From Octopus vulgaris (lineage: Eukaryota), in the NCBI GenBank assembly GCA_951406725.2, contig OX597818.1, positions 106,144,001 to 106,208,000 of the forward strand: a stretch of DNA of 64,000 bases, in the 5' to 3' direction. The notes under the pieces are model-generated. The model did no database searches. It was not told the origin of the DNA and saw only the letters and a program-made list of their open reading frames with translations. Below are positions 1 to 64,000 of the stretch, in pieces. Numbering within the stretch: the stretch's first letter is position 1; each line of letters starts with the position of its first letter. A program made the position numbers and the translations under genes.

Positions 1-639
1 GTATTAATCTACCAAAGGAAAAAGGGTAAGCTTATTCATTTTTCATGTTGTAAATGTGGTTAAATGCAGAGTTTGCCCCTCTGATATCCTGTTTTTTTAT
101 TTCCTTCATCGTTCAGTCTTGTAGAAATAATTTTCTTTTTTCCACCTTTGATAAAAAAATTTTTTTAAATTGATCATATTCCTGCTTGCATTGTATTTTT
201 TTTATTTCTGAGAATAGTCAATGACTTGGTAAAGAAGTCAATAGGTATACAAACATACTTAGAGGAATCTTAGATATTGTTACAGAGAAACTTTAGTGTA
301 CAAATGATATAATAGATCAATCAGGGATTAAGTCCAGTATAGTCAGGCTTGAAAACACAAATTTTCTGCAAAAAAATTAACACCACAAAGAAGGAAAAAT
401 AGCGTACATCACAGACCATTGTTATTTCAAGACGCTCCTGTTCTGAAAGTTTCCATAATCTCAGAAATTTTGCAATGTGGAGCAAGTCTGGTTTCGTCCA
501 CTTTCTCTCGCCCAAAATCCAATGTATTTGTGAATTTTTTTTTTTCCTTTTTTGAGACAGGCTTTGGCAATTTATGACATTGCATGCCAACAAGTTCCTT
601 AAAGCATTCACTCAAAACATACAGAAATAATTGCATTAC

Positions 640-742
640 CAACACTGACTTTGGACGCTCAGAAGAAGTAACAGCTGAGGTGGCTGCAGCTCTCACGTTC
701 CGACTGAATTCACCCACCTTCGCAGAATATAATCACAAAACC
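640..742 (-). other. Candidate non-coding exon of a divergently transcribed gene
   Basis: On the - strand a polypyrimidine tract ending tttatttgcag (AG at 744-743) and a donor TTG|gtaatg at 639 bracket 103 nt with stops in all three frames. A CpG-richer region lies upstream (~1090-1910). Confidence 0.35.
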
Positions 743-1089
743 CTGCAAATAAACTAAAAAAGACATCTTAATCAGGTTGTCAAAGGGTTACCCCAGCATA
801 CACTACACCTGTAGTTTCGTATTTATTACTAAGTAGCTCTGCGTAAAGTTTCGTAGCCATTCGTTAGTGTTTCGGTGACACTGTTATTGTTTATAGTTTA
901 TCTCAAGTCATGTTTATTTGTTGATATATTTTTAAATATGGAAATTTAGGCTTAGAAAATAATATTCTGAGTAAGTGGAAATTTTTTTTGAAATACGAGA
1001 TTGCTCACGTTCAGTTTAGTGAGATTTTTCTCATATTATAGCTAAGTTACGCTATACACAAAAAAAATTAACGGAGACCCAACGAAAGA

Positions 1090-1910
1090 TTTATTCAGTT
1101 AAATAAATACACGAAGGCGACAGCGGCTGGTTAAAAAGGAAACCTGCTTCCACGGAAGTCGAGCTCACTGGCCGGCCCGCAGCGAAGTTCCTGTATTCTG
1201 TTTGTCTAGCGTAAATCCTTGGAATTTACCCTACATACAACTTCCCCACGCCGAACTGTTGACTGTCATTGTTGGAACCAAGAAGGCGTTTTAACTGCCC
1301 TGCTTGTGTGTGTGGGCACTTTAGCTCTTTGGTGACTGTTTCTTGCCAAGGGTTTGTGTGATTTGCCTGGGGCGGTCCCTGTTTGGTGGTTCAGCTACTT
1401 GGACGGTTTCAACCCATCGATGGAAACTGTATCTTGTCATCCGCCAATTAGGAGTTGGAGCGATTTGTCAGCCGGAAATATGACTTCAGATGAGTCATTG
1501 TAGGGTGACTGGAGGGTTTTTTGTTGTGTATCATGTCGAACTGACCCAAAGTTAGCCGTGCGGAGGTCGTTTGGTAGAGATTATCTGGGTGTACCATGTG
1601 TTGACATGGGAATGCAACTGGCCCACAGTCTCTCACTTGCACGAGGTACCTTTCGGCCGAAATCAAGAAAGTACAGTGCCGCTTTTATTCTTTCTTCCTC
1701 TCTTGTCAGCTCAGTGTAATCTCTACTCTTTCTCTCTCTACTAGCAGACCGCAAATTCCTCACTATCGATTACCAACCTGTCGGCGAACCTTTTGTCACT
1801 GTCACTACGATTATTGCTGTCTTACTAACTACTTTCCGGACAAAAAAAAAAAAATTAATAATCCTTCTTTTTGTGGTGTGATATATCCACCCGGCATAAG
1901 AGCCCTTATG
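1090..1910. promoter_or_regulatory. CpG/GC-enriched promoter-like island
   Basis: Visibly more CpG than the flanks. ETS-like CCGGAA (~1472) and TTCCGG (~1835) and AP-1-like TGAGTCA (~1491). No transposon similarity recognised. Confidence 0.4.
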
Positions 1911-2312
1911 CACCGCAGAAACATCAACTTGATGGACTTAAAAGAATTACTGCATTCTGATTATACTTGTTCCATTAGCCGCTACAATATGATTGTTTTC
2001 GCAATTTAACAAACAGTAATTTTGTTTATATATTAAAACCTGCCTAAATTAAGGTTCAATGTCGCTAATTTCTTTGTTATTTTTTTCATTTAAATTAAAG
2101 CCGATGCTAATCCAACTTAAGAAACAAGAAACATTATACATTGAGCAGTATATATATCATTATCTATATTCTTTTTGTTAAATTTTAGCTATAAAAAAAA
2201 AATTAATACGGTATCTTTATTTGTCTTCAATATTAGGACACTTCATTGTCAAATAAGTAGGAATTAATTAGTAGGAAAAACAAAGCAACACTGGATAGGA
2301 CTCCGATTTAGT

Positions 2313-2559
2313 TGTTTACCTTGGTAGTCATAGCAACATCATTAACACAGCTATTCAGCAGATAATTTATTATAGAGTGGGGAAAAAAATAACATACTTC
2401 GATATATTTGTTTGAGACTAACTTGAATCTCTTATTTAATTTATAAATTTAAAAAAATGATAAACGTTTCTATTTAAAACTTATTCCTAAATAATTTTGA
2501 TATTAAAAAAATCCCACAGCAACATGTTTCTATGACAACAAATATTTATATTACCGTTA
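2313..2559 (+). promoter_or_regulatory. Ciliary-gene promoter: RFX X-boxes with forkhead and MYB-like sites
   Basis: GTTTCTATGACAAC (2526-2539) and GTAGTCATAGCAAC (2324-2337) fit the X-box consensus. TGTTTAC (2313-2319, forkhead) and ACCGTTA (2553-2559, MYB-like) are adjacent. The cluster lies just upstream of a strong splice donor at 2619. Confidence 0.6.
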
Positions 2560-2618
2560 ACAAACTTTGAATGTTTATTTTTTTTCCTAGTTTTTGTTTT
2601 TTTTTTCTTTAACATAAG
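2540..2618 (+). other. ROPN1L: Probable 5'UTR exon of ROPN1L (start uncertain)
   Basis: Perfect donor AAG|GTAAGT at 2618/2619. The first coding exon has a splice acceptor 14 nt before its ATG, so an upstream non-coding exon is expected. Confidence 0.5.
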
Positions 2619-3429
2619 GTAAGTCTTAATTTGTTAGTGTATATTATACAAGATTGAGTATATATTCAGTTTATACACTTATAAAATTTAGCAAAATGCG
2701 TATCAATTTTACTGAAACATCCTCTCAGCAAAAGCATTAACAGAAAAACGGCATTTGTTACTTTTCAGTAATTAATTATTTACAATGTATTTTAAATATT
2801 TTTTATCCTCGCCTATAATTTATATCTAATTTTTATTTTGTACCAACGCCTTCAAATTCATATTTGAAAAATTTTCCGAATTTTCACATCAGCTTTTTAC
2901 GTATCATTTATACATACACATGCAATAGGTGCGAATATATGTGTACACACACACACACGTCCTTTCATGTGGGTAAGGATGAATTCTTGCCCGCATGAAA
3001 GGAAGTACATTCTATCATACCTGCGCGCCCCACCATGACTGTCACCACAAATCCCATGCCTCGACCTTCAGCGAACGACCTTCCACCAATGCCCTTAAGC
3101 CCGACAAAAAGAGTTTGACCAAAGCACCCATGTACACACACGCACACACCACTATAAGACAGAAACCCCACAAAATAAACTGTCTCCCACCACCCCAACA
3201 CACCCCTTCACACAAATTATACCCCCCACATATACATAGACACCACACACACACACACATTACACACTGAATGCCAACATCCCCCCCTCCCATGCCTTTA
3301 TCGTTTACAGAGAGAAAACAGACCAACAAACACAGCTATATATACTTACATCCTTGGAAATAAATTATACATATAACACCGTTACACATAACACACCCCA
3401 TTCCCACAGGGGCATAACATTAATAATAC

Positions 3430-4020
3430 ACACTTTCTCCACTTGAAGATAACTTTTGGCCCCTTTTCTTTCCACAGCAGCCACTGATCGGTTGTGCTAA
3501 TCCATGTGCATATTGCCAAAATGCCAACACTGTGCAGGTGAATAACTGGATGTTTCGTTAAATCATTCAGAACCAGAAATAAGGATACATTGCCACTCCT
3601 ATGGAGGACATTTATCCTCAATTATCTGGATTATGACTCCTGACTGTGGTTAGCACAAAGCATAAAATTGGAGGCAGATGTTGAGGCAATCCAGCACCAC
3701 TACACAAAGAAGGTTTAGCCGGTGAAACAGATGGGCTACTGGGAGAGGCTACAAGAACTGAAGCTCTATTCCCTGGAGAGGAGGTGGGAAAGGTATGCAG
3801 TGATATACATATGGAAGGTCTAGCTGCCAGCTTTGGAATTAAAAGCTATACCAACCACTAAACTGGATGGCACTGCATACTGCCAAAGATACCACCTTCT
3901 TCATCTCAGATAAGGACCCAGTATTGCAAAAGCTTGGGTTTCAGGGAACTACAGCTGTTTAACATCCTGCCAAGGAACCTAAGAACTCTGCAAGGTGTAG
4001 AAACGCAAGATAAACCCACA
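3430..4020 (+). mobile_element. Decayed CR1/L2-group LINE, RT C-terminal part
   Basis: Translates to ..EAIQHHYTKKV..YWERLQELKLYSLERRWERYAVIYIWKV... Shares agcttgggtttcaggg..cagctgtttaacatcctgccaaggaacct with the fragment at 63489-63858. Confidence 0.6.
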
Positions 4021-4270
4021 TCATGGCAGGAGGCATCCAACTCACTTCTCTAAAAACCATACCAAAAGGAGACCCAAAAACACTGGAAGGCAGTGCTCCA
4101 GCATGGCTCCATCCTCTGGCTGAATCCAGTGAAAGAACAAAAGAACATACATACATACAGACAGGCTTTTCAATTCGTCTAAGTGTCAAACTAACACACC
4201 AGCTTGTTGTTCCCTCACTTGTCTTTGTCATTCGTTTCCTGTACATTGGAACTATACATATATATTATAT

Positions 4271-4304
<34 letters not shown>

Positions 4305-4308
<4 letters not shown>

Positions 4309-6812
4309 GCAGATGATGCAAAATCTCTTCCAGACCTACAGTTACGTGGTGGTGGAATAGTACAGTAGACAAAGCCATTAGAGCAAAGAAACAGGCCTGG
4401 AAAGCCTGGAGTGATGGGGGTAGCAGGGAATTGTACCAGGTAGCCAAAAGGGAGGCTGGGCAGCAGGTACACATAGCCAAGAGCAAAGCGGAAAAGAAGA
4501 AGTTTGCTAATGTCCAGCGACGTGAGGACCAAAGAACTAAGGTATTTCGGATTGCAAGACAGTGTGTGAGAGAAAATTGTGATGTCTCAGGAGAGAAATG
4601 CCCCCACATGGATGATGGTGCACTTGCTTTGAATGTATCTGAAAAGAAAGAAGCTTGGAGAAGCCATTATGAGAGACTGCTGAATATGAGAAAGAATGGG
4701 AGGAGAGCCTGCCGAATGTTGACCCAGTAGAAGGACCAGCTATCCCAATAGACAGTTCCTTTGTAGATAAAGCAATTAAGGGTATGAAGCTAGGAAAAGC
4801 CACCGGCCCATCAGGAATCACTGCCGAGATGCTTAAAACATCTGGTGGTGTGGGCTATGGCTTAGTCACCCGCATTGTAAACCAGGTAGTTCATAATGGA
4901 GTCATACCCAATGACTGGCATAGCAGCACCATAGTCAACTGCTACAAGGGTAAAGGTGATGCTCTAGATAGAAATAACTACAGGGTATTAAACTGTTGGA
5001 TCAGGTGATGAAGGTCACAGAGAGGATCATAGTGCATCTCATTAGGGAGAGACTCTGCTTAGATGAGATGCAGTTCGGTTTTGTGCCAGGTAGAAACACC
5101 ACTGATGCCATATTCCTGGTTCGACAACTGCAGAAGAAATACCTAGCTAAAGATAAACCCCTCTACATAGCTTTCGTGGACTTGGAGAAAGCCTTTGACA
5201 GGGTCCCCCAATACCTTACCTGATGGGTGATGCAGAAACTGGAGATTGACGAATGGTTAATAAAGGCTGTACAGGCCCTATACAGAGAGGCCATCATCAA
5301 GGTTAGGATTGGCAATGAGTATAGTGAAGAATTTTGGGTAGAATTAGGGGTCCACCAAGGTTCAGCCCTCAGTCCCCTTTTATTCATCATGGTCCTCCAG
5401 GCAATAACAGAGGAATTCAAGACGGGTTGCCCCTGGGAGCTCCTCTATGCTGATGATCTGGCCCTCATAGCAGAATCACTACCGCAACTAGGAAAGAAAT
5501 TTTGGATGTGGAAGCTAGGTTTATAATCAAAAGGCCTTAGAGTCAATGTAGCAAAAACCAAAGTTCTAGTAAGTAAGAAGGCAAACACACCACACACCCA
5601 TTCAGGTAGGTGGGCCTGCTCAGTCTGTAGAAAAGGTGTAGGTAAAAACTCCATAAGATGTACCTAGTGTAAGCTATGGACACATAAGAGGTGCAGCAAT
5701 ATCAAAGGAAAATTAACCGAGAAGATAGCTTTCGTGTGTGGCAGATGCACAGGGGCAATAGACACCACTGATACTCAGAAAACAGATTCCATTACACTCC
5801 TGGAGGAGAAACTAGAAGTAGTTGATAGCTTCCGCTAACTAGCTGATCAAGTTAGTAGTGGGGGTGGATGCTCAGAAAGTGTTACCACTAGAATAAGAAT
5901 AGCCTGGGCAAAGTTTAGAAAGCTCCTACCCCTACTGGTGACAAAGAGTAGATTGTACGACTCGTGTGTGCGAACTGCCATGCTTCACGGCAGTGAAACA
6001 TGGGCTGTGACTGCAGAGGACATGCGTAGGCTTGAAAGAAATGAAGCTAGCATGATCCACTGGATGTGTAATGTCAGTGTGCACACACGACAGAGTGTAA
6101 ATGCCCTGAGAGAAATGCTGGACATAAGAAACATTTGATGTGTCGTGCAAGAGAGACATCTGCGCTGTTATGGTCATGTACTACGGATGGATGAGGAGAG
6201 ATGTGTAAAGAAGTACCACTCCCATTCAGTTGAAGGAATCCGGGGTAGAGGTAGACCCTGGAAGACATGGGATGAGGTGGTGAAGCATGACTTTCGAACA
6301 TTGGGCCTCACAGAGGCAATGACGAAATACTGTGACTGTGAAGACCTGACAATTGAAGTGAGTTCATGGCTCGCAGGACAGCCTACTGTGCTTACCTTGG
6401 ATCGTAGGGCGACCTAATGTGCTTGAAGAGACTTATTGAATCAAGTACATCAACATCAAAATAAAAATCAAATGAAAATTGTAGTTGTGATACCCGTGCT
6501 GGTGGCATGTAAAACACACCATCTGAACGTGGTGAGTGCCAGCGCCGCCTTGACTGGCGTCCGTGCTGGTGGAACGTAAAAAGCACCAACCGACCGTGGA
6601 CGTTGCCAGCCTCCTCTGGCCCCTGTCCTGGTGGCACGTAAAAAGCACCCACTACACTCACGGACTGGTTGGCATTAGGAAGGGCATCCAGCTGTAGAAA
6701 CACTGCCAGATCAGACTGGAGCCTGGTGCAGCCTCCTGGCTTCCCAGACCCCAGTCATCCATCCAACCCATGCTAACATGGAAAACAGACGTTAAACAAT
6801 GATGATGATGAT
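4305..6812 (+). mobile_element. RTE-clade LINE, 5'-truncated and decayed (copy A)
   Basis: RT motifs QFGF, AFVDLEKAFDRVP, GVHQGSALSP, LYADD and HGSETW across frameshifted ORFs. 3'UTR hairpin repeats and (GAT)n tail at ~6800. Confidence 0.92.
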
Positions 6813-6922
6813 ATTGTATGTGACTTGAGCTGCTTACCTTGCCTTAACATTTACTGTTCTCTTTAATACTTGTATAGATATTTGAGGACAGATTTATGTG
6901 ACATATATATATATATATATAC

Positions 6923-7300
6923 AGGGCATATATAAGGCATTTGAGGACATGGGGTCATTGATGCAGTTTTTGCTAACTCTGTATAATTTTTGTTTCAGAG
7001 AATAATAACGGCAGACCCTCAGCTTACTTAAGAAATGAAGAGGCATGCTGTTATTGTGCTTATAAAGGCTGAGCATCACAATTTAGAAATATCTTGATTT
7101 TTAAAAGTTGCGAAATCTGTCGTCTACAAAGTTTGTTTAGGAGCTAGGGACTGAAGATGGAAACGTATCACTAGAATCAAAGCATAAAAAGCATTCTAAA
7201 CACTGTGAAGTCATCAGAACACCTGAATTTATCCAGCAAGTTCAACAGACCATTGATTACAATCCCAGAAAGTTCAAAGGTCAATTGCAAAAGGTGTTAC
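6923..7300 (+). mobile_element. Tc1/mariner-superfamily 5' fragment (HTH region)
   Basis: MKRHAVIVLIKAEHHNLEIS*FLKVAKSVVYKV.. resembles a transposase N-terminal HTH. Begins after TA; cut off at (TA)n. Confidence 0.55.
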
Positions 7301-7307
7301 TTACTTG

Positions 7308-7354
<47 letters not shown>

Positions 7355-9195
7355 GAAAATGATGCTGAAGTTCAGCGACTGTTGGTTGTAAAGCGCCATT
7401 CCAACAATATATTGCTGTATAGAGGACTTTCAGCTGTGTAATGAAATCTAGCATTTGCTCTCTATAGCAGTGTAAAATCACTGTGATCTCTCAGTAAGAT
7501 GCAGAATACTTGGTGGGAGGTACTTGCTCGTGATGTTCAGGCTGCTGCTGATGCAAATGACAATAAGAAGCTTTACCATCTTATGAAGCGAGTTTATGGG
7601 CCTAACAGCTTTGCATCAGCTCCTTTGCTTTCCAAGGAGTCTTCTACTCTATTTACTAAATCAACAAGAATCACAGGTCGCTGGATTGAACACTTCTCTG
7701 AACTCCTAAGCCATGAGTCAGTTGTAGATGGAATATTGACTGATACTATGCAACAAAGACCTGTCATTTGCTCCTTAAATTCCATACCCTCAATAGATGA
7801 GGTAATGACATCAATTGAATCTTGGTAGGGCACGTGGAAGTAAGTTGAATCTTGGTAGGGCAAGTGGAAGTAAATTAAATCTTAGTAAGGCACCTGGAAG
7901 GGGTGGAATTTGTGCCGAGGTCTTGCGATTTTGGTGGTGATTACATCATACAGTCCCTTCATAAACTTTTTAGTGTAGTCTGGAGGGATGGTGCAATGCC
8001 TAAAGACTGGAAGGATGCAATTATTCTTCCTCTCTATAAAGGAAAAAGGATCCAGAACAATGTGTGGTAGCTACAGAGGTATTGCTCTACTGTCAGCTGC
8101 TGGCAAGGTTCTGGAAAATATTCTTCTTACCCACCTGAATGGGTGTCTCATAAATGATGTCCTTTCTGAATCTCAATGTGGCTTCTGATTTGGTAGAGAG
8201 ACAATGGATATAATATCCATAGCAAGACAGATGCAGGAGAAATGCTATGACAGAATATGGATCTTGTTCAGGTATTCATTGATTTAACCAAGGCCTTTGA
8301 TACATGAATAGAGCCTTGCTATGGAAAATACTTGGCAAACTTGGATGTCCGGATCACTTTGTATCTATAATTAAATTATTTCATGATTGGATGGAGGCTT
8401 CAGTCAGTGCTGGTGTTGGCATGGCAGAACTCATTCTTGTAGAGAATGGTGTCAAGCAGGGTGATATCCTTGCCTAACTCTCTTTTTTGGTACTTTGCTG
8501 CTGCTTTTACTCGTGCTTTTGCTAAGGTTAGCTCTCTGGGAATATATGTCAGATATCAATCTTCTGGCCGTCTCTTTAATCTGTGCTGATTTGCTGCCAA
8601 TTCAAAAGTTTTCCCGACTCTTATTCGTGACCTCCTTTATGCAGATTACTGTGACTTAGTCACTCATGCATGGATTACTTATGAATCGTATTTCTACTTC
8701 TTGCAAGACATTTGGACTTAGCATTAGCCTGGAAAAGATTGTTATAATGTTCCAGCCTGCACCAGGAAATCCATATGTGGAACCAGCTATCTTGATTGAA
8801 GGAACAATATTGAAAGTGGTAGACAAGTTTGTCTACCTGGGCAGCATACTCAGCTGTTCTTGCTCCCTGGATGATGAAATATCTTTCAGGCTGTAGAGAG
8901 CAACTGATTCCTTCTTGTCTCTTCAGTCTTGAGTTTGGTCCCAACATGGCATCACAAGGCGAATAAACATTGCTGTGTACTGACATTGTTCCATTACTTA
9001 TGTGAGACATGGATCCTTTCCAAACGTCATGTAAGGGTCCTTGAATGCTTTCATCAGATGTCTCAGACACATTCTGAATGTTGGCTGGACCTTAAAAACT
9101 CCAGACACACAGGTCCTGAGGAAAGCTGATATCTTGAGTATTGAGGCGATGGTTTCACAAGCACCAGTTACATTGGACTGGACACCTTATAGAAT
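7355..9195 (+). mobile_element. Decayed RTE-BovB-type LINE
   Basis: SYRGIALLSAAGKVLENILL..ESQCGF, FIDLTKAFD, NGVKQG, LLYADY(D) and VVDKFVYLGS; many stops and frameshifts. A different family from copy A. Confidence 0.85.
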
Positions 9196-9199
9196 GAAC

Positions 9200-10495
9200 C
9201 ACAAATCCCTTCAGTTAGATGGCCCTGCTCGATCTGTAGAAAAGGCATAGGTAGAAACTCTATAAGATGTACCAGTGTAAGCTATGGACACATAAGAGCT
9301 GCAGCTATATCAAAGGAAGGCTAACTGGGAAGATACTGAAAATGTGAAGAGAACAACTTCCGTCACTTTCCAGGGGAAAAAACTAGAAGTAGTTGATAGC
9401 TTCCATTATCTAGTAGACCAAGTCAGTAGCGGGGGTGGGTGTGCTGAAAGTGTAACTGCTAGAGTAAGAATAGCCTGGGCAAAGTTCAGGGAGCTCTTAC
9501 CTCTGCTGGTGACAAAGGGCCTCTCGCTCAGAGTAAAAGGTAGACTGTATGAAGCATGTGTACGAACAGCCATGCTACATGGCAGTGAAACATGGCTGTG
9601 ACTGCTGAGGACATACGTAAGCTCGCAAGGAATGAAGCCAGTATGATCTGAAGGATGTGTAATGTCAGTGTGCATACTCGACAGAGTGTAAGTACCTTGA
9701 GAGAAATGTTGGACCTAAGAAGCATCAGATGTAGTGTGCAAGAGAGACGACTGTGCTGGTATGGTCATGTGGCGAGAATGGATGAGGATAGCTGTGTGAA
9801 AAAGTGCCACACTCAAGCAATTGAGGGAACCTGTGGAAGAGGTAAATCCAGGAAGACCTGGGATGAAGTGGTGAAGCATGACCTTTGAACATTAGGGCTC
9901 ACCAAGGCAATGACTAGTGACTGAGACTTTTGGAAATATGCTGTGCTTGAGAAGTTTCAGCAAGCCAAATGAGATCATAACCTCATTGCCTATGCTAGGG
10001 GTGTAACCAGCCCACTTATGTGTACCTTCCTTTCATTGGACACTGCTTTCGAAGACCTGTTGAGGCAAGTGAAATCGAAATCAAATTCGATGACTGGCAT
10101 CCATGCTATTGGGGCACTAAGAGCACCATCCGAGCATGATCATTGCTAGAGCTGCTATCTGGCGTTCATGCCAGTGGCACGTAAAAAGCACCATTCAAGC
10201 GTTATCGTTACCAGCGTTGCCTTACTGGCACTTGTGCCGGTGTGCAGTTGGCATGTAAATAAAAACTTTTGGGTGTGGCCATTGCCAGTACCGCCTGACT
10301 GGCCCTCATGCCAGTGGCACATAAATGCACCCACTACATTCTTGGAGTGGTTGGCGTTAGGAAGGGCATCCAGCTGTAGAAACTCTGCCAGATCAAGATT
10401 GGAGCCTGGTGCAGCCATCTGGTTCGCCAGTCCTCAGTCAAATTGTCCAACCCATGCCAGCATGGAAAGCGGACGCTAAGTGATTATGATGATGA
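9200..10495 (+). mobile_element. RTE LINE 3' fragment (copy B)
   Basis: KLEVVDSFHYL..AMLHGSETW and RLCWYGHVARM; 3'UTR repeats and gatgatgat tail. Confidence 0.9.
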
Positions 10496-10565
10496 TATAT
10501 ATATACATATACACTCAATCACACACATACATACATACACACACATACACACACATATATATAAA

Positions 10566-10784
10566 GGGTGTGTGTTGTGCTCTTGAGCAAAACACTCCAT
10601 TTCATGTTGCTCCAGTTCACTCAGCTTTAGAAATGAGTTACAATGTTACTGGTACCAAGCTGTATCAGCATTTGCCTTTCCCTTAGGTAAAAACTGTGGC
10701 ATGGAGAGGGGGCACTGCTGGACTTGTGCCTCGAATGGTAACTTTCTAGGTGTGATCCAATGGTCATTCATGATTGAAGTGGGG

Positions 10785-10787
<3 letters not shown>
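10566..10787 (+). mobile_element. SINE body fragment
   Basis: Clearly similar to the body of the tRNA-SINE at 51968-52300 (tgtgttgtg..catttcatgttgctccagttcac..ggtcattcatga). Confidence 0.7.
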
Positions 10788-10837
<50 letters not shown>

Positions 10838-10840
<3 letters not shown>

Positions 10841-11175
10841 TGATGTCATGTAACAGGCACCCTTTCTAGTGGCACGTAAAAAGCACCCTTGGAATTTTGG
10901 GCCTCATGGAGGTGATCACTGAGACTTTTGGCGATATGCTGTGCTTGAGAAGACTTGTCGAGCCGAGTGGACTCACAGTTGTGACTGATGCTGGTGTTAC
11001 ATAACTGGCACCCATGCCATCAGCACACAAAAAGCACCAGTTGTTGGGGTTAGGAAGGGTGTCCAGCTATAGGAACCATGCCAAATCAGATTGGAACCTG
11101 GTGCAGCTCTCCAGCTTACCAGTTTCAGTCAAACTGTCTAACCCATACCAGCATGGAAAGCAGACACTAAATGAA
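10838..11175 (+). mobile_element. RTE 3'UTR fragment
   Basis: gtggcacgtaaaaagcacc repeat and ttaggaagggtgtccagct..cagcatggaaagcagac terminal motif. Confidence 0.75.
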
Positions 11176-11753
11176 ATGAGGATATCTATATACAGTTGTC
11201 TCTTTGTTCGTATGGTACTCAACTTTGATGGTTTTCTTTCAGCATATTTGTTTTTACATCTATTAGAAATGCCAATAGTAGAACTAGAATAAGAAACAGA
11301 GAGAAGGCTGGAGCTAGGATGATTGAAGGATCTTTATAATTTTGAAATACACATCATACATACATAGTAAAATTATGGGATCAATGGAAATGCTGTATTA
11401 TTTTGGAGAGAAGGAAATGCCAAAAAAATTTCATTTATGTATAAATGTGTTTAGTGAAGAACTTGTAAGGAAATTTGGAAATATTGTCAATGTAGTCATA
11501 TATATCTTGAACACAATCATATTGTCAATAAAATATATATTCAAAGTAAGTAATAAATGAATTTAAGTAGTTTAAGAATATATATTTTACATAAATAAGA
11601 AATAAAATTATAAAAAAAATATCATGTAAAAATTAGTATTAGAGAGTTTATAGCTATCTTAAAAGCAATGAATTATAAAATACAAATTCATAAAAAAAAA
11701 TTTACAAAATTTTACAGAATATTGTAATTTTTTTTCCAGAAGTATTGATAACT

Positions 11754-11893
11754 ATGCCTGTTTCAAATAATGATGAACCTTACTACTGTTCAGAACAAAT
11801 TAAAATACCTCTTGACTTGCCTGACATTATGAAAGAATTCACTAAAGCTGCAATTCGTACCCAACCTAAAGATATACTAGGATGGTCAACTTC
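11754..11893 (+). CDS. ROPN1L: Ropporin-1-like protein, coding exon 1 (RIIa dimerisation/docking domain)
   Basis: Acceptor ttttccag at 11739, ATG 11754, MPVSNNDEPYYCSEQIKIPLDLPDIMKEFTKAAIRTQPKDILGWST, donor gtgagt at 11894 (phase 2). Matches the ropporin signature IP.ELPDILKQFTKAAIRTQP. Confidence 0.95.
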
Positions 11894-12129
11894 GTGAGTT
11901 TCAATTTTTTGTCATTCTTATTTGATATACTCTTTGATGGGACTAAGTGAAAGAATATTTACCAACATAATCATTGCTAATAGTCTGAAGAACTGTTTTA
12001 AAGTAGAATTGTAATTACATCTAAATTACAAGCATCATTGTCATCATCATCAACATTATTGTCATTGTCGTCATCATCGTCATCATCACTTCTCCAGATG
12101 TCTCACTTGATCGAGGGCTTCAGTAGTAC

Positions 12130-12775
12130 TTTGCTCTGATACAAACCCAAACTCTATCTCTTTTAGGCTAATTCTCTTTCTAATCAGTTATGGAATAACC
12201 TTTTGTTTCGTTTATAACTCAGTTCATCACTCTGATATATCTAGCTACTTTTTGTCATGGCATTTCCTTTATTCTTGATACCATTATGTCAGATATCTAG
12301 TATTTCATTCACTAACATGTCTGCTACTTCACCAACAGCTAGTTCTTTTTTCCACTTTCTTCCAGGCTTTTTTATTCAGTAAATTAACAATTCTATGCTC
12401 CTTTCTTCTCAGCCTCAGTATTCCAGTGCCATTCTGCACACACTTTTTTATATTGATGTCTTAATTCAAACTGACATATAAACTTGCAAAATGGAACAGT
12501 TCATGTTTCTGATTTTCTCATAGCAGAACATTTGTAAACCTCTTACTTACAACTTCACTACAATATTGAAACCTAGTTTTTCTTCTCTTAACCTGATATT
12601 GTTTGCTGCTCTCCAATTTCTTCCAGTCTTTCTATACCTGTCTCTTAACACCTGTAACTTTACCATTCCATTCTTAAGTTATCTTCAATTTGGTCTGAAC
12701 CTTGCTTCTACAACAGATCTTGTCTGTGGCTTGCAGCAGGTTGTCTTGTTGCAACTTCCAGTTATACTTTTATAA
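12130..12775 (-). mobile_element. Very old LINE remnant (RTE-like linker region)
   Basis: - strand reads ..WNGKVTGVKRQV*KDWKK..KRFTNVL.., weakly like the RTE linker KKQAWKDWK..KKFANVL. Confidence 0.35.
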
Positions 12776-14196
12776 CTGTATCCTCTACCTACTGCTGCTG
12801 CTGCTATTGTTGTTAAGCAACAAGATGGGTAAGGGTGATTAGGTGATGGTCTAGGGCTTAGGGGTGACCCCAGACCTTGGAAAAAAAAAATTTGGTTGTC
12901 TTGTAGTCAAGGGCTCTTTGTTGATGCCCAACACCACTGGGAGGTGGCCCTCAAGTCACTGGAAATGGAGATCTCCAGGTCCAAATCCTTGGACGGCTGG
13001 TGGTGGTGATGGTGGTGATGATGATGAACATATTCATCACTTAGAATTCATCTGAATCTATATCTAATAGAGAGATTTTCCAACCTCATTATTTTGTAGT
13101 CCAGATTGTCTTGTTTCCCTGTGTCTGTTTAGCTCAGACTCTGATATCCAGCATTTTCCAATTGAAGCTCCCATAAATCCCTAGGATTTTGTGAGAGGTC
13201 ATTAAGAATTCCATTACAATCAGTGATAAGCAGGTTAATTATATGCAAATGCATTTTTGATACATTCATTTTATATTTGTAATGTTTTTCATACATTCAT
13301 GGAATATTCCATAAAGTAATAAGGAAACTTCTTGATACTTCTTAATGGGAAATTATAGAGGAATTGGATCTAAATAAGGTCTCGGTTAAGACAACTTTCT
13401 TAAACCTTCTTTGTCACATCTGAAAATTTATAATTTCTAAACATTTCAAACACAATTTTATGCTTTGTTTAATCTCTTACACAATTTAACTTTATGAAAA
13501 GGAAAGATCAAGAGAATTATATAATAATTTGTATTTAGGAATTCTCTGAGACATGGAATGTATTTCATGGGTTCCTGTAAGAGTAAAAATTTCAATAGTC
13601 TATATTAGCTGGTGTGTTCTTCAATGAGGAAAAACTTAGTATTTACAACCAGTTTTCTTTCTGGCCTAGAATGTCGTAGTCAACACTAATGTAACTAGTC
13701 ATCTGACATCGATGCAACTTTAAATATTTAAGGTTGAAAAATTAACTACAATTATAAAGCTTTAAGAGTTTCTGCTGATACAGGCACATGCACACCCCTG
13801 AGAAACAGAAATAGTATTTGGTTAGGCAAATATATATAAAAAAGAGTTTGTATGTGTGTGTATGCATATGTTCCTTATGCATTCGAAGACTGAGTTGCCA
13901 ATTTTGATGTTTGGGGTATCAAATGATTCAGTAACCTTTCGGCTACCAAATAAACTTTATTTTCATTTACATATTTTCTACGTTATCTCAACAACCAACT
14001 TTAGTTATTTGAAAGCCACTGCTCTACAACGACCAGGTTTCATTAGAAAGTGAAATAGTTTGACACTTTCAATTTGGACCAAAATCACAGTGTTGCATAA
14101 TGAGAGTGACAATGTGTGAATAATGAAAGTAATGTTTCTCTGAATTAGTCACATTTGTACTATGATAAAGATAGCTGCTTATCATCTATCTATATA

Positions 14197-15106
14197 TGTT
14201 GGGTCATTCCAGAAGTAATGCACTTTTTCCAGTTGCGTGAACTAAAAGTCGGAGGGGGACGAGATAAACTATCTGCATCAACTTGCTATAAAAACAGTTA
14301 GTAATTTTAATTTCTTAGTACAAGTTATGAAGCGTACAGTTCGATTTTAACAGTTATTTTTTAAAAGCCATAATGGAAGTGTGGCAACGAAAAGTGCAAG
14401 GAATATTAATGAAGTATATGGGGATCAGACAATAAGTGTAAGCCAGTCTCAACTGTGGTTTCAGAAATTCTCAGCCAGACACTACAACCTAGAAGATGAG
14501 CCTCATCCTGCAAGATCTGTACAGCTCGATGAGAACATTCTGCAAACCCTAGTGGAACAAAATCTCATCATATCTGTTGAAGAACTAGAAGAGAAGCTTG
14601 GATTTGGTCAGTCATCATAACTGTTGAAGAACTAGAAGAGAAGGTTGGATTTGGTCAGTCAACAAGTCATTCAAATCAGCACTAGAAGGAAAATTACCAT
14701 CTTTGGTTTCAAGACAGAAGGTGTTGTTACATCAGGATAATGCTCAGCCACATACAGCAAGGATGACATTCCAAAGGCTGGATCAGTTTCAATAGGAAAT
14801 GGTACCTCACCCACCATTTTCGCTGGACATTGACCTATCTGATAATTATTTTTTCCGCAGTCTTCAAAATCATTTGGATGGAAAAAATATGAATTCTGTA
14901 GATGAGGTCAGAACATTACTGGAGGAGTATTTTTCATCACAGTCAAGTAAATTTTGGAAGAGGGGCCTTGCAAGTCTACCAGATAGCTGGAAGAGCATTG
15001 TAGAAAATGAAGGAGAGCATATTTTAGATTAAAAAAACAACTTTATGTTAATTTTGAAAAATAAAAGAAGTCTAAAAAAACACATTATTTATGGGATGAC
15101 CCAATA
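14197..15106 (+). mobile_element. Mariner transposon, internally deleted
   Basis: TIRs tgttgggtcattccagaagtaatg / cattatttatgggatgacccaata flanked by TA. Transposase remnants WFQKF..LEDEPHPAR, LHQDNAQPH and PHPPFSLDIDLSDNYFFRSL (decayed YSPDLAPSD). ~40-bp internal duplication at 14574/14621. Confidence 0.9.
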
Positions 15107-15666
15107 TAAAGGCTACCAAATAACCTATGCTTTTGGCTCAACAACTCTTTTCTAACTAATAAAATAACCCCGGAAACAAGGTCAGGTCACGCAATTTTAA
15201 GGTCATTTTTGGGCAATATTTTGATTTGTTCTAATGTTTCACTTTTGTCTGATGTTTCACATGTGCGTAGAATTCTATTCAGACAAAAATTTATGAAAAT
15301 GTACACATAAATATTGTATTAAAATAAGCCACAACCAAAAATATTTCATTAAAAGACATCCATTTCTCTATATGTTATGAGGAGTCACTTCCTCTTACAT
15401 GCACACTTACACGCACACATACAGACTAAACAAATGTATGCATATGTATTTATGTATATGTATATGAAAGATGTGTGTGTGTTTATGTGAGAGAGAGAGA
15501 GAGAAAGCAAGTGCCACTTATACATACATGCAAAAAAATACATACATGACAACACACACCTTCACTCACTTTCTCTCACACGCACATGCACACACACACA
15601 CATATACACATGTCCATTTCATATACACGTATATACATCTTTCACTTTCCTGTCTCTCCCACTTTC

Positions 15667-16961
15667 TGTTATGTTGCATGTTCGGATGCCTTCTACTCAA
15701 CTCTACTCTTCTCTCTACTCTGCTACTCTCCCGACATCTAGGCTTCCCCCTCTATATCTATGTATTGGGCTAGTCTACTTCATCGTCTGGGGGCTTCAAC
15801 ACAACACCTCCCCTTTTTGAGTTTTTTAAACCTGAATTTATCAATTATATTTCCTTGGTGAGAAACTGGCACATCTTTTTCTCTTAGCATTAATTTCCAT
15901 CATTTCTGTAGGTTTTCTCTTCCTGTTTGACTTATGTGTCAGTTTTGCTTTTGCTTGTGGTTCTGGGACCTCGAACACTTTCGCTTGTGGTTCTGGGACC
16001 TGGAACAAATCATACCATAAATCCATTGGTTTTTCTCACCTCTTGGTTTTTGGTATATCTTTTTTTAAATTTGTTTAAATGCCTTCTGTATTCATATTTT
16101 GGTCCTTTTACTATGTACATGACGTTACCCAGACATCCAGTTATATTTCCTTGTTTCCAGTCCTGTTTTCTGTTACTATATAATTTAAAATACACTTTGT
16201 CACTTATGTTAAAAAAATTCGTTTTTCTTCCCAAATTTTCTATTTTCTGTTTCCTACTTGGCAACCATCTGTCAAAAATAGGATGAATTTTTTTGGAGAA
16301 CATCAAATCTGTGGGTGACCTACACAACTCTGCATTTGGATTCGGTGTTATTCTATATACCTGCAAAAACTTTGTCATATTTGTATCTTCAAAGTTTTCC
16401 CATCTGGTCTTCCTTAAGGCTTTCTTGAATGTGTTGACGAATCTTTCTGCTAATCCATTTGACATAGGATGGTATGGTGGAGTTAACACATGCTTCATCT
16501 GAACCGACTTACAGAATCTCTCGAACTCCTTCGCCATGAATTGTATACCATTATCTGACACGATCATATCTGGCACTCCATAACGAGTGAACAATTCTTC
16601 CAAGAAGTCAATAGTCACACTTGTGGTTGGCCTTGAACTTTTACAAACTTCAGGCCATTTGCAATAGCTATCCACCCCAATGGTATAATGAGAACCATTT
16701 ATTGGTCCTGCAAAATCCACATGTAGTCTACACCATGCCGAATCCGTTTTTGGCCACTGCTGAATCTGTACTGGGGGTACGTTTGCAGACATAGCGCATC
16801 CTCTACACTGTTTTACCAGTCACTCAATTTGCTTGTCCATATTCGGCCAATAAACTTAACTTCTCATAACTTCTGCAGCTGTTGCTGCTGCTGCGCTTGT
16901 TGTTTTACAACTTTTTCAGTAACTCGTTCGGTATTATCCGAAATCTCGTCACCACTGTTAT
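15667..16961 (-). mobile_element. Internally deleted Gypsy LTR retrotransposon (PBS, gag start, integrase, PPT, 3' LTR)
   Basis: 3' LTR 15667-15806 with inverted termini TGTTGTGTTG..CAACATAACA, preceded by PPT AAAAAGGGAGG. Integrase follows. ATAACA-g-TGGTGACGAG (LTR end plus PBS) at 16961-16945. Confidence 0.85.
16010..16792 (-). pseudogene. Gypsy (Mag-like) integrase core, D,D35E intact
   Basis: LHVDFAGP..VSDNG-(35 aa)-NGLAERFV. The upstream Zn-binding half MRS*VYWPNMDKQIE*LVKQCRGC carries two stops. Confidence 0.88.
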
Positions 16962-19900
16962 ATCGCAATGCTACAAAGTGGTTGTGTGTGCTACGAAATC
17001 CTCGTTGCCACTGTTATATCACAATACTACACAGTGGCTGTGTGTGCTACGAATTCCTCGTTGCCACTGTTATATCGCAATGCTACACAGTGGCTGTGTG
17101 TGCTATGAAATCCTCGTTGCCACTGTTATATCTCACTGCTACACAGTGGCTGTGTGTGCTACGAAATCCTCGTTGCCACTGTTATATCTCAATGCTACAC
17201 AGTGGCTGTGTGTGCTACGAAATCCTCTTGCCACTGTTATATCATAATACTACACAGTGGCTGTGTGTGCCACGAAATCCTCGTTGCCACTGTTATATCG
17301 CAATACTACACAGTGGCTGTATGTGCTACGAAATCCTCTTGCCACTGTTATATCATAATACTACACAGTGGCTGTGTGTGCCACGAAATCCTCGTTGCCA
17401 CTGTTATATCTCAATGCTACACAGTGGCTGTGTGTGCCAAGAAATCCTCGTTGCCACTGTTATATCTTAATGCTACACAGTAGCTGTGTGTGCCATGAAA
17501 TCCTCGTTGCCACTGTTATATCTCAATGCTACACAGTGGCTGTGTGTGCCACGAAATCCTCGTTGCCACTGTTATATCACAATACTACTCAGTGGCTATG
17601 TGTGCCACGAAATCCTCGTTGCCACTGTTATAGCTTAATGCTACACAGTGGCTGTGTGTGCCACGAAATCCTCGTTGCCACTGTTATATCACAATACTAC
17701 ACAGTGGCTGTGTGTTCCACGAAATCCTCGATGCCACTGTTATATCGCAATGCTACACAGTGTCTGTGTGTGCCACGAAATCCTCGTTGGCACTTTTATA
17801 TCTTAATGCTACACAGTGGCTGTGTGTGCCACGAAATCCTCGTTGCCACTGTTATATCTTAATGCTACACAGTGTCTGTGTGTGCCACGAAATCCTCGTT
17901 GGCACTTTTATATCGCAATGCTACACAGTGGCTGTGTGTGCCACGATCCTCGTTGCCACTGTTATATCACAATACTACACAGTAGCTATGTGTGCTACGA
18001 AATCCTCGTTGCCACTGTTATATCTTAATGCTATACAGTGGCTGTGTGTGCCACGAAATCCTCGTTGCCACTGTTATATCGCAATGCTACACAGTGGCTG
18101 TGTGTGCCAAGAAATCCTTGTTGCCACTGTTATATCGCAATGCTACACAGTGGCTGTGTGTGCTACGCAATCCTCGTTGCCTCTGTTATATCGCAATGCT
18201 ACACAGTGGCTGTGTGTGCTACGAAATCCTCGTTGCCACTGTTATATCTCAATGTAACTACACAGTGGCTGTGTGTGCCACGAAATCCTCGTTGCCACTG
18301 TTATATCGCAATGCTACACAGTGGCTGTGTGTGCCACGAAATCCTCGTTGCCACTGTTATATCCAATGCTACACAGTGGCTGTGTGTGCCACGAAATCCT
18401 CGTTGCCACTGTTATATCGCAATGCTACACAGTGGCTGTGTGTGCCACGAAATCCTCGTTGCCACTGTTGTGTGCACAATCTCGTTACTGTTATCTAATG
18501 CTACACAGTGGCTGTGTGTGCCACGAAATCCTCGTTGCCACTGTTATATCGCAATGCTACACAGTGGCTGTGTGTGCCACGAAATCCTCGTTGCCACTGT
18601 TATATCTCAATGCTACACAGTGGCTGTGTGTGCTACGAAATCCTCGTTGCCACTGTTATATCGCAATGCTACACAGTGGCTGTGTGTGCCACGAAATCCT
18701 CGTTGCCACTGTTATATCGCAATGCTACACAGTGGCTGTGTGTGCCACGAAATCCTCGTTGTCACTGTTATATCACAATACTACACAGTAGCTATGTGTG
18801 CTACGAAATCCTCGTTGCCACTGTTATATTGCAATGCTACACAGTGGCTGTGTGTGCCACGAAATCCTCGTTATCACTGTTATATCGCAATACTACACAG
18901 TGGCTGTGTGTGCTACAAAATCCTCGTTGCCACTGTTATATCGCAATACTACACAGTGGCTGTGTGTGCCACGAAATCCTCGTTGCCACTGTTATATCGC
19001 AATGCTACACAGTGGCTGTGTGTGCCACGAAATCCTCGTTGCCACTGTTATATCGCAATACTACACAGTGGCTGTGTGTGCCACGAAAGTGGCTGTGTGC
19101 ACACCTCGTTGTCACTGTTATATCGCAATGCTACACAGTGGCTGTGTGTGCCAAGAAATCCTCGTTGCCACTGTTATATTATAATGCTACACAGTAGCTG
19201 TGTGTGCCACGAAATCCTCGTTGCCACTGTTATATCTCAATGCTACACAGTGTCTGTGTGTGCCACGAAATCCTCGTTGCCACTGTTATATCTTAATGCT
19301 ACACAGTGGCTGTGTGTGCCACGAAATCCTCGTTGCCACTGTTATATCACAATACTACACAGTAGCTATGTGTGCCACGAAATCCTCGTTGCCACTGTTA
19401 TATCTTAATGCTACACAGTGTCTGTGTGTGCCACGAAATCCTCGTTGCCACTGTTATATCTTAATGCTACACAGTGTCTGTGTGTGCCACGAAATCCTCG
19501 TTGCCACTGTTATATCTTAATGCTATACAGTGGCTGTGTGTCCCACGAAATCCTCGTTGCCACTGTTATATCTCAATGCTACACAGTGGCTGTGTGTGCC
19601 AAGAAATCCTCGTTGCCACTGTTATATCTTAATGCTACACAGTAGCTGTGTGTGCCACGAAATCCTCGTTACCACTGTTATATCGCAATGCTACACAGTG
19701 GCTGTTTGTGCTACGAAATCCTCGTTGCCACTGTTATATCTCAATGCTACACAGTGGCTGTGTGTGCCACGAAATCCTCGTTGCCACTGTTATATCGCAA
19801 TGCTACACAGTGGCTGTGTGTGCCACAAAATCCTCGTTGCCACTGTTATATCGCAATACTACACAGTGGCCGTGTGTGCTACGAAATCCTCGTTGCCACT

Positions 19901-19991
19901 GTTATATCGCAATGCTACATAGTGGCTGTGTGCTACAAAATCCTTGTTGCCATTGTTATATCGCAATGCTACATAGTGGCTGTGTGTGCTA
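16945..19991. repeat. 56-bp tandem satellite, ~54 units
   Basis: Consensus gccactgttatatcgcaatgctacacagtggctgtgtgtgccacgaaatcctcgtt. It explains all the Cys-rich ORFs at 16829-20011. Confidence 0.98.
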
Positions 19992-20079
19992 GTTCTAGAT
20001 TTAGAACCTAAATCAAAAACAAAGATAAGAAACTGTTTTGCTTCTTATCTAAAGATGTATAATTTTTTATCTCTTTTAG

Positions 20080-20203
20080 ATATTTCGTTGCTCTTTATAA
20101 TGGAGAGGAACCTCCTGTGAAAGAAAGATATGAAATTCCAATGGCTACACAGAAAACTGATTCAGGTTTAACAATAGGTATTTTGAAGATCTTTCATAAA
20201 CAG
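20080..20203 (+). CDS. ROPN1L: Ropporin-1-like, coding exon 2
   Basis: ctcttttag| (S)YFVALYNGEEPPVKERYEIPMATQKTDSGLTIGILKIFHKQ |gtacc. Phase-compatible with exon 1; ATQKTD.GLT motif conserved in ROPN1L. Confidence 0.95.
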
Positions 20204-23200
20204 GTACCATTTTTATTATATGTACTATTTGATATTTTTTCATTATTATAAAAAAATTTTATCATCAAAATCCATACATTAAAGGGTCAATAAGGTGTAT
20301 TAATTAATAAAAAAGGAGAATTGTAAATACATAAGATACTTTGGAAAAGCTGACAGCAAGATTAGATGTAAACTTTTGTATGTGAATACCTTGCTTTTAG
20401 AAGTATATAAATTCTGTTACCTGAGTTGACTTGTCTTAGAGATTGAGTTCATATTGACTATTTTGTGGCTAAGGTACAGTAACTGTGAGTTTTGTTTTTA
20501 AACCACTTGGTTATCCTGATACTTACACATCAGCTAGTTCAAACAACGGAGTACATTGTTGTTTAGCCTGTTTTGCACTGGTTGAATAGCCCTTATTATC
20601 AAAGGAGTTCCAGCCATGACTGTTTTGTCATTTTTATCTGACAATGGATATCAAACAACAGCTTCCAGTGTGATCATCTCTTTTTGTGTGATTCCTGGAA
20701 GATGTGCTTTCTATTTCTAGTAGGTAAAGTTTTGGTTTTGGTGAAAGTAACATACAACAAATAGTTTCTACCTTTATGTCATAGACTTTAAGATATATTT
20801 ATCTAAATGTTGTGATCTTAAATGGAAGAAAAACATAGATAGTTACTGTAGGATAGTGGTCCCCAACTTGTGTTGTCCCATGCATCCTTTCCACTATATT
20901 TTACTCCTTAGTTTCAAAGATTGTCTGAAACAAAGTAGATTTACTAAATAATATGCATGAAATACTGAAACTCTTATTTTTCACCACCATCATTGCCACT
21001 GCTGCCACCACCACCACCACCATTTAATGTCTGTTTTCCATGCTGACGGGAGTTGGGCTATATTAGTTCCTATGCATTTACTGAAATATTTGTATAATGT
21101 AGTTTTACAAATTTAATAGTAATAGAAAATGCTGATGGATTTTAGAATGGATGAAAGTTTTTTTTCCCCCTTTTTATATTTGTAACTAATTACTTAACAA
21201 ACAAAAGTTATTGAGGCATGCTTTAATAAACAAAATTCCAGTGCAATGATAGGATATTGCAGTTCATTATATTTCAAAGGTTATGGTCAAGGAAAATGCT
21301 TGTGTTTAGCCCATTTTGTCAATTATTGGATACATGAAGGAGTGCTTGAAAAGGCATAACACAGATCATTATTTTTTTTAATAATTTCCTGTTTAGTTTG
21401 TTGCTCTGTTTTCATTTGTAAAATAATTGAAAAGCTTGACTCAATAAGATACAATGACAAAATGGATGTAATGTATGTATGGCTCTTTCTACCAATTTTG
21501 CCAAGGAATCATACATCATGGGCTAAAATTCTGTAACTTCTCATTGATTATGTCACTTGCATCTGAATAAAAATGAACCGCGCCAGAAATTTATCTTTAC
21601 AATAACCAAGAATTTTTGAACTGCAATTTAAATTAATTTCGCACTAAACAAATTTGTCATCACTGAATTCAGGAAAATATTAACTGAAGTTATTTTCTAC
21701 AGCTACCAAGATGTTGCAAAATTTCATGATTTGTAAATTCTGAAGAAGAATTGGCCTTCATCTCTAAGCAACAAGGATTGATAACAGTTTTTCAAACATT
21801 GTAAAATTTCTATACTGATTCTTTCAATTTTCCAATTTGCTTAAGAAAGTTTCCAAGGTGGCAGCATATTTTATTATATTTGTAATCTTTAATTGTATCT
21901 TAATATTCAGTTTATTTAGTTAACAGGCAAGCTGCTTCTTCTATTCCTCAACATTCAACTGAACAACAAATTCTATCTAATCCTAAATGTTAAAAAGATA
22001 ATTGGAGTTCATCTCTAAGCTCAAATTCAGCTGCTTCTCTCTTTTGGAAGACATTCACTATTCATGTAGAAAGAAGCAAGTGATAACTTATATCCATTTC
22101 AATCTTATGATATTGTAAAGTAATACGTTTAGTGTCTCTTTTGGCAAAATTCACAATTTGAATCATTTGATCCCAGTCCTTCCCTTGGGGATACTGTGTT
22201 TTGGAATTGGTATACCATATTTCTGCATGTTTTTAGTAAGAGACGATTGAAAGGACTGGGAATAAGAAGAACGTTTTTATACCTCATAAAATCCATTAAA
22301 TCCATGGAAAGAAAGGTATGATGATGGTTATGGTGGTGATTGTACTCCAGGTAATTTGAAATCAAAGTCCCTCACTAATCAAATTTGTATGCAGCCTTCT
22401 GGCTTGCCACCTCCCAGTCAAACCGTCCAACTCATGCCAACATGGAAAGCAGATGTTACAACAACGACAATGCTTCCTTTACCGAGTCACAGTGGTATTC
22501 TTTTACAGAGTGATACATATAATAGATAGAAATAATGGGTTATACACAGTTATTCATTATTATAGGCTTGCAGCTGTTTGAGTGTGTTCATGGTACAATA
22601 TTATCAATCGATCAATTGATCAACTGAATATATATAGAATCCACTTTACCAAAGCTATCTTCTTGAATGCGGAAACAAGCCATTTGCCAAAGAAAAGAAA
22701 AATAAGGAAGGAATTTGGTCAATGTAGGACTAAGTTATGTATTTTTATCTATCAAACTTAAACCATTGTTAGCTCTTTCCATGGGTGAATAGTATTGACT
22801 TCCAATAAATAAATTTAATACCCTACAACCTCCTGTGGTCAGTGGCAGGCTGTTAGTGATTACAACTTTATTTGAAAGAAAAATGTCAAGGGGTGATATT
22901 TGCAATTATACAGACTAAAAGACAGCTAGGGTAATACTAATTATTTTAAACCTGAAGTATCAAAACCTATTTATTTGCTAAATAGTCAAATAAGTCAAAT
23001 AAAAAGTTAACAGTAATGGTTAAAACAAGCAACAAGAGCTTGTAAATAAACTGTAACAGATGAAAATAAGACTAAGACTACAAGATAATCCTTTTTAATT
23101 TTGTTTCATAAATGCATGTATGTATGTATGCATGTATGTATCTATGTATGTATGTATGTATATACATAAAAACAAACAAACAAACAAACAATAAATCATT

Positions 23201-23220
23201 TTTAAACGATTATATTTCAG

Positions 23221-23382
23221 CTTTCTAGTTTTGTCGATGTTACTAGACAAATAATTGAAGAAAAATGGGAAGCACTGTCCCTTCCAAAAGAACTTCTGGA
23301 TGAAATACTTCATGTTGGAAATTTAAATGGAATGTTCAGTTGGAGAGAATTTCTTGTTATTGCAGTTGTAACCATTTCTATT
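23221..23382 (+). CDS. ROPN1L: Ropporin-1-like, coding exon 3
   Basis: tatttcag| LSSFVDVTRQIIEEKWEALSLPKELLDEILHVGNLNGMFSWREFLVIAVVTISI |gtaaga; 162 nt, phase 0/0. Confidence 0.92.
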
Positions 23383-23864
23383 GTAAGAATTTGTTTCTTT
23401 ACTTCTATCTCAAGTGCAACTCCACTCAATTGTTTGGTTGGCTCCATTTTATCTTTAATTATTTTCTCTTACATTGACTTTTCGGTCTTAAGCTGCTGCA
23501 TTTTCTTAACATGTATTTTTAGCTGAGGAATGTTTAAAACTCAGACCAAATACTTTTGGATATATAATAATTTTTAATCTTTTTAAATTTCCCCATCAGT
23601 AGCTAGTTTTTCTTTCTATAATCTTTTAATTTTGTTTTTAATAAAACCTTTTGATTCTAAAACATTCCATGGGAATCTACTTAAATAGATTTTTTTTTAT
23701 AATTATTGATAGATGACTCTCATAAAATTTCCTCTCACATAACTACATGCTTAGTTATGTGGTTAAGAAGTCTGCTTTGCAACCAGGTCATTCTAGGTTC
23801 TAGTCTGCTGCTTGCCACCTTAGACAAATGTATTTCCCAATTACTTTATGTTGATCAATACTTC

Positions 23865-24095
23865 ATACATAAATATGTATGTATGTTCACACATACATAC
23901 ATATGCACACACATGTATGCATGTGAACATGTACACATGCACATACATTGCACATATATATTTATATATTCATGCACGCACATACACATGTACACACACA
24001 TAACATATGCGTGCTTCTACACATATGTACATGCATGTATGCATGCATACACACACACACATGCGTGCACATATGTACATACAAACGTATACACA
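23865..24095. repeat. Degenerate (CA/TA) low-complexity tract
   Basis: Alternating purine-pyrimidine run; source of the spurious His/Tyr/Thr-rich ORFs. Confidence 0.85.
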
Positions 24096-24573
24096 GCAAT
24101 CACTCGCCATTTTGCGCTTCACCTATCGTGCACTCAGTACATCATGGTTCCCCTGTTGCATCCCCAATATATCGTGGTTCATCTATTGTGCCTCCAGTAC
24201 ATTGTGGATTTTTCTGGTTAATAAATGTAAATTTATATCACAGACTCCTCAATATATCACAGCTTTCTGTGGCTGATAGTTATTTGTTATTTTTGTGGGA
24301 GGTTTTGGAACGTAACACCTGTGATAGTCAAGGGATTATTGTACACACATTTGTACGTGCATACATATCAGTGTAATGTAGACAAGGTACCATGGATCAA
24401 ACAAAAATAAATGTCTTTCATTTCTCATGAGATCTATAGAATAAGTTTCAAACAAAGTACTGAAGCCAATTTAATTGACTAAAAAAAATAAATCTTTTGA
24501 AGGAAAAGCTCCAACATAGTGCAGATAATGACTAAAACTGGTAAAAAAATATAATTTTACTTACCTCTTTCAG

Positions 24574-24749
24574 GATATCCAATCTGCTTTAAAGAACATA
24601 TGTGATATCATAACTGATGACCCAGAAGGTGGACCAAGTCGAATACTTTATAATGATTTTGAATTCTTTTTTAATCGTTTTATACAACTGGATGGAGGAA
24701 TTCCAGCAGAAAATGCAAAAGAACTAATTGCATATTTCAAAATGACGGC
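24574..24749 (+). CDS. ROPN1L: Ropporin-1-like, coding exon 4
   Basis: ctctttcag| DIQSALKNICDIITDDPEGGPSRILYNDFEFFFNRFIQLDGGIPAENAKELIAYFKMT |gtaagt (phase 2). TDDPEGGP is diagnostic. Confidence 0.95.
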
Positions 24750-25154
24750 GTAAGTAGTTATTTCCTTTTGAATATATAAAGAATAAAAGAGTATAAGATT
24801 TTAGGATGCATATAGTTTTAATAGCAGTTTAAGATTTTTATTTCTGGCTAATAATATAATGTAGTATAATATTATGTTAATGAAATAACATTTAAGAATT
24901 TAAATACGTTTATCATTCTACTTGCTTTTAAATGATTTACATTGGAAAATTTATTGAATTTCCTTTAAGAAAACTTAACAAAAATTAAAGTAGTTAGTTC
25001 TAGATTTGGAAACAGATGTGAACACATCCTACTCTATCTTAAAAATAAAGAAAAATTGTCCTGACTTATACAGTTCATTGATCACTCATCAAGGAACAAG
25101 TACCCTGTCATGCTTCTGCCCATGAAGAGAACTTATATTTATTTTTGTTGTACA

Positions 25155-27151
25155 CAAAAAATATCTGGCAGTGTCAGCTATAGCCTGGACACCTGTATAG
25201 TTAACCAGGTGATACAGGAAGGAGTCATACCCAATGACTGGTGTAGCAGCATAATAGTCAACTGCTACAAAGATAAAGGTGACACTTTAGATACAAATAA
25301 TTACAGAGGTATCAAGCTGTTGGATCAGGTAATGAAGATCATGGAGGGGGTCATAGCCAAACTAATTAGGGAGAGAGTCAGTTTGGGTTCGTGCTAGGGA
25401 AAAGCACCACTGATGCTATATTTCTGGTAAGACAGCTGCAGGCCATGTACAGGGACGCTGTCAGTAAGGTGAGGGTTGGCAACGAGTACAGTGAAGAATT
25501 CCAGGTAGCAGTAGGGGTCCACCAGGCTTCACTCCTGAACCCCCTCCTATTTATCATAGTCCACCAGACAATAACGGAGAAATTCAAGACAGGAGGCACC
25601 TGGGAGCTCCTCTATGCTGATGACCTTGTTCTAATTGCTGACTCAGAACTAGAGAAGTTTCAGGTGTGGAAAAATGGTTTATAATCGAAGGGCCTTAGAG
25701 TCAACCTAACTAAAACCAAAGTCCTAATAAGTAGGAAGGCAGGCAAACCACAAATCCCTTTAGGTAGATGGCCCTGCTCGATCTGTAGAAAAGGTGTAGG
25801 TAGAAACTCTATAAGATGTACCCAGTGTAAGCTACAGACACATAAGAGATGCAGCAACATCGAAGGAAGGCTAACTGGGAGGATAGTTTTTGTACGTGGC
25901 AGATGCTTGGGAGCTATAAATAACACTGAAAATATGCAGAGCACAACTTCCGTCACATTCCAGGGAGAAAAACTAGAAGTAGTTGATAGCTTCCATTGCC
26001 TAGGTGACCAAGTCAGTAGCGGGGGGAGGGTGCGCTGAAAGTGTAGCTGCTAGAATAATAGCCTGGGCTAAGTTCAGAGAGCTCTGGCCTCTGCTGGAGA
26101 CAAAGGGCCTCTCGCTCAGAGTAAAAGGTAGACTGTATGACGCATGTGTACAAACAACCATGCTACATGGCAGTGAAACATGGGCTGTGACTGCTGAGGA
26201 CATGCATAAGCCCGCAAGGAATGAAGCCAGTATGATCTGATGGATGTGTAATGTCAGTGTGCATACTCGATAGAGTATTAGTGCCTTGAGAGAAAGGTTG
26301 GACCTAAGAAGCATCAGATGTGGTGTGCAAGAGAGATGACTGCACTGGTATGGTCATGTGGCGAGAATGGATGTGGATAGTTGTGTGAAAAAGTGTCACA
26401 CCCTAGCAGTTGATGGAACCTGTGGAAGAGGTAGACCCAGGAAGACCTAGGATGAGGTGGTGAAGCACAACCTTCAAACATTGGGCCTCACTGAGGCAAT
26501 GACTAGTGACCGGGACCTTTGGAAATATGCTGTGCTTGAGAAGACTCAGCAAGCGCAAGTGAGACCATAACCCTGTGGCCTATGCCAGGGATGTAACAAG
26601 TTCGCTTATGCGTGCCTTTCCTTCATTGGACACTAAATTCTGCTTGCGAAGACCAGTTGAGGCAAGTGAAATCAAAATCAAACTCGGTGACTGGCATCTG
26701 TTGCTAGTGAAGCGCTAAGAGTACCATACAAGTGAGATCGTTGCCAGAGCAAGAAGCTGGTCTCCATGCCAATGGCACGTTAAAAACTCCATTCGAGCGT
26801 GATCGTTACCTGCGTTGCCTTACTAGCACATGTGCTGGTGACATGTAAAAAAAAAACTTTCAAGCGAGGTTGTTGCCAGTGTTGCTGGACTGGCTCCTGT
26901 GCAGGTGGCACATGAAAAGCACCATTTGAGCATGGCCATTGCCAGTAACACCTAACTGTCCCTCGTGCTGGTGGCACGTAAAAGCACCCACTACACTCTC
27001 GGAGTGGTTGGCATTAAGAAGGGCATCCAGCTGTAGAAACTCTACCAGATCAGATTGGAGTCTGGTGCAGCCATCTGGTTCGCCAGACCTCAGTCAAATC
27101 GTCCAACCCATGCTAGCATGGAAAGCAGACGTTAAACGATGATGATGATGA
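25155..27151 (+). mobile_element. RTE LINE, 5'-truncated with internal deletions (copy C)
   Basis: NNYRGIKLLDQVMK, LYADD, HGSETW; (GAT)n tail at ~27140. Lies in the last ROPN1L intron. Confidence 0.92.
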
Positions 27152-27399
27152 AGAGGACAATGAAGGACTTAGCTGTATGTGCACTTGTCAATGTGATGAA
27201 GTAAATAATAAATATTTATATGTATTACAGAGCATGTAGTAGGAAAACCTAAAAGAACACTTTTAAGACTTTAACTATGGAACTTGAAGCAGGTGAAAAT
27301 ATATCCTGTTGCTCACTTTGCATAAAGGAAAATAAAGATATTTCACAGTTTGTTGACCAGTAGGATATTTATCTGTTTTTAGCCAACACCTGAATGTTA

Positions 27400-28800
27400 C
27401 ACCAACAATAGATTACACCAATCAATAGATTGATTCAAGACAAGCCAAACACATGAAATGAGAAGTTGAAAGCTTGTAACATGAGACACATCGAGATTGA
27501 ACATCCACATGTGAAGACAGTTGTCCCCATCAATATGCACTGTTTATGCTGAAACCTTTGTTTAAACAAAAATTTCAACTTTCCAATTGCCATCAAGTGG
27601 TTGCTATACTTAACACGCTGTACTCCCATCTGAGAGGTAACTTTGAAAAGACTTAAAACTCAGGTTGAGAAGTTGAAATGGAAATTAAGACATACACTAA
27701 GAAAACCAAGTTTCTCAAAACAAACATCTTGAATGGGATAAAAAAAAAAAGGAGCTACGACAACACTACTAAGTGATACGAATATAATCGTACTACTAGT
27801 AGACAAAGGCAAAGTATCTGTGGCGATGAAAAGGCTGGAACATGCAAATAATAGCCAGACTCACTAAGGACAATTTATAAAAATAATGAATGATCTGACT
27901 CTGATAATCAAAAGAAAGCTATCATAAATGAACAAAGATCATTTGACATTGACTGAATAGAGATAGTTGAATCAACATTACAGTAGGTTAACACATACTT
28001 ACAATCTTCTCAGAATTCACAAAGATAGTATTCCAAGAGGACCAGTGGTGAGATATCAGAGCTCACCGTCATCTGTGGTGCAGATTCTTGGTAGATAAAA
28101 TCACCCTGTGATATACAGAGGTCACAAGTTACCTTCACCTGACAACAATGTTTATTTCCACTAATCATACAAAGAAAAGATTTGCCCACAGCCCAGAACA
28201 CAGAGCAAAAGTCATAAGTGATAATCCAGATACATAACAATAAAAGATGATAAGGTATGTAAAAATTCAGAATAACAACCACCCTGCAAGCTTTGGTATC
28301 ATTTCTAAAAGCAAAGATATCATAATCAAGAATATTTGCCATCTTATATCAGAAACTTGTTAGAAATAAATTGAGACCTGAGATTTATACAGCAGTCGGA
28401 CAGTATTAAAGAGTAGATTTACCTTTCAGCATTACGTTTTCCCAAACAAAGCATCCACCAGAAAAGATTATGACCAACAGCTCTCTATATCCTGCCCCAT
28501 GCAATTGTAGCAGTAAATCTAAAGTTGAGACCAGCCACTTATTAAAAGTAAAGCTAGAGGAACATTATAAAACAGTAATCAGTTGAGATGGAAAAAAATC
28601 AGACCTGAAGTATTATTTGTGGAGGCTGAAGAGAAATTGTAAACTCTCATTCTCTCCACGAAAGAAGCAATAAGCAGGCTATAAAAAAATAGTAACTGCA
28701 CAACACCTTCTTCATGATGAGCCAGTGAGGGAGGTCATCAAATCTTCAAATCACATTCTTTCAATAAAGGAAAGGCCATAGTGGATATTGTAATCTGAGA
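27400..28800 (+). mobile_element. Highly decayed Penelope-like element
   Basis: Remnants resembling DKGK..V.M (27802) and IHKDSIP.GPVV...SSP (28013), followed by a GIY-YIG-like L..KLEEHYK..KKSDLKYYLW (~28540). Confidence 0.5.
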
Positions 28801-28956
28801 TGAGCCATATGCAAAAGTAGGAAAGAAGAGTTACCTCCCTTTCAATAATTCTTGCTGAGGCTAAAATGGGGCAGTTTGTGTGCATTTTTTCTCCAGTTCT
28901 CTGACCACGTTTCTAAAAGATGAATTTTCTGACATAAGGATGTCATCTAAGAATTT

Positions 28957-29197
28957 CAAAAGCACCAGCTGATCGTGGCCGTTGCCAGCCTCCCCTGGCA
29001 TCTGTGCTGGTGGCACGTAAAAAGCACCCACTACACTTATGGAGTGTTTGGCGTTAGGAAGGGCATCCAGCTGTAGAAACACTGCCAGATCAGACTGGAG
29101 CCTGGTGCAGCCTCCTGGCTTCCCAAACCCTGGTCGAACCGTCCAACCCATGCTAGCATGGAAAATGGACGTTAAACGATGACGATGATGATGATGA
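28957..29197 (+). mobile_element. RTE 3' end fragment
   Basis: Same terminal sequence as copy A, with (GAT)n tail. Confidence 0.85.
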
Positions 29198-29214
29198 ATT
29201 CAATAAGGCATCCA

Positions 29215-29470
29215 GATCATATATATTTTTAGGATCATTATCCTTTCAGCCAAGCAACATTTGCACCGTCTCCTTCTGTTGAGGTTTGGCCCAGGTTGTT
29301 CCAGCAGCTTCCAGTCAATTTTGTATGGCGTTCCTTCTTCTTTTAATCCCCATATATAGCTTATTAATGGCTTACTGTTGCACCTCTCTGGGATTCTCAA
29401 AGAGGACCTGTAGTTATTTAGTCTGGCCTACAAGGGGCCCTCCATTACTCCATTATGTTTCTGTGTACAC
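29215..29470 (-). mobile_element. Penelope-like GIY-YIG endonuclease C-terminal fragment
   Basis: LISYIWGLKEEGTPYKIDWKLLEQ...RRCKCCLAERIMIL matches the PLE pattern LS.YIW.LK....I.W.I....C.LCL.EK..I. Confidence 0.7.
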
Positions 29471-29790
29471 CTATCCATTATTGCTGCTGCTGTTGCTGAT
29501 ATATATATATATATATATATATATCATCATCATTAATTTAACATTCACTTTTCTATGCTCACATGGGTTGGATAGAATTTTTTGAGAATCCTTTCTACAG
29601 CTGGATGCCCTTTCTGTTTGTTAATCTTTTCCTGCTTTCATAAAATATTATTTTCCCCCATGACTAGACATATTTTCACAAAAACTTGGAAACAAATGAT
29701 ACTGCTTGGCTTACAACTATTACACATTGCCAGTTGTACATGCAAGTGATGTAGCAGTTGTATATGTATGTATATATTACTGTTTCTATA

Positions 29791-29832
<42 letters not shown>

Positions 29833-29950
29833 TACACACAAACAATATTTTTATGTATATTATCAGGGATCCCTACATGGCTAATTATGATCCTGTTAAT
29901 TAATATTGGTGTAGCCCCAAAGAAAATATTAAAATTTTAAATATAACAAA

Positions 29951-30778
29951 TTTTATTTTGATGTTGATGTACTTGACTCAATAGTTTTCCTCACGCACAG
30001 CAGGTCATGTGCCACCGGCACAAAAGCCAGTCAAGGCAGCGCTGGCATTGGCCACGTTCGGATGGTGCTTTTTACATGCCACTGGTACAGGTATCACAAC
30101 TACAATTTCCATTCGATATTTATTTTGATGTTGACATACTTGACTCGATAGGTCTCCTCAAGCACAGCAGGTCACCCTACGTTCCAAGGTAAGCACAGCA
30201 GATCGTTCTGCAATCCAAGGTACTTTGGATGGGCTTGGGCTAAGCAAAACTGGTGCAGGAAGCAGCCATGAACTCACACTATTTGTCAGGGCTTTGCAGT
30301 CATAGCATATCTCCAGAGATCTCGGTCAAAATAAATATCAAATGGAAATTGTAGTTGTGATACCTGTGCCGGTGGCATGTAAAAAGCACCATCCGAACGT
30401 GGCCGTAGCCAGTGCCGCCTTGACTGGCTTCTGTGCCTGTGTCACATGACCTGCTGTGCTTGAGGAGACCTATTGAGTCAAGTACATCAACATTAAAATA
30501 AATATCAAATGGAAATTGTAGTTATGATACCTGTGCCGATGGCACATAAAAAGCACCATCCGAATGTGGCCGATGCCAGCGCCACCTTGACTGGCTTCTG
30601 TGCCAGTGGCAGGTAAAAAGCTACTCTCACGGAGTAGTTGGTGTTAGGAAGGGCATCCAGCTGTAGAAACACTGCCAGATCAAACTGGAGCCTGATGCTG
30701 CCTTCTGGCATCCCAGACCCCTGTCGAACCGTCCAACCCATGCTAGCACGGAAAATGGACATTAAACAATGATGATGA
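29951..30778. mobile_element. Rearranged RTE 3'UTR with internal inversion and duplication
   Basis: 29951-30325 is RTE 3' sequence in - orientation; 30326-30778 is in + orientation and ends in (GAT)n. Confidence 0.85.
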
Positions 30779-31089
30779 ACAAATGTAATCATAACTCTAA
30801 CATTTGGAACAAATATTAAGCTAAACTGGATTTAACATATCCTTTCTTTTCGTGTCATATCTAAAAAAAACTGCTAATCCATTACCCAAAGTAATTCAAA
30901 TATTAATCTTATCCTAAAATATTTATCAATTTAATAAAATTTAAATATAATTAATTTGAATGAAATTGAATTAAATAATAAAACGTTTGTACACTTTGAT
31001 TGTCTAATTAAGAAATAAATCATGCATGTAATTAGGCTTACATTTACTGAAATTTAATTACATTATTCTCATCTTGAAATCTATTTCAG

Positions 31090-31165
31090 AAATAAAAATA
31101 ATGGCTTTGTGCAACCAAGTTTTTTCAAAGCCAGTGACTGTCCTACTTGGTCCATGAAAGACTGA
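31090..31165 (+). CDS. ROPN1L: Ropporin-1-like, final coding exon
   Basis: ctatttcag| (A)NKNNGFVQPSFFKASDCPTWSMKD* phase-compatible with exon 4. The KNG-like motif aligns with the ROPN1L C-terminus; total ~225 aa. Confidence 0.85.
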
Positions 31166-31199
31166 TTTAATGAAAAGAAAAAGCAATATATGATTGATA

Positions 31200-31205
31200 A
31201 ATAAA
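31200..31205 (+). terminator. Polyadenylation signal of ROPN1L
   Basis: AATAAA ~35 nt after the stop codon, followed by T-rich sequence. Confidence 0.55.
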
Positions 31206-32534
31206 CTGAAGATTATATATATGTAAATTTTGAATTTTTATTTTTTATTTAAATATTAAAAAATTTTTTATTTATTATTAAACATTTTTTATTTAAATAT
31301 TTTCTTACAATATGAAATTTTTGAAAGCTTTCTATGTTTTCAGTGAATATCATCATCATCATTTAATGTCCACCTGCCATGTTGGCATGGGTTGGACAGC
31401 TTGACAGCAGCTGGTCAGGCATGGTTTTTATGGCTGGATGCCCTTCCTGCAGAGTGGACTGAGTGCTTTTTATGTGGCACCAGCACAAGTGAGGTCAGTT
31501 TTGGCATGGTTTTACAACTGGATGCCCTTCCAAGTGTCACCAAATAACTTGGAAGACAAGGAATTTTTGAGAGGGGAGGGGACATTGGAGCAGGTGCTCT
31601 TGTGTCAGATGATGAAAGGTTAGAGTGTGACAAGGAGACAGAAGTAGCATCATTTCAACATCCTCTTCTCTATACTTGCATGGGTTGGATGGAATTTATT
31701 GATGGTCAGATGCCCTTTTTATCACTAATATTCTAACATTATGCAAAAGTCTATGCAATTGTTGATTTGTGAAGTGTCATTGACATTTTATTGAATTCAA
31801 CTCTTCAGAATTAGGCATAAAAGTTATTGCTACATAATACAGCAATATTCATGACATTGATATTAGATGGAAACTATTGTAATGAAATTATTTGCTCACT
31901 CCATATATATATATATCATCAGTCAATCATAAATTTGAAATAGAAGCACACTCTAAGTTATAGACCAGTAGAGTTATTAAATAAAGATAGTTATGGCCAG
32001 TCTATGGGGTTACCATGGGTTTCACATTCATAAAGCACTTAGCTTTATGTCATTTCTTCAGACCCCAGTGTCCAGTGGTCTATAACCTCTCTTCAAAGTA
32101 GATGGAGAAAAGATCTCATAGCTATTTTTTGAATGGAAAGACAAAGGGTGAAGTGTGAGGGAATGTCTCCCTTAAACTGTTATCTGTAGCTGACGTGGTC
32201 AGCTTGTGAGTTCCAGCACTTCAGAACTCATGTTAAAGTAGCTATGAATATTACTTGTCACTACAACTACTGCATTGATCTCTTAGATTTTAGAACTAGC
32301 TTTTTTGCATGTTGCAAAATCAGCAATTGTGCATTCGCTTCAAATATATATATTGCATGCAGAAGCGAGCTGCTATCATCTCTAGCAGAGGAGATGTCCA
32401 GTACTGAGGAGTGGCTACAAATATTACATAATGTATATGTGTGTGTGTGTGTATATATACATATATATGTATGTATGTGTATATATATATGTATGTATGT
32501 GTATATATATATATATGTATGTATGTGTGTATAT

Positions 32535-33915
32535 ATCATCTTCATCATCATCGTTTAACGTCCGCTTTCCATGCTGGCATGGGTCGGACAATTTGACCGA
32601 GGACTGGCAAACCAGATGGCTGCACCAGGGTCCAATCTTGATCTGGCAGAATTTCTACAGCTGGATGCTCTTCCTAATGCCAACCACTCCGAGAGTGTAG
32701 TGGGTGCTTTTATGTGCCACCGGCATGGGGGCCTGTCAGGCAGTACTGGCAACGACCTCACTCAAATCTTTTTACACATGCCCCTGGCACAGGTACCAGT
32801 AAGGCGATACTGGTACAGATCATGCCCTCAAGTGGTGCCTTTCACGTGCCACCAGCACGGAAGCCAGTTAGCTGCTCTGGCACGATCACGCTCGGATGGT
32901 GCTCTTAGCACCGTACTAGCATGGGGCTCAAGTGCCAGTAAGGCGATGCTGGTAATGATCACACTCAAATGGCGCCTTTTATGTACCACTGGCACAGAAA
33001 CTGGTTAGTCACTCTGTCAACAATCACACTCGTATGGTGCTTTTTTTCACCCCGCTAGCACGAATGCCAATCATCGATTTTGATTTTGATTTTGATTTTT
33101 GCTTTCACTCGCCTCAACAGGTCTTCGCAAGCAGTGTTCAATGAAGGGAAGGTACGCATAAGTGGGCTGGTTATGCCCCTGGCATAGGCCACGAGGTTAT
33201 GGTCACATTTGGCTTCCCGGGTCTTCACAATCACAGCATATTTCCAAAAGTCTCGGTCAGTAGTCATTTCCTTGGTGAGGCCTAAAGTTCAAAGGTCGTG
33301 CTTCACCACTTCATCCTGCCCAGGCTATTCTTTTTCTAGCAGCTACACTTTCAGCACATCCTCCCCTCGCTACTGACTTGGTCACCAAGGTAACGGAAGC
33401 TATCAACTACTTCTAGTTTTTCTCTCTGGAATGTGGTGGAAGTTGTTCACTGCGCATTTTCAGTGTTTATTGCTCCTGAGCATCTGGCACATACAAAAAC
33501 TATCTTCCCAGTTAGCCTTCCTTTGATATTACTGCACCTCTTATGTGTCCATAGATTACACTGGGTACATCTTATAGAGTTTCTACTTATGCCTCTACTA
33601 CAGATCGAGCAGGGCCATCTACCTGAAGGGATTTGTGGTTTGTTTGCCTTCCTACTTACTAAGACTTTGGTTTTAGTTAGGTTGACTCTAAGGCCCTTCG
33701 ATTCTAATCCTTGTTTCCATACTTGAAACTTCTCTTCTAGTTCTGATAGTGACTCAGCAATTAGAGCAAGGTCGTCAGCATAGAGGAGCTCCCAGGGGCA
33801 TCCTGTCTTGAATTCCTCTGTTATTGCTTGGCGGGCTATGATAAATAGGAGGGGGCTGAGGACTGAACCTTGGTAGACCCCTACCTCTACCCTGAATTCT
33901 TCAGTGTACTCGTTC
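32535..33915 (-). mobile_element. RTE LINE 3' part, internally deleted (copy D)
   Basis: ORF 33447-33956 with QGSVLSP and LYADD; (ATC)n tail on + at ~32540. Confidence 0.92.
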
Positions 33916-34161
33916 ACATATATATATATGTGTGTGTGTATGTATATATACGTCAAGAATAACTATTGTTTCTTTCAAAAGTGACAAAGGTTTAATAGGA
34001 CTGCAAAAAAGAAGTGCTCAAATAAATGAGGCAAGGATAATTAAACATTGGTTATAGTACAAACATTAAAATGAGTTAACGACTATATACGGTATCAAAC
34101 CACAAACATACATCATATCATCAATAAATATTACCATGGCTTTCATAATATATAAATCAAA

Positions 34162-34396
34162 GTAAGGCGGCGAGCTGGCAGATACATTAGCATGCCAGGC
34201 GAAGTGCTTAGCCATATTTTGTATGCCATTATGTTCTGAGTTCAAATTCCACCGAGGTTGACTTTGCCTTTCATCCTTTCGGGGTCAATTAAATAAGTAC
34301 CAGTTACACACTAGGGTCGATGTTATTGACTTAAACCCTTTGTCTATCCTTGTTTGTCCTCTCTATGTTTAACCTCCTGTGGGCAATAAAGAAATA
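34162..34396 (+). mobile_element. tRNA-derived CORE-type SINE with 15-bp TSD
   Basis: A-box-like tggcagatacattag, B-box gagttcaaattcc, CORE-like gcctttcatcctttcggggtc..aagtacc, A-rich tail. TSD aatatataaatcaaa at 34147-34161 and 34397-34411. Confidence 0.9.
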
Positions 34397-34725
34397 AATA
34401 TATAAATCAAAATATATAAGACACACAAATACAGAAAACTACCAAGGTAAAAATATACATATATGCAAAAAAAAAAAAAAAGAACGTTTAGGAACACCCT
34501 ATCAAAAGACCACTAAAAATTTATAAAATACTTTAAAATACTAAATATATGTCTTGCTGAAAAAGTTGAGAAAGCGGGTAAACAAATAAAGAATAAATCA
34601 ACTAAAACGTTATATTTACTTCACTCACACCAAAAGGTAATAATCCATGAATAAAGATTTTTTTTTTCTAATAAAAAAATACGTCCACACAGAATATAAT
34701 TTGTTCACCAATTAAACTAAACACA

Positions 34726-34807
34726 TCATCTATGGCCATTTCGGGAGCACATCACCATAGCTAGCAGTTGATGCATATCATGGCAATGGCTCCCGTCATC
34801 AGGATGA
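34726..34807 (-). ncRNA. Type I hammerhead ribozyme
   Basis: UCAUC-CUGAUGA-c-GGGAGC..GCUCCC-GAAA-U-GGCC-A-UA^-GAUGA: all core nucleotides, 5-bp stem I, long stem II, palindromic minimal stem III. Confidence 0.85.
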
Positions 34808-34898
34808 AAAGAGTGATAGAACACATATACAAAACCAGGACAACCTTATCATACCGCAAGCCTACTTTATTACTTAGAAGGGAAAAAAACGTTGTCTA

Positions 34899-35287
34899 TC
34901 TATATATATAAAAGTGAAGTTGTGTGAGTGTCTGTCTCCTACGATTTAGATTCCTAACTACTCCCACATTTTGCGGTGCAGTTTAACCAAAACCGGGTAT
35001 CTTATAGTCGTGATTCATATCGAGCCCTTCTGGGTATTAGCGCGCATCTACGATGAGTCTACGATTTAAAAAAAAATTTACCATAATTTTTTCCATTTTA
35101 ATGCATTTTTCGTTATTATATAAGGGAAGTAACTCTCTAAAAATGTCTACGATGAGTCAACGATTTAAAAAAAAAATTACCATCATTTTTTTTTCCATTT
35201 TTAATGCATTTTTTGCTATAACTCTCTAAAAATGCTTATATAGTTATTTCCCTTACAAACCCGAGCAACGCCGGGCGATACTGCTAG
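34899..35287 (+). mobile_element. Non-autonomous Helitron
   Basis: A|TCtatatatataaaa 5' end, subterminal hairpin CCCGAGCAACGCCGGG (35260-35275), 3' CTAG|T, no TSD. Internal ~100-bp tandem duplication. Confidence 0.88.
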
Positions 35288-35595
35288 TTTCTAATAAAGC
35301 TAAAAATATAAGATGTAAGCCAGAATAAAGCAGAAAACACCCACAAAAATTAAAGTTACAGATTTATCTCCCCTATACTGCAAAGTAACTGAGTGAACAA
35401 TTATCTCCCCTTACAGTATTTTTTCCCTAGCAATTTTATCTCTTTCAACTCTCAGTTTCATGAGCAATGCGAAACTGGTCCTTACTTCAATTATTTTGAA
35501 AGAACAACTTATTTTGTATAAAATTTTATATCTTTATTATCATGGCTGTAATATATTCTTAAATCCTGTAAAACAAGTCTGTGTTTTTCGTCTTA

Positions 35596-35609
35596 TGTCT
35601 CTGTCTGTC

Positions 35610-35696
<87 letters not shown>
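35596..35696. repeat. Compound microsatellite (CTGT)n(CT)n(TA)n(TG)n
   Basis: Read directly. Confidence 0.95.
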
Positions 35697-35703
<7 letters not shown>

Positions 35704-35704
35704 G

Positions 35705-38700
35705 AGTAATTTTTTGCCTCCTCTTCGGAGACAAACGTAACCGACATTGAGCCGTATTTCTTTCCTGTGCAGAAGGTGGTTACCTTCTTTATTTCTTGGA
35801 GACATTTTCCCACCTCCTCCTGCATCGCCATTTCTATCCTCTTTGACGTCAGGGACGACGTTCTGTAAACGATTTATTTCTTCCGCGCTTTTATAACTTC
35901 CTCTTTGGATTTATAATACCCTTTTCCTGTATATCATCATCTGAAATCCAGATATAAACTACTGTCCTTGAATGCCCGTAGTTTATGCAACAAGGTGCAT
36001 CTTTTTGTCTCCTACGTCAAAAGTATCAACCCAGATTTCATCACAGTCACGGAAACATGGGCACACTCTGCACTCTGTGATGGAGTTTTCAGCATAACCG
36101 GCTACAACCTGTTCCGCAAAGACCGCATTAATCGCCGTGGAGTGGGTGTGATGATTTATGTTCGATCAAATCTATCGGCAATCCCCTGTGATGATTTGAA
36201 CCAATCTCAGCAGGAAGTATTTTTCTGCAATATACACATGACCATGTCAACACTTCTGCTCGGAGTCGTTTACCGTCCTCCAAATTATCGCCAAGACGCA
36301 CAGCTTTTTGATATCCTCAGAGCTGCTGCCATGAAAACAGCCACATATGTGTATATTGCGGGCGACTTCAATTTCCCTGAGATTGACTGGGAGGCCTTCC
36401 GTTGGCCGCAAAGTGCAGACGATTTCCTTGAACTGGTGCTGAATTCAAATTGGTCCCAAGTTGTTACCTCCCCCACAAGGGGTAACAACACTTTGGATCT
36501 GCTACTTACCGCTTCTCCTGAAACAATCATTAGTGTCACTACCGAAGAACCTTTAGGTGACTCTGATCATTCCATGATCATGGCCGACTTGCCTCTGATT
36601 GGTTGTAACAAAAAACACAACCATCTTCAGACTGCCTGCTTTGACTGGAATAAAGCAAACTGGAGCTCTTATTGTACTGAGCTGCAACGCCCAAACTGGC
36701 GCGAATTTTATGCCTCTGGAGATGTGGACACTATACTCCAGAACATTCTGAATTCAATATGGGCAGCATGTGCAGCATCAGTACCACGCAAGCACAAAAA
36801 ACATCCAGTAGTGCAATTTGGGAGACTGCAGCAGTCCGACTTGCCAGGAAAGAACGCTGTAATGCTGAACAAGAATACAAATTGCACAAATCAGAGAGCA
36901 ACAGGAAAAAGCGCAATAGGCCAGCCAACCACCTCAAGCAGGTGACAAAAAAGGCAGTGCTTGAATTTGAACAACGCATTGTAGCTAACCCTGACAGCAA
37001 AGTGTTCTGGAAGTATGTGCACTCAAAGCAGAGACCCCGCTCTCCAGTTGGTCCCCTTCGCAATCCCCACACAGAACAGATTACTGGCAATCCCGAAGAA
37101 TGTGCAGAAATCATTGCTGGATGCTATGCCGGCATCTTTACTGTCGAAGACCAAAATGTTCCATCTTCATCATCACTGACATCGGACTCTAAATCTACTA
37201 TGCAATTTACACCAGCAATGCTGCAACGCCACCTTAAGAATAAACGCAATTATGCCTCTCCTGGTCTCGATGGTGTTACATACCTACTTCTCAAACGCGG
37301 TGGGTACTTTCTTCTAAGTCAAAGCCAACTTTCTCTATTCTTCCAATTCTGTCTTGACAATGGTGTTACTCCAGAACAGTGGAAAACTGCCAGTGTCATC
37401 CCTCTGTTCAAAAAAGGCGACCGCACATCGCCTGTCAACTATCGCCCCGTCAGTCTTACTAGCTGCATCGCCAAACTGATGGAATCCTGTATCAGAGAAG
37501 ACCTTTGGATCTTCTGGAAGTCTCACAGCCTCATCCAGCCGTCACAATTCGGATTTATTCCTAACTCCAGCTGCTGTAATCAACTCATCGAGTTTCTTGA
37601 GGACGTTACCCAAATCACTGATCGCAGATCGTGGGTAGATGTTGTTTACCTGGACTTTGCTAAGGCTTTTAACTCTGTGCCACACAAAAGACTTATGGTG
37701 AAGCTTTCTGCGTTGGGTGTAAGAGACGAACTCTATAACTGGTTGAAGTCCTTTATTTTCAGCCGAAAAGAGGTTGTCACAGTTCTAGGACAGCACTCTT
37801 CGCCCTATGAGATGACATCTGGTGTACCACAGGGATCTGTTCTTGGCCCCCTTTTATTTGTTGCATATGTTAATGACATAGGTGCCAACTTAATGAATGC
37901 CACAGTGCTGAAATATGCAGATGACATCAAGCTGTACCTCGAAATAAAGAGGTCAAATCCTGTACACTATAGATCTCTATTGCAAGCAGACCTGGACACA
38001 ATGCAGCAGTGGATCATGGACTGGCAACTCAAGCTGGCTGTGGACAAATGTACCACCATGCATTTTGGGAGGAGAAACCCAGCGTCCACCTACTCCCTCC
38101 ACAACACTAGTCTCAAAAAGTCTTCATGTGAACGTGACCTGGGTGTTATTGTCGACAGTGATTTGTGTTGGACAAAGCACATCGCTAAAATTGTCAAGAA
38201 GGCTGAGGGTGTCTTGGCATCACTCACCAAATCCTTTGTGAGCCGCTCTCCGGCTATCTATCTGCGGCTCTATATAGCTATGGTAAGACCTCACCTGGAA
38301 TTTGCATCACCGGTCTGGAACCCCTATCTTGCCCAGGATATCAATCGTCTGGAAGCTGTTCAGCGACGTGCAACCAAAAGAATACCCTCCATCAGGCATT
38401 TGCCATATCCTGAACGCCTTACTTCCCTGGGCATGGACACATTGAAACTCCGACGTCTGGCAGCTGACTTGGCAGACACCCATAAAATTATCAACCATCG
38501 TACAAACAATAACTCTGAGTACCTTTTCAAACTCCACCCATCTAACACCCGTGGACATATTTACAAAGTAAGAAAACAGCACAGCTCCCATGACTTCAGG
38601 AAACATTTTTTCACACTGAGAGTTGCTGAAGCATGGAACAAACTGCCGGCATCAGTTGTTAGTTGTCGGAGCACTGCATCCTTCAAAACTTCCATGCTTT

Positions 38701-38882
38701 CTGAGATTCGCCAACACTACACCTGATTTTCTCCCCTCCATACACACACAGGCATGTATCTGACTCATACATTGTTCGCTTTCCAGACATTTCTACATTA
38801 CTGCATGTACTTTATATGCACTTTCTGACAAGTTGTGGTGTACCTGAGCACTGTATACAATAATTTCATTATTATTATTATA
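35705..38882 (+). mobile_element. CR1/L2-group LINE with near-intact ORF2
   Basis: APE endonuclease plus RT, short 3'UTR, (ATT)n tail at 38868-38881. 5' boundary approximate. Confidence 0.93.
35968..38726 (+). pseudogene. LINE ORF2 (APE endonuclease + RT) with one frameshift
   Basis: EN motifs LNARSL, VTETW, YRPP, GDFN, LDLL, SDH; RT motifs QFGF, YLDFAKAF, GVPQGSVLGP, YADD. One extra A in the A6 run at 36796-36801 would join the two ORFs (HKKTSSSAIWE). Confidence 0.9.
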
Positions 38883-39359
38883 ATATGAAGCCAAATACAT
38901 AATATAACATACAGTGCCAAAAGATATGAAGGACTACAAGCCGTTCTGCTATTTGAGAGAGAAGACTTTATTTACAGTGTACAAAGTGAAAGTGTTGTGA
39001 GTGCTAGCGAAGTGGGCGATCTTCCGTTACAAGAACACTACAAAACACGTGTGTTTATTTACATTTGTGAAGATGTCGATTTCTGTAAATTTTAAAAAAT
39101 ATTTTTACATATGGGGTTGGGGGTAAATGGGATCTTTTGATGTTGGCGTGAATCGGAAGATTTGATGTGCGTGCGTGCGTATATGTGTGTGTGTGTTTGA
39201 TGGGGTGTGCGAGACACATACACACATACAAATACTTACACACACACATAGGATGATACAATCTTAAGCAGAAAATCTGGTAAAATTGGCAGAGACGGTG
39301 AATGTAGGAGAAACGGTGATGAAAGTGTGAGTGGCGGGCAGAAGCCCTTACTGCTATAA

Positions 39360-39678
39360 ATGTCACCAAAAAGGGCCACATTAGAGCGGACTGCCCTCAA
39401 AACACAAGCAAGCCAGGAGAAAGCCGAGAATGAGAAGATGGTGGAAGATAATGATGAAACAGACGAGGAAAAAGTATGGAGTGTGGCTGGAAGGAGAAAA
39501 CAGAGGAAGAAGAAGAAGGACAGTCAAAGTGAGCCCCAACCCGTACCCACCCCACCCATACCTTCACAGCCCCACCCTCCCGCTGCAGACACCAAACCCA
39601 CCCATTCCCCACCGACACAAAAACAGAAAAAAGAAGTGCAAACACACACAAATTCACAAAACTCCCCTGCCTTGTGTT
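39360..39678 (+). other. Truncated low-complexity ORF, possibly a LINE ORF1 N-terminus
   Basis: Acidic, WSVAGRRKQRKKKK and Pro-rich segments, cut by the LTR at 39679. Confidence 0.35.
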
Positions 39679-39916
39679 TGTTGTTGTTATATATATATAA
39701 TGTATTGAGTATTAAAGGAAGTAGTGAGTACTTAGTATGAAAGATTAAGAAAATGAGAGAGACTGAAAAAACGTGTTAACGATACGAGATATTTTATTAG
39801 ACTGCCGTTGTTGTACAAGGTATTTGTTGTGGCGGGAAACTTATTGAATGTCCTTGTATCAAGGGAGACAATGGGCAACGTTGATCGTTCATGTTTGTTG
39901 TGATGATTACATAACA
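39679..39916 (-). repeat. 3' LTR (238 bp)
   Basis: Differs from the 5' LTR by 3 substitutions and one TA unit. Confidence 0.96.
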
Positions 39917-40143
39917 TCTTCCTTTTTTTTTATTATCATCATCTGTATCTACAGGGAATAATTATTCGTCGTCCACTTTTTGTGGTTTTATTATTTTGTA
40001 GTGTTGAATTCTGTAGTTGTGCTGTTTTTGTTTTTTCATGCGTGTTTGTTGACTTTGGAAATATATTTTCATAATCTAATTCTTCTGTTATGCGAACGTG
40101 TTCGTTTGTTTTAAGAATATGTTGTCTATTTCGTTTGACTGTA

Positions 40144-40970
40144 TTACCTTCCTCTGTTATTACTAAGTATGAACGAGGTTGCTCTAGTTTTTTTAATTAT
40201 TTTGCCCCTTCTAAACCAATTGTTGTTAAACTTAATTCTAACCGTGTCGTGTGGTTTTAACTCTTGGAGTTCTGTTGTAATGTTTGATTTCTTCTTTTCG
40301 TGAGGCCTGATACCAATTTTGTCGTGTAGTAAGTTTGGGAGATTTGTTCGCAATATTCTATTCATTATTTGATTTGCAGGGGATGGTGCACCATTTTGTA
40401 ATTTAGTCGTGCGTAATGCTAAGAGCGCTAACTGAGGTTCTTCGCCACTCTTGAATGCCTTTTTTAGCGTCTTTTTTATTGTCTGTACATTTCTCTCAAC
40501 CATGCCATTCGCTTGATGATAATGCGGGCTTGTCTTCGTGTGATGAAAATGCCAATTTTTTGCAAATTTTTTGAATTCAGCCGAATTGAATTCTGGACCG
40601 TTGTCACTTACAACTGTTTGCGGAATTCCGAATTTAGCAAAAGTTTCTTTTAATTTTTTGATTACGGTTTTTGACTGGCAATCATTTATTTCGTGTAGAT
40701 CAAAAAATCTTGTTGTATAGTCAATAATTGTGACATACGAATTTCCAGACAGGTGAAATACGTCTGTACCCACTTTGGTCCATGGTGTAGTAGGTATTTC
40801 ATGATTTATTAGTGGTTCGGCTGATTGTTGGTTTTTGTAGTCGATGCAGTATGAGCATGTGTTAATCATGTCTTTGATTTGAGCGTTAATGCCAGGCCAG
40901 TATATACATTCCTTCGCTCTCTCTATGCATTTTTCGATACCCATGTGTCCGGTATGTATTTCCTGTAGAG
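40144..40970 (-). pseudogene. Gypsy integrase (downstream of the hAT insertion)
   Basis: EIHTGHMG..CSYC (HHCC), VGTDVF, VSDNGPEF, NGMVER. Confidence 0.92.
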
Positions 40971-43346
40971 CAGTGATTCCCAAGGTGGGGCGTACGCCCC
41001 ACTGGTGGGGCCTGAGAAAATTCAGGTGGGGCGCGGGGCATAGACGTGGGCTGTGAAAATATTTGTACATGACGAGCGGTCATCGCGGGCACAACCTTAG
41101 ATTCCGTCTTTCCTTTGAAGCCTCCACATCGGAAACTCTCGCACCCCAGCGAGACAAAGAAGATCCCGCACTGAGCAATAAACTTACTATTCAGATAAGC
41201 CAATCAATTGCCTCAATTAGTTTGCCTCAATTAGTCTTTTGTTAGCCCTATTGAAAATGAGCAAACCAAACAAGAAGAAGACTCGTCAATACGCGGTGGA
41301 GTTTTTGAAGTTTGGATTCATTCCTGATGAGCATGATGAGCGTAAACCGTTTTGCTTATTATGTAATCAGACGATGAGCAATGAGTCAATGAAGGCAGGT
41401 AGGCTGGAAGCGCACTTAAAGGTAAGACATCCTAATAATTCTAATTTAGATTTGGAATACTTCAAATCATTGAAAGAAAAATTTAAAAACCGAACAAAAC
41501 TCACTTCACTATTTCATGCAAAACAAGCGCCTCATACTCGTGCCCTTGAAGCCAGCTACGAAATCTCCTTGCTTATAGCAAAACATGGAAAGAATCACAC
41601 TATTGGAGAGCAACTGATTAAACCTGCTATCTCAATATTCTTAAAAACTGTATTACAAAAAGATGATGGAGATATCAGGACTATGCCACTCAGTAATAAC
41701 ACTGTCTCGAACAGAATAGATGAAATGGGGCAAGATGTTGAAAGCCAGCTCATTGAGAAATTAAAATTGCGTAAGTTTTCATTACAAATGGACGAATCCA
41801 CAATCCGGGACAGTGAGGCTCTGTTATTGACTTATGTGAGGTATATTGACCACGAGGAGTTTCAGGAAGAGATGCTGTTCTGCGAATCGTTTGAAACCAC
41901 CACAACTGCAAATGATATTTACATCAAAATCAAACATTATTTGGATGCAAACAAAATACCAAAGGAAAACTTACTGGCATGTGCGGCAGACGGTGCACCT
42001 GCCATGATGGGCAAGAATACGGGATGCTTAAAAATGATGAAGGATGAAAATCCAAACATGTTGACTGTCCATTGTGTAATACACCGAGAAAACTTGGTTG
42101 CCAAGAAATTGTCCCCTGTTCTTAACAAGATTCTTCAAAGTGTGATCAAGTGTGTCAACAGCATTAAAAGAAATTCTAAATCTGAACGTCTTTTTAAGCA
42201 GTTTTGTATAAATCAAAGTGCCGAACATGTTCGATTATTGCTTCATACAGAAGTAAGATGGCTATCAAGTGGAAACTGCTTAAAGAGGTTCATGGAATTA
42301 TTTGATCAGATTAACGACTTTCTTAGTGATAAATGTGAAATGAAATTGCTGTCAACAACGGATGGAAAAGCATTTGTCAGTTATTTGACAGACATATTTG
42401 AGAAACTTGGAAACTTGAATAAACAACTTCAAGGTGCAAACATGACACTTATTGATGCAAAAGCAAAGATTTTTGGATTTATTACAGCTCTCGAATTATG
42501 GAAAAAGAAATTTTCCAAAAGAAATTTCAGTGAACTTTACTGGTTGAGTAAATGTGAAATAACGAATGATGCTGGCATTGTAATTATTGATCATTTAAAT
42601 ATCTTGATAAAGGATTTCAATGACAGATTTTGCGATTTAAAGGCAATGAATTTTCCTTCTTGGTTAACTCAACCGCTTCTGATTAACGTTTCTGATGCTA
42701 CAATCCAATACCAAGAAGAGTTATCAGAATTACAACATGATGAATCAGTGAAGACTTTGTTTAAATTGAAAGGTACAAAGATGTGGCTATATGACGAGGT
42801 TGAAAGAAAATATCCTAAAATTTCTACATCAGCGAGAGAGCTACTGATTCCTTTCCCTTCGTCTTATTTGGTCGAATGTGGTTTTAGTGCAGTTGATAAT
42901 TTGCTCGAAGCCAAGAGAAACCGGCTTGAGATTACAAAACGTGGCGATTTACGACTGAAATTAACAAAGTTGTCTCCTCAAATTAAAAACTTGTGCTGTA
43001 TGCATCAGGCATAGGGTTCTCACTAAATTAGTCGAGCTGACCGTCAAATAATTGAACTGAAAAAACGTGTTTCTTTATTCTTTATAAATTGACATTTTTT
43101 AAAAACATGAGAAATCGTAATAATTTTATCGATTTATTGGGTGTTATGCACTTTCAGTGCCTGTTGTTTCAATTCTCAAACTATTTTTTTGTATTTTGAA
43201 TACAATTTTTTAATTTTTGATTTTTTTTTCAATTGTAAGTAGGCCCACATGTACTTGTAAATGTGAGTGGACATGGGAAAAGGTGGGGCGTAAAAACTTT
43301 TGCTATGAAAAAGTGGGGCGCCGGGAAAAAAGGTTGGGAAACACTG
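40971..43346 (+). mobile_element. hAT/Buster (Charlie-like) DNA transposon, 2376 bp
   Basis: TIRs CAGTGATTCCCAA / TTGGGAAACACTG. Perfect 8-bp TSD CTGTAGAG (40963-40970 and 43347-43354) with the central TA typical of Buster. Confidence 0.97.
41257..43014 (+). CDS. Buster-family hAT transposase (ZBED5/SCAND3-like), 585 aa
   Basis: BED finger CLLC..HLKVRH; catalytic QMDES, ADGA and LVECGFS; HCVIH (CxxH); VRWLS. Uninterrupted ORF. Confidence 0.95.
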   Translation: MSKPNKKKTRQYAVEFLKFGFIPDEHDERKPFCLLCNQTMSNESMKAGRLEAHLKVRHPNNSNLDLEYFKSLKEKFKNRTKLTSLFHAKQAPHTRALEASYEISLLIAKHGKNHTIGEQLIKPAISIFLKTVLQKDDGDIRTMPLSNNTVSNRIDEMGQDVESQLIEKLKLRKFSLQMDESTIRDSEALLLTYVRYIDHEEFQEEMLFCESFETTTTANDIYIKIKHYLDANKIPKENLLACAADGAPAMMGKNTGCLKMMKDENPNMLTVHCVIHRENLVAKKLSPVLNKILQSVIKCVNSIKRNSKSERLFKQFCINQSAEHVRLLLHTEVRWLSSGNCLKRFMELFDQINDFLSDKCEMKLLSTTDGKAFVSYLTDIFEKLGNLNKQLQGANMTLIDAKAKIFGFITALELWKKKFSKRNFSELYWLSKCEITNDAGIVIIDHLNILIKDFNDRFCDLKAMNFPSWLTQPLLINVSDATIQYQEELSELQHDESVKTLFKLKGTKMWLYDEVERKYPKISTSARELLIPFPSSYLVECGFSAVDNLLEAKRNRLEITKRGDLRLKLTKLSPQIKNLCCMHQA

Positions 43347-46266
43347 CTGTAGAGCTTCTCTACGTAATGACTTAGGTACAATTATTCTTGAACCTTTTAG
43401 AACGAGACCATTGACGATTGATATTTCATCACGAACGGAGACGAATGGTTTTATGTTTATTGGTATTTTGTCTTTTGGGGGCCATTCTGTTCTTGTATAT
43501 GTGATGAGTGTCTGTAGTGACGGGTCGTCTGCAGTGGCTTCTTTATACTCGTTTAATTTAGTGTCGGTTATGGGGTAATTTTTTATTACTGCATGTATGT
43601 GCGATTTCATATCTTCGTCTGATACTTCTGGAGTATTTTGCTCAAGGTATGCACGTGATAGGGTATCTGCAACAATTGATTCTTTACCAGATATGTGGTT
43701 TAGGTCAAAACCATATGTTAGTAGAAATCTTTGGATTCTGGGGGGTGGGGGGGCATTTAGTGATCGATTTTTTGAATATTTGCTTCAACGGTTTATGGTC
43801 ATTTTCGATTCTGAAATGAGTTCCGTATATAAACTGATTACATTTCTTGCATGCGAAAACTATACTGAGAGCTTCGCTCTCTATCGGACAGTAGTTTTGT
43901 TCCGCTTGAGTTGTTGCACGAAATACAAACGAAACAGGTAGCCATCTTTCGTTGTGTTTCTGCTCAAGTATCGCTCCGAGCCCATGCTTACTAGCATCTG
44001 TAGTTATTTTTATTGGTAGATCTGGATTATAAAATTGTAGCACTGGTTTTCTGGTAATCATTTCTTTTAGCTTTTTTATTGCTTCGATTTGTGGTTTGTC
44101 GAATGACCATAACGTGTCACTCTGTAGAAGCTGGCGTAATGGTGCTGTAACTTCGGAGTAATTTGATAAAAATTTACATAGGTAATTTGTCATACCTAGG
44201 AATCTTTGTAATTCTTTTTTACTTGTTGGCAGTGTCATGTGAATGATTGCTTGTACTTTGGTTGGATCTTGTTTTATCCCTTCGCTGGTTGATAGATGCC
44301 CAAGGTACGTGATTTGTGATTCATAGAAGATACACTTTGATTTATTTAACTTTAATCCGTGCTTTCGGATTCGATCGAAAACTTGTTGTAGTCTATTTGT
44401 GTGTTCTTCTAAAGTGCTGGACCAGATTATGATGTCATCCTGTGAATTTCTTGCTCCTTCTATGCCCTCTATTATTTTTGCAATTTCTTTTTGGAAAACT
44501 TCACTGGCGCTGTGAATTCCAAAGGGTAGTCGTGTGAAGCGATACCTTCCAAAAGGTGTGTTGAACGTTAACAGATGGGAGCTTTCTTTGTCAACTGGAA
44601 TTTGCCAGTATCCATTAGATGCATCGAGTTTCGAAAAATATTTAGGGTTATGCATTTGTGCAAAAATGTCCTCCGCTGTAGGGAGTTTGAAATGTTGCCT
44701 TTTTATGGCTTTGTTTAGATTCTTGGGGTCTAAACAGAGTCGGAGTTTTCCGTTGGCTTTTTCAACGATGACTAGGGAATTTACCCAGTCTGTAGGTTCA
44801 CTAACAGGTTTTATGATACCTAATTCTGTCATTCTTTTTAATTCTTTGTTGAGTTTTTCTTTTATAGAAAAAGGAACCGATCTTGGTGGATGAATTACAG
44901 GAGTTATTTGTGGACCCACTGTGATATGATGTGTTATTGACAAAGTGCCGATTTCTCCGAAACAGTCTTCATATTTTTCTATTATGTCGTTTGTGTTCGA
45001 CGAGTTTATTTTTGAAATTCTCTGAATTAGGTTCAGATCTTTAGCTGCCTTTGCATCTATAACTGCGTGCGAGTTTGTTTTTGCAACAATGAATTTTATT
45101 TGTTTTGATAATTCTTTGTATTTAATGACTGCTGTGCATTTTCCTAGCACTTTTATAGCTGTGTTATTGTAAGCTGATAATCGAGTTGAGGTTTTTTGCA
45201 GTTGTGGTTTTGGAATTATATTTTTATATTCTCTGAATGGCAGTACGGTTACGTCTGCTCCAGTATCAATTTTGAATGTTACATTCGAGTTGTTCACTTT
45301 TAGTTCGATCGTCCAAATGTCTTTTGGAGTCTTGAACTTTTCGATTTTGTGCACGCGGGAATTATTTGAAGTGATCATTTCGAGTGCATGTGTATCGTCA
45401 TCTGTTTCATCGTCGGTATGTATCTCTACTTTATGTACAAATTTTCTTGATTTGCACATTTTTGCATAGTGTCCTTGTTTCTTGCATTTTTCACATGTCT
45501 TGTGAAATACTGGGCATTTATTTCTTTTGTGATTATAACCACAATAGTGACAGTTAGTGATGTAGTGTTGACTTGGCGCTTGAAACTTCGCGGGCTTTCT
45601 GTCACTTCCGTCTTGTTCGTTTTGATGTCTAGATTGCATATGGCGAGTTATTTGAGTTTTGGCGCCTTTTCTGTCGTGTTGACTATATACCCTCGAGATT
45701 TCGTTATCTCTTGTTTCGGATGTGGCATTTAGCATCCTTGATTGGAGTCGTGTTTGCTCTGCACTCTGACCTGCTTGAATTGTTTTTTGTAAGTCTAAAT
45801 TTGGTTCTCTCAATAATCTTTCTCTTAATCTCATGTCTCTGATTCCACATATCAGAATATCTCTGGTGAGACTGTCTGTGAGGTTGCCGAATTCGCACTG
45901 TTGTGCCTTTTGGCGCAACTCTACCACGTACTCATCGAATTTTTGATGTTCCGCTTGTCCACATGTGAAGAATTTGTGTCTCAGGAAAGTTATGTTTTTC
46001 CTGGGTTCACAATATGCATCGAATTTTTCGATTACTGTTTGAAGGTTCATTTCTTCGTCGGGTGAATCGAAATCCAGAGTGGAATGGATGTCTCGGCCTT
46101 TGGAACCGATGCAAGTTAAAAACATTGACGTTTTTACTTTGTCTGGCTTCATGTCACTTTCTGTTGCTATCAAAAAGAGATTGAATTCTTTTTTCCACTT
46201 TTTCCATGCTGCGGCTAGATTTTCCTGATTAAAGTCTAGGTCTTTTGGATGCGGTAAATTTTCCAT
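43347..46266 (-). pseudogene. Gypsy gag-pol (gag, protease, RT, RNase H)
   Basis: Zn knuckle CEKCKKQGHYAKMC, protease IDTGAD, RT LDASNGYWQ..PFG..SQDDII, RNase H TDASKHGLG..ENDHKPL. Frameshift in the G-run near 43740-43754. Confidence 0.95.
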
Positions 46267-46344
46267 TTCGTCTTTGAAGTATGATTTCAACTTCTTTTTT
46301 CTTTTGGTTTCTGTATTTTGGGTTCTTTTAGTATTCTGACACCA

Positions 46345-46584
46345 TGTTGTTGTTATATATATATATAATGTATTGAGTATTAAAGGAAGTAGTGAGTACT
46401 TAGTATGAAAGATTAAGAAAATGAGAGAGACTGAAAAAACGTGTTAACGATACGAGATACTTTATTAGACTGCCGTTGTTGTACAAGGTATTTGTTGTGG
46501 CGAGAAACTTATTGAATGTCCTTGTATCAAGGGAGACAATGGGCAACGTTGATTGTTCATGTTTGTTGTGATGATTACATAACA
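46345..46584 (-). repeat. 5' LTR (240 bp)
   Basis: Directly followed on the - strand by the PBS. Confidence 0.96.
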
Positions 46585-47360
46585 CCTAGTGTTCCGTCTT
46601 AGTTTATCAGGTATATTGTGTTGGTAGTTGTTTCTTCCGTAGTGCATTTGTTGTTTGTTAGGTTTGTATGGTTGGTTCCTAGGGTGGATGTTTGGTGGTA
46701 GAGTTTTAGTTTGGTTATGTGGATTGTATTTCATAGAATTTTATGTTGTAGCCCTTTGGTTCGTGAAATGGTATGGTGGGCCCCTGTAAGTGTTTTGGGG
46801 TTGGTGTAGGTAGTGTGGGGTGTGTTTTAAATGTATTTTTCTGGTGTAGAGTGTGTTTGGATTTCTTGGTGGTTGTTCCGTTCTGTTGGTATTTGGTTTT
46901 GTTTTAGTTAATTTTATGAAGGGGTTGTTGGATATGTGTTCATTTTTGAAGTTGGTTTCATAATCCAAGAACCAGATGGCGCTCTTTTCCCATCGTTGGA
47001 GGGACTTAAGTTCCTCTTTTTCACATTCTTCTTTCCATAGTGTTAGTAATGTTTCAGTATTGATGTCGTCTATTAGTTTGATGACTTCTTCGTTGATTTC
47101 CTCATCTATGGTTTTTACTTTTTCTTCATTCGTCTTAGCTCTCAGCTTAAGTAGTTCTATTTCCATCTTCATTTTTTCTAATGACATTTTTTCTCTAAGT
47201 CTTCTTTGTTCTTCTGGTTCTTCCAAGATGGGTTTAATTTGTAATTTGCGGGGTATGATTAGGGGTGTTGAGTCTAGCCACTTTTGGTAAATCTCTGCTT
47301 TATTCTGATTTTGTATCATTTTCCAAAAAGCGAATTTTCTGTTTCGCTGTAGTGTTCTCC
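46585..47360 (-). other. Unassigned coiled-coil ORF fragment, probably retroelement-derived
   Basis: 192-aa ORF (46741-47319) with Glu/Lys heptads and spaced Trp residues, followed by an Asn/Pro/Gln-rich tail. Truncated by (TA)n and by the LTR. Confidence 0.45.
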
Positions 47361-47383
47361 ATATATATATATATATACATACA

Positions 47384-49001
47384 CAGTTGTGGCCAAAATG
47401 TTCAGAACAGCATTGTTTTCGTCAGAAAAGTAGATATAATTTTTTATCAAAATTGTTTTATATTCTATAATTTTCACAGACAATAAATACGATATTATTT
47501 GTTATTGCCTGAGATTTTGGTGTAATTTGAGAGGATAATACAAAAGTTATGGATGATTTAGTGATTTACTGCAAAACCCATGGCGGCCAAAATGATCAGA
47601 ACAGTTGCTTTTACTTCGTGTTTTAGTATATTTAACCGGCGAACTCTAATGTTTTGAATTTGTTTACGTGACGGTTTGTTTACTAAACATTAGTAAGAAT
47701 ATTTGCAGCGTACTTTGTTAATATAATGCCACTTACTCAGTTACCAATTCGTCAGCAGATTATTAAGCTTCGAAGGAAGGATAATTTAAGTATTGGATCT
47801 ATTGCAAAGATTGTTAACAAGTCAAAAAGTGTTGTACACGGTATTCTTAAGGTCTACGATGATTGTGGTTCGTGTGAAGCAAGAAAGTTTACAGGTAGGC
47901 CAAGAAAAACGACCAAGAGAGAAGATCGTGCTATGGTAAAGTTGGTTAAAAGGACAGATTTAAAACTGCTGCTGCTGTTTCTCGGAAAATGAGCATTGTA
48001 TTGAAGAAAACTTTATCTAGAAAAACTGTGTCTCGTCGTTTAGTTGAACATGACCTACAAGCAAGAGCACCTGCAGTGAAGCCACTGATCAGCTCCAATT
48101 ATAAAAAGTGTCGTCTTACCTTTGCAACCGAACATGTGTTGTGGTCTCAAGAAAAATGGCAAACGGTGCATTTCAGTGATGAATCTAAGTTAATGCTATT
48201 TGGCTCAGATGGGAAAAGTAGAAAAGTAGGTGAAAAATTGCTGCCTAAATGCCTTAAGACTAGTGTTAAATTCGGTGGAGGAAGTGTCATGGTTTGGGGA
48301 ATGATATCTGGAGATGGTGTGGGCCCTTTGGTGCGATTACATGGAAAGGTAAATGCAGGAGTTTATAAACAATTTGTAAAAGATCATGTCTTGCTTATGC
48401 TGAGAAATTCAACTAAGCGACCACCCATATTCATGCAGGACAATGCCCCATGTCACAAGGCTAAGGTGGTCATGAACTTCCTCAAGGCTGAAAAGGTTAT
48501 TGTTATGGATTGGCCAGCTCAAAGCCCAGTTCTCAATCCTATTGAAAATGTGTGGAATATTCTAGGAGAACGTTCGAAAGCCTGAAATCCTAAAACAACT
48601 GAGCAATTATGGAATGCCCTTCAGGAAGAATGGAATAAGGTCACCCAGCAAGAAATTGAAAATTTAATTTCCTCATGCAGTCGAAGATGTCAGAGTGTGA
48701 TTGAAGCTAAAGGGCTTCACACTAAATATTAAATAATTCCAGTATTCTCTGTCATTTTTGATTATTTTGTTATTTTTTCAACCGTTCTGATCATTTTGGC
48801 CGCCATGGGTTTGCAGTAAATCCCTAAATCATCCATAACTTTTGTATTATCCTCTCAAATTACACCAAAATCTCAGACAATAACAATTAATATTGTATTT
48901 ATTGTCTGTGAAAATTATAGAATATAAAACAACTTTGATAAAAAATTATATCTACTTTTCTGACGAAAACAATGCCGTTCTGAACATTTTGGCCGCAACT
49001 G
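47384..49001 (+). mobile_element. Tc1 DD34E transposon with long IR/DR-type TIRs
   Basis: ~224-bp TIRs beginning CAGTTG(T/C)GGCCAAAATG, each with an inner direct repeat (47581-47607; 48779-48809). TA follows the right end. Confidence 0.96.
47726..48732 (+). pseudogene. Tc1 transposase (frameshift, small deletion, premature stop)
   Basis: GRPRKT, FSDESK, MQDNAPCH-(34 aa D to E)-NPIENVW; ends GLHTKY*. Confidence 0.93.
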
Positions 49002-49049
49002 TATATATAAATTTTATTATTTATTCATTTTTTATTTATTTAAAAATAA

Positions 49050-49305
49050 ATAAATATAACTATCAAAAAGAATAAAAAATTTAATATAAGATAAAGAGTA
49101 AAACCACAACGATCGTTTCAATGCCCATAATCTAATTTGAATAACAATAATTTAAATTCAATTAATAATTCGAATTATGGTTATAGTCAATCTTCAGGTT
49201 TAAATTATTGTAATTCGAATTAGATTATGGGCATGAAACGATCGTAGTGGTTTTACTCTTTATCTTATATTAAATTTTTAATTCTTTTTGATAGTTATAT
49301 TTATT
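49050..49305. repeat. Long inverted repeat (~105-bp arms, ~42-nt spacer)
   Basis: tataactatcaaaaagaat..gatcgtttcaatgcccataatct is mirrored by agattatgggcatgaaacgatc..attctttttgatagttata. Confidence 0.92.
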
Positions 49306-49607
49306 AAAAAAAAATAATAATAAAAATAAAAATAATAAAATATATGTATATATATAATAATTTAAATTTTGAATTTTATATTTTGTATATTTTGTATATT
49401 TAATTTTTGTATATTTTGTAATTAATTTATTTCTATTTATTGGTTTATGTTTTTCACTGTTTGATTTGCCGAATAGTGGTTTTATCTCTAATTTAATATA
49501 AATATATATATTTATACTGTAAAATTAGATTTAATCCTAAATCTAATATTTCCCTGTAAGTTTGGATTTACTCCCTAATATTATTATTATTATATATATA
49601 TATATAT

Positions 49608-51950
49608 AAGGCAATTAGAAGCATGAAGACAGGGAAAGCCCCAGGCCCATCAGGAATTACTGCAGTGATGCTCAAAATATCCGGCAGTGTCGGCTATAGC
49701 CTAGTCACCCGTATAGTTAACCAGGTGATACATGAAGGAGTCATACCCAATGACTGATGTAGCAGCATAATAGTCAACTGCTACAAAGGTAAAGGTGATG
49801 CCCTAGATATAAATAATTACAGAGGTATCAAGCTGTTAGATCAGGTAATGAAGGTTACAGAGAGGGTCATAGCCCAACTGATTAGGGAGAGAGTCAACTT
49901 GGATGAGATGCAGTTTGGTTTCGTGCCAGGGAAAAGCACCACTGATGCCATATTTCTGGTGAGACAGCTGCAGGAGAAATACTTAGCCAAAGATAAGCCC
50001 CTGTACCTGGCTTTCGTTGACATGGAGAAAGCCTTCGACAGGGTCCCCCGATCCCTTATCTGGTGGTCAATGAGGAAACTGGGGATAGATGAATGGCTGG
50101 TGAGAGCTGTGCAAGCCATGTACAGGGATGCTGTAAATAAGGTAAGGGTTAGCAACGTGTACACTGAAGAATTCAAGGCAGAGGTTGGGGTCCACCAGGG
50201 TTCAGTTCTCAGCCCCCTCCTATTTATCATAAGCGTCCAGGCAATAACGGAGGAATCCAAGACAGGATGCCTCTGGGAGCTCCTCTATGCTGACGACCTT
50301 GCTCTAATTGCTGATTCACTATCAGAACTGGAGGAGAAGTTTCAGGTGTGGAAACAAGAATTAGAATCAAAGGGCCTTAGAGTCAACCTAGCTAAAACCA
50401 AAGTCCTAATAAGTAGGAAGGTAGACAAACCACAAATGCCTTCAGGTAGATGGCTCTGCTCGATCTGTAGAAAAAGTGTAGGTAGAAACTCTATGAGATG
50501 TACCCAGTGTAAGCTATGGACACATAAGAGGTGCAGCAATGTCAAAGGAAGGCTAAATGGGAAGATAGTTTTTGTATGTGGTAGATGATCAGGAGCAATA
50601 AACACTGAAAATCTGCAGAAAACAACTTTCCAGGGGGAAAAACTAGAAGTAGTTGATAGCTTCCATTATCTAGGGGACCAAGTCAGTAGTGGGGGTGGGT
50701 GTGCTGAAAGTGTAACTGCTAGAGTAAGAATAGCCTGGGCAAAGTTCAGGGAGCTCTTACCTCTGCTGGTGACTAAAGGCCTCTCGCTCAGAGTAAAAGG
50801 CAGACTGTATGATGCATGTGTACGAACAGCCGTGCTACATGGCAGTGAAACATGGGCCATGACTGCTGAGGACATGCGTAAGCTCATGAGGAACGAAGCC
50901 AGTATGATCCGATGGATGTGTAATGTCAGTGTACATACTTGACAGAGTGTAAGTACCTTGAGAGAAATGTTGGACCTAAGAAGCATCAGCTGTGGTGTGC
51001 AAGAGAGACGATTGTGCTGGTATGGTCATGTGACGAGAATGGATGAAGATAGGTGTGTGAAAAAGTGCCAAACCCTAGCAGTTGAGGGAACCCGTGGAAG
51101 AGGTAGACTCAGGAAAACCTGGGACGAGGTGGAGAAGCACGACCTTCAAATTTTAGGCCTCACTGAGGCAATGACTAGTGACCGAGACCTTTGGAAATAT
51201 GCTCTGCATGAGAAGACCCGGCAGGACAAGTGAGTCCATCCCAGCCAGCCCACTTATGCATGCCTTTCCTCCCTTGGACACATGAAGACCTGTTGAGGCA
51301 AGCAAAGTCGAAATCGAACCTCATCCGATGACAGTTACCCATGTCAACCTCCCTTCATTGGACACTAAACTCTGCTTGCGAAGACCTGTCGGGGCAAGTG
51401 AAATCGGAATAGAAATTGAACCAATCCTATGACTGGCACCCGGCAGTTGCCAGGGCCGCTGGACTGGCTCTTGTGCAGGTGGCAAGTAAAGAAACACCGT
51501 TTCAACCTTGTGCTTGAGGAGATCCATTGAGTCAAGTACACCAACATCAAAACTCATTGGAAATTGTAGTTGTGATCCCTGTGCTGGTGGCACGTAAAAA
51601 GCACTATCTGAACGTGGCCGATACCAGCGCCGCCTAGACTGGCTTCCGTGCTGGTGGCACATAAAAAGCATCATCTGAACGTGGCCGATGCCAGCGCCGC
51701 CTTGACTGGCTTCCATGCTGGTGGCGCATAAAAAGCACCAATCCGATCGTGGCTGTTGCCAGCCTTACCTGGCATGTAAAAAGCACCCACTACACTCACA
51801 GAGTGGTTGGTGTTAGGAAGGGCATCCAGCTGTAGAAACACTGCCAGATCAGCCTGGAACCTTGGGCAGCCTTCTGGCTTCCCAGATCCCCGGTCGAACC
51901 GTCCAACCCATGCTAGCATGGAGAACGGACATTAAACGATGATGATGATG
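49608..51950 (+). mobile_element. RTE LINE, 5'-truncated (copy E)
   Basis: 246-aa RT ORF 49848-50588, composite 3'UTR, (GAT)n tail. Confidence 0.93.
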
Positions 51951-51967
51951 TATGTGTGCATATATAT

Positions 51968-52296
51968 GGTGAAGGTAACATGGCTCAGTGATTAGAGCAT
52001 CAGACTCACAATCATTAGGTAGTGAGTTTGATTCCCAGAATGGGCTGTGTGTTGTGTTCCAGAGCATTCATTTCATGTTACTCCAGTTCACACAGCTGTA
52101 GAAATGAATTGTGATGTCACTGGTGCCAAACTGTATCAGCCTTTCCCTTGGATAACTTCTGTGGCATGGAGAGGAGAAGCTGGTATGCATGGGTAACTGC
52201 TGGACATCCGTAAACAACCTTGCCTGGACTTCTACTTCAGAGGGGAACTTTCTGGGTGTAATCACATGGTCATTCATGACCAAATGAGGTTTTTAC

Positions 52297-52300
<4 letters not shown>
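51968..52300 (+). mobile_element. tRNA-derived SINE
   Basis: A-box tggctcagtgattaga, B-box gagtttgattccc; body shared with 10566-10787. Confidence 0.82.
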
Positions 52301-52337
<37 letters not shown>

Positions 52338-52856
52338 TAGATAGTTCATGACACCATCAATGAAGTATTGTGTATCATATTGTCACGAACAAGGATGTGT
52401 TGAACGTGTTTATTTTTGTATATTTGTGGAAATGACAGTTTCTACAGAATGCTTATGTTAAGAAAAAACAAACACTTCTGAGTTTGTTGTAGTTAGCCTA
52501 CATGTTGTTTGATAACTTCCTTTTGAAATTCTCCGAGGATATACTCAATTCACTGGTTTCAAATATGATTTTTATTTCTGAAATTAAAGAATTGTGTGTG
52601 GAGACAACTGTAGGTAGAAATTTCTATGTATGAATTTGAATGTTTTTAAATAAAAAAAAACAAAACATCTGTATGTAAATTTTTATCCATTTCTTCATTT
52701 TCTTACTTAAAAAGGTTTACTTAAATACCTATGTGTTTCGGTGATAAACTAATATACTTGGTTTTCTCTGAATTATGGTGTGAACCGGTGAACTAGGATG
52801 CTAGCATCCCTTAAGGGACTTTAGTTCCTTGACTAATTAAATGAAATTATATATGC

Positions 52857-53385
52857 AAGGTGTTCAGGCAAAATTTGGCAGCTTGCATAAAGGGAAAAGA
52901 AAACACATCTAAAAATAAAAGTATTTTAAATTAAAAAAATTACAACTAGATTATGAGTGGGAAATAACAGTTTACTCAAAGTAGTTGCTGTCAGTGTTCA
53001 CCATCGCGTCAAGACAGCTCTGGAACCTGGTACCTCATTGTGTTCCTACAAAGATCTTCAAACAACTCCTTGAACTTGACCCACCAGCTTGACCTTGATG
53101 TTGCAGTCAAAACAGTTGATGTTTTTCCCAAATGTGTTCTACACATAATAATCCATGGAATTACACTCGGGGGAAATTTGGAGGCCAGAAATCGGGGCTG
53201 ATGGAATTGTGGAAATTTGACTGACAACCACTCCTAACTTTTTCCATAGCAATGGCAGGGAATGAATCCTACTGCAACACATATGGTCTACCAGTAGCAA
53301 CCTTCTCCAGGCAGAGTTTCACTATAGTTTCCACCAACTTCATGTAGCCATCTGAATTGAGCCTAAGGCCCTTGTCCTGAATGTG
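52857..53385 (-). mobile_element. Tc1/mariner (maT-like) transposase 3' fragment
   Basis: GLRLNSDGYMKLVETIVK..GRPYVLQ*DS and FWPPNFP..MDYYV motifs. Confidence 0.75.
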
Positions 53386-54884
53386 TTGAATGAATTCTAG
53401 TATGTGGATACAGGCAGAATTCTTACGGTGTCCGTTCCTCCTGGCCACAGTTTTATAGTTTCCATTGCAGTTGTTTGTGTCATGTCTTACAATGTTTACA
53501 GTGTTCACAGAGCATTGAGCAGCAGTTTGAATTAACCAAATGTTGGTATTTGAACACCAGGCATGAATCATAAGATAGGTAACTCTTTTCTAATATTAAG
53601 ATGGCTTCCAGTCCTCTATCAGCTTTTTCTCAACTACAACTTTAATCTTTATGCTCTCCAATGCCATTGACTGTTGACCATCACACCAAGCTGTTCTTGG
53701 CAACATAAAAATCAAATTTAGCGTGAACATGCTTAGTATACAAGTACATTGTTGCATGTATGTTTGTATGTGTGTGTGTGTGTGTATGTATATATATATA
53801 TATATATATATAATGTACTGGGTGCATTTTATTGTGCCACTGGCATTAGAGAAGTTGACTTGAGGTCTAAAAAGTCCTATCTATCATGGTTTTTATTCTG
53901 AGTTACTAGTCTCCTTGATCAGATGCCCAGATTGTGGCTTCAAGCATAGACTGATGCCTGGCAAAATAGCAGCAGCTATGAATAAGGTATGTAGTTTGAA
54001 TGAAAGGAAAGGGATTTGCTAGTCAAAGCACTTTCAGTGCATTAACCTACATGAAAAGTTAATAAAGTTGTGTTTTTTGCCATTATAACGTCTATCTTAA
54101 ATCAACTTTCTAGATAGCTTGAATTGAGTCAAAAACAGAAAGAAATCGATGTTTCTCTGTCATCCCCAAAACTGACGTTTTTGAAGTCAAAAGGAAAATT
54201 GAAGAGAAACACAAAGACCCTTATGTATAAAAACTCCAGCAATGCCCTCCTCCAGCTCTTCCTTACCATCTTTGTTTCCATATGTTTTATAAGAGGATTG
54301 GCCTTCTCTCACATCAGTTGTGGAGAACCATTTGACAAGGAAGAAATTGAAATTCTCGGACATAACACAGATAACTGTGTGTGTTTGCATGTATACCAGC
54401 ATTGGCATAGTTTTAACTTTTGCCTGTTTCAGACAGAATACATTGTGGCACGTTTTCTATGGATGGATACCCTTCTTAATGCTAACCCTTAGCTGTTTCC
54501 AAGCAAGGTAATATTTCCTCATGGCCAGACATGTTTCCACAAAACATTGGAAAGGAATAATACAGTTTGCCTGACAGAAGTACCCTCTCTCTCTCCTCCT
54601 CTTCCTCTTTCTATATGTATGCATACAATGGGCTTCGATCTCACAAATTCATTCAGTAGGCTTTGGTTGAAAATACAAAAAGAACTGCCTGCATCTTATA
54701 CAAATAACTGTAAACCAATTATGTATATTTATTGGTTTACCAAAGAATCTCTACTTATGATAATTTTAAAGAATTGCATTTTCTGATTCAAAATCTTTTG
54801 CTTCTAATGAGCTTTTGGAATTAACAAACATAATGATTCATTACTGAAACAATAAATCTGGTAAAATATAAATAATGTACATTT

Positions 54885-55912
54885 CAATGGACATGTTGGA
54901 CAATGTGCAGGGGGCTTCCATGGCATACATGGAGGCTATGGTTTTGGTTCCCACAATGAGGAGGGAACCAGACTGCTGCAGTTCTACGATGCAAATGATC
55001 TTATGGTTTGCAATACCAACTTCAGGAAACCCGCCCGTCACCTAGTCACCTATCGTTCTGGCAGACACACTAGCCAAATTGACTATATCCTCACCAGAAA
55101 AAGGGAAAGAGGGCTGCTTATAAATGCCAAAACCTTCCCAGGCAAAGAATGTACCCCTCAACATAGATTAGTAGTTAGCAACTTCAGGATCAGGGCTGAA
55201 TGGATGCCCAGAAGAAGACCAGCCTGGAGGAGAAGGGTCTGGAAGCTTAAAGATCCTGTAAATGGGCAGAGATTTAGAGACGTATTACTCGAAGCTTTCG
55301 ATGAAATAGAAGGGGATATAGCATCACATAATGTGGAAGACAACTGGAGGTTTCTACGGAACAACCTGCTGAGAGCCACTGACCAGATCTGTGGATGGTG
55401 CAAAGTCCCCTCTCGACCCAAGGTAACGTGGTGGTGGAACAATGTGGTTGACAGGGCTATTAGACAAAAGAAACAGTTTTGGAAGGACTGGAAGAACAGA
55501 AGTAGCAGGGAATTGTATCAGACTGCCAGAATGGAAGCTAGGAGACAGGTTTATTTAACCAGAGGGGAAGCAGATAAGAAAAAATTTGCCAATGTTCTGC
55601 GCTGTGAGGACCAAAGACTTGAAGTATTTTGTGAGAGAGAATCGGGATGTCGTAGGAGAGAAATGTGTCCGTATGGATGATGGTTGACTTGCACTAAATG
55701 AAACTGCAAAGAGAGAGGTTTGGAGACGCCACTATGAAAGGTTGTTTAATAAAGAGAATGAATGGGAGAAAGAGAGTCTGCCAAATGTCGACCCAACAGA
55801 GGGACCAGCTATCCGAATTGACAGTACCTTGGTAGTTAAAGCAATCAAGAGTATGAAGGCAGGGAAAGCCTGGCTCATCAGGAATCACTGCAGAGATGCT
55901 CAAAATATCTGG
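54885..55912 (+). mobile_element. RTE LINE endonuclease/linker fragment (copy F)
   Basis: CNTNFRKP..VTYRSG..QIDYIL..PQHRLVV in ORF 55003-55680. Confidence 0.9.
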
Positions 55913-56129
55913 GTACCACAGAATCTACATATTACAAAGAAATATCACCTTCATTTACCAGTTGTTCCAGTTTGATGCAGCTTATCAAAAGAATAGGACC
56001 ATTCTTTTGTGACAAAATTGTGATATATCATTTACTTGAAATTGCTGTGACAATCTGTCATGTTAAACATTAAAGAAGTCTTTTAAAACTGTCAGCTAAC
56101 CCTCATACTACCATAGAAATGTAAGAGCC

Positions 56130-56300
56130 TACCTTGATGCAATTTAGCGTAACAGGTGAACTGGACAAAGAGGTTCTGTAGAACGATTTCCACATTCACC
56201 ATATCTGACACCATTAAGCTCTTTTTTTTGTTTTATAGGGATACTTAAAAGATAAAGTTTATGGTACAAAACCAGAGACAGTCCATTGAATGCAAAAGCA
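56130..56300 (+). mobile_element. Small Tc1/mariner transposase remnant
   Basis: FPHSPYLTPL..GYLKDKVYGTKPET resembles PRSPDLTPLDFFLWGYLK.KVY. Confidence 0.55.
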
Positions 56301-56613
56301 CACAAATACTGAACAAAATACTTTTTGGTGTTTATGATTTAGAACAATCATTGGTTTGGAAATGGATTCATAAAAAATTAAATTCTGTTTGTAGATTCAA
56401 TTGAATTTTGAAAATAATTCTTTCTTGTGGCAATAATTCTTTCTTGTGGCAACTTAAAATGAACTTTCGTGTCTGTGGTTGCTTCTGTAAACTGTAAACA
56501 TTAATATTAATTCATCAAATAACTTCCAAATTTGCAATCTAAAATAATAATCCCTTCCCTTGTTTTTGACCACATCTATGTATTTTGTACTGTTCACTAA
56601 AAAAATTTCCTTC

Positions 56614-56777
56614 TTGTCTGTACCTCTTGTACCTCTTGTTTCTTGTTGCAATGGCTATTTCTCTTTCAAGCTTAGGCCAAAGTCTGCCATCTTTGTCTGT
56701 ACCTCTTGTACCTCTTGTTTCTTGTTGCAATGGCTATTTCTCTTTCAAGCTTAGGCCAAAGCCTGCCATCTTTGTCC
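56614..56777. repeat. ~79-bp tandem duplication
   Basis: ttgtctgtacctcttgtacctcttgtttcttgttgcaatggc..gccatct occurs twice. Confidence 0.9.
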
Positions 56778-57269
56778 ATTTCTGGCTGTTGCTGCCACAC
56801 CTGTTTCAGACTTGCTGCCACACCTATCAGACTTGCGTTAGTTTATTCCATGTGTTTGGCTAATTGAGGACACTCAAAAATATGCACAGCTAAGCTAAGA
56901 ATTTCTCTTGTTTTTAATCACTTCATTTATTCAAACTCACCTATTCTCTAAAATAATTCTTTCTTGTTTGCTCTAACCCAACTATAACTCACCTTGTTTC
57001 TTGACTACATGTATATACATATTTCGTACTTTTCTCTAAAATAATTCTTTCTTGTTTGCTCTACCTCTTAAAATGACCTTTCATGTCAGTGGTTGTACCC
57101 ACCCTTTCCCACCCCCACTACCAATACTGGAAATCTCTTTCTCTTACCAAGCATCCAGTTCCCATTCTCCTCTTTTATTGGTAATCTTGTCACCCTCTCC
57201 TTTCTCTCCCAACCCCATCTAGTCTTGCAGACCCAAGCTGGTTTTGCAGACCCAAGCTGGTCTTGCAGA

Positions 57270-60200
57270 ATGGTATAGCTACAATATCTCTGCCTACACC
57301 CCACAAGCAGGCCTACAAAAATGAATAGAAGGATCCCTTTTATGATTTTCTTCTGCAGGCTACCTCAAAGACAAGTGACAATGATCTCATCTTTGTGGCT
57401 TGAGATTTTAATGGGCATGTCGGACAGTAACCTGGTATCTTCCATGGTGTACATGGAGGCTATGAAGTTTGTATCAGAAATGAAAAGGGAATGAGGCTCC
57501 TGGAGTTCTGTGATGCAAATAACCTATTGATCTGCAACACCAACTTCAGGAAGCCAGCTAGCCACCTGATAACCTATCAATCAGGTGACTTTGTTAGCCA
57601 GATTGATTTCATTCTCACCAGTTTGTGGGATGCATGGTTGCTCTTAAATACAAAGACCCTCCCTGGTGAAGAATGTACCCCCCAACAGACTAGTTATTAG
57701 TGACTTTAGATTTGAGGCCAGAAGGATGCCAAAAAGCAGACCAGTCTGGAAAAGGAGGATTTGGAAGCTTAAGAACCCTTCACATGGTCAGAGATTTAGG
57801 GATATCCTTACCAAGAAATTTGATGATTGGGAGGAGTAGCTACAATACTGTGACATAGAAGGCAACTGGGAATTCCTGTGAGACAGCTTGCTGAGTGCCA
57901 CAGACCAAATCTATGGCTGGTGCAAAGTCCCTTCCAGACCTAGGGTAACATGGTGCTGGAACAACACTGTAGACAGGGCCATTAGAACAAAGAAACAAGC
58001 TTGGAAGGTGTGGAAGAGTGGGGGTAGCAGGAGAATGTATCAGATAGTCAAAAGGGAAGCTAGGAGACAGGTATATATAGCCAAGGGAGTAGCAGAAAAG
58101 AAGTTTTCCAGTGTTCAGCGATGTGAAGACCAAAGAGGTGAAGTATTTCAGATTGCAAGACAGTGTGTGAGAGAAAACCACGATGTCATAGAGAAATGTG
58201 TCCGCATGGATGATGGTGCCCTTGTGTTTAATGATTCTGCAAAGAAAGAAGCTTGGAGATGCCATTATGAAAGACTGCTGAATGTGGAGAATGAATGGGA
58301 GGAGGAGAGTCTGCTAAATGTTGACCCAATTGAGGGACCAGCTACTCAAATTGACAGTACCCTAGTAGATAAAGCAATTAAGGATATGAAGACAGGGAAA
58401 GCGCCTGGCCCATCAGGAATCACTGCTGAGTTGCTTAAAATATCGGGCAGTGTGGGATATGGTCTTGTCACCTGTATCGTAAATCAGGTAGTTCATGAAG
58501 GAGTCATACCCAATGACTGGTGTAGCAGCACAATAGTTAACTGCTACAAGGGTAAAGGTGATGCTCTAGATAGAAATAACAATAAGGGTATCAAATTATT
58601 GGATCAGGTAATGAAAGTTACAGAGAAGGTCATAACCCAACTAATTAGGGAGAGAGTTAGACTAGATGAGATGCAGTTCAGTTTTGTGCCAGGCAGAAGC
58701 ATCACTGATGCTATATTTCTGGTAAGGCAACTGCAGAAGAAATACCTAGCCAAAGATAAACCTCTGTATTTGGCTTTTGTTGACTTGGAGAAAGCCTTTG
58801 ACAGGGTCCCCTGATCCCTTATCTGGTCAATGTGGAAACTAGGGATAGATGAGTGGTTGGTGAGAGCTGTACAAGCCCTGTACAGGGATGCTGTCAGTAA
58901 GGTGATGGTTGGCAACAAGCATAGGGAAGAATTCTGAGTAGAAATAGGGGTTCACCAAGGATCAGTCCTCAGCCCCCTCTTATTCATTATAGTCCTCCAG
59001 GCAATAACAGAGGAATTCAAGACAAGCTGCCCCTGGGAGCTCCTCTATGCTGATGACCTTGCCCTAATTGCTGATTCACTGCAAGAACTAGAGATGAAGT
59101 TTAGGGTGTGGAAGCAAGATATAGAATTGAAGAGCCTTAGGGTCAACCTAGGAAAAACCAAAGCCTTAGTAAGTAGGAAGGCTGTCAACCCACAATCCCC
59201 TTCAGGTAGATGGCCCTGCTTGATCTGTAGAAAAGGCAGGGGTAGAAACTCAATAAGATGTACCTGGTGTAAGCTATGGACACAAGAGAGGTGCAGCAAT
59301 ATCAAAGGAAGGTTAACCGGGAAAATAGTTTTTGTGTGTGGCAGCTGCACAGGGACAATAAACACTGAAGATGTACAGTAAACAGATTCCATCACATGCC
59401 AGAGGGAGAAACTAGAAGTAGTTAATAGCTTCTGCTACCTAGGCATACAAGTCTGTAGTGGGGGTGGTTGCTCTGAGAGAATAGCAGCTAGAATAAGAAT
59501 AGCCTGGGCAAAGTCCAGAGAGCTCCTACCTCTGCTGGCAACTAAGGGCCTCTTGCTCAGGATGAAAGGTAGACTGTATGATGCATGTGTATGAACTGCT
59601 ATGCTATGCGGCAGTCAGACATGGGTCATGACCGCTGAGGACATGCATAGACTTGAGAGAAATGAAGCTAATATGATCCACTGTTTAATTTCAGTGAGCA
59701 CACACGACAGAGTGTAAGCACCCTGAGAGAAAAGTTGAACATAAGAAGCATCAAAAGTGGTGTGCAAGAGAGATGACTGCTGGTATGGTCATGTGTTATG
59801 TATGGATGAGGATAGCTACTTAAGTACCATTCCCTAACTGTGGAAGGAACTTGTGGAAGAGGTAGACCCAGGATGAGGTGGTGAAGCATAACCTTCAAAC
59901 ATTGGGCCTCTCAGAGGCAATGACAGGAGACCGAGACCTTTGGAGATATGCTGAGATTGAGAAGGCCTAGCAACTAAAGTGAGATCACAGCCACACACGT
60001 CCAGCCCAGTTAAGAGTACCCCTGATACATCATGCAATATGATATGCTTGAGAAGACATGTTGAGTCAAGTAAAACCAATATTGTAGCTGTGGCCAGTGC
60101 CCCCTGACTGGCTCCCATGCCAGGCACGTAAAAAGCACTATCCAAACGTGGTCAATATCAGGTCCACCTGACTGGATCCCGTGCCGGTGTCATGTAAAAG

Positions 60201-60483
60201 GCACCATCTGAACGTGACCAATGCCAGTACTCCTTGACTGGCCCCTGTGTCAGTGGCACATAAAAAGCACTATCTGAACATGATTAATGCCAGGCTCGCT
60301 TGACTGGCTCCTGTGCCTGTGGTATGTAAAAAGTACTCACTACACTCTGAGTGGTCGGTGTTAGGAAGGGCATCTGGCTGTAGAAACATTGCCAGATTAG
60401 ATTAGAGCCTGGTGCAGCCACTGGCTCTCCAGACCCCAGTCAAATTGTCCCTTCCATGCCAGTATGGAAAACGGACATTAAAT
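57270..60483 (+). mobile_element. RTE LINE, longest copy (partial EN to 3' end), decayed (copy G)
   Basis: DFNGHVG, LEFCDAN, QIDFIL, 308-aa ORF 57888-58814, LYADD, 3'UTR repeats. Confidence 0.93.
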
Positions 60484-60511
60484 GTGTATGAACATTTTTT
60501 GAGACACCATT

Positions 60512-60605
<94 letters not shown>
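60512..60605. repeat. (TA)n(GA)n microsatellite
   Basis: Read directly. Confidence 0.97.
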
Positions 60606-60606
<1 letters not shown>

Positions 60607-61894
60607 AGTGGAAAGAGTAATCTAAATTATTCAGCTAGGGAAATGCTGCCATTAACATCCTCTCAACATTTCTCTACATACCTACACTATCTATCTTGAG
60701 TCTAGAGGGTTATTAAGCAAAATTTTATTCCTGTTTCTTGTGATGTTTGACACTTAGCATTCAGATTGCTCTGTCAAACACAATGCATATTCATTCATAT
60801 TGTTTTGCATTATCTTGTAGCTTCAGGATTTTAATGATGTGGCTGTTTATTTTTTAATATTGTAGGAGAGGTATGAAACGTCAGATCTGATTGGTATTGA
60901 GCATAAAACAGAATATTTGGGTTGTATATGGCCGGTTTAAATGACTGAAAGTACAACACCACAGACATAATGGGGTACCAGTTCGTGTATATAAGTCGTT
61001 GGCTTATACCACAAGGCTCTATCCCCACGTGTTGCCAAGATTTTGTCAGGCTGTTGAAGAGGCTCAGTTCTCTCTCTCAATCCTTTTCCCTTGTTTATAT
61101 CAAGTATGCCTTGAGACTTTTGTTATGCGGTAGCAAGTGCAGTTAAATAGCAGAACTCAACATTAAAACTTGTGTCAAAATATTTGGCTTGTCAAGAAAA
61201 TTACTGTTACACTACTGTAATTTTACACACACACAATCACAAGCCAAAAGGAAGACTATGTAATCATTTAACCTGCACAAATTAGCAACCAGATCACCCT
61301 CAAGTCAAAACCCTCCACTTTAAATAAGGATGGATGCATTATATAATGCAGTCCTAGAAATCTCTAGAATAATGAAATGGTCTTGACTGGATTGTTTTTG
61401 AAATGAGGTTTGCACAGAGATGGCCTTGCACTAAATGACAGCATGAGTAACACAACACAAAAGTCTTTTGTGTTTTAATTAGGTCACTTTCATCAAAGGT
61501 GAAGACTTTACTTCAGAATATACAAATATTTGCTAAGCAGAAATAGTTTCTTTTTATTATATATTTTTAGAATTTAAAAAAAAAAGACAAAAAATTTTTT
61601 TATTCCACCTCAGTTCCAACCAAACAACATCAACAACAACCATTAAAGCTAAAGTTAAAAGAACATTGAATTTGCCTATGAAATGTATGAAAATAGAAAG
61701 GCAGATATATAGTTCTGAACTGTGCTGTAATGGCTTCATACCAAATACTCAAAATAATCTGGACTTTACCAAAGTATTTTCGCTTTCCTTCATTTACAAA
61801 AGATAATCTCATGTATTCCCACATTTTGCCCGATGAAAAAGAGAATGAATGCTTGCTTCAGATTTATATTTATGTATTACAGGCACTATATTAA

Positions 61895-62126
61895 TGTGTG
61901 TATATGTATATATACATGTAATGTATGGAATATGTGTATATATACACACATATACAGTATATAAATATAAATGCTGATTGTGTGTGTGTATATATATATG
62001 TGTGCATATATATATATATATATATATGTGTGTTTATATATATATATATATATACATACATGTATGTATGCAGATTAGGTATATATACTTAAATATTATA
62101 TGAAAGTATATTTGTATGTATATATA

Positions 62127-62172
<46 letters not shown>

Positions 62173-62434
62173 CGTTATTTAAAAGCTGCAGAAATATAAC
62201 AAAAGCTGAATGTGTCCGCTGAATTTTTTTCTAGAGAACATTCTTTCTTTATAGTTTGATCATAGGTGATCTATTTCTAGCATATGGCTGTCCACGTAGT
62301 GGTTTTTAGCCCTTAAAATATACACATGTATTAGAATTTTCTCTGATTTTTCAGATTTTTGTATGCTAGGCTACTGGTTTTAAATTGATATTAATTAAAT
62401 TAATATTCAATTTATCTCCCTCATTATTTAAATG

Positions 62435-62473
<39 letters not shown>

Positions 62474-62826
62474 GTATGTATGTATGTGTGTATATATATG
62501 AAAGTATGTATGTGAATATATATATATGAAAGTATGTATGTGTATATATATATATGAAAGTATGCATGTATATATATATGAAAGTATGTATGTATGTATG
62601 TATATATATATATATATATGAAATGATATATGTATATGAAAGTATGTATGTATATATGTGTATGTAGGTATATATATATATATATGTATGTACATATATC
62701 TAATTAAATATATATATATACATACATACATATATATGCATATATATATATACACAGTCAGCATTTATATTTATATAATGAATATTTGTGTATATATTCA
62801 CATATTCCATACATTACATGTATATA

Positions 62827-62877
<51 letters not shown>

Positions 62878-62946
62878 TCAGCATTTATATTTATATAATG
62901 AATATTTGTGTATATATTCACATATTCCATACATTACATGTATATA

Positions 62947-62988
<42 letters not shown>

Positions 62989-63113
62989 TATACACATTCA
63001 TACATAAATAGATGCATACATATATTTATATATTTATATATATACACATGCATTCATATATATATATACATACATTCATATATATAAACATACATTCACA
63101 TACACATGCATAG

Positions 63114-63166
<53 letters not shown>

Positions 63167-63488
63167 GTATGTATATAATTTATGTATGTATATATATATT
63201 TATGTATATATGTAGATATATGTGTGTGTATATATGTATATATATATATATGAATGTATATATGTATGTATATATATATGTGTATGTATATATGTATATA
63301 TATATATAAATGTATATATGTGTGTATATATATATGTGTGTATGTATATATATATATATGTGTATGTATATATGTATATATATGTGTGTGCGTATATATA
63401 TGTGTGTGTGTGTATATATATATGTATATATATATGTGTTTGTATATATATGTATATACATGTGTGAGTATATATACGTATATATATA
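61895..63488. repeat. TA/TG/CA-rich microsatellite and minisatellite field
   Basis: Includes a tatatatgaaagtatg minisatellite (62465-62650) and a 120-bp-period duplication (62753/62873). Confidence 0.9.
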
Positions 63489-63857
63489 CCACTGCTTGGT
63501 GCCAAGGACTCCAAATTTGCCATCAAGATGTAGGACAAGATACTGTGATAGCTTGGGCTTCAGAGGCCCACAGCTCTTCAATATCCTCCCGAAGAACCTG
63601 AGGGACCTGCATGGGGTGGATGCAGATGTCTTTAATGTAGGACTGGATCTCTTCCTGTCAGGTGTCCCAGATGAACCAACTTCACGACAGGAGGTGCAGA
63701 TGAGGGCAGCTGCATCGAACTCTCTCATGCACCAAATGGCAGTTGCTAAAAAGCATTTGTGAAGTAAAATCATGTAGCAACACCAAATGGTGGTGCCCCA
63801 GCATGGTCACAGCTCGTGAGCTGAAACTAGATAAAATAAAATAAAAAATAAAATAAA

Positions 63858-63858
<1 letters not shown>
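63489..63858 (+). mobile_element. CR1/L2-group LINE 3' end with (TAAAA)n tail
   Basis: [44 protein letters not shown] is a typical ORF2 C-terminus. Confidence 0.8.
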
Positions 63859-63860
<2 letters not shown>

Positions 63861-63943
<83 letters not shown>

Positions 63944-64000
63944 GTATATGTGTGTGTGTGTATATATGTGTGTGTGTATGTATATATATATGCGTGTATA
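63861..64000. repeat. (TG)n/(TA)n microsatellite
   Basis: Read directly. Confidence 0.97.

Follow-up and report, generated by a model that had tools for sequence, protein, structure and literature searches.

A tandem array of 56-bp LTR-end and primer-binding-site units beside a Mag-like Ty3/Gypsy remnant in an octopus intron

The window analyzed here, a 64,000-nucleotide stretch of Octopus vulgaris DNA, carries exons of the ropporin-1-like gene ROPN1L: a first coding exon at about 11754-11892, an exon on the + strand at 20080..20177 (E 2e-7 to residues 45-77 of ROPN1L in the PDB), and a later exon at 24574-24750 (E 4e-9). The remnant of an LTR retrotransposon lies antisense in the intron preceding the 20080..20177 exon, and its tandem array of 56-bp units comes to ~90-95 nt from that exon. 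No further copies of the LTR, internal region, or repeat unit were found within the window, nor were any tRNA genes. Rfam, consulted for a ribozyme (retrozyme) or another known RNA family, gave no match within the array and one weak chance match outside the element. A second Gypsy element in the window was considered as the parent of the array and was ruled out by its different LTR and primer-binding site (PBS).

The array occupies 16939..19989 on the - strand. TRF reported it as period-56 repeats of 27.4 and 26.4 copies with 90-92% matches, and splitting it yielded 55 pieces. Two of these belong to the same rearranged unit, leaving ~54 units, the first truncated at the host flank. Both analyses bear out the copy number and unit structure that an earlier note on this DNA had proposed. 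The array length rests on the assembly, since no contig spans the array. Read on the - strand, a unit consists of a leader of ~27 nt, an LTR end of 12-15 nt with the final letters ATAACA, a G, and a tRNA-Ser PBS. The string G-TGGCAACGAGGAT is present in 39 of the 55 motif matches of the array, and most of the others are one or two letters off. A tRNA-Ser(GCT) primer published for human cells (in the passages available from PMC9072684) starts with the 13-nt motif; the proposed tRNA-Ser(GCU) identity refers to this human-cell primer. As the earlier note had observed, the array is one base off this motif: the mismatch is present in all 44 regular 56-nt units examined, and the last unit has 12 of the 13 letters. 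The predicted duplex energy is -18.4 kcal/mol for the mismatched PBS of the window, compared to -24.4 kcal/mol for a perfect PBS.

The same 44 units have a mean pairwise difference of 6.6%, and variant blocks recur along the array; the local uniformity for one variant and the block duplications show turnover at the DNA level. The fold of a two-unit dimer is better than that of each of 200 shuffles (z of -4.5 as DNA and -3.9 as RNA), and in the predicted hairpin each unit's PBS would have its first 4 nt covered. An 8-bp inverted repeat (GCCACTGT/ACAGTGGC) is also present.

The last LTR-end/G/PBS module (16943..16961, - strand), which reads ATAACA-G-TGGTGACGAGAT, adjoins the internal region of the element, and a short stretch leads from it to an rve integrase open reading frame at 16819-16010 (E 7e-12), in agreement with the earlier note. 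By homology, the integrase remnant extends over 15841..16872 on the - strand and comprises the end of the zinc-finger region, the rve core, and the C terminus; it is broken upstream of 16819, by two stops, and near 16035, by a frameshift. The best matches are K02A2.6-like sequences of Octopus sinensis (73-85%); full-length relatives are at 46-49% identity, and none of the relatives returned was a full-length octopus member above 50%. Homology restarts near residue 1050 of a 1375-aa relative, and ~1000 codons of gag-pol (~3 kb) are missing before it. The earlier note had seen an integrase-only LTR element here. We find an internal deletion instead, and a designed integrase-only element is ruled out by the different deletions in different copies, that of the O. 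sinensis relative P0003 differing from that of the window copy.

A 26-codon glutamine-rich stretch ending in a stop (16864..16944, - strand) is a possible remnant of the Gag N terminus. Three of the four closest full-length relatives among the matches listed have a glutamine-rich start, and the alignment scores of the stretch against 66 long relatives were those of chance matches. The integrase is followed by a polypurine tract (PPT; 15807..15818, - strand) of a type common to the Mag-like relatives L004, L009, and L029, and then by a plain 140-bp 3′ LTR without array units (15667..15806, - strand), which begins with TGTTGTGTTG, ends with CAACATAACA, and has a 10-bp terminal inverted repeat with one mismatch. 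The earlier note had described the end of this LTR as alignable to the unit, and the likeness is confined to its last 12-15 nt, where 10 of the 12 final letters are identical; the alignment of the whole LTR to the array is no better than chance, with 707 of 1000 shuffles scoring as high.

As the earlier note had stated, a normal 5′ LTR is missing. The 95 nt from the array to the host exon contain no such LTR and no repeat of the 4-6 nt of the right flank. The window copy is shown to have lost its 5′ LTR, its target-site duplication, and ~3 kb of gag-pol, and it is most likely inert now. We read the missing left end as a later deletion because other copies of the family have a 5′ LTR.

Judged by its sequence, the element is a Mag-like member of Ty3/Gypsy: the integrase is placed last in pol and is related to Mag/K02A2.6-like polyproteins. 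K02A2.6-like polyproteins are linked to the Mag lineage. The reverse transcriptase belongs to the part deleted from the window copy. The features of the lineage (PMC3286476) found here are a short TG...CA LTR, a PPT, and a PBS for tRNA-Ser or tRNA-Leu; a pair of LTRs inside a 5-bp target-site duplication is absent from the window copy. Background on Mag clades in molluscs is available in passages of PMC6238403. One of 48 metagenome relatives, the contig L004, has 330-bp LTRs within a 5-bp target-site duplication, and each of its two LTRs holds an inner LTR-end/PBS module, 39 nt short of the LTR end. Where the junction can be seen in other relatives, L029 has only a weak echo of such a module and L009 and L042 have no clear one. 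L004 and L009 have the PPT and the 1-nt spacer of the window element. The unit pattern itself had no matches in metagenome contigs, and a search for integrase relatives in viral contigs gave 66 candidates and no confirmed case.

Other copies of the family were analyzed in contigs from four public sequencing runs (X1, X2, X5, and X7; three studies, three species labels, likeness 80), with loose-end evidence from 24 of 952 rows and joint evidence from 14 of 40 joints. Loose ends at both 15667 and 15806 bear out the boundaries of the 3′ LTR in all four runs; in three of them, the glutamine-rich stretch has one covering contig, with the depth of a single contig. Among the contigs are other copies of the family in which the G, the PBS, and the unit come directly after the 140-bp LTR. 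At the X2 loose end at 15666, a perfect PBS and TTTCGT follow in 13 contigs. Joints between the LTR end and the array, among those listed, include 17178->15666, 17227->15666, 17043->15676, 17188->15681, and 17190->15680, and in the nine joints examined letter by letter the LTR side continues as PBS or unit sequence. Some of the other LTR copies, which are followed by G and a perfect PBS, end in the array's own GCGATATAACA, and LTR ends vary within the family. These copies support the reading of the unit as an LTR-end/PBS junction, in this case the family's own. They contradict the earlier note's view that junction copies stand in place of a 5′ LTR: elsewhere these copies follow a normal 140-bp LTR, and it is the window copy that lost its left end.

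The joints also bear on a further explanation, by which chance placed an unrelated satellite next to the element or the array arose as an assembly artefact. The whole-LTR alignment is no better than shuffles and no read crosses the locus, as this explanation would have it; however, 12 of 13 PBS letters stand directly after ATAACA-G and in phase with the internal region, LTR, PBS, and unit are joined in independent runs, and the units carry structured variants. We consider it very improbable.

The listed loose ends within the array are of two kinds. Behind 17079 they consist of LTR core (22 contigs in X5 and 13 in X7, agreement 0.72-0.75). Before 17012 and 17068 they fall exactly at the unit's final A (23 and 17 contigs in X1, 22 in X5, and 13 in X7), and the ~250 letters beyond these CA ends agree at 0.40-0.45, compared to 0.38-0.43 for the random flanks at true LTR ends. 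X2 has no loose end at the unit's CA among its six rows listed. LTR starts beside random flank (75, 61, 96, and 87 contigs in the four runs) outnumber plain LTR ends (26, 24, 25, and 23), an imbalance that could instead come from divergent LTR 3′ ends. Together, the LTR joints and the many distinct flanks point to many element-linked array sites.

Each unit contains a 22-bp TGT...ACA stretch followed by G and the PBS. If this stretch were a mini-LTR and the other 34 bp an inner part, the array could be imagined as a self-mobilized, tandem TRIM-like element; bivalve tandem TRIM arrays reach up to 58 repeats (in the part of PMC6934838 available). However, the TGT stretch is not preceded by a polypurine tract, no free left end at the TGT occurs among the 24 loose-end rows listed, in which left ends join the 140-bp core, and TRIM terminal repeats measure 100-250 bp, whereas the unit shares 12-15 nt with the LTR. 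This identity is nearly refuted and has only a slight chance of being right.

Array-like contigs are very abundant, and most have a perfect PBS. The depth-weighted share of the perfect PBS letter at 17006 is 99.9% in X2, 88% in X5, and 98% in X7; in run X1 it is only 32% at 17006 and 75% at 17062. In X1, X2, and X5, most array bins have a depth of 5e4-2e5, versus 1-7e3 on the integrase, corresponding to roughly 80-260 units per integrase copy, more than the 54 in the window, although summed contig depth is no copy number. Some units may therefore sit in free arrays. A further explanation holds that the unit left the element and that most copies form large arrays unlinked to LTRs, the window array being such an expansion at an old insertion, comparable to maize CRM1TR/CRM4TR. 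Consistent with it are the array depth and the DNA-level turnover of the window's units; the repeated LTR-to-array joints at single-contig depth and the precise CA ends argue against it. We regard it as distinctly unlikely as the main account, and it is compatible with inner priming, so that both can hold. A single contig at 16926 in X2, X5, and X7 continues at least 13 letters past the last PBS, too few to bridge the array and the internal region.

The PBS normally fixes the position of the LTR end. In the reading that we prefer, with a probability of about 0.6, a Mag-like family carries the tandem LTR-end/PBS/leader junction behind a true 5′ LTR, and inner PBSs likely prime now and then and copy units onto the right end. 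A single duplication of the junction, perhaps aided by the inverted repeat, would have seeded the array; unequal exchange and slippage would then have expanded it and given the units at the window locus one PBS mismatch in common. When the first PBS primes, plain LTRs would result and the array would stay in the leader, as must have happened for the window copy to have its plain 3′ LTR. When an inner PBS primes, the product would be strong-stop DNA composed of the LTR core plus units and finishing in a valid integrase end, by which the LTR would lengthen and units would spread as element ends. L004 has the two-module form of this step. The plain 3′ LTR and the mismatched units of the window copy count against inner priming. 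The earlier note's suggestion that several priming and integrase ends are used has indirect support at the family level, from the loose ends and L004; in the window copy, the PBS of every regular unit examined is mismatched.

Alternatively, the array could be a passive leader repeat behind the 5′ LTR, with only the first PBS priming. The CA-ended contigs would then come from another LTR subfamily, one with a U5 resembling the unit, and they could indeed be ends of a subfamily in which the match between U5 and unit extends further. The plain 3′ LTR of the window copy, the variable LTR ends of the family, the hairpin predicted over each PBS, and the Mag elements described with passive 5′UTR repeats of up to ~3 kb (in passages of PMC3286476) all fit. 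Yet the CA-ended contigs, to have been placed on the array rather than the LTR at 15667, should hold unit-specific sequence up to the CA; the sole upstream loose end in the array among the rows listed is the known LTR core; and L004 has the inner module in both LTRs. We judge a passive leader unlikely, if less so than the free arrays. A stronger form of the inner-priming reading, in which the LTR is modular and of variable length, every unit is a working primer site and integrase end, the chosen PBS sets the unit number, and the repeat has spread as insertion right ends and core-plus-array solo LTRs, is tentative and falls somewhat short of even odds.

If inner priming occurs, the family, with tens of PBS/attachment modules in each of many copies, would preserve a natural record of which primer sites were chosen: unit counts at the right end and in the left leader would reveal the priming site. 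The match to the tRNA would show whether units are maintained by reverse transcription and eroded by turnover at the DNA level. The family would also show how an LTR element can lead directly to a dispersed satellite, and its units would be densely spaced predicted targets for 3′ tRNA-Ser fragments. Under the modular-LTR form, the satellite would be dispersed by reverse transcriptase and integrase, with insertions recording the primer site used. If the inner sites are never used, the array would be a large, ordinary leader repeat in a dead element.

Arrays derived from LTR/UTR sequence and 5′UTR repeats in Mag elements are already published. Our searches, one of them confounded by PBS as a buffer name and with most subscription papers and Repbase outside their coverage, returned no literature on arrays of LTR-end/PBS units or on an octopus 56-bp repeat. 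One of the nearest systems is found in Culex, where the Mag-lineage elements cqgypsy_24, _25, and _66 have 5′UTR tandem repeats and 38 non-autonomous LTR families are filled with repeats (Marsano et al. 2012, PMC3286476, as far as its passages were available). The Culex Mag elements and the octopus family share the lineage, the tRNA-Ser PBS, short LTRs (about 120-300 bp), and repeats behind the 5′ LTR, and the ~3-kb repeat region of cqgypsy_24 is comparable to the octopus array. Every octopus unit is an LTR-end/PBS junction, whereas the examined passages of that paper do not state any LTR-end or PBS content of the Culex repeats, and in its table the repeats of the non-autonomous families start well inside the element, unlike the octopus array.

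The maize CRM1TR/CRM4TR monomers, like the octopus unit, span the LTR-UTR junction of their parent and are locally homogenized (Sharma et al. 2013, passages of PMC3648361). However, they measure 0.7-1.4 kb and occupy one or two pericentromeric loci with little movement, whereas the octopus unit is a minimal 56 bp at many sites with precise CA ends; the available text of that paper contains no match for "PBS" or "primer binding." HIV-1 MAL-type isolates show that a replicating retroelement tolerates PBS duplication, although theirs is one 23-nt partial PBS copy without an LTR end or an array (passages of PMC3185550). Tandem TRIMs form head-to-tail arrays of LTR-element parts in molluscs (biv-TRIM, PMC6934838; Helenus/Ajax, PMC10886601; both in part), and their unit comprises a complete terminal repeat together with an inner domain and a PPT; the octopus unit has no 100-250-bp terminal repeat and no PPT and belongs to an integrase-coding family. 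L004 shares with the octopus family an extra LTR-end/G/PBS module, the same 13-nt PBS type, and the same PPT type, and differs in that its one extra module is fixed in both LTRs, its target-site duplication is present, and its integrase is only 36% identical.

The 56-bp tandem array was located by tandem-repeat detection at 19989-16939 on the minus strand of the window, and splitting it yielded 55 pieces, or ~54 units, matching the number of LTR-end/PBS copies that the earlier note had read on this strand. Each unit runs from a leader through ...ATAACA and a G into TGGCAACGAGGAT. For comparison of the units, the 44 regular 56-nt units were taken and 11 pieces of odd length or at the ends were excluded; the regular units differ by a mean of 6.6%, and distant places in the array carry recurring identical variant patterns. 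A published primer complementary to tRNA-Ser(GCT) begins with the 13-nt motif that has G in fifth position (PMC9072684); the comparison was made with this primer, which comes from work on human cells. The fifth PBS place is A in 44/44 regular units, which upholds the one-base difference noticed previously, and the predicted PBS-tRNA duplex is weaker with A (-18.4 kcal/mol) than with G (-24.4 kcal/mol). Within the unit, an 8-bp inverted repeat takes in both the LTR end and the opening letters of the PBS. The predicted folding of a unit dimer beats 200/200 shuffles.

The last unit (16961-16943, minus strand) continues into the internal region of the Gypsy element, as had been claimed, where a 26-codon Q-rich stretch is followed by a broken integrase (rve domain match, E 7e-12), a PPT (15818-15807, minus strand), and the 140-bp LTR (15806-15667, minus strand). 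The end of the 3′ LTR had been described as alignable to the unit; this holds for the last 12-15 nt, to which the likeness is limited, and the whole LTR aligned to the array no better than shuffles (707/1000 scored as high). This directly observed anatomy includes neither a 5′ LTR nor a target-site duplication. The top integrase matches (best 3 of 142) are Octopus sinensis K02A2.6-like proteins with 73-85% identity, which makes an octopus the likely host, and the nearest full-length polyproteins are 46-49% identical. Homology to a full-length relative of 1375 residues picks up only around residue 1050, so the copy lacks ~3 kb of gag-pol. The O. sinensis relative P0003, in which the RNase H start is fused to the integrase core, directly displays a different deletion. 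Toward the C-terminus of the integrase, 30 bp are duplicated in tandem (15948-16007), a duplication absent in P0003 and skipped by contigs of sequencing runs X1 and X2. The host gene is ROPN1L, whose first coding intron contains the element in antisense orientation, with the next exon ~90 nt away; directly at the truncated left end of the array, the host flank has a short inverted repeat (19993-20010), and the splice acceptor of ROPN1L is ~70-90 nt from it.

The window contains further elements. A second Gypsy element (39677-46584, minus strand), young and unrelated to the array element, has ~240-bp LTRs that differ from each other by 3 mismatches and a small indel at the end; its PBS is of another type, and it has frames for gag-RT-RNase H and for integrase. 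Its flanks share 8/9 letters, a candidate duplication longer than the usual Gypsy target-site duplication. Nested in it is a DNA transposon (40971-43346) with terminal inverted repeats and an 8-bp target-site duplication, presumably hAT-like judging by its ends; its 597-aa frame had no Pfam match at 1e-3. Non-LTR reverse-transcriptase fragments (33447-33962 and 49758-50588) are followed by a PHD/C1-like finger, and short tandem repeats with 66-67-bp units, all from a single abundant family that is interspersed, occur at 6493-6649, 51581-51753, and 60103-60337.

To place the array within its family, contigs from 4 of the 24 public sequencing runs listed (X1, X2, X5, and X7; three studies, three species labels) were aligned to 15400-17300 at 80% likeness. 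Single contigs have a depth of 35-95 (4-12 in X7). Summed contig depth in X1, X2, and X5 was ~1-7e3 in integrase bins, 1e4-1e5 in the LTR, and 5e4-2e5 in most array bins, so that by depth ratio each integrase copy has ~10-19 LTRs and 80-260 units, although the depth sums themselves are not copy numbers. In 13 X2 contigs, the LTR end is followed by G, the perfect PBS, and then TTTCGT, which is also what follows the PBS in the array itself. Array-to-LTR joints made up 6/14 of those listed (14 of 40), and at nine array-LTR joints with letters (12 of 44 listed) the LTR side continues as PBS or unit sequence; certain LTR copies have a terminal GCGATATAACA, exactly like the unit. The perfect PBS letter accounts for 99.9%, 88%, and 98% of depth at 17006 in X2, X5, and X7, and in X1 for 32% at 17006 and 75% at 17062. 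These directly observed joints bear out the unit as an LTR-end/PBS junction; therefore, the unit is the family's own junction, and the array most likely belongs downstream of a normal 5′ LTR. The array is thus a genuine feature with a link to this LTR family. The units were earlier thought to stand in for the 5′ LTR, a view that did not survive, as other copies have a normal LTR, then G, PBS, and unit. It is very likely that the array sits behind a true 5′ LTR and that this copy is truncated.

Some contigs leave the window sequence at precise ends inside the array. Four of the 24 loose ends listed (952 total) fall at 17012 or 17068, each the last A of a unit's ATAACA. Among those listed, 23 and 17 contigs end at these unit ends in X1, 22 in X5, and 13 in X7; X2 had no loose end at a unit's final A among those listed. 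Beyond these precise CA ends, ~250 letters agree at 0.40-0.45, resembling the random flanks of real LTR ends. LTR starts adjoining flank (75, 61, 96, and 87 listed in the four runs) exceed plain LTR ends adjoining flank (26, 24, 25, and 23). Variable LTR ends would also produce this imbalance, as they would lower the count of plain ends beside flank. The unit-end contigs and the excess of LTR starts are each consistent with right ends made of an LTR core plus units, but neither proves them.

Among 48 metagenome relatives, the LTR/PBS junction was visible in four or five. One, the Mag-like element L004, has 330-bp LTRs (contig coordinates 850-1179 and 5555-5883), a 5-bp target-site duplication, and a long pol frame, and carries an inner ACA-G-PBS module in both LTRs, 39 nt before their ends. 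In the established course of LTR reverse transcription (PMC10886601), the whole stretch from R to whichever PBS is used gets copied to both ends, so an inner module in both LTRs is the expected trace of priming at the downstream PBS. The L004 element is located within a mariner-like transposase frame. Among the other junction-showing relatives, L029 has a weak echo of the inner module, and a clear one is absent in L009 and L042. About 40 nt before the LTR end, L029 (~425-470) and L042 (~630-675) have an inner motif, ACAACAGTGG or the related GTGGGGTT, possibly an older relic of the L004-type duplication. In L009 (4490-4880), G, PBS, and the gag start follow again after the right LTR, so either the contig is circular or the element lies in tandem.

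The array may have started when the LTR end, the PBS, and the leader were duplicated once, and would have grown by unequal exchange, because variant blocks recur and the PBS mismatch is locally fixed. This copy would have been primed at its first PBS, because its right LTR is plain, and other family copies at inner PBSs; its left end was lost later, and it is probably inert now. Inner priming in the family is a tentative proposal, at even odds or slightly less. To the whole explanation, a junction array behind the 5′ LTR with inner PBS priming in some copies, we assign a probability of roughly 0.6. The notable points are the scale of the array and the hint of precise integration ends within it.

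In a literature search of limited coverage, no publication describing arrays built from LTR-end/PBS modules turned up. Tandem TRIMs are reported in bivalves (PMC6934838); a TRIM identity of the array was rejected, as the tests for a 100-250-bp terminal repeat in the unit and for a PBS and PPT in a non-coding inner domain failed. A partly duplicated PBS is described for HIV-1 MAL (PMC3185550). Culex Mag elements are reported to have a tRNA-Ser PBS and 5′UTR repeats of up to ~3 kb, along with 38 non-autonomous families filled with repeats, and maize CRM1TR/CRM4TR to originate at the LTR-UTR junction; the octopus array works like both the Culex Mag 5′UTR repeats (PMC3286476) and CRM1TR/CRM4TR (PMC3648361).
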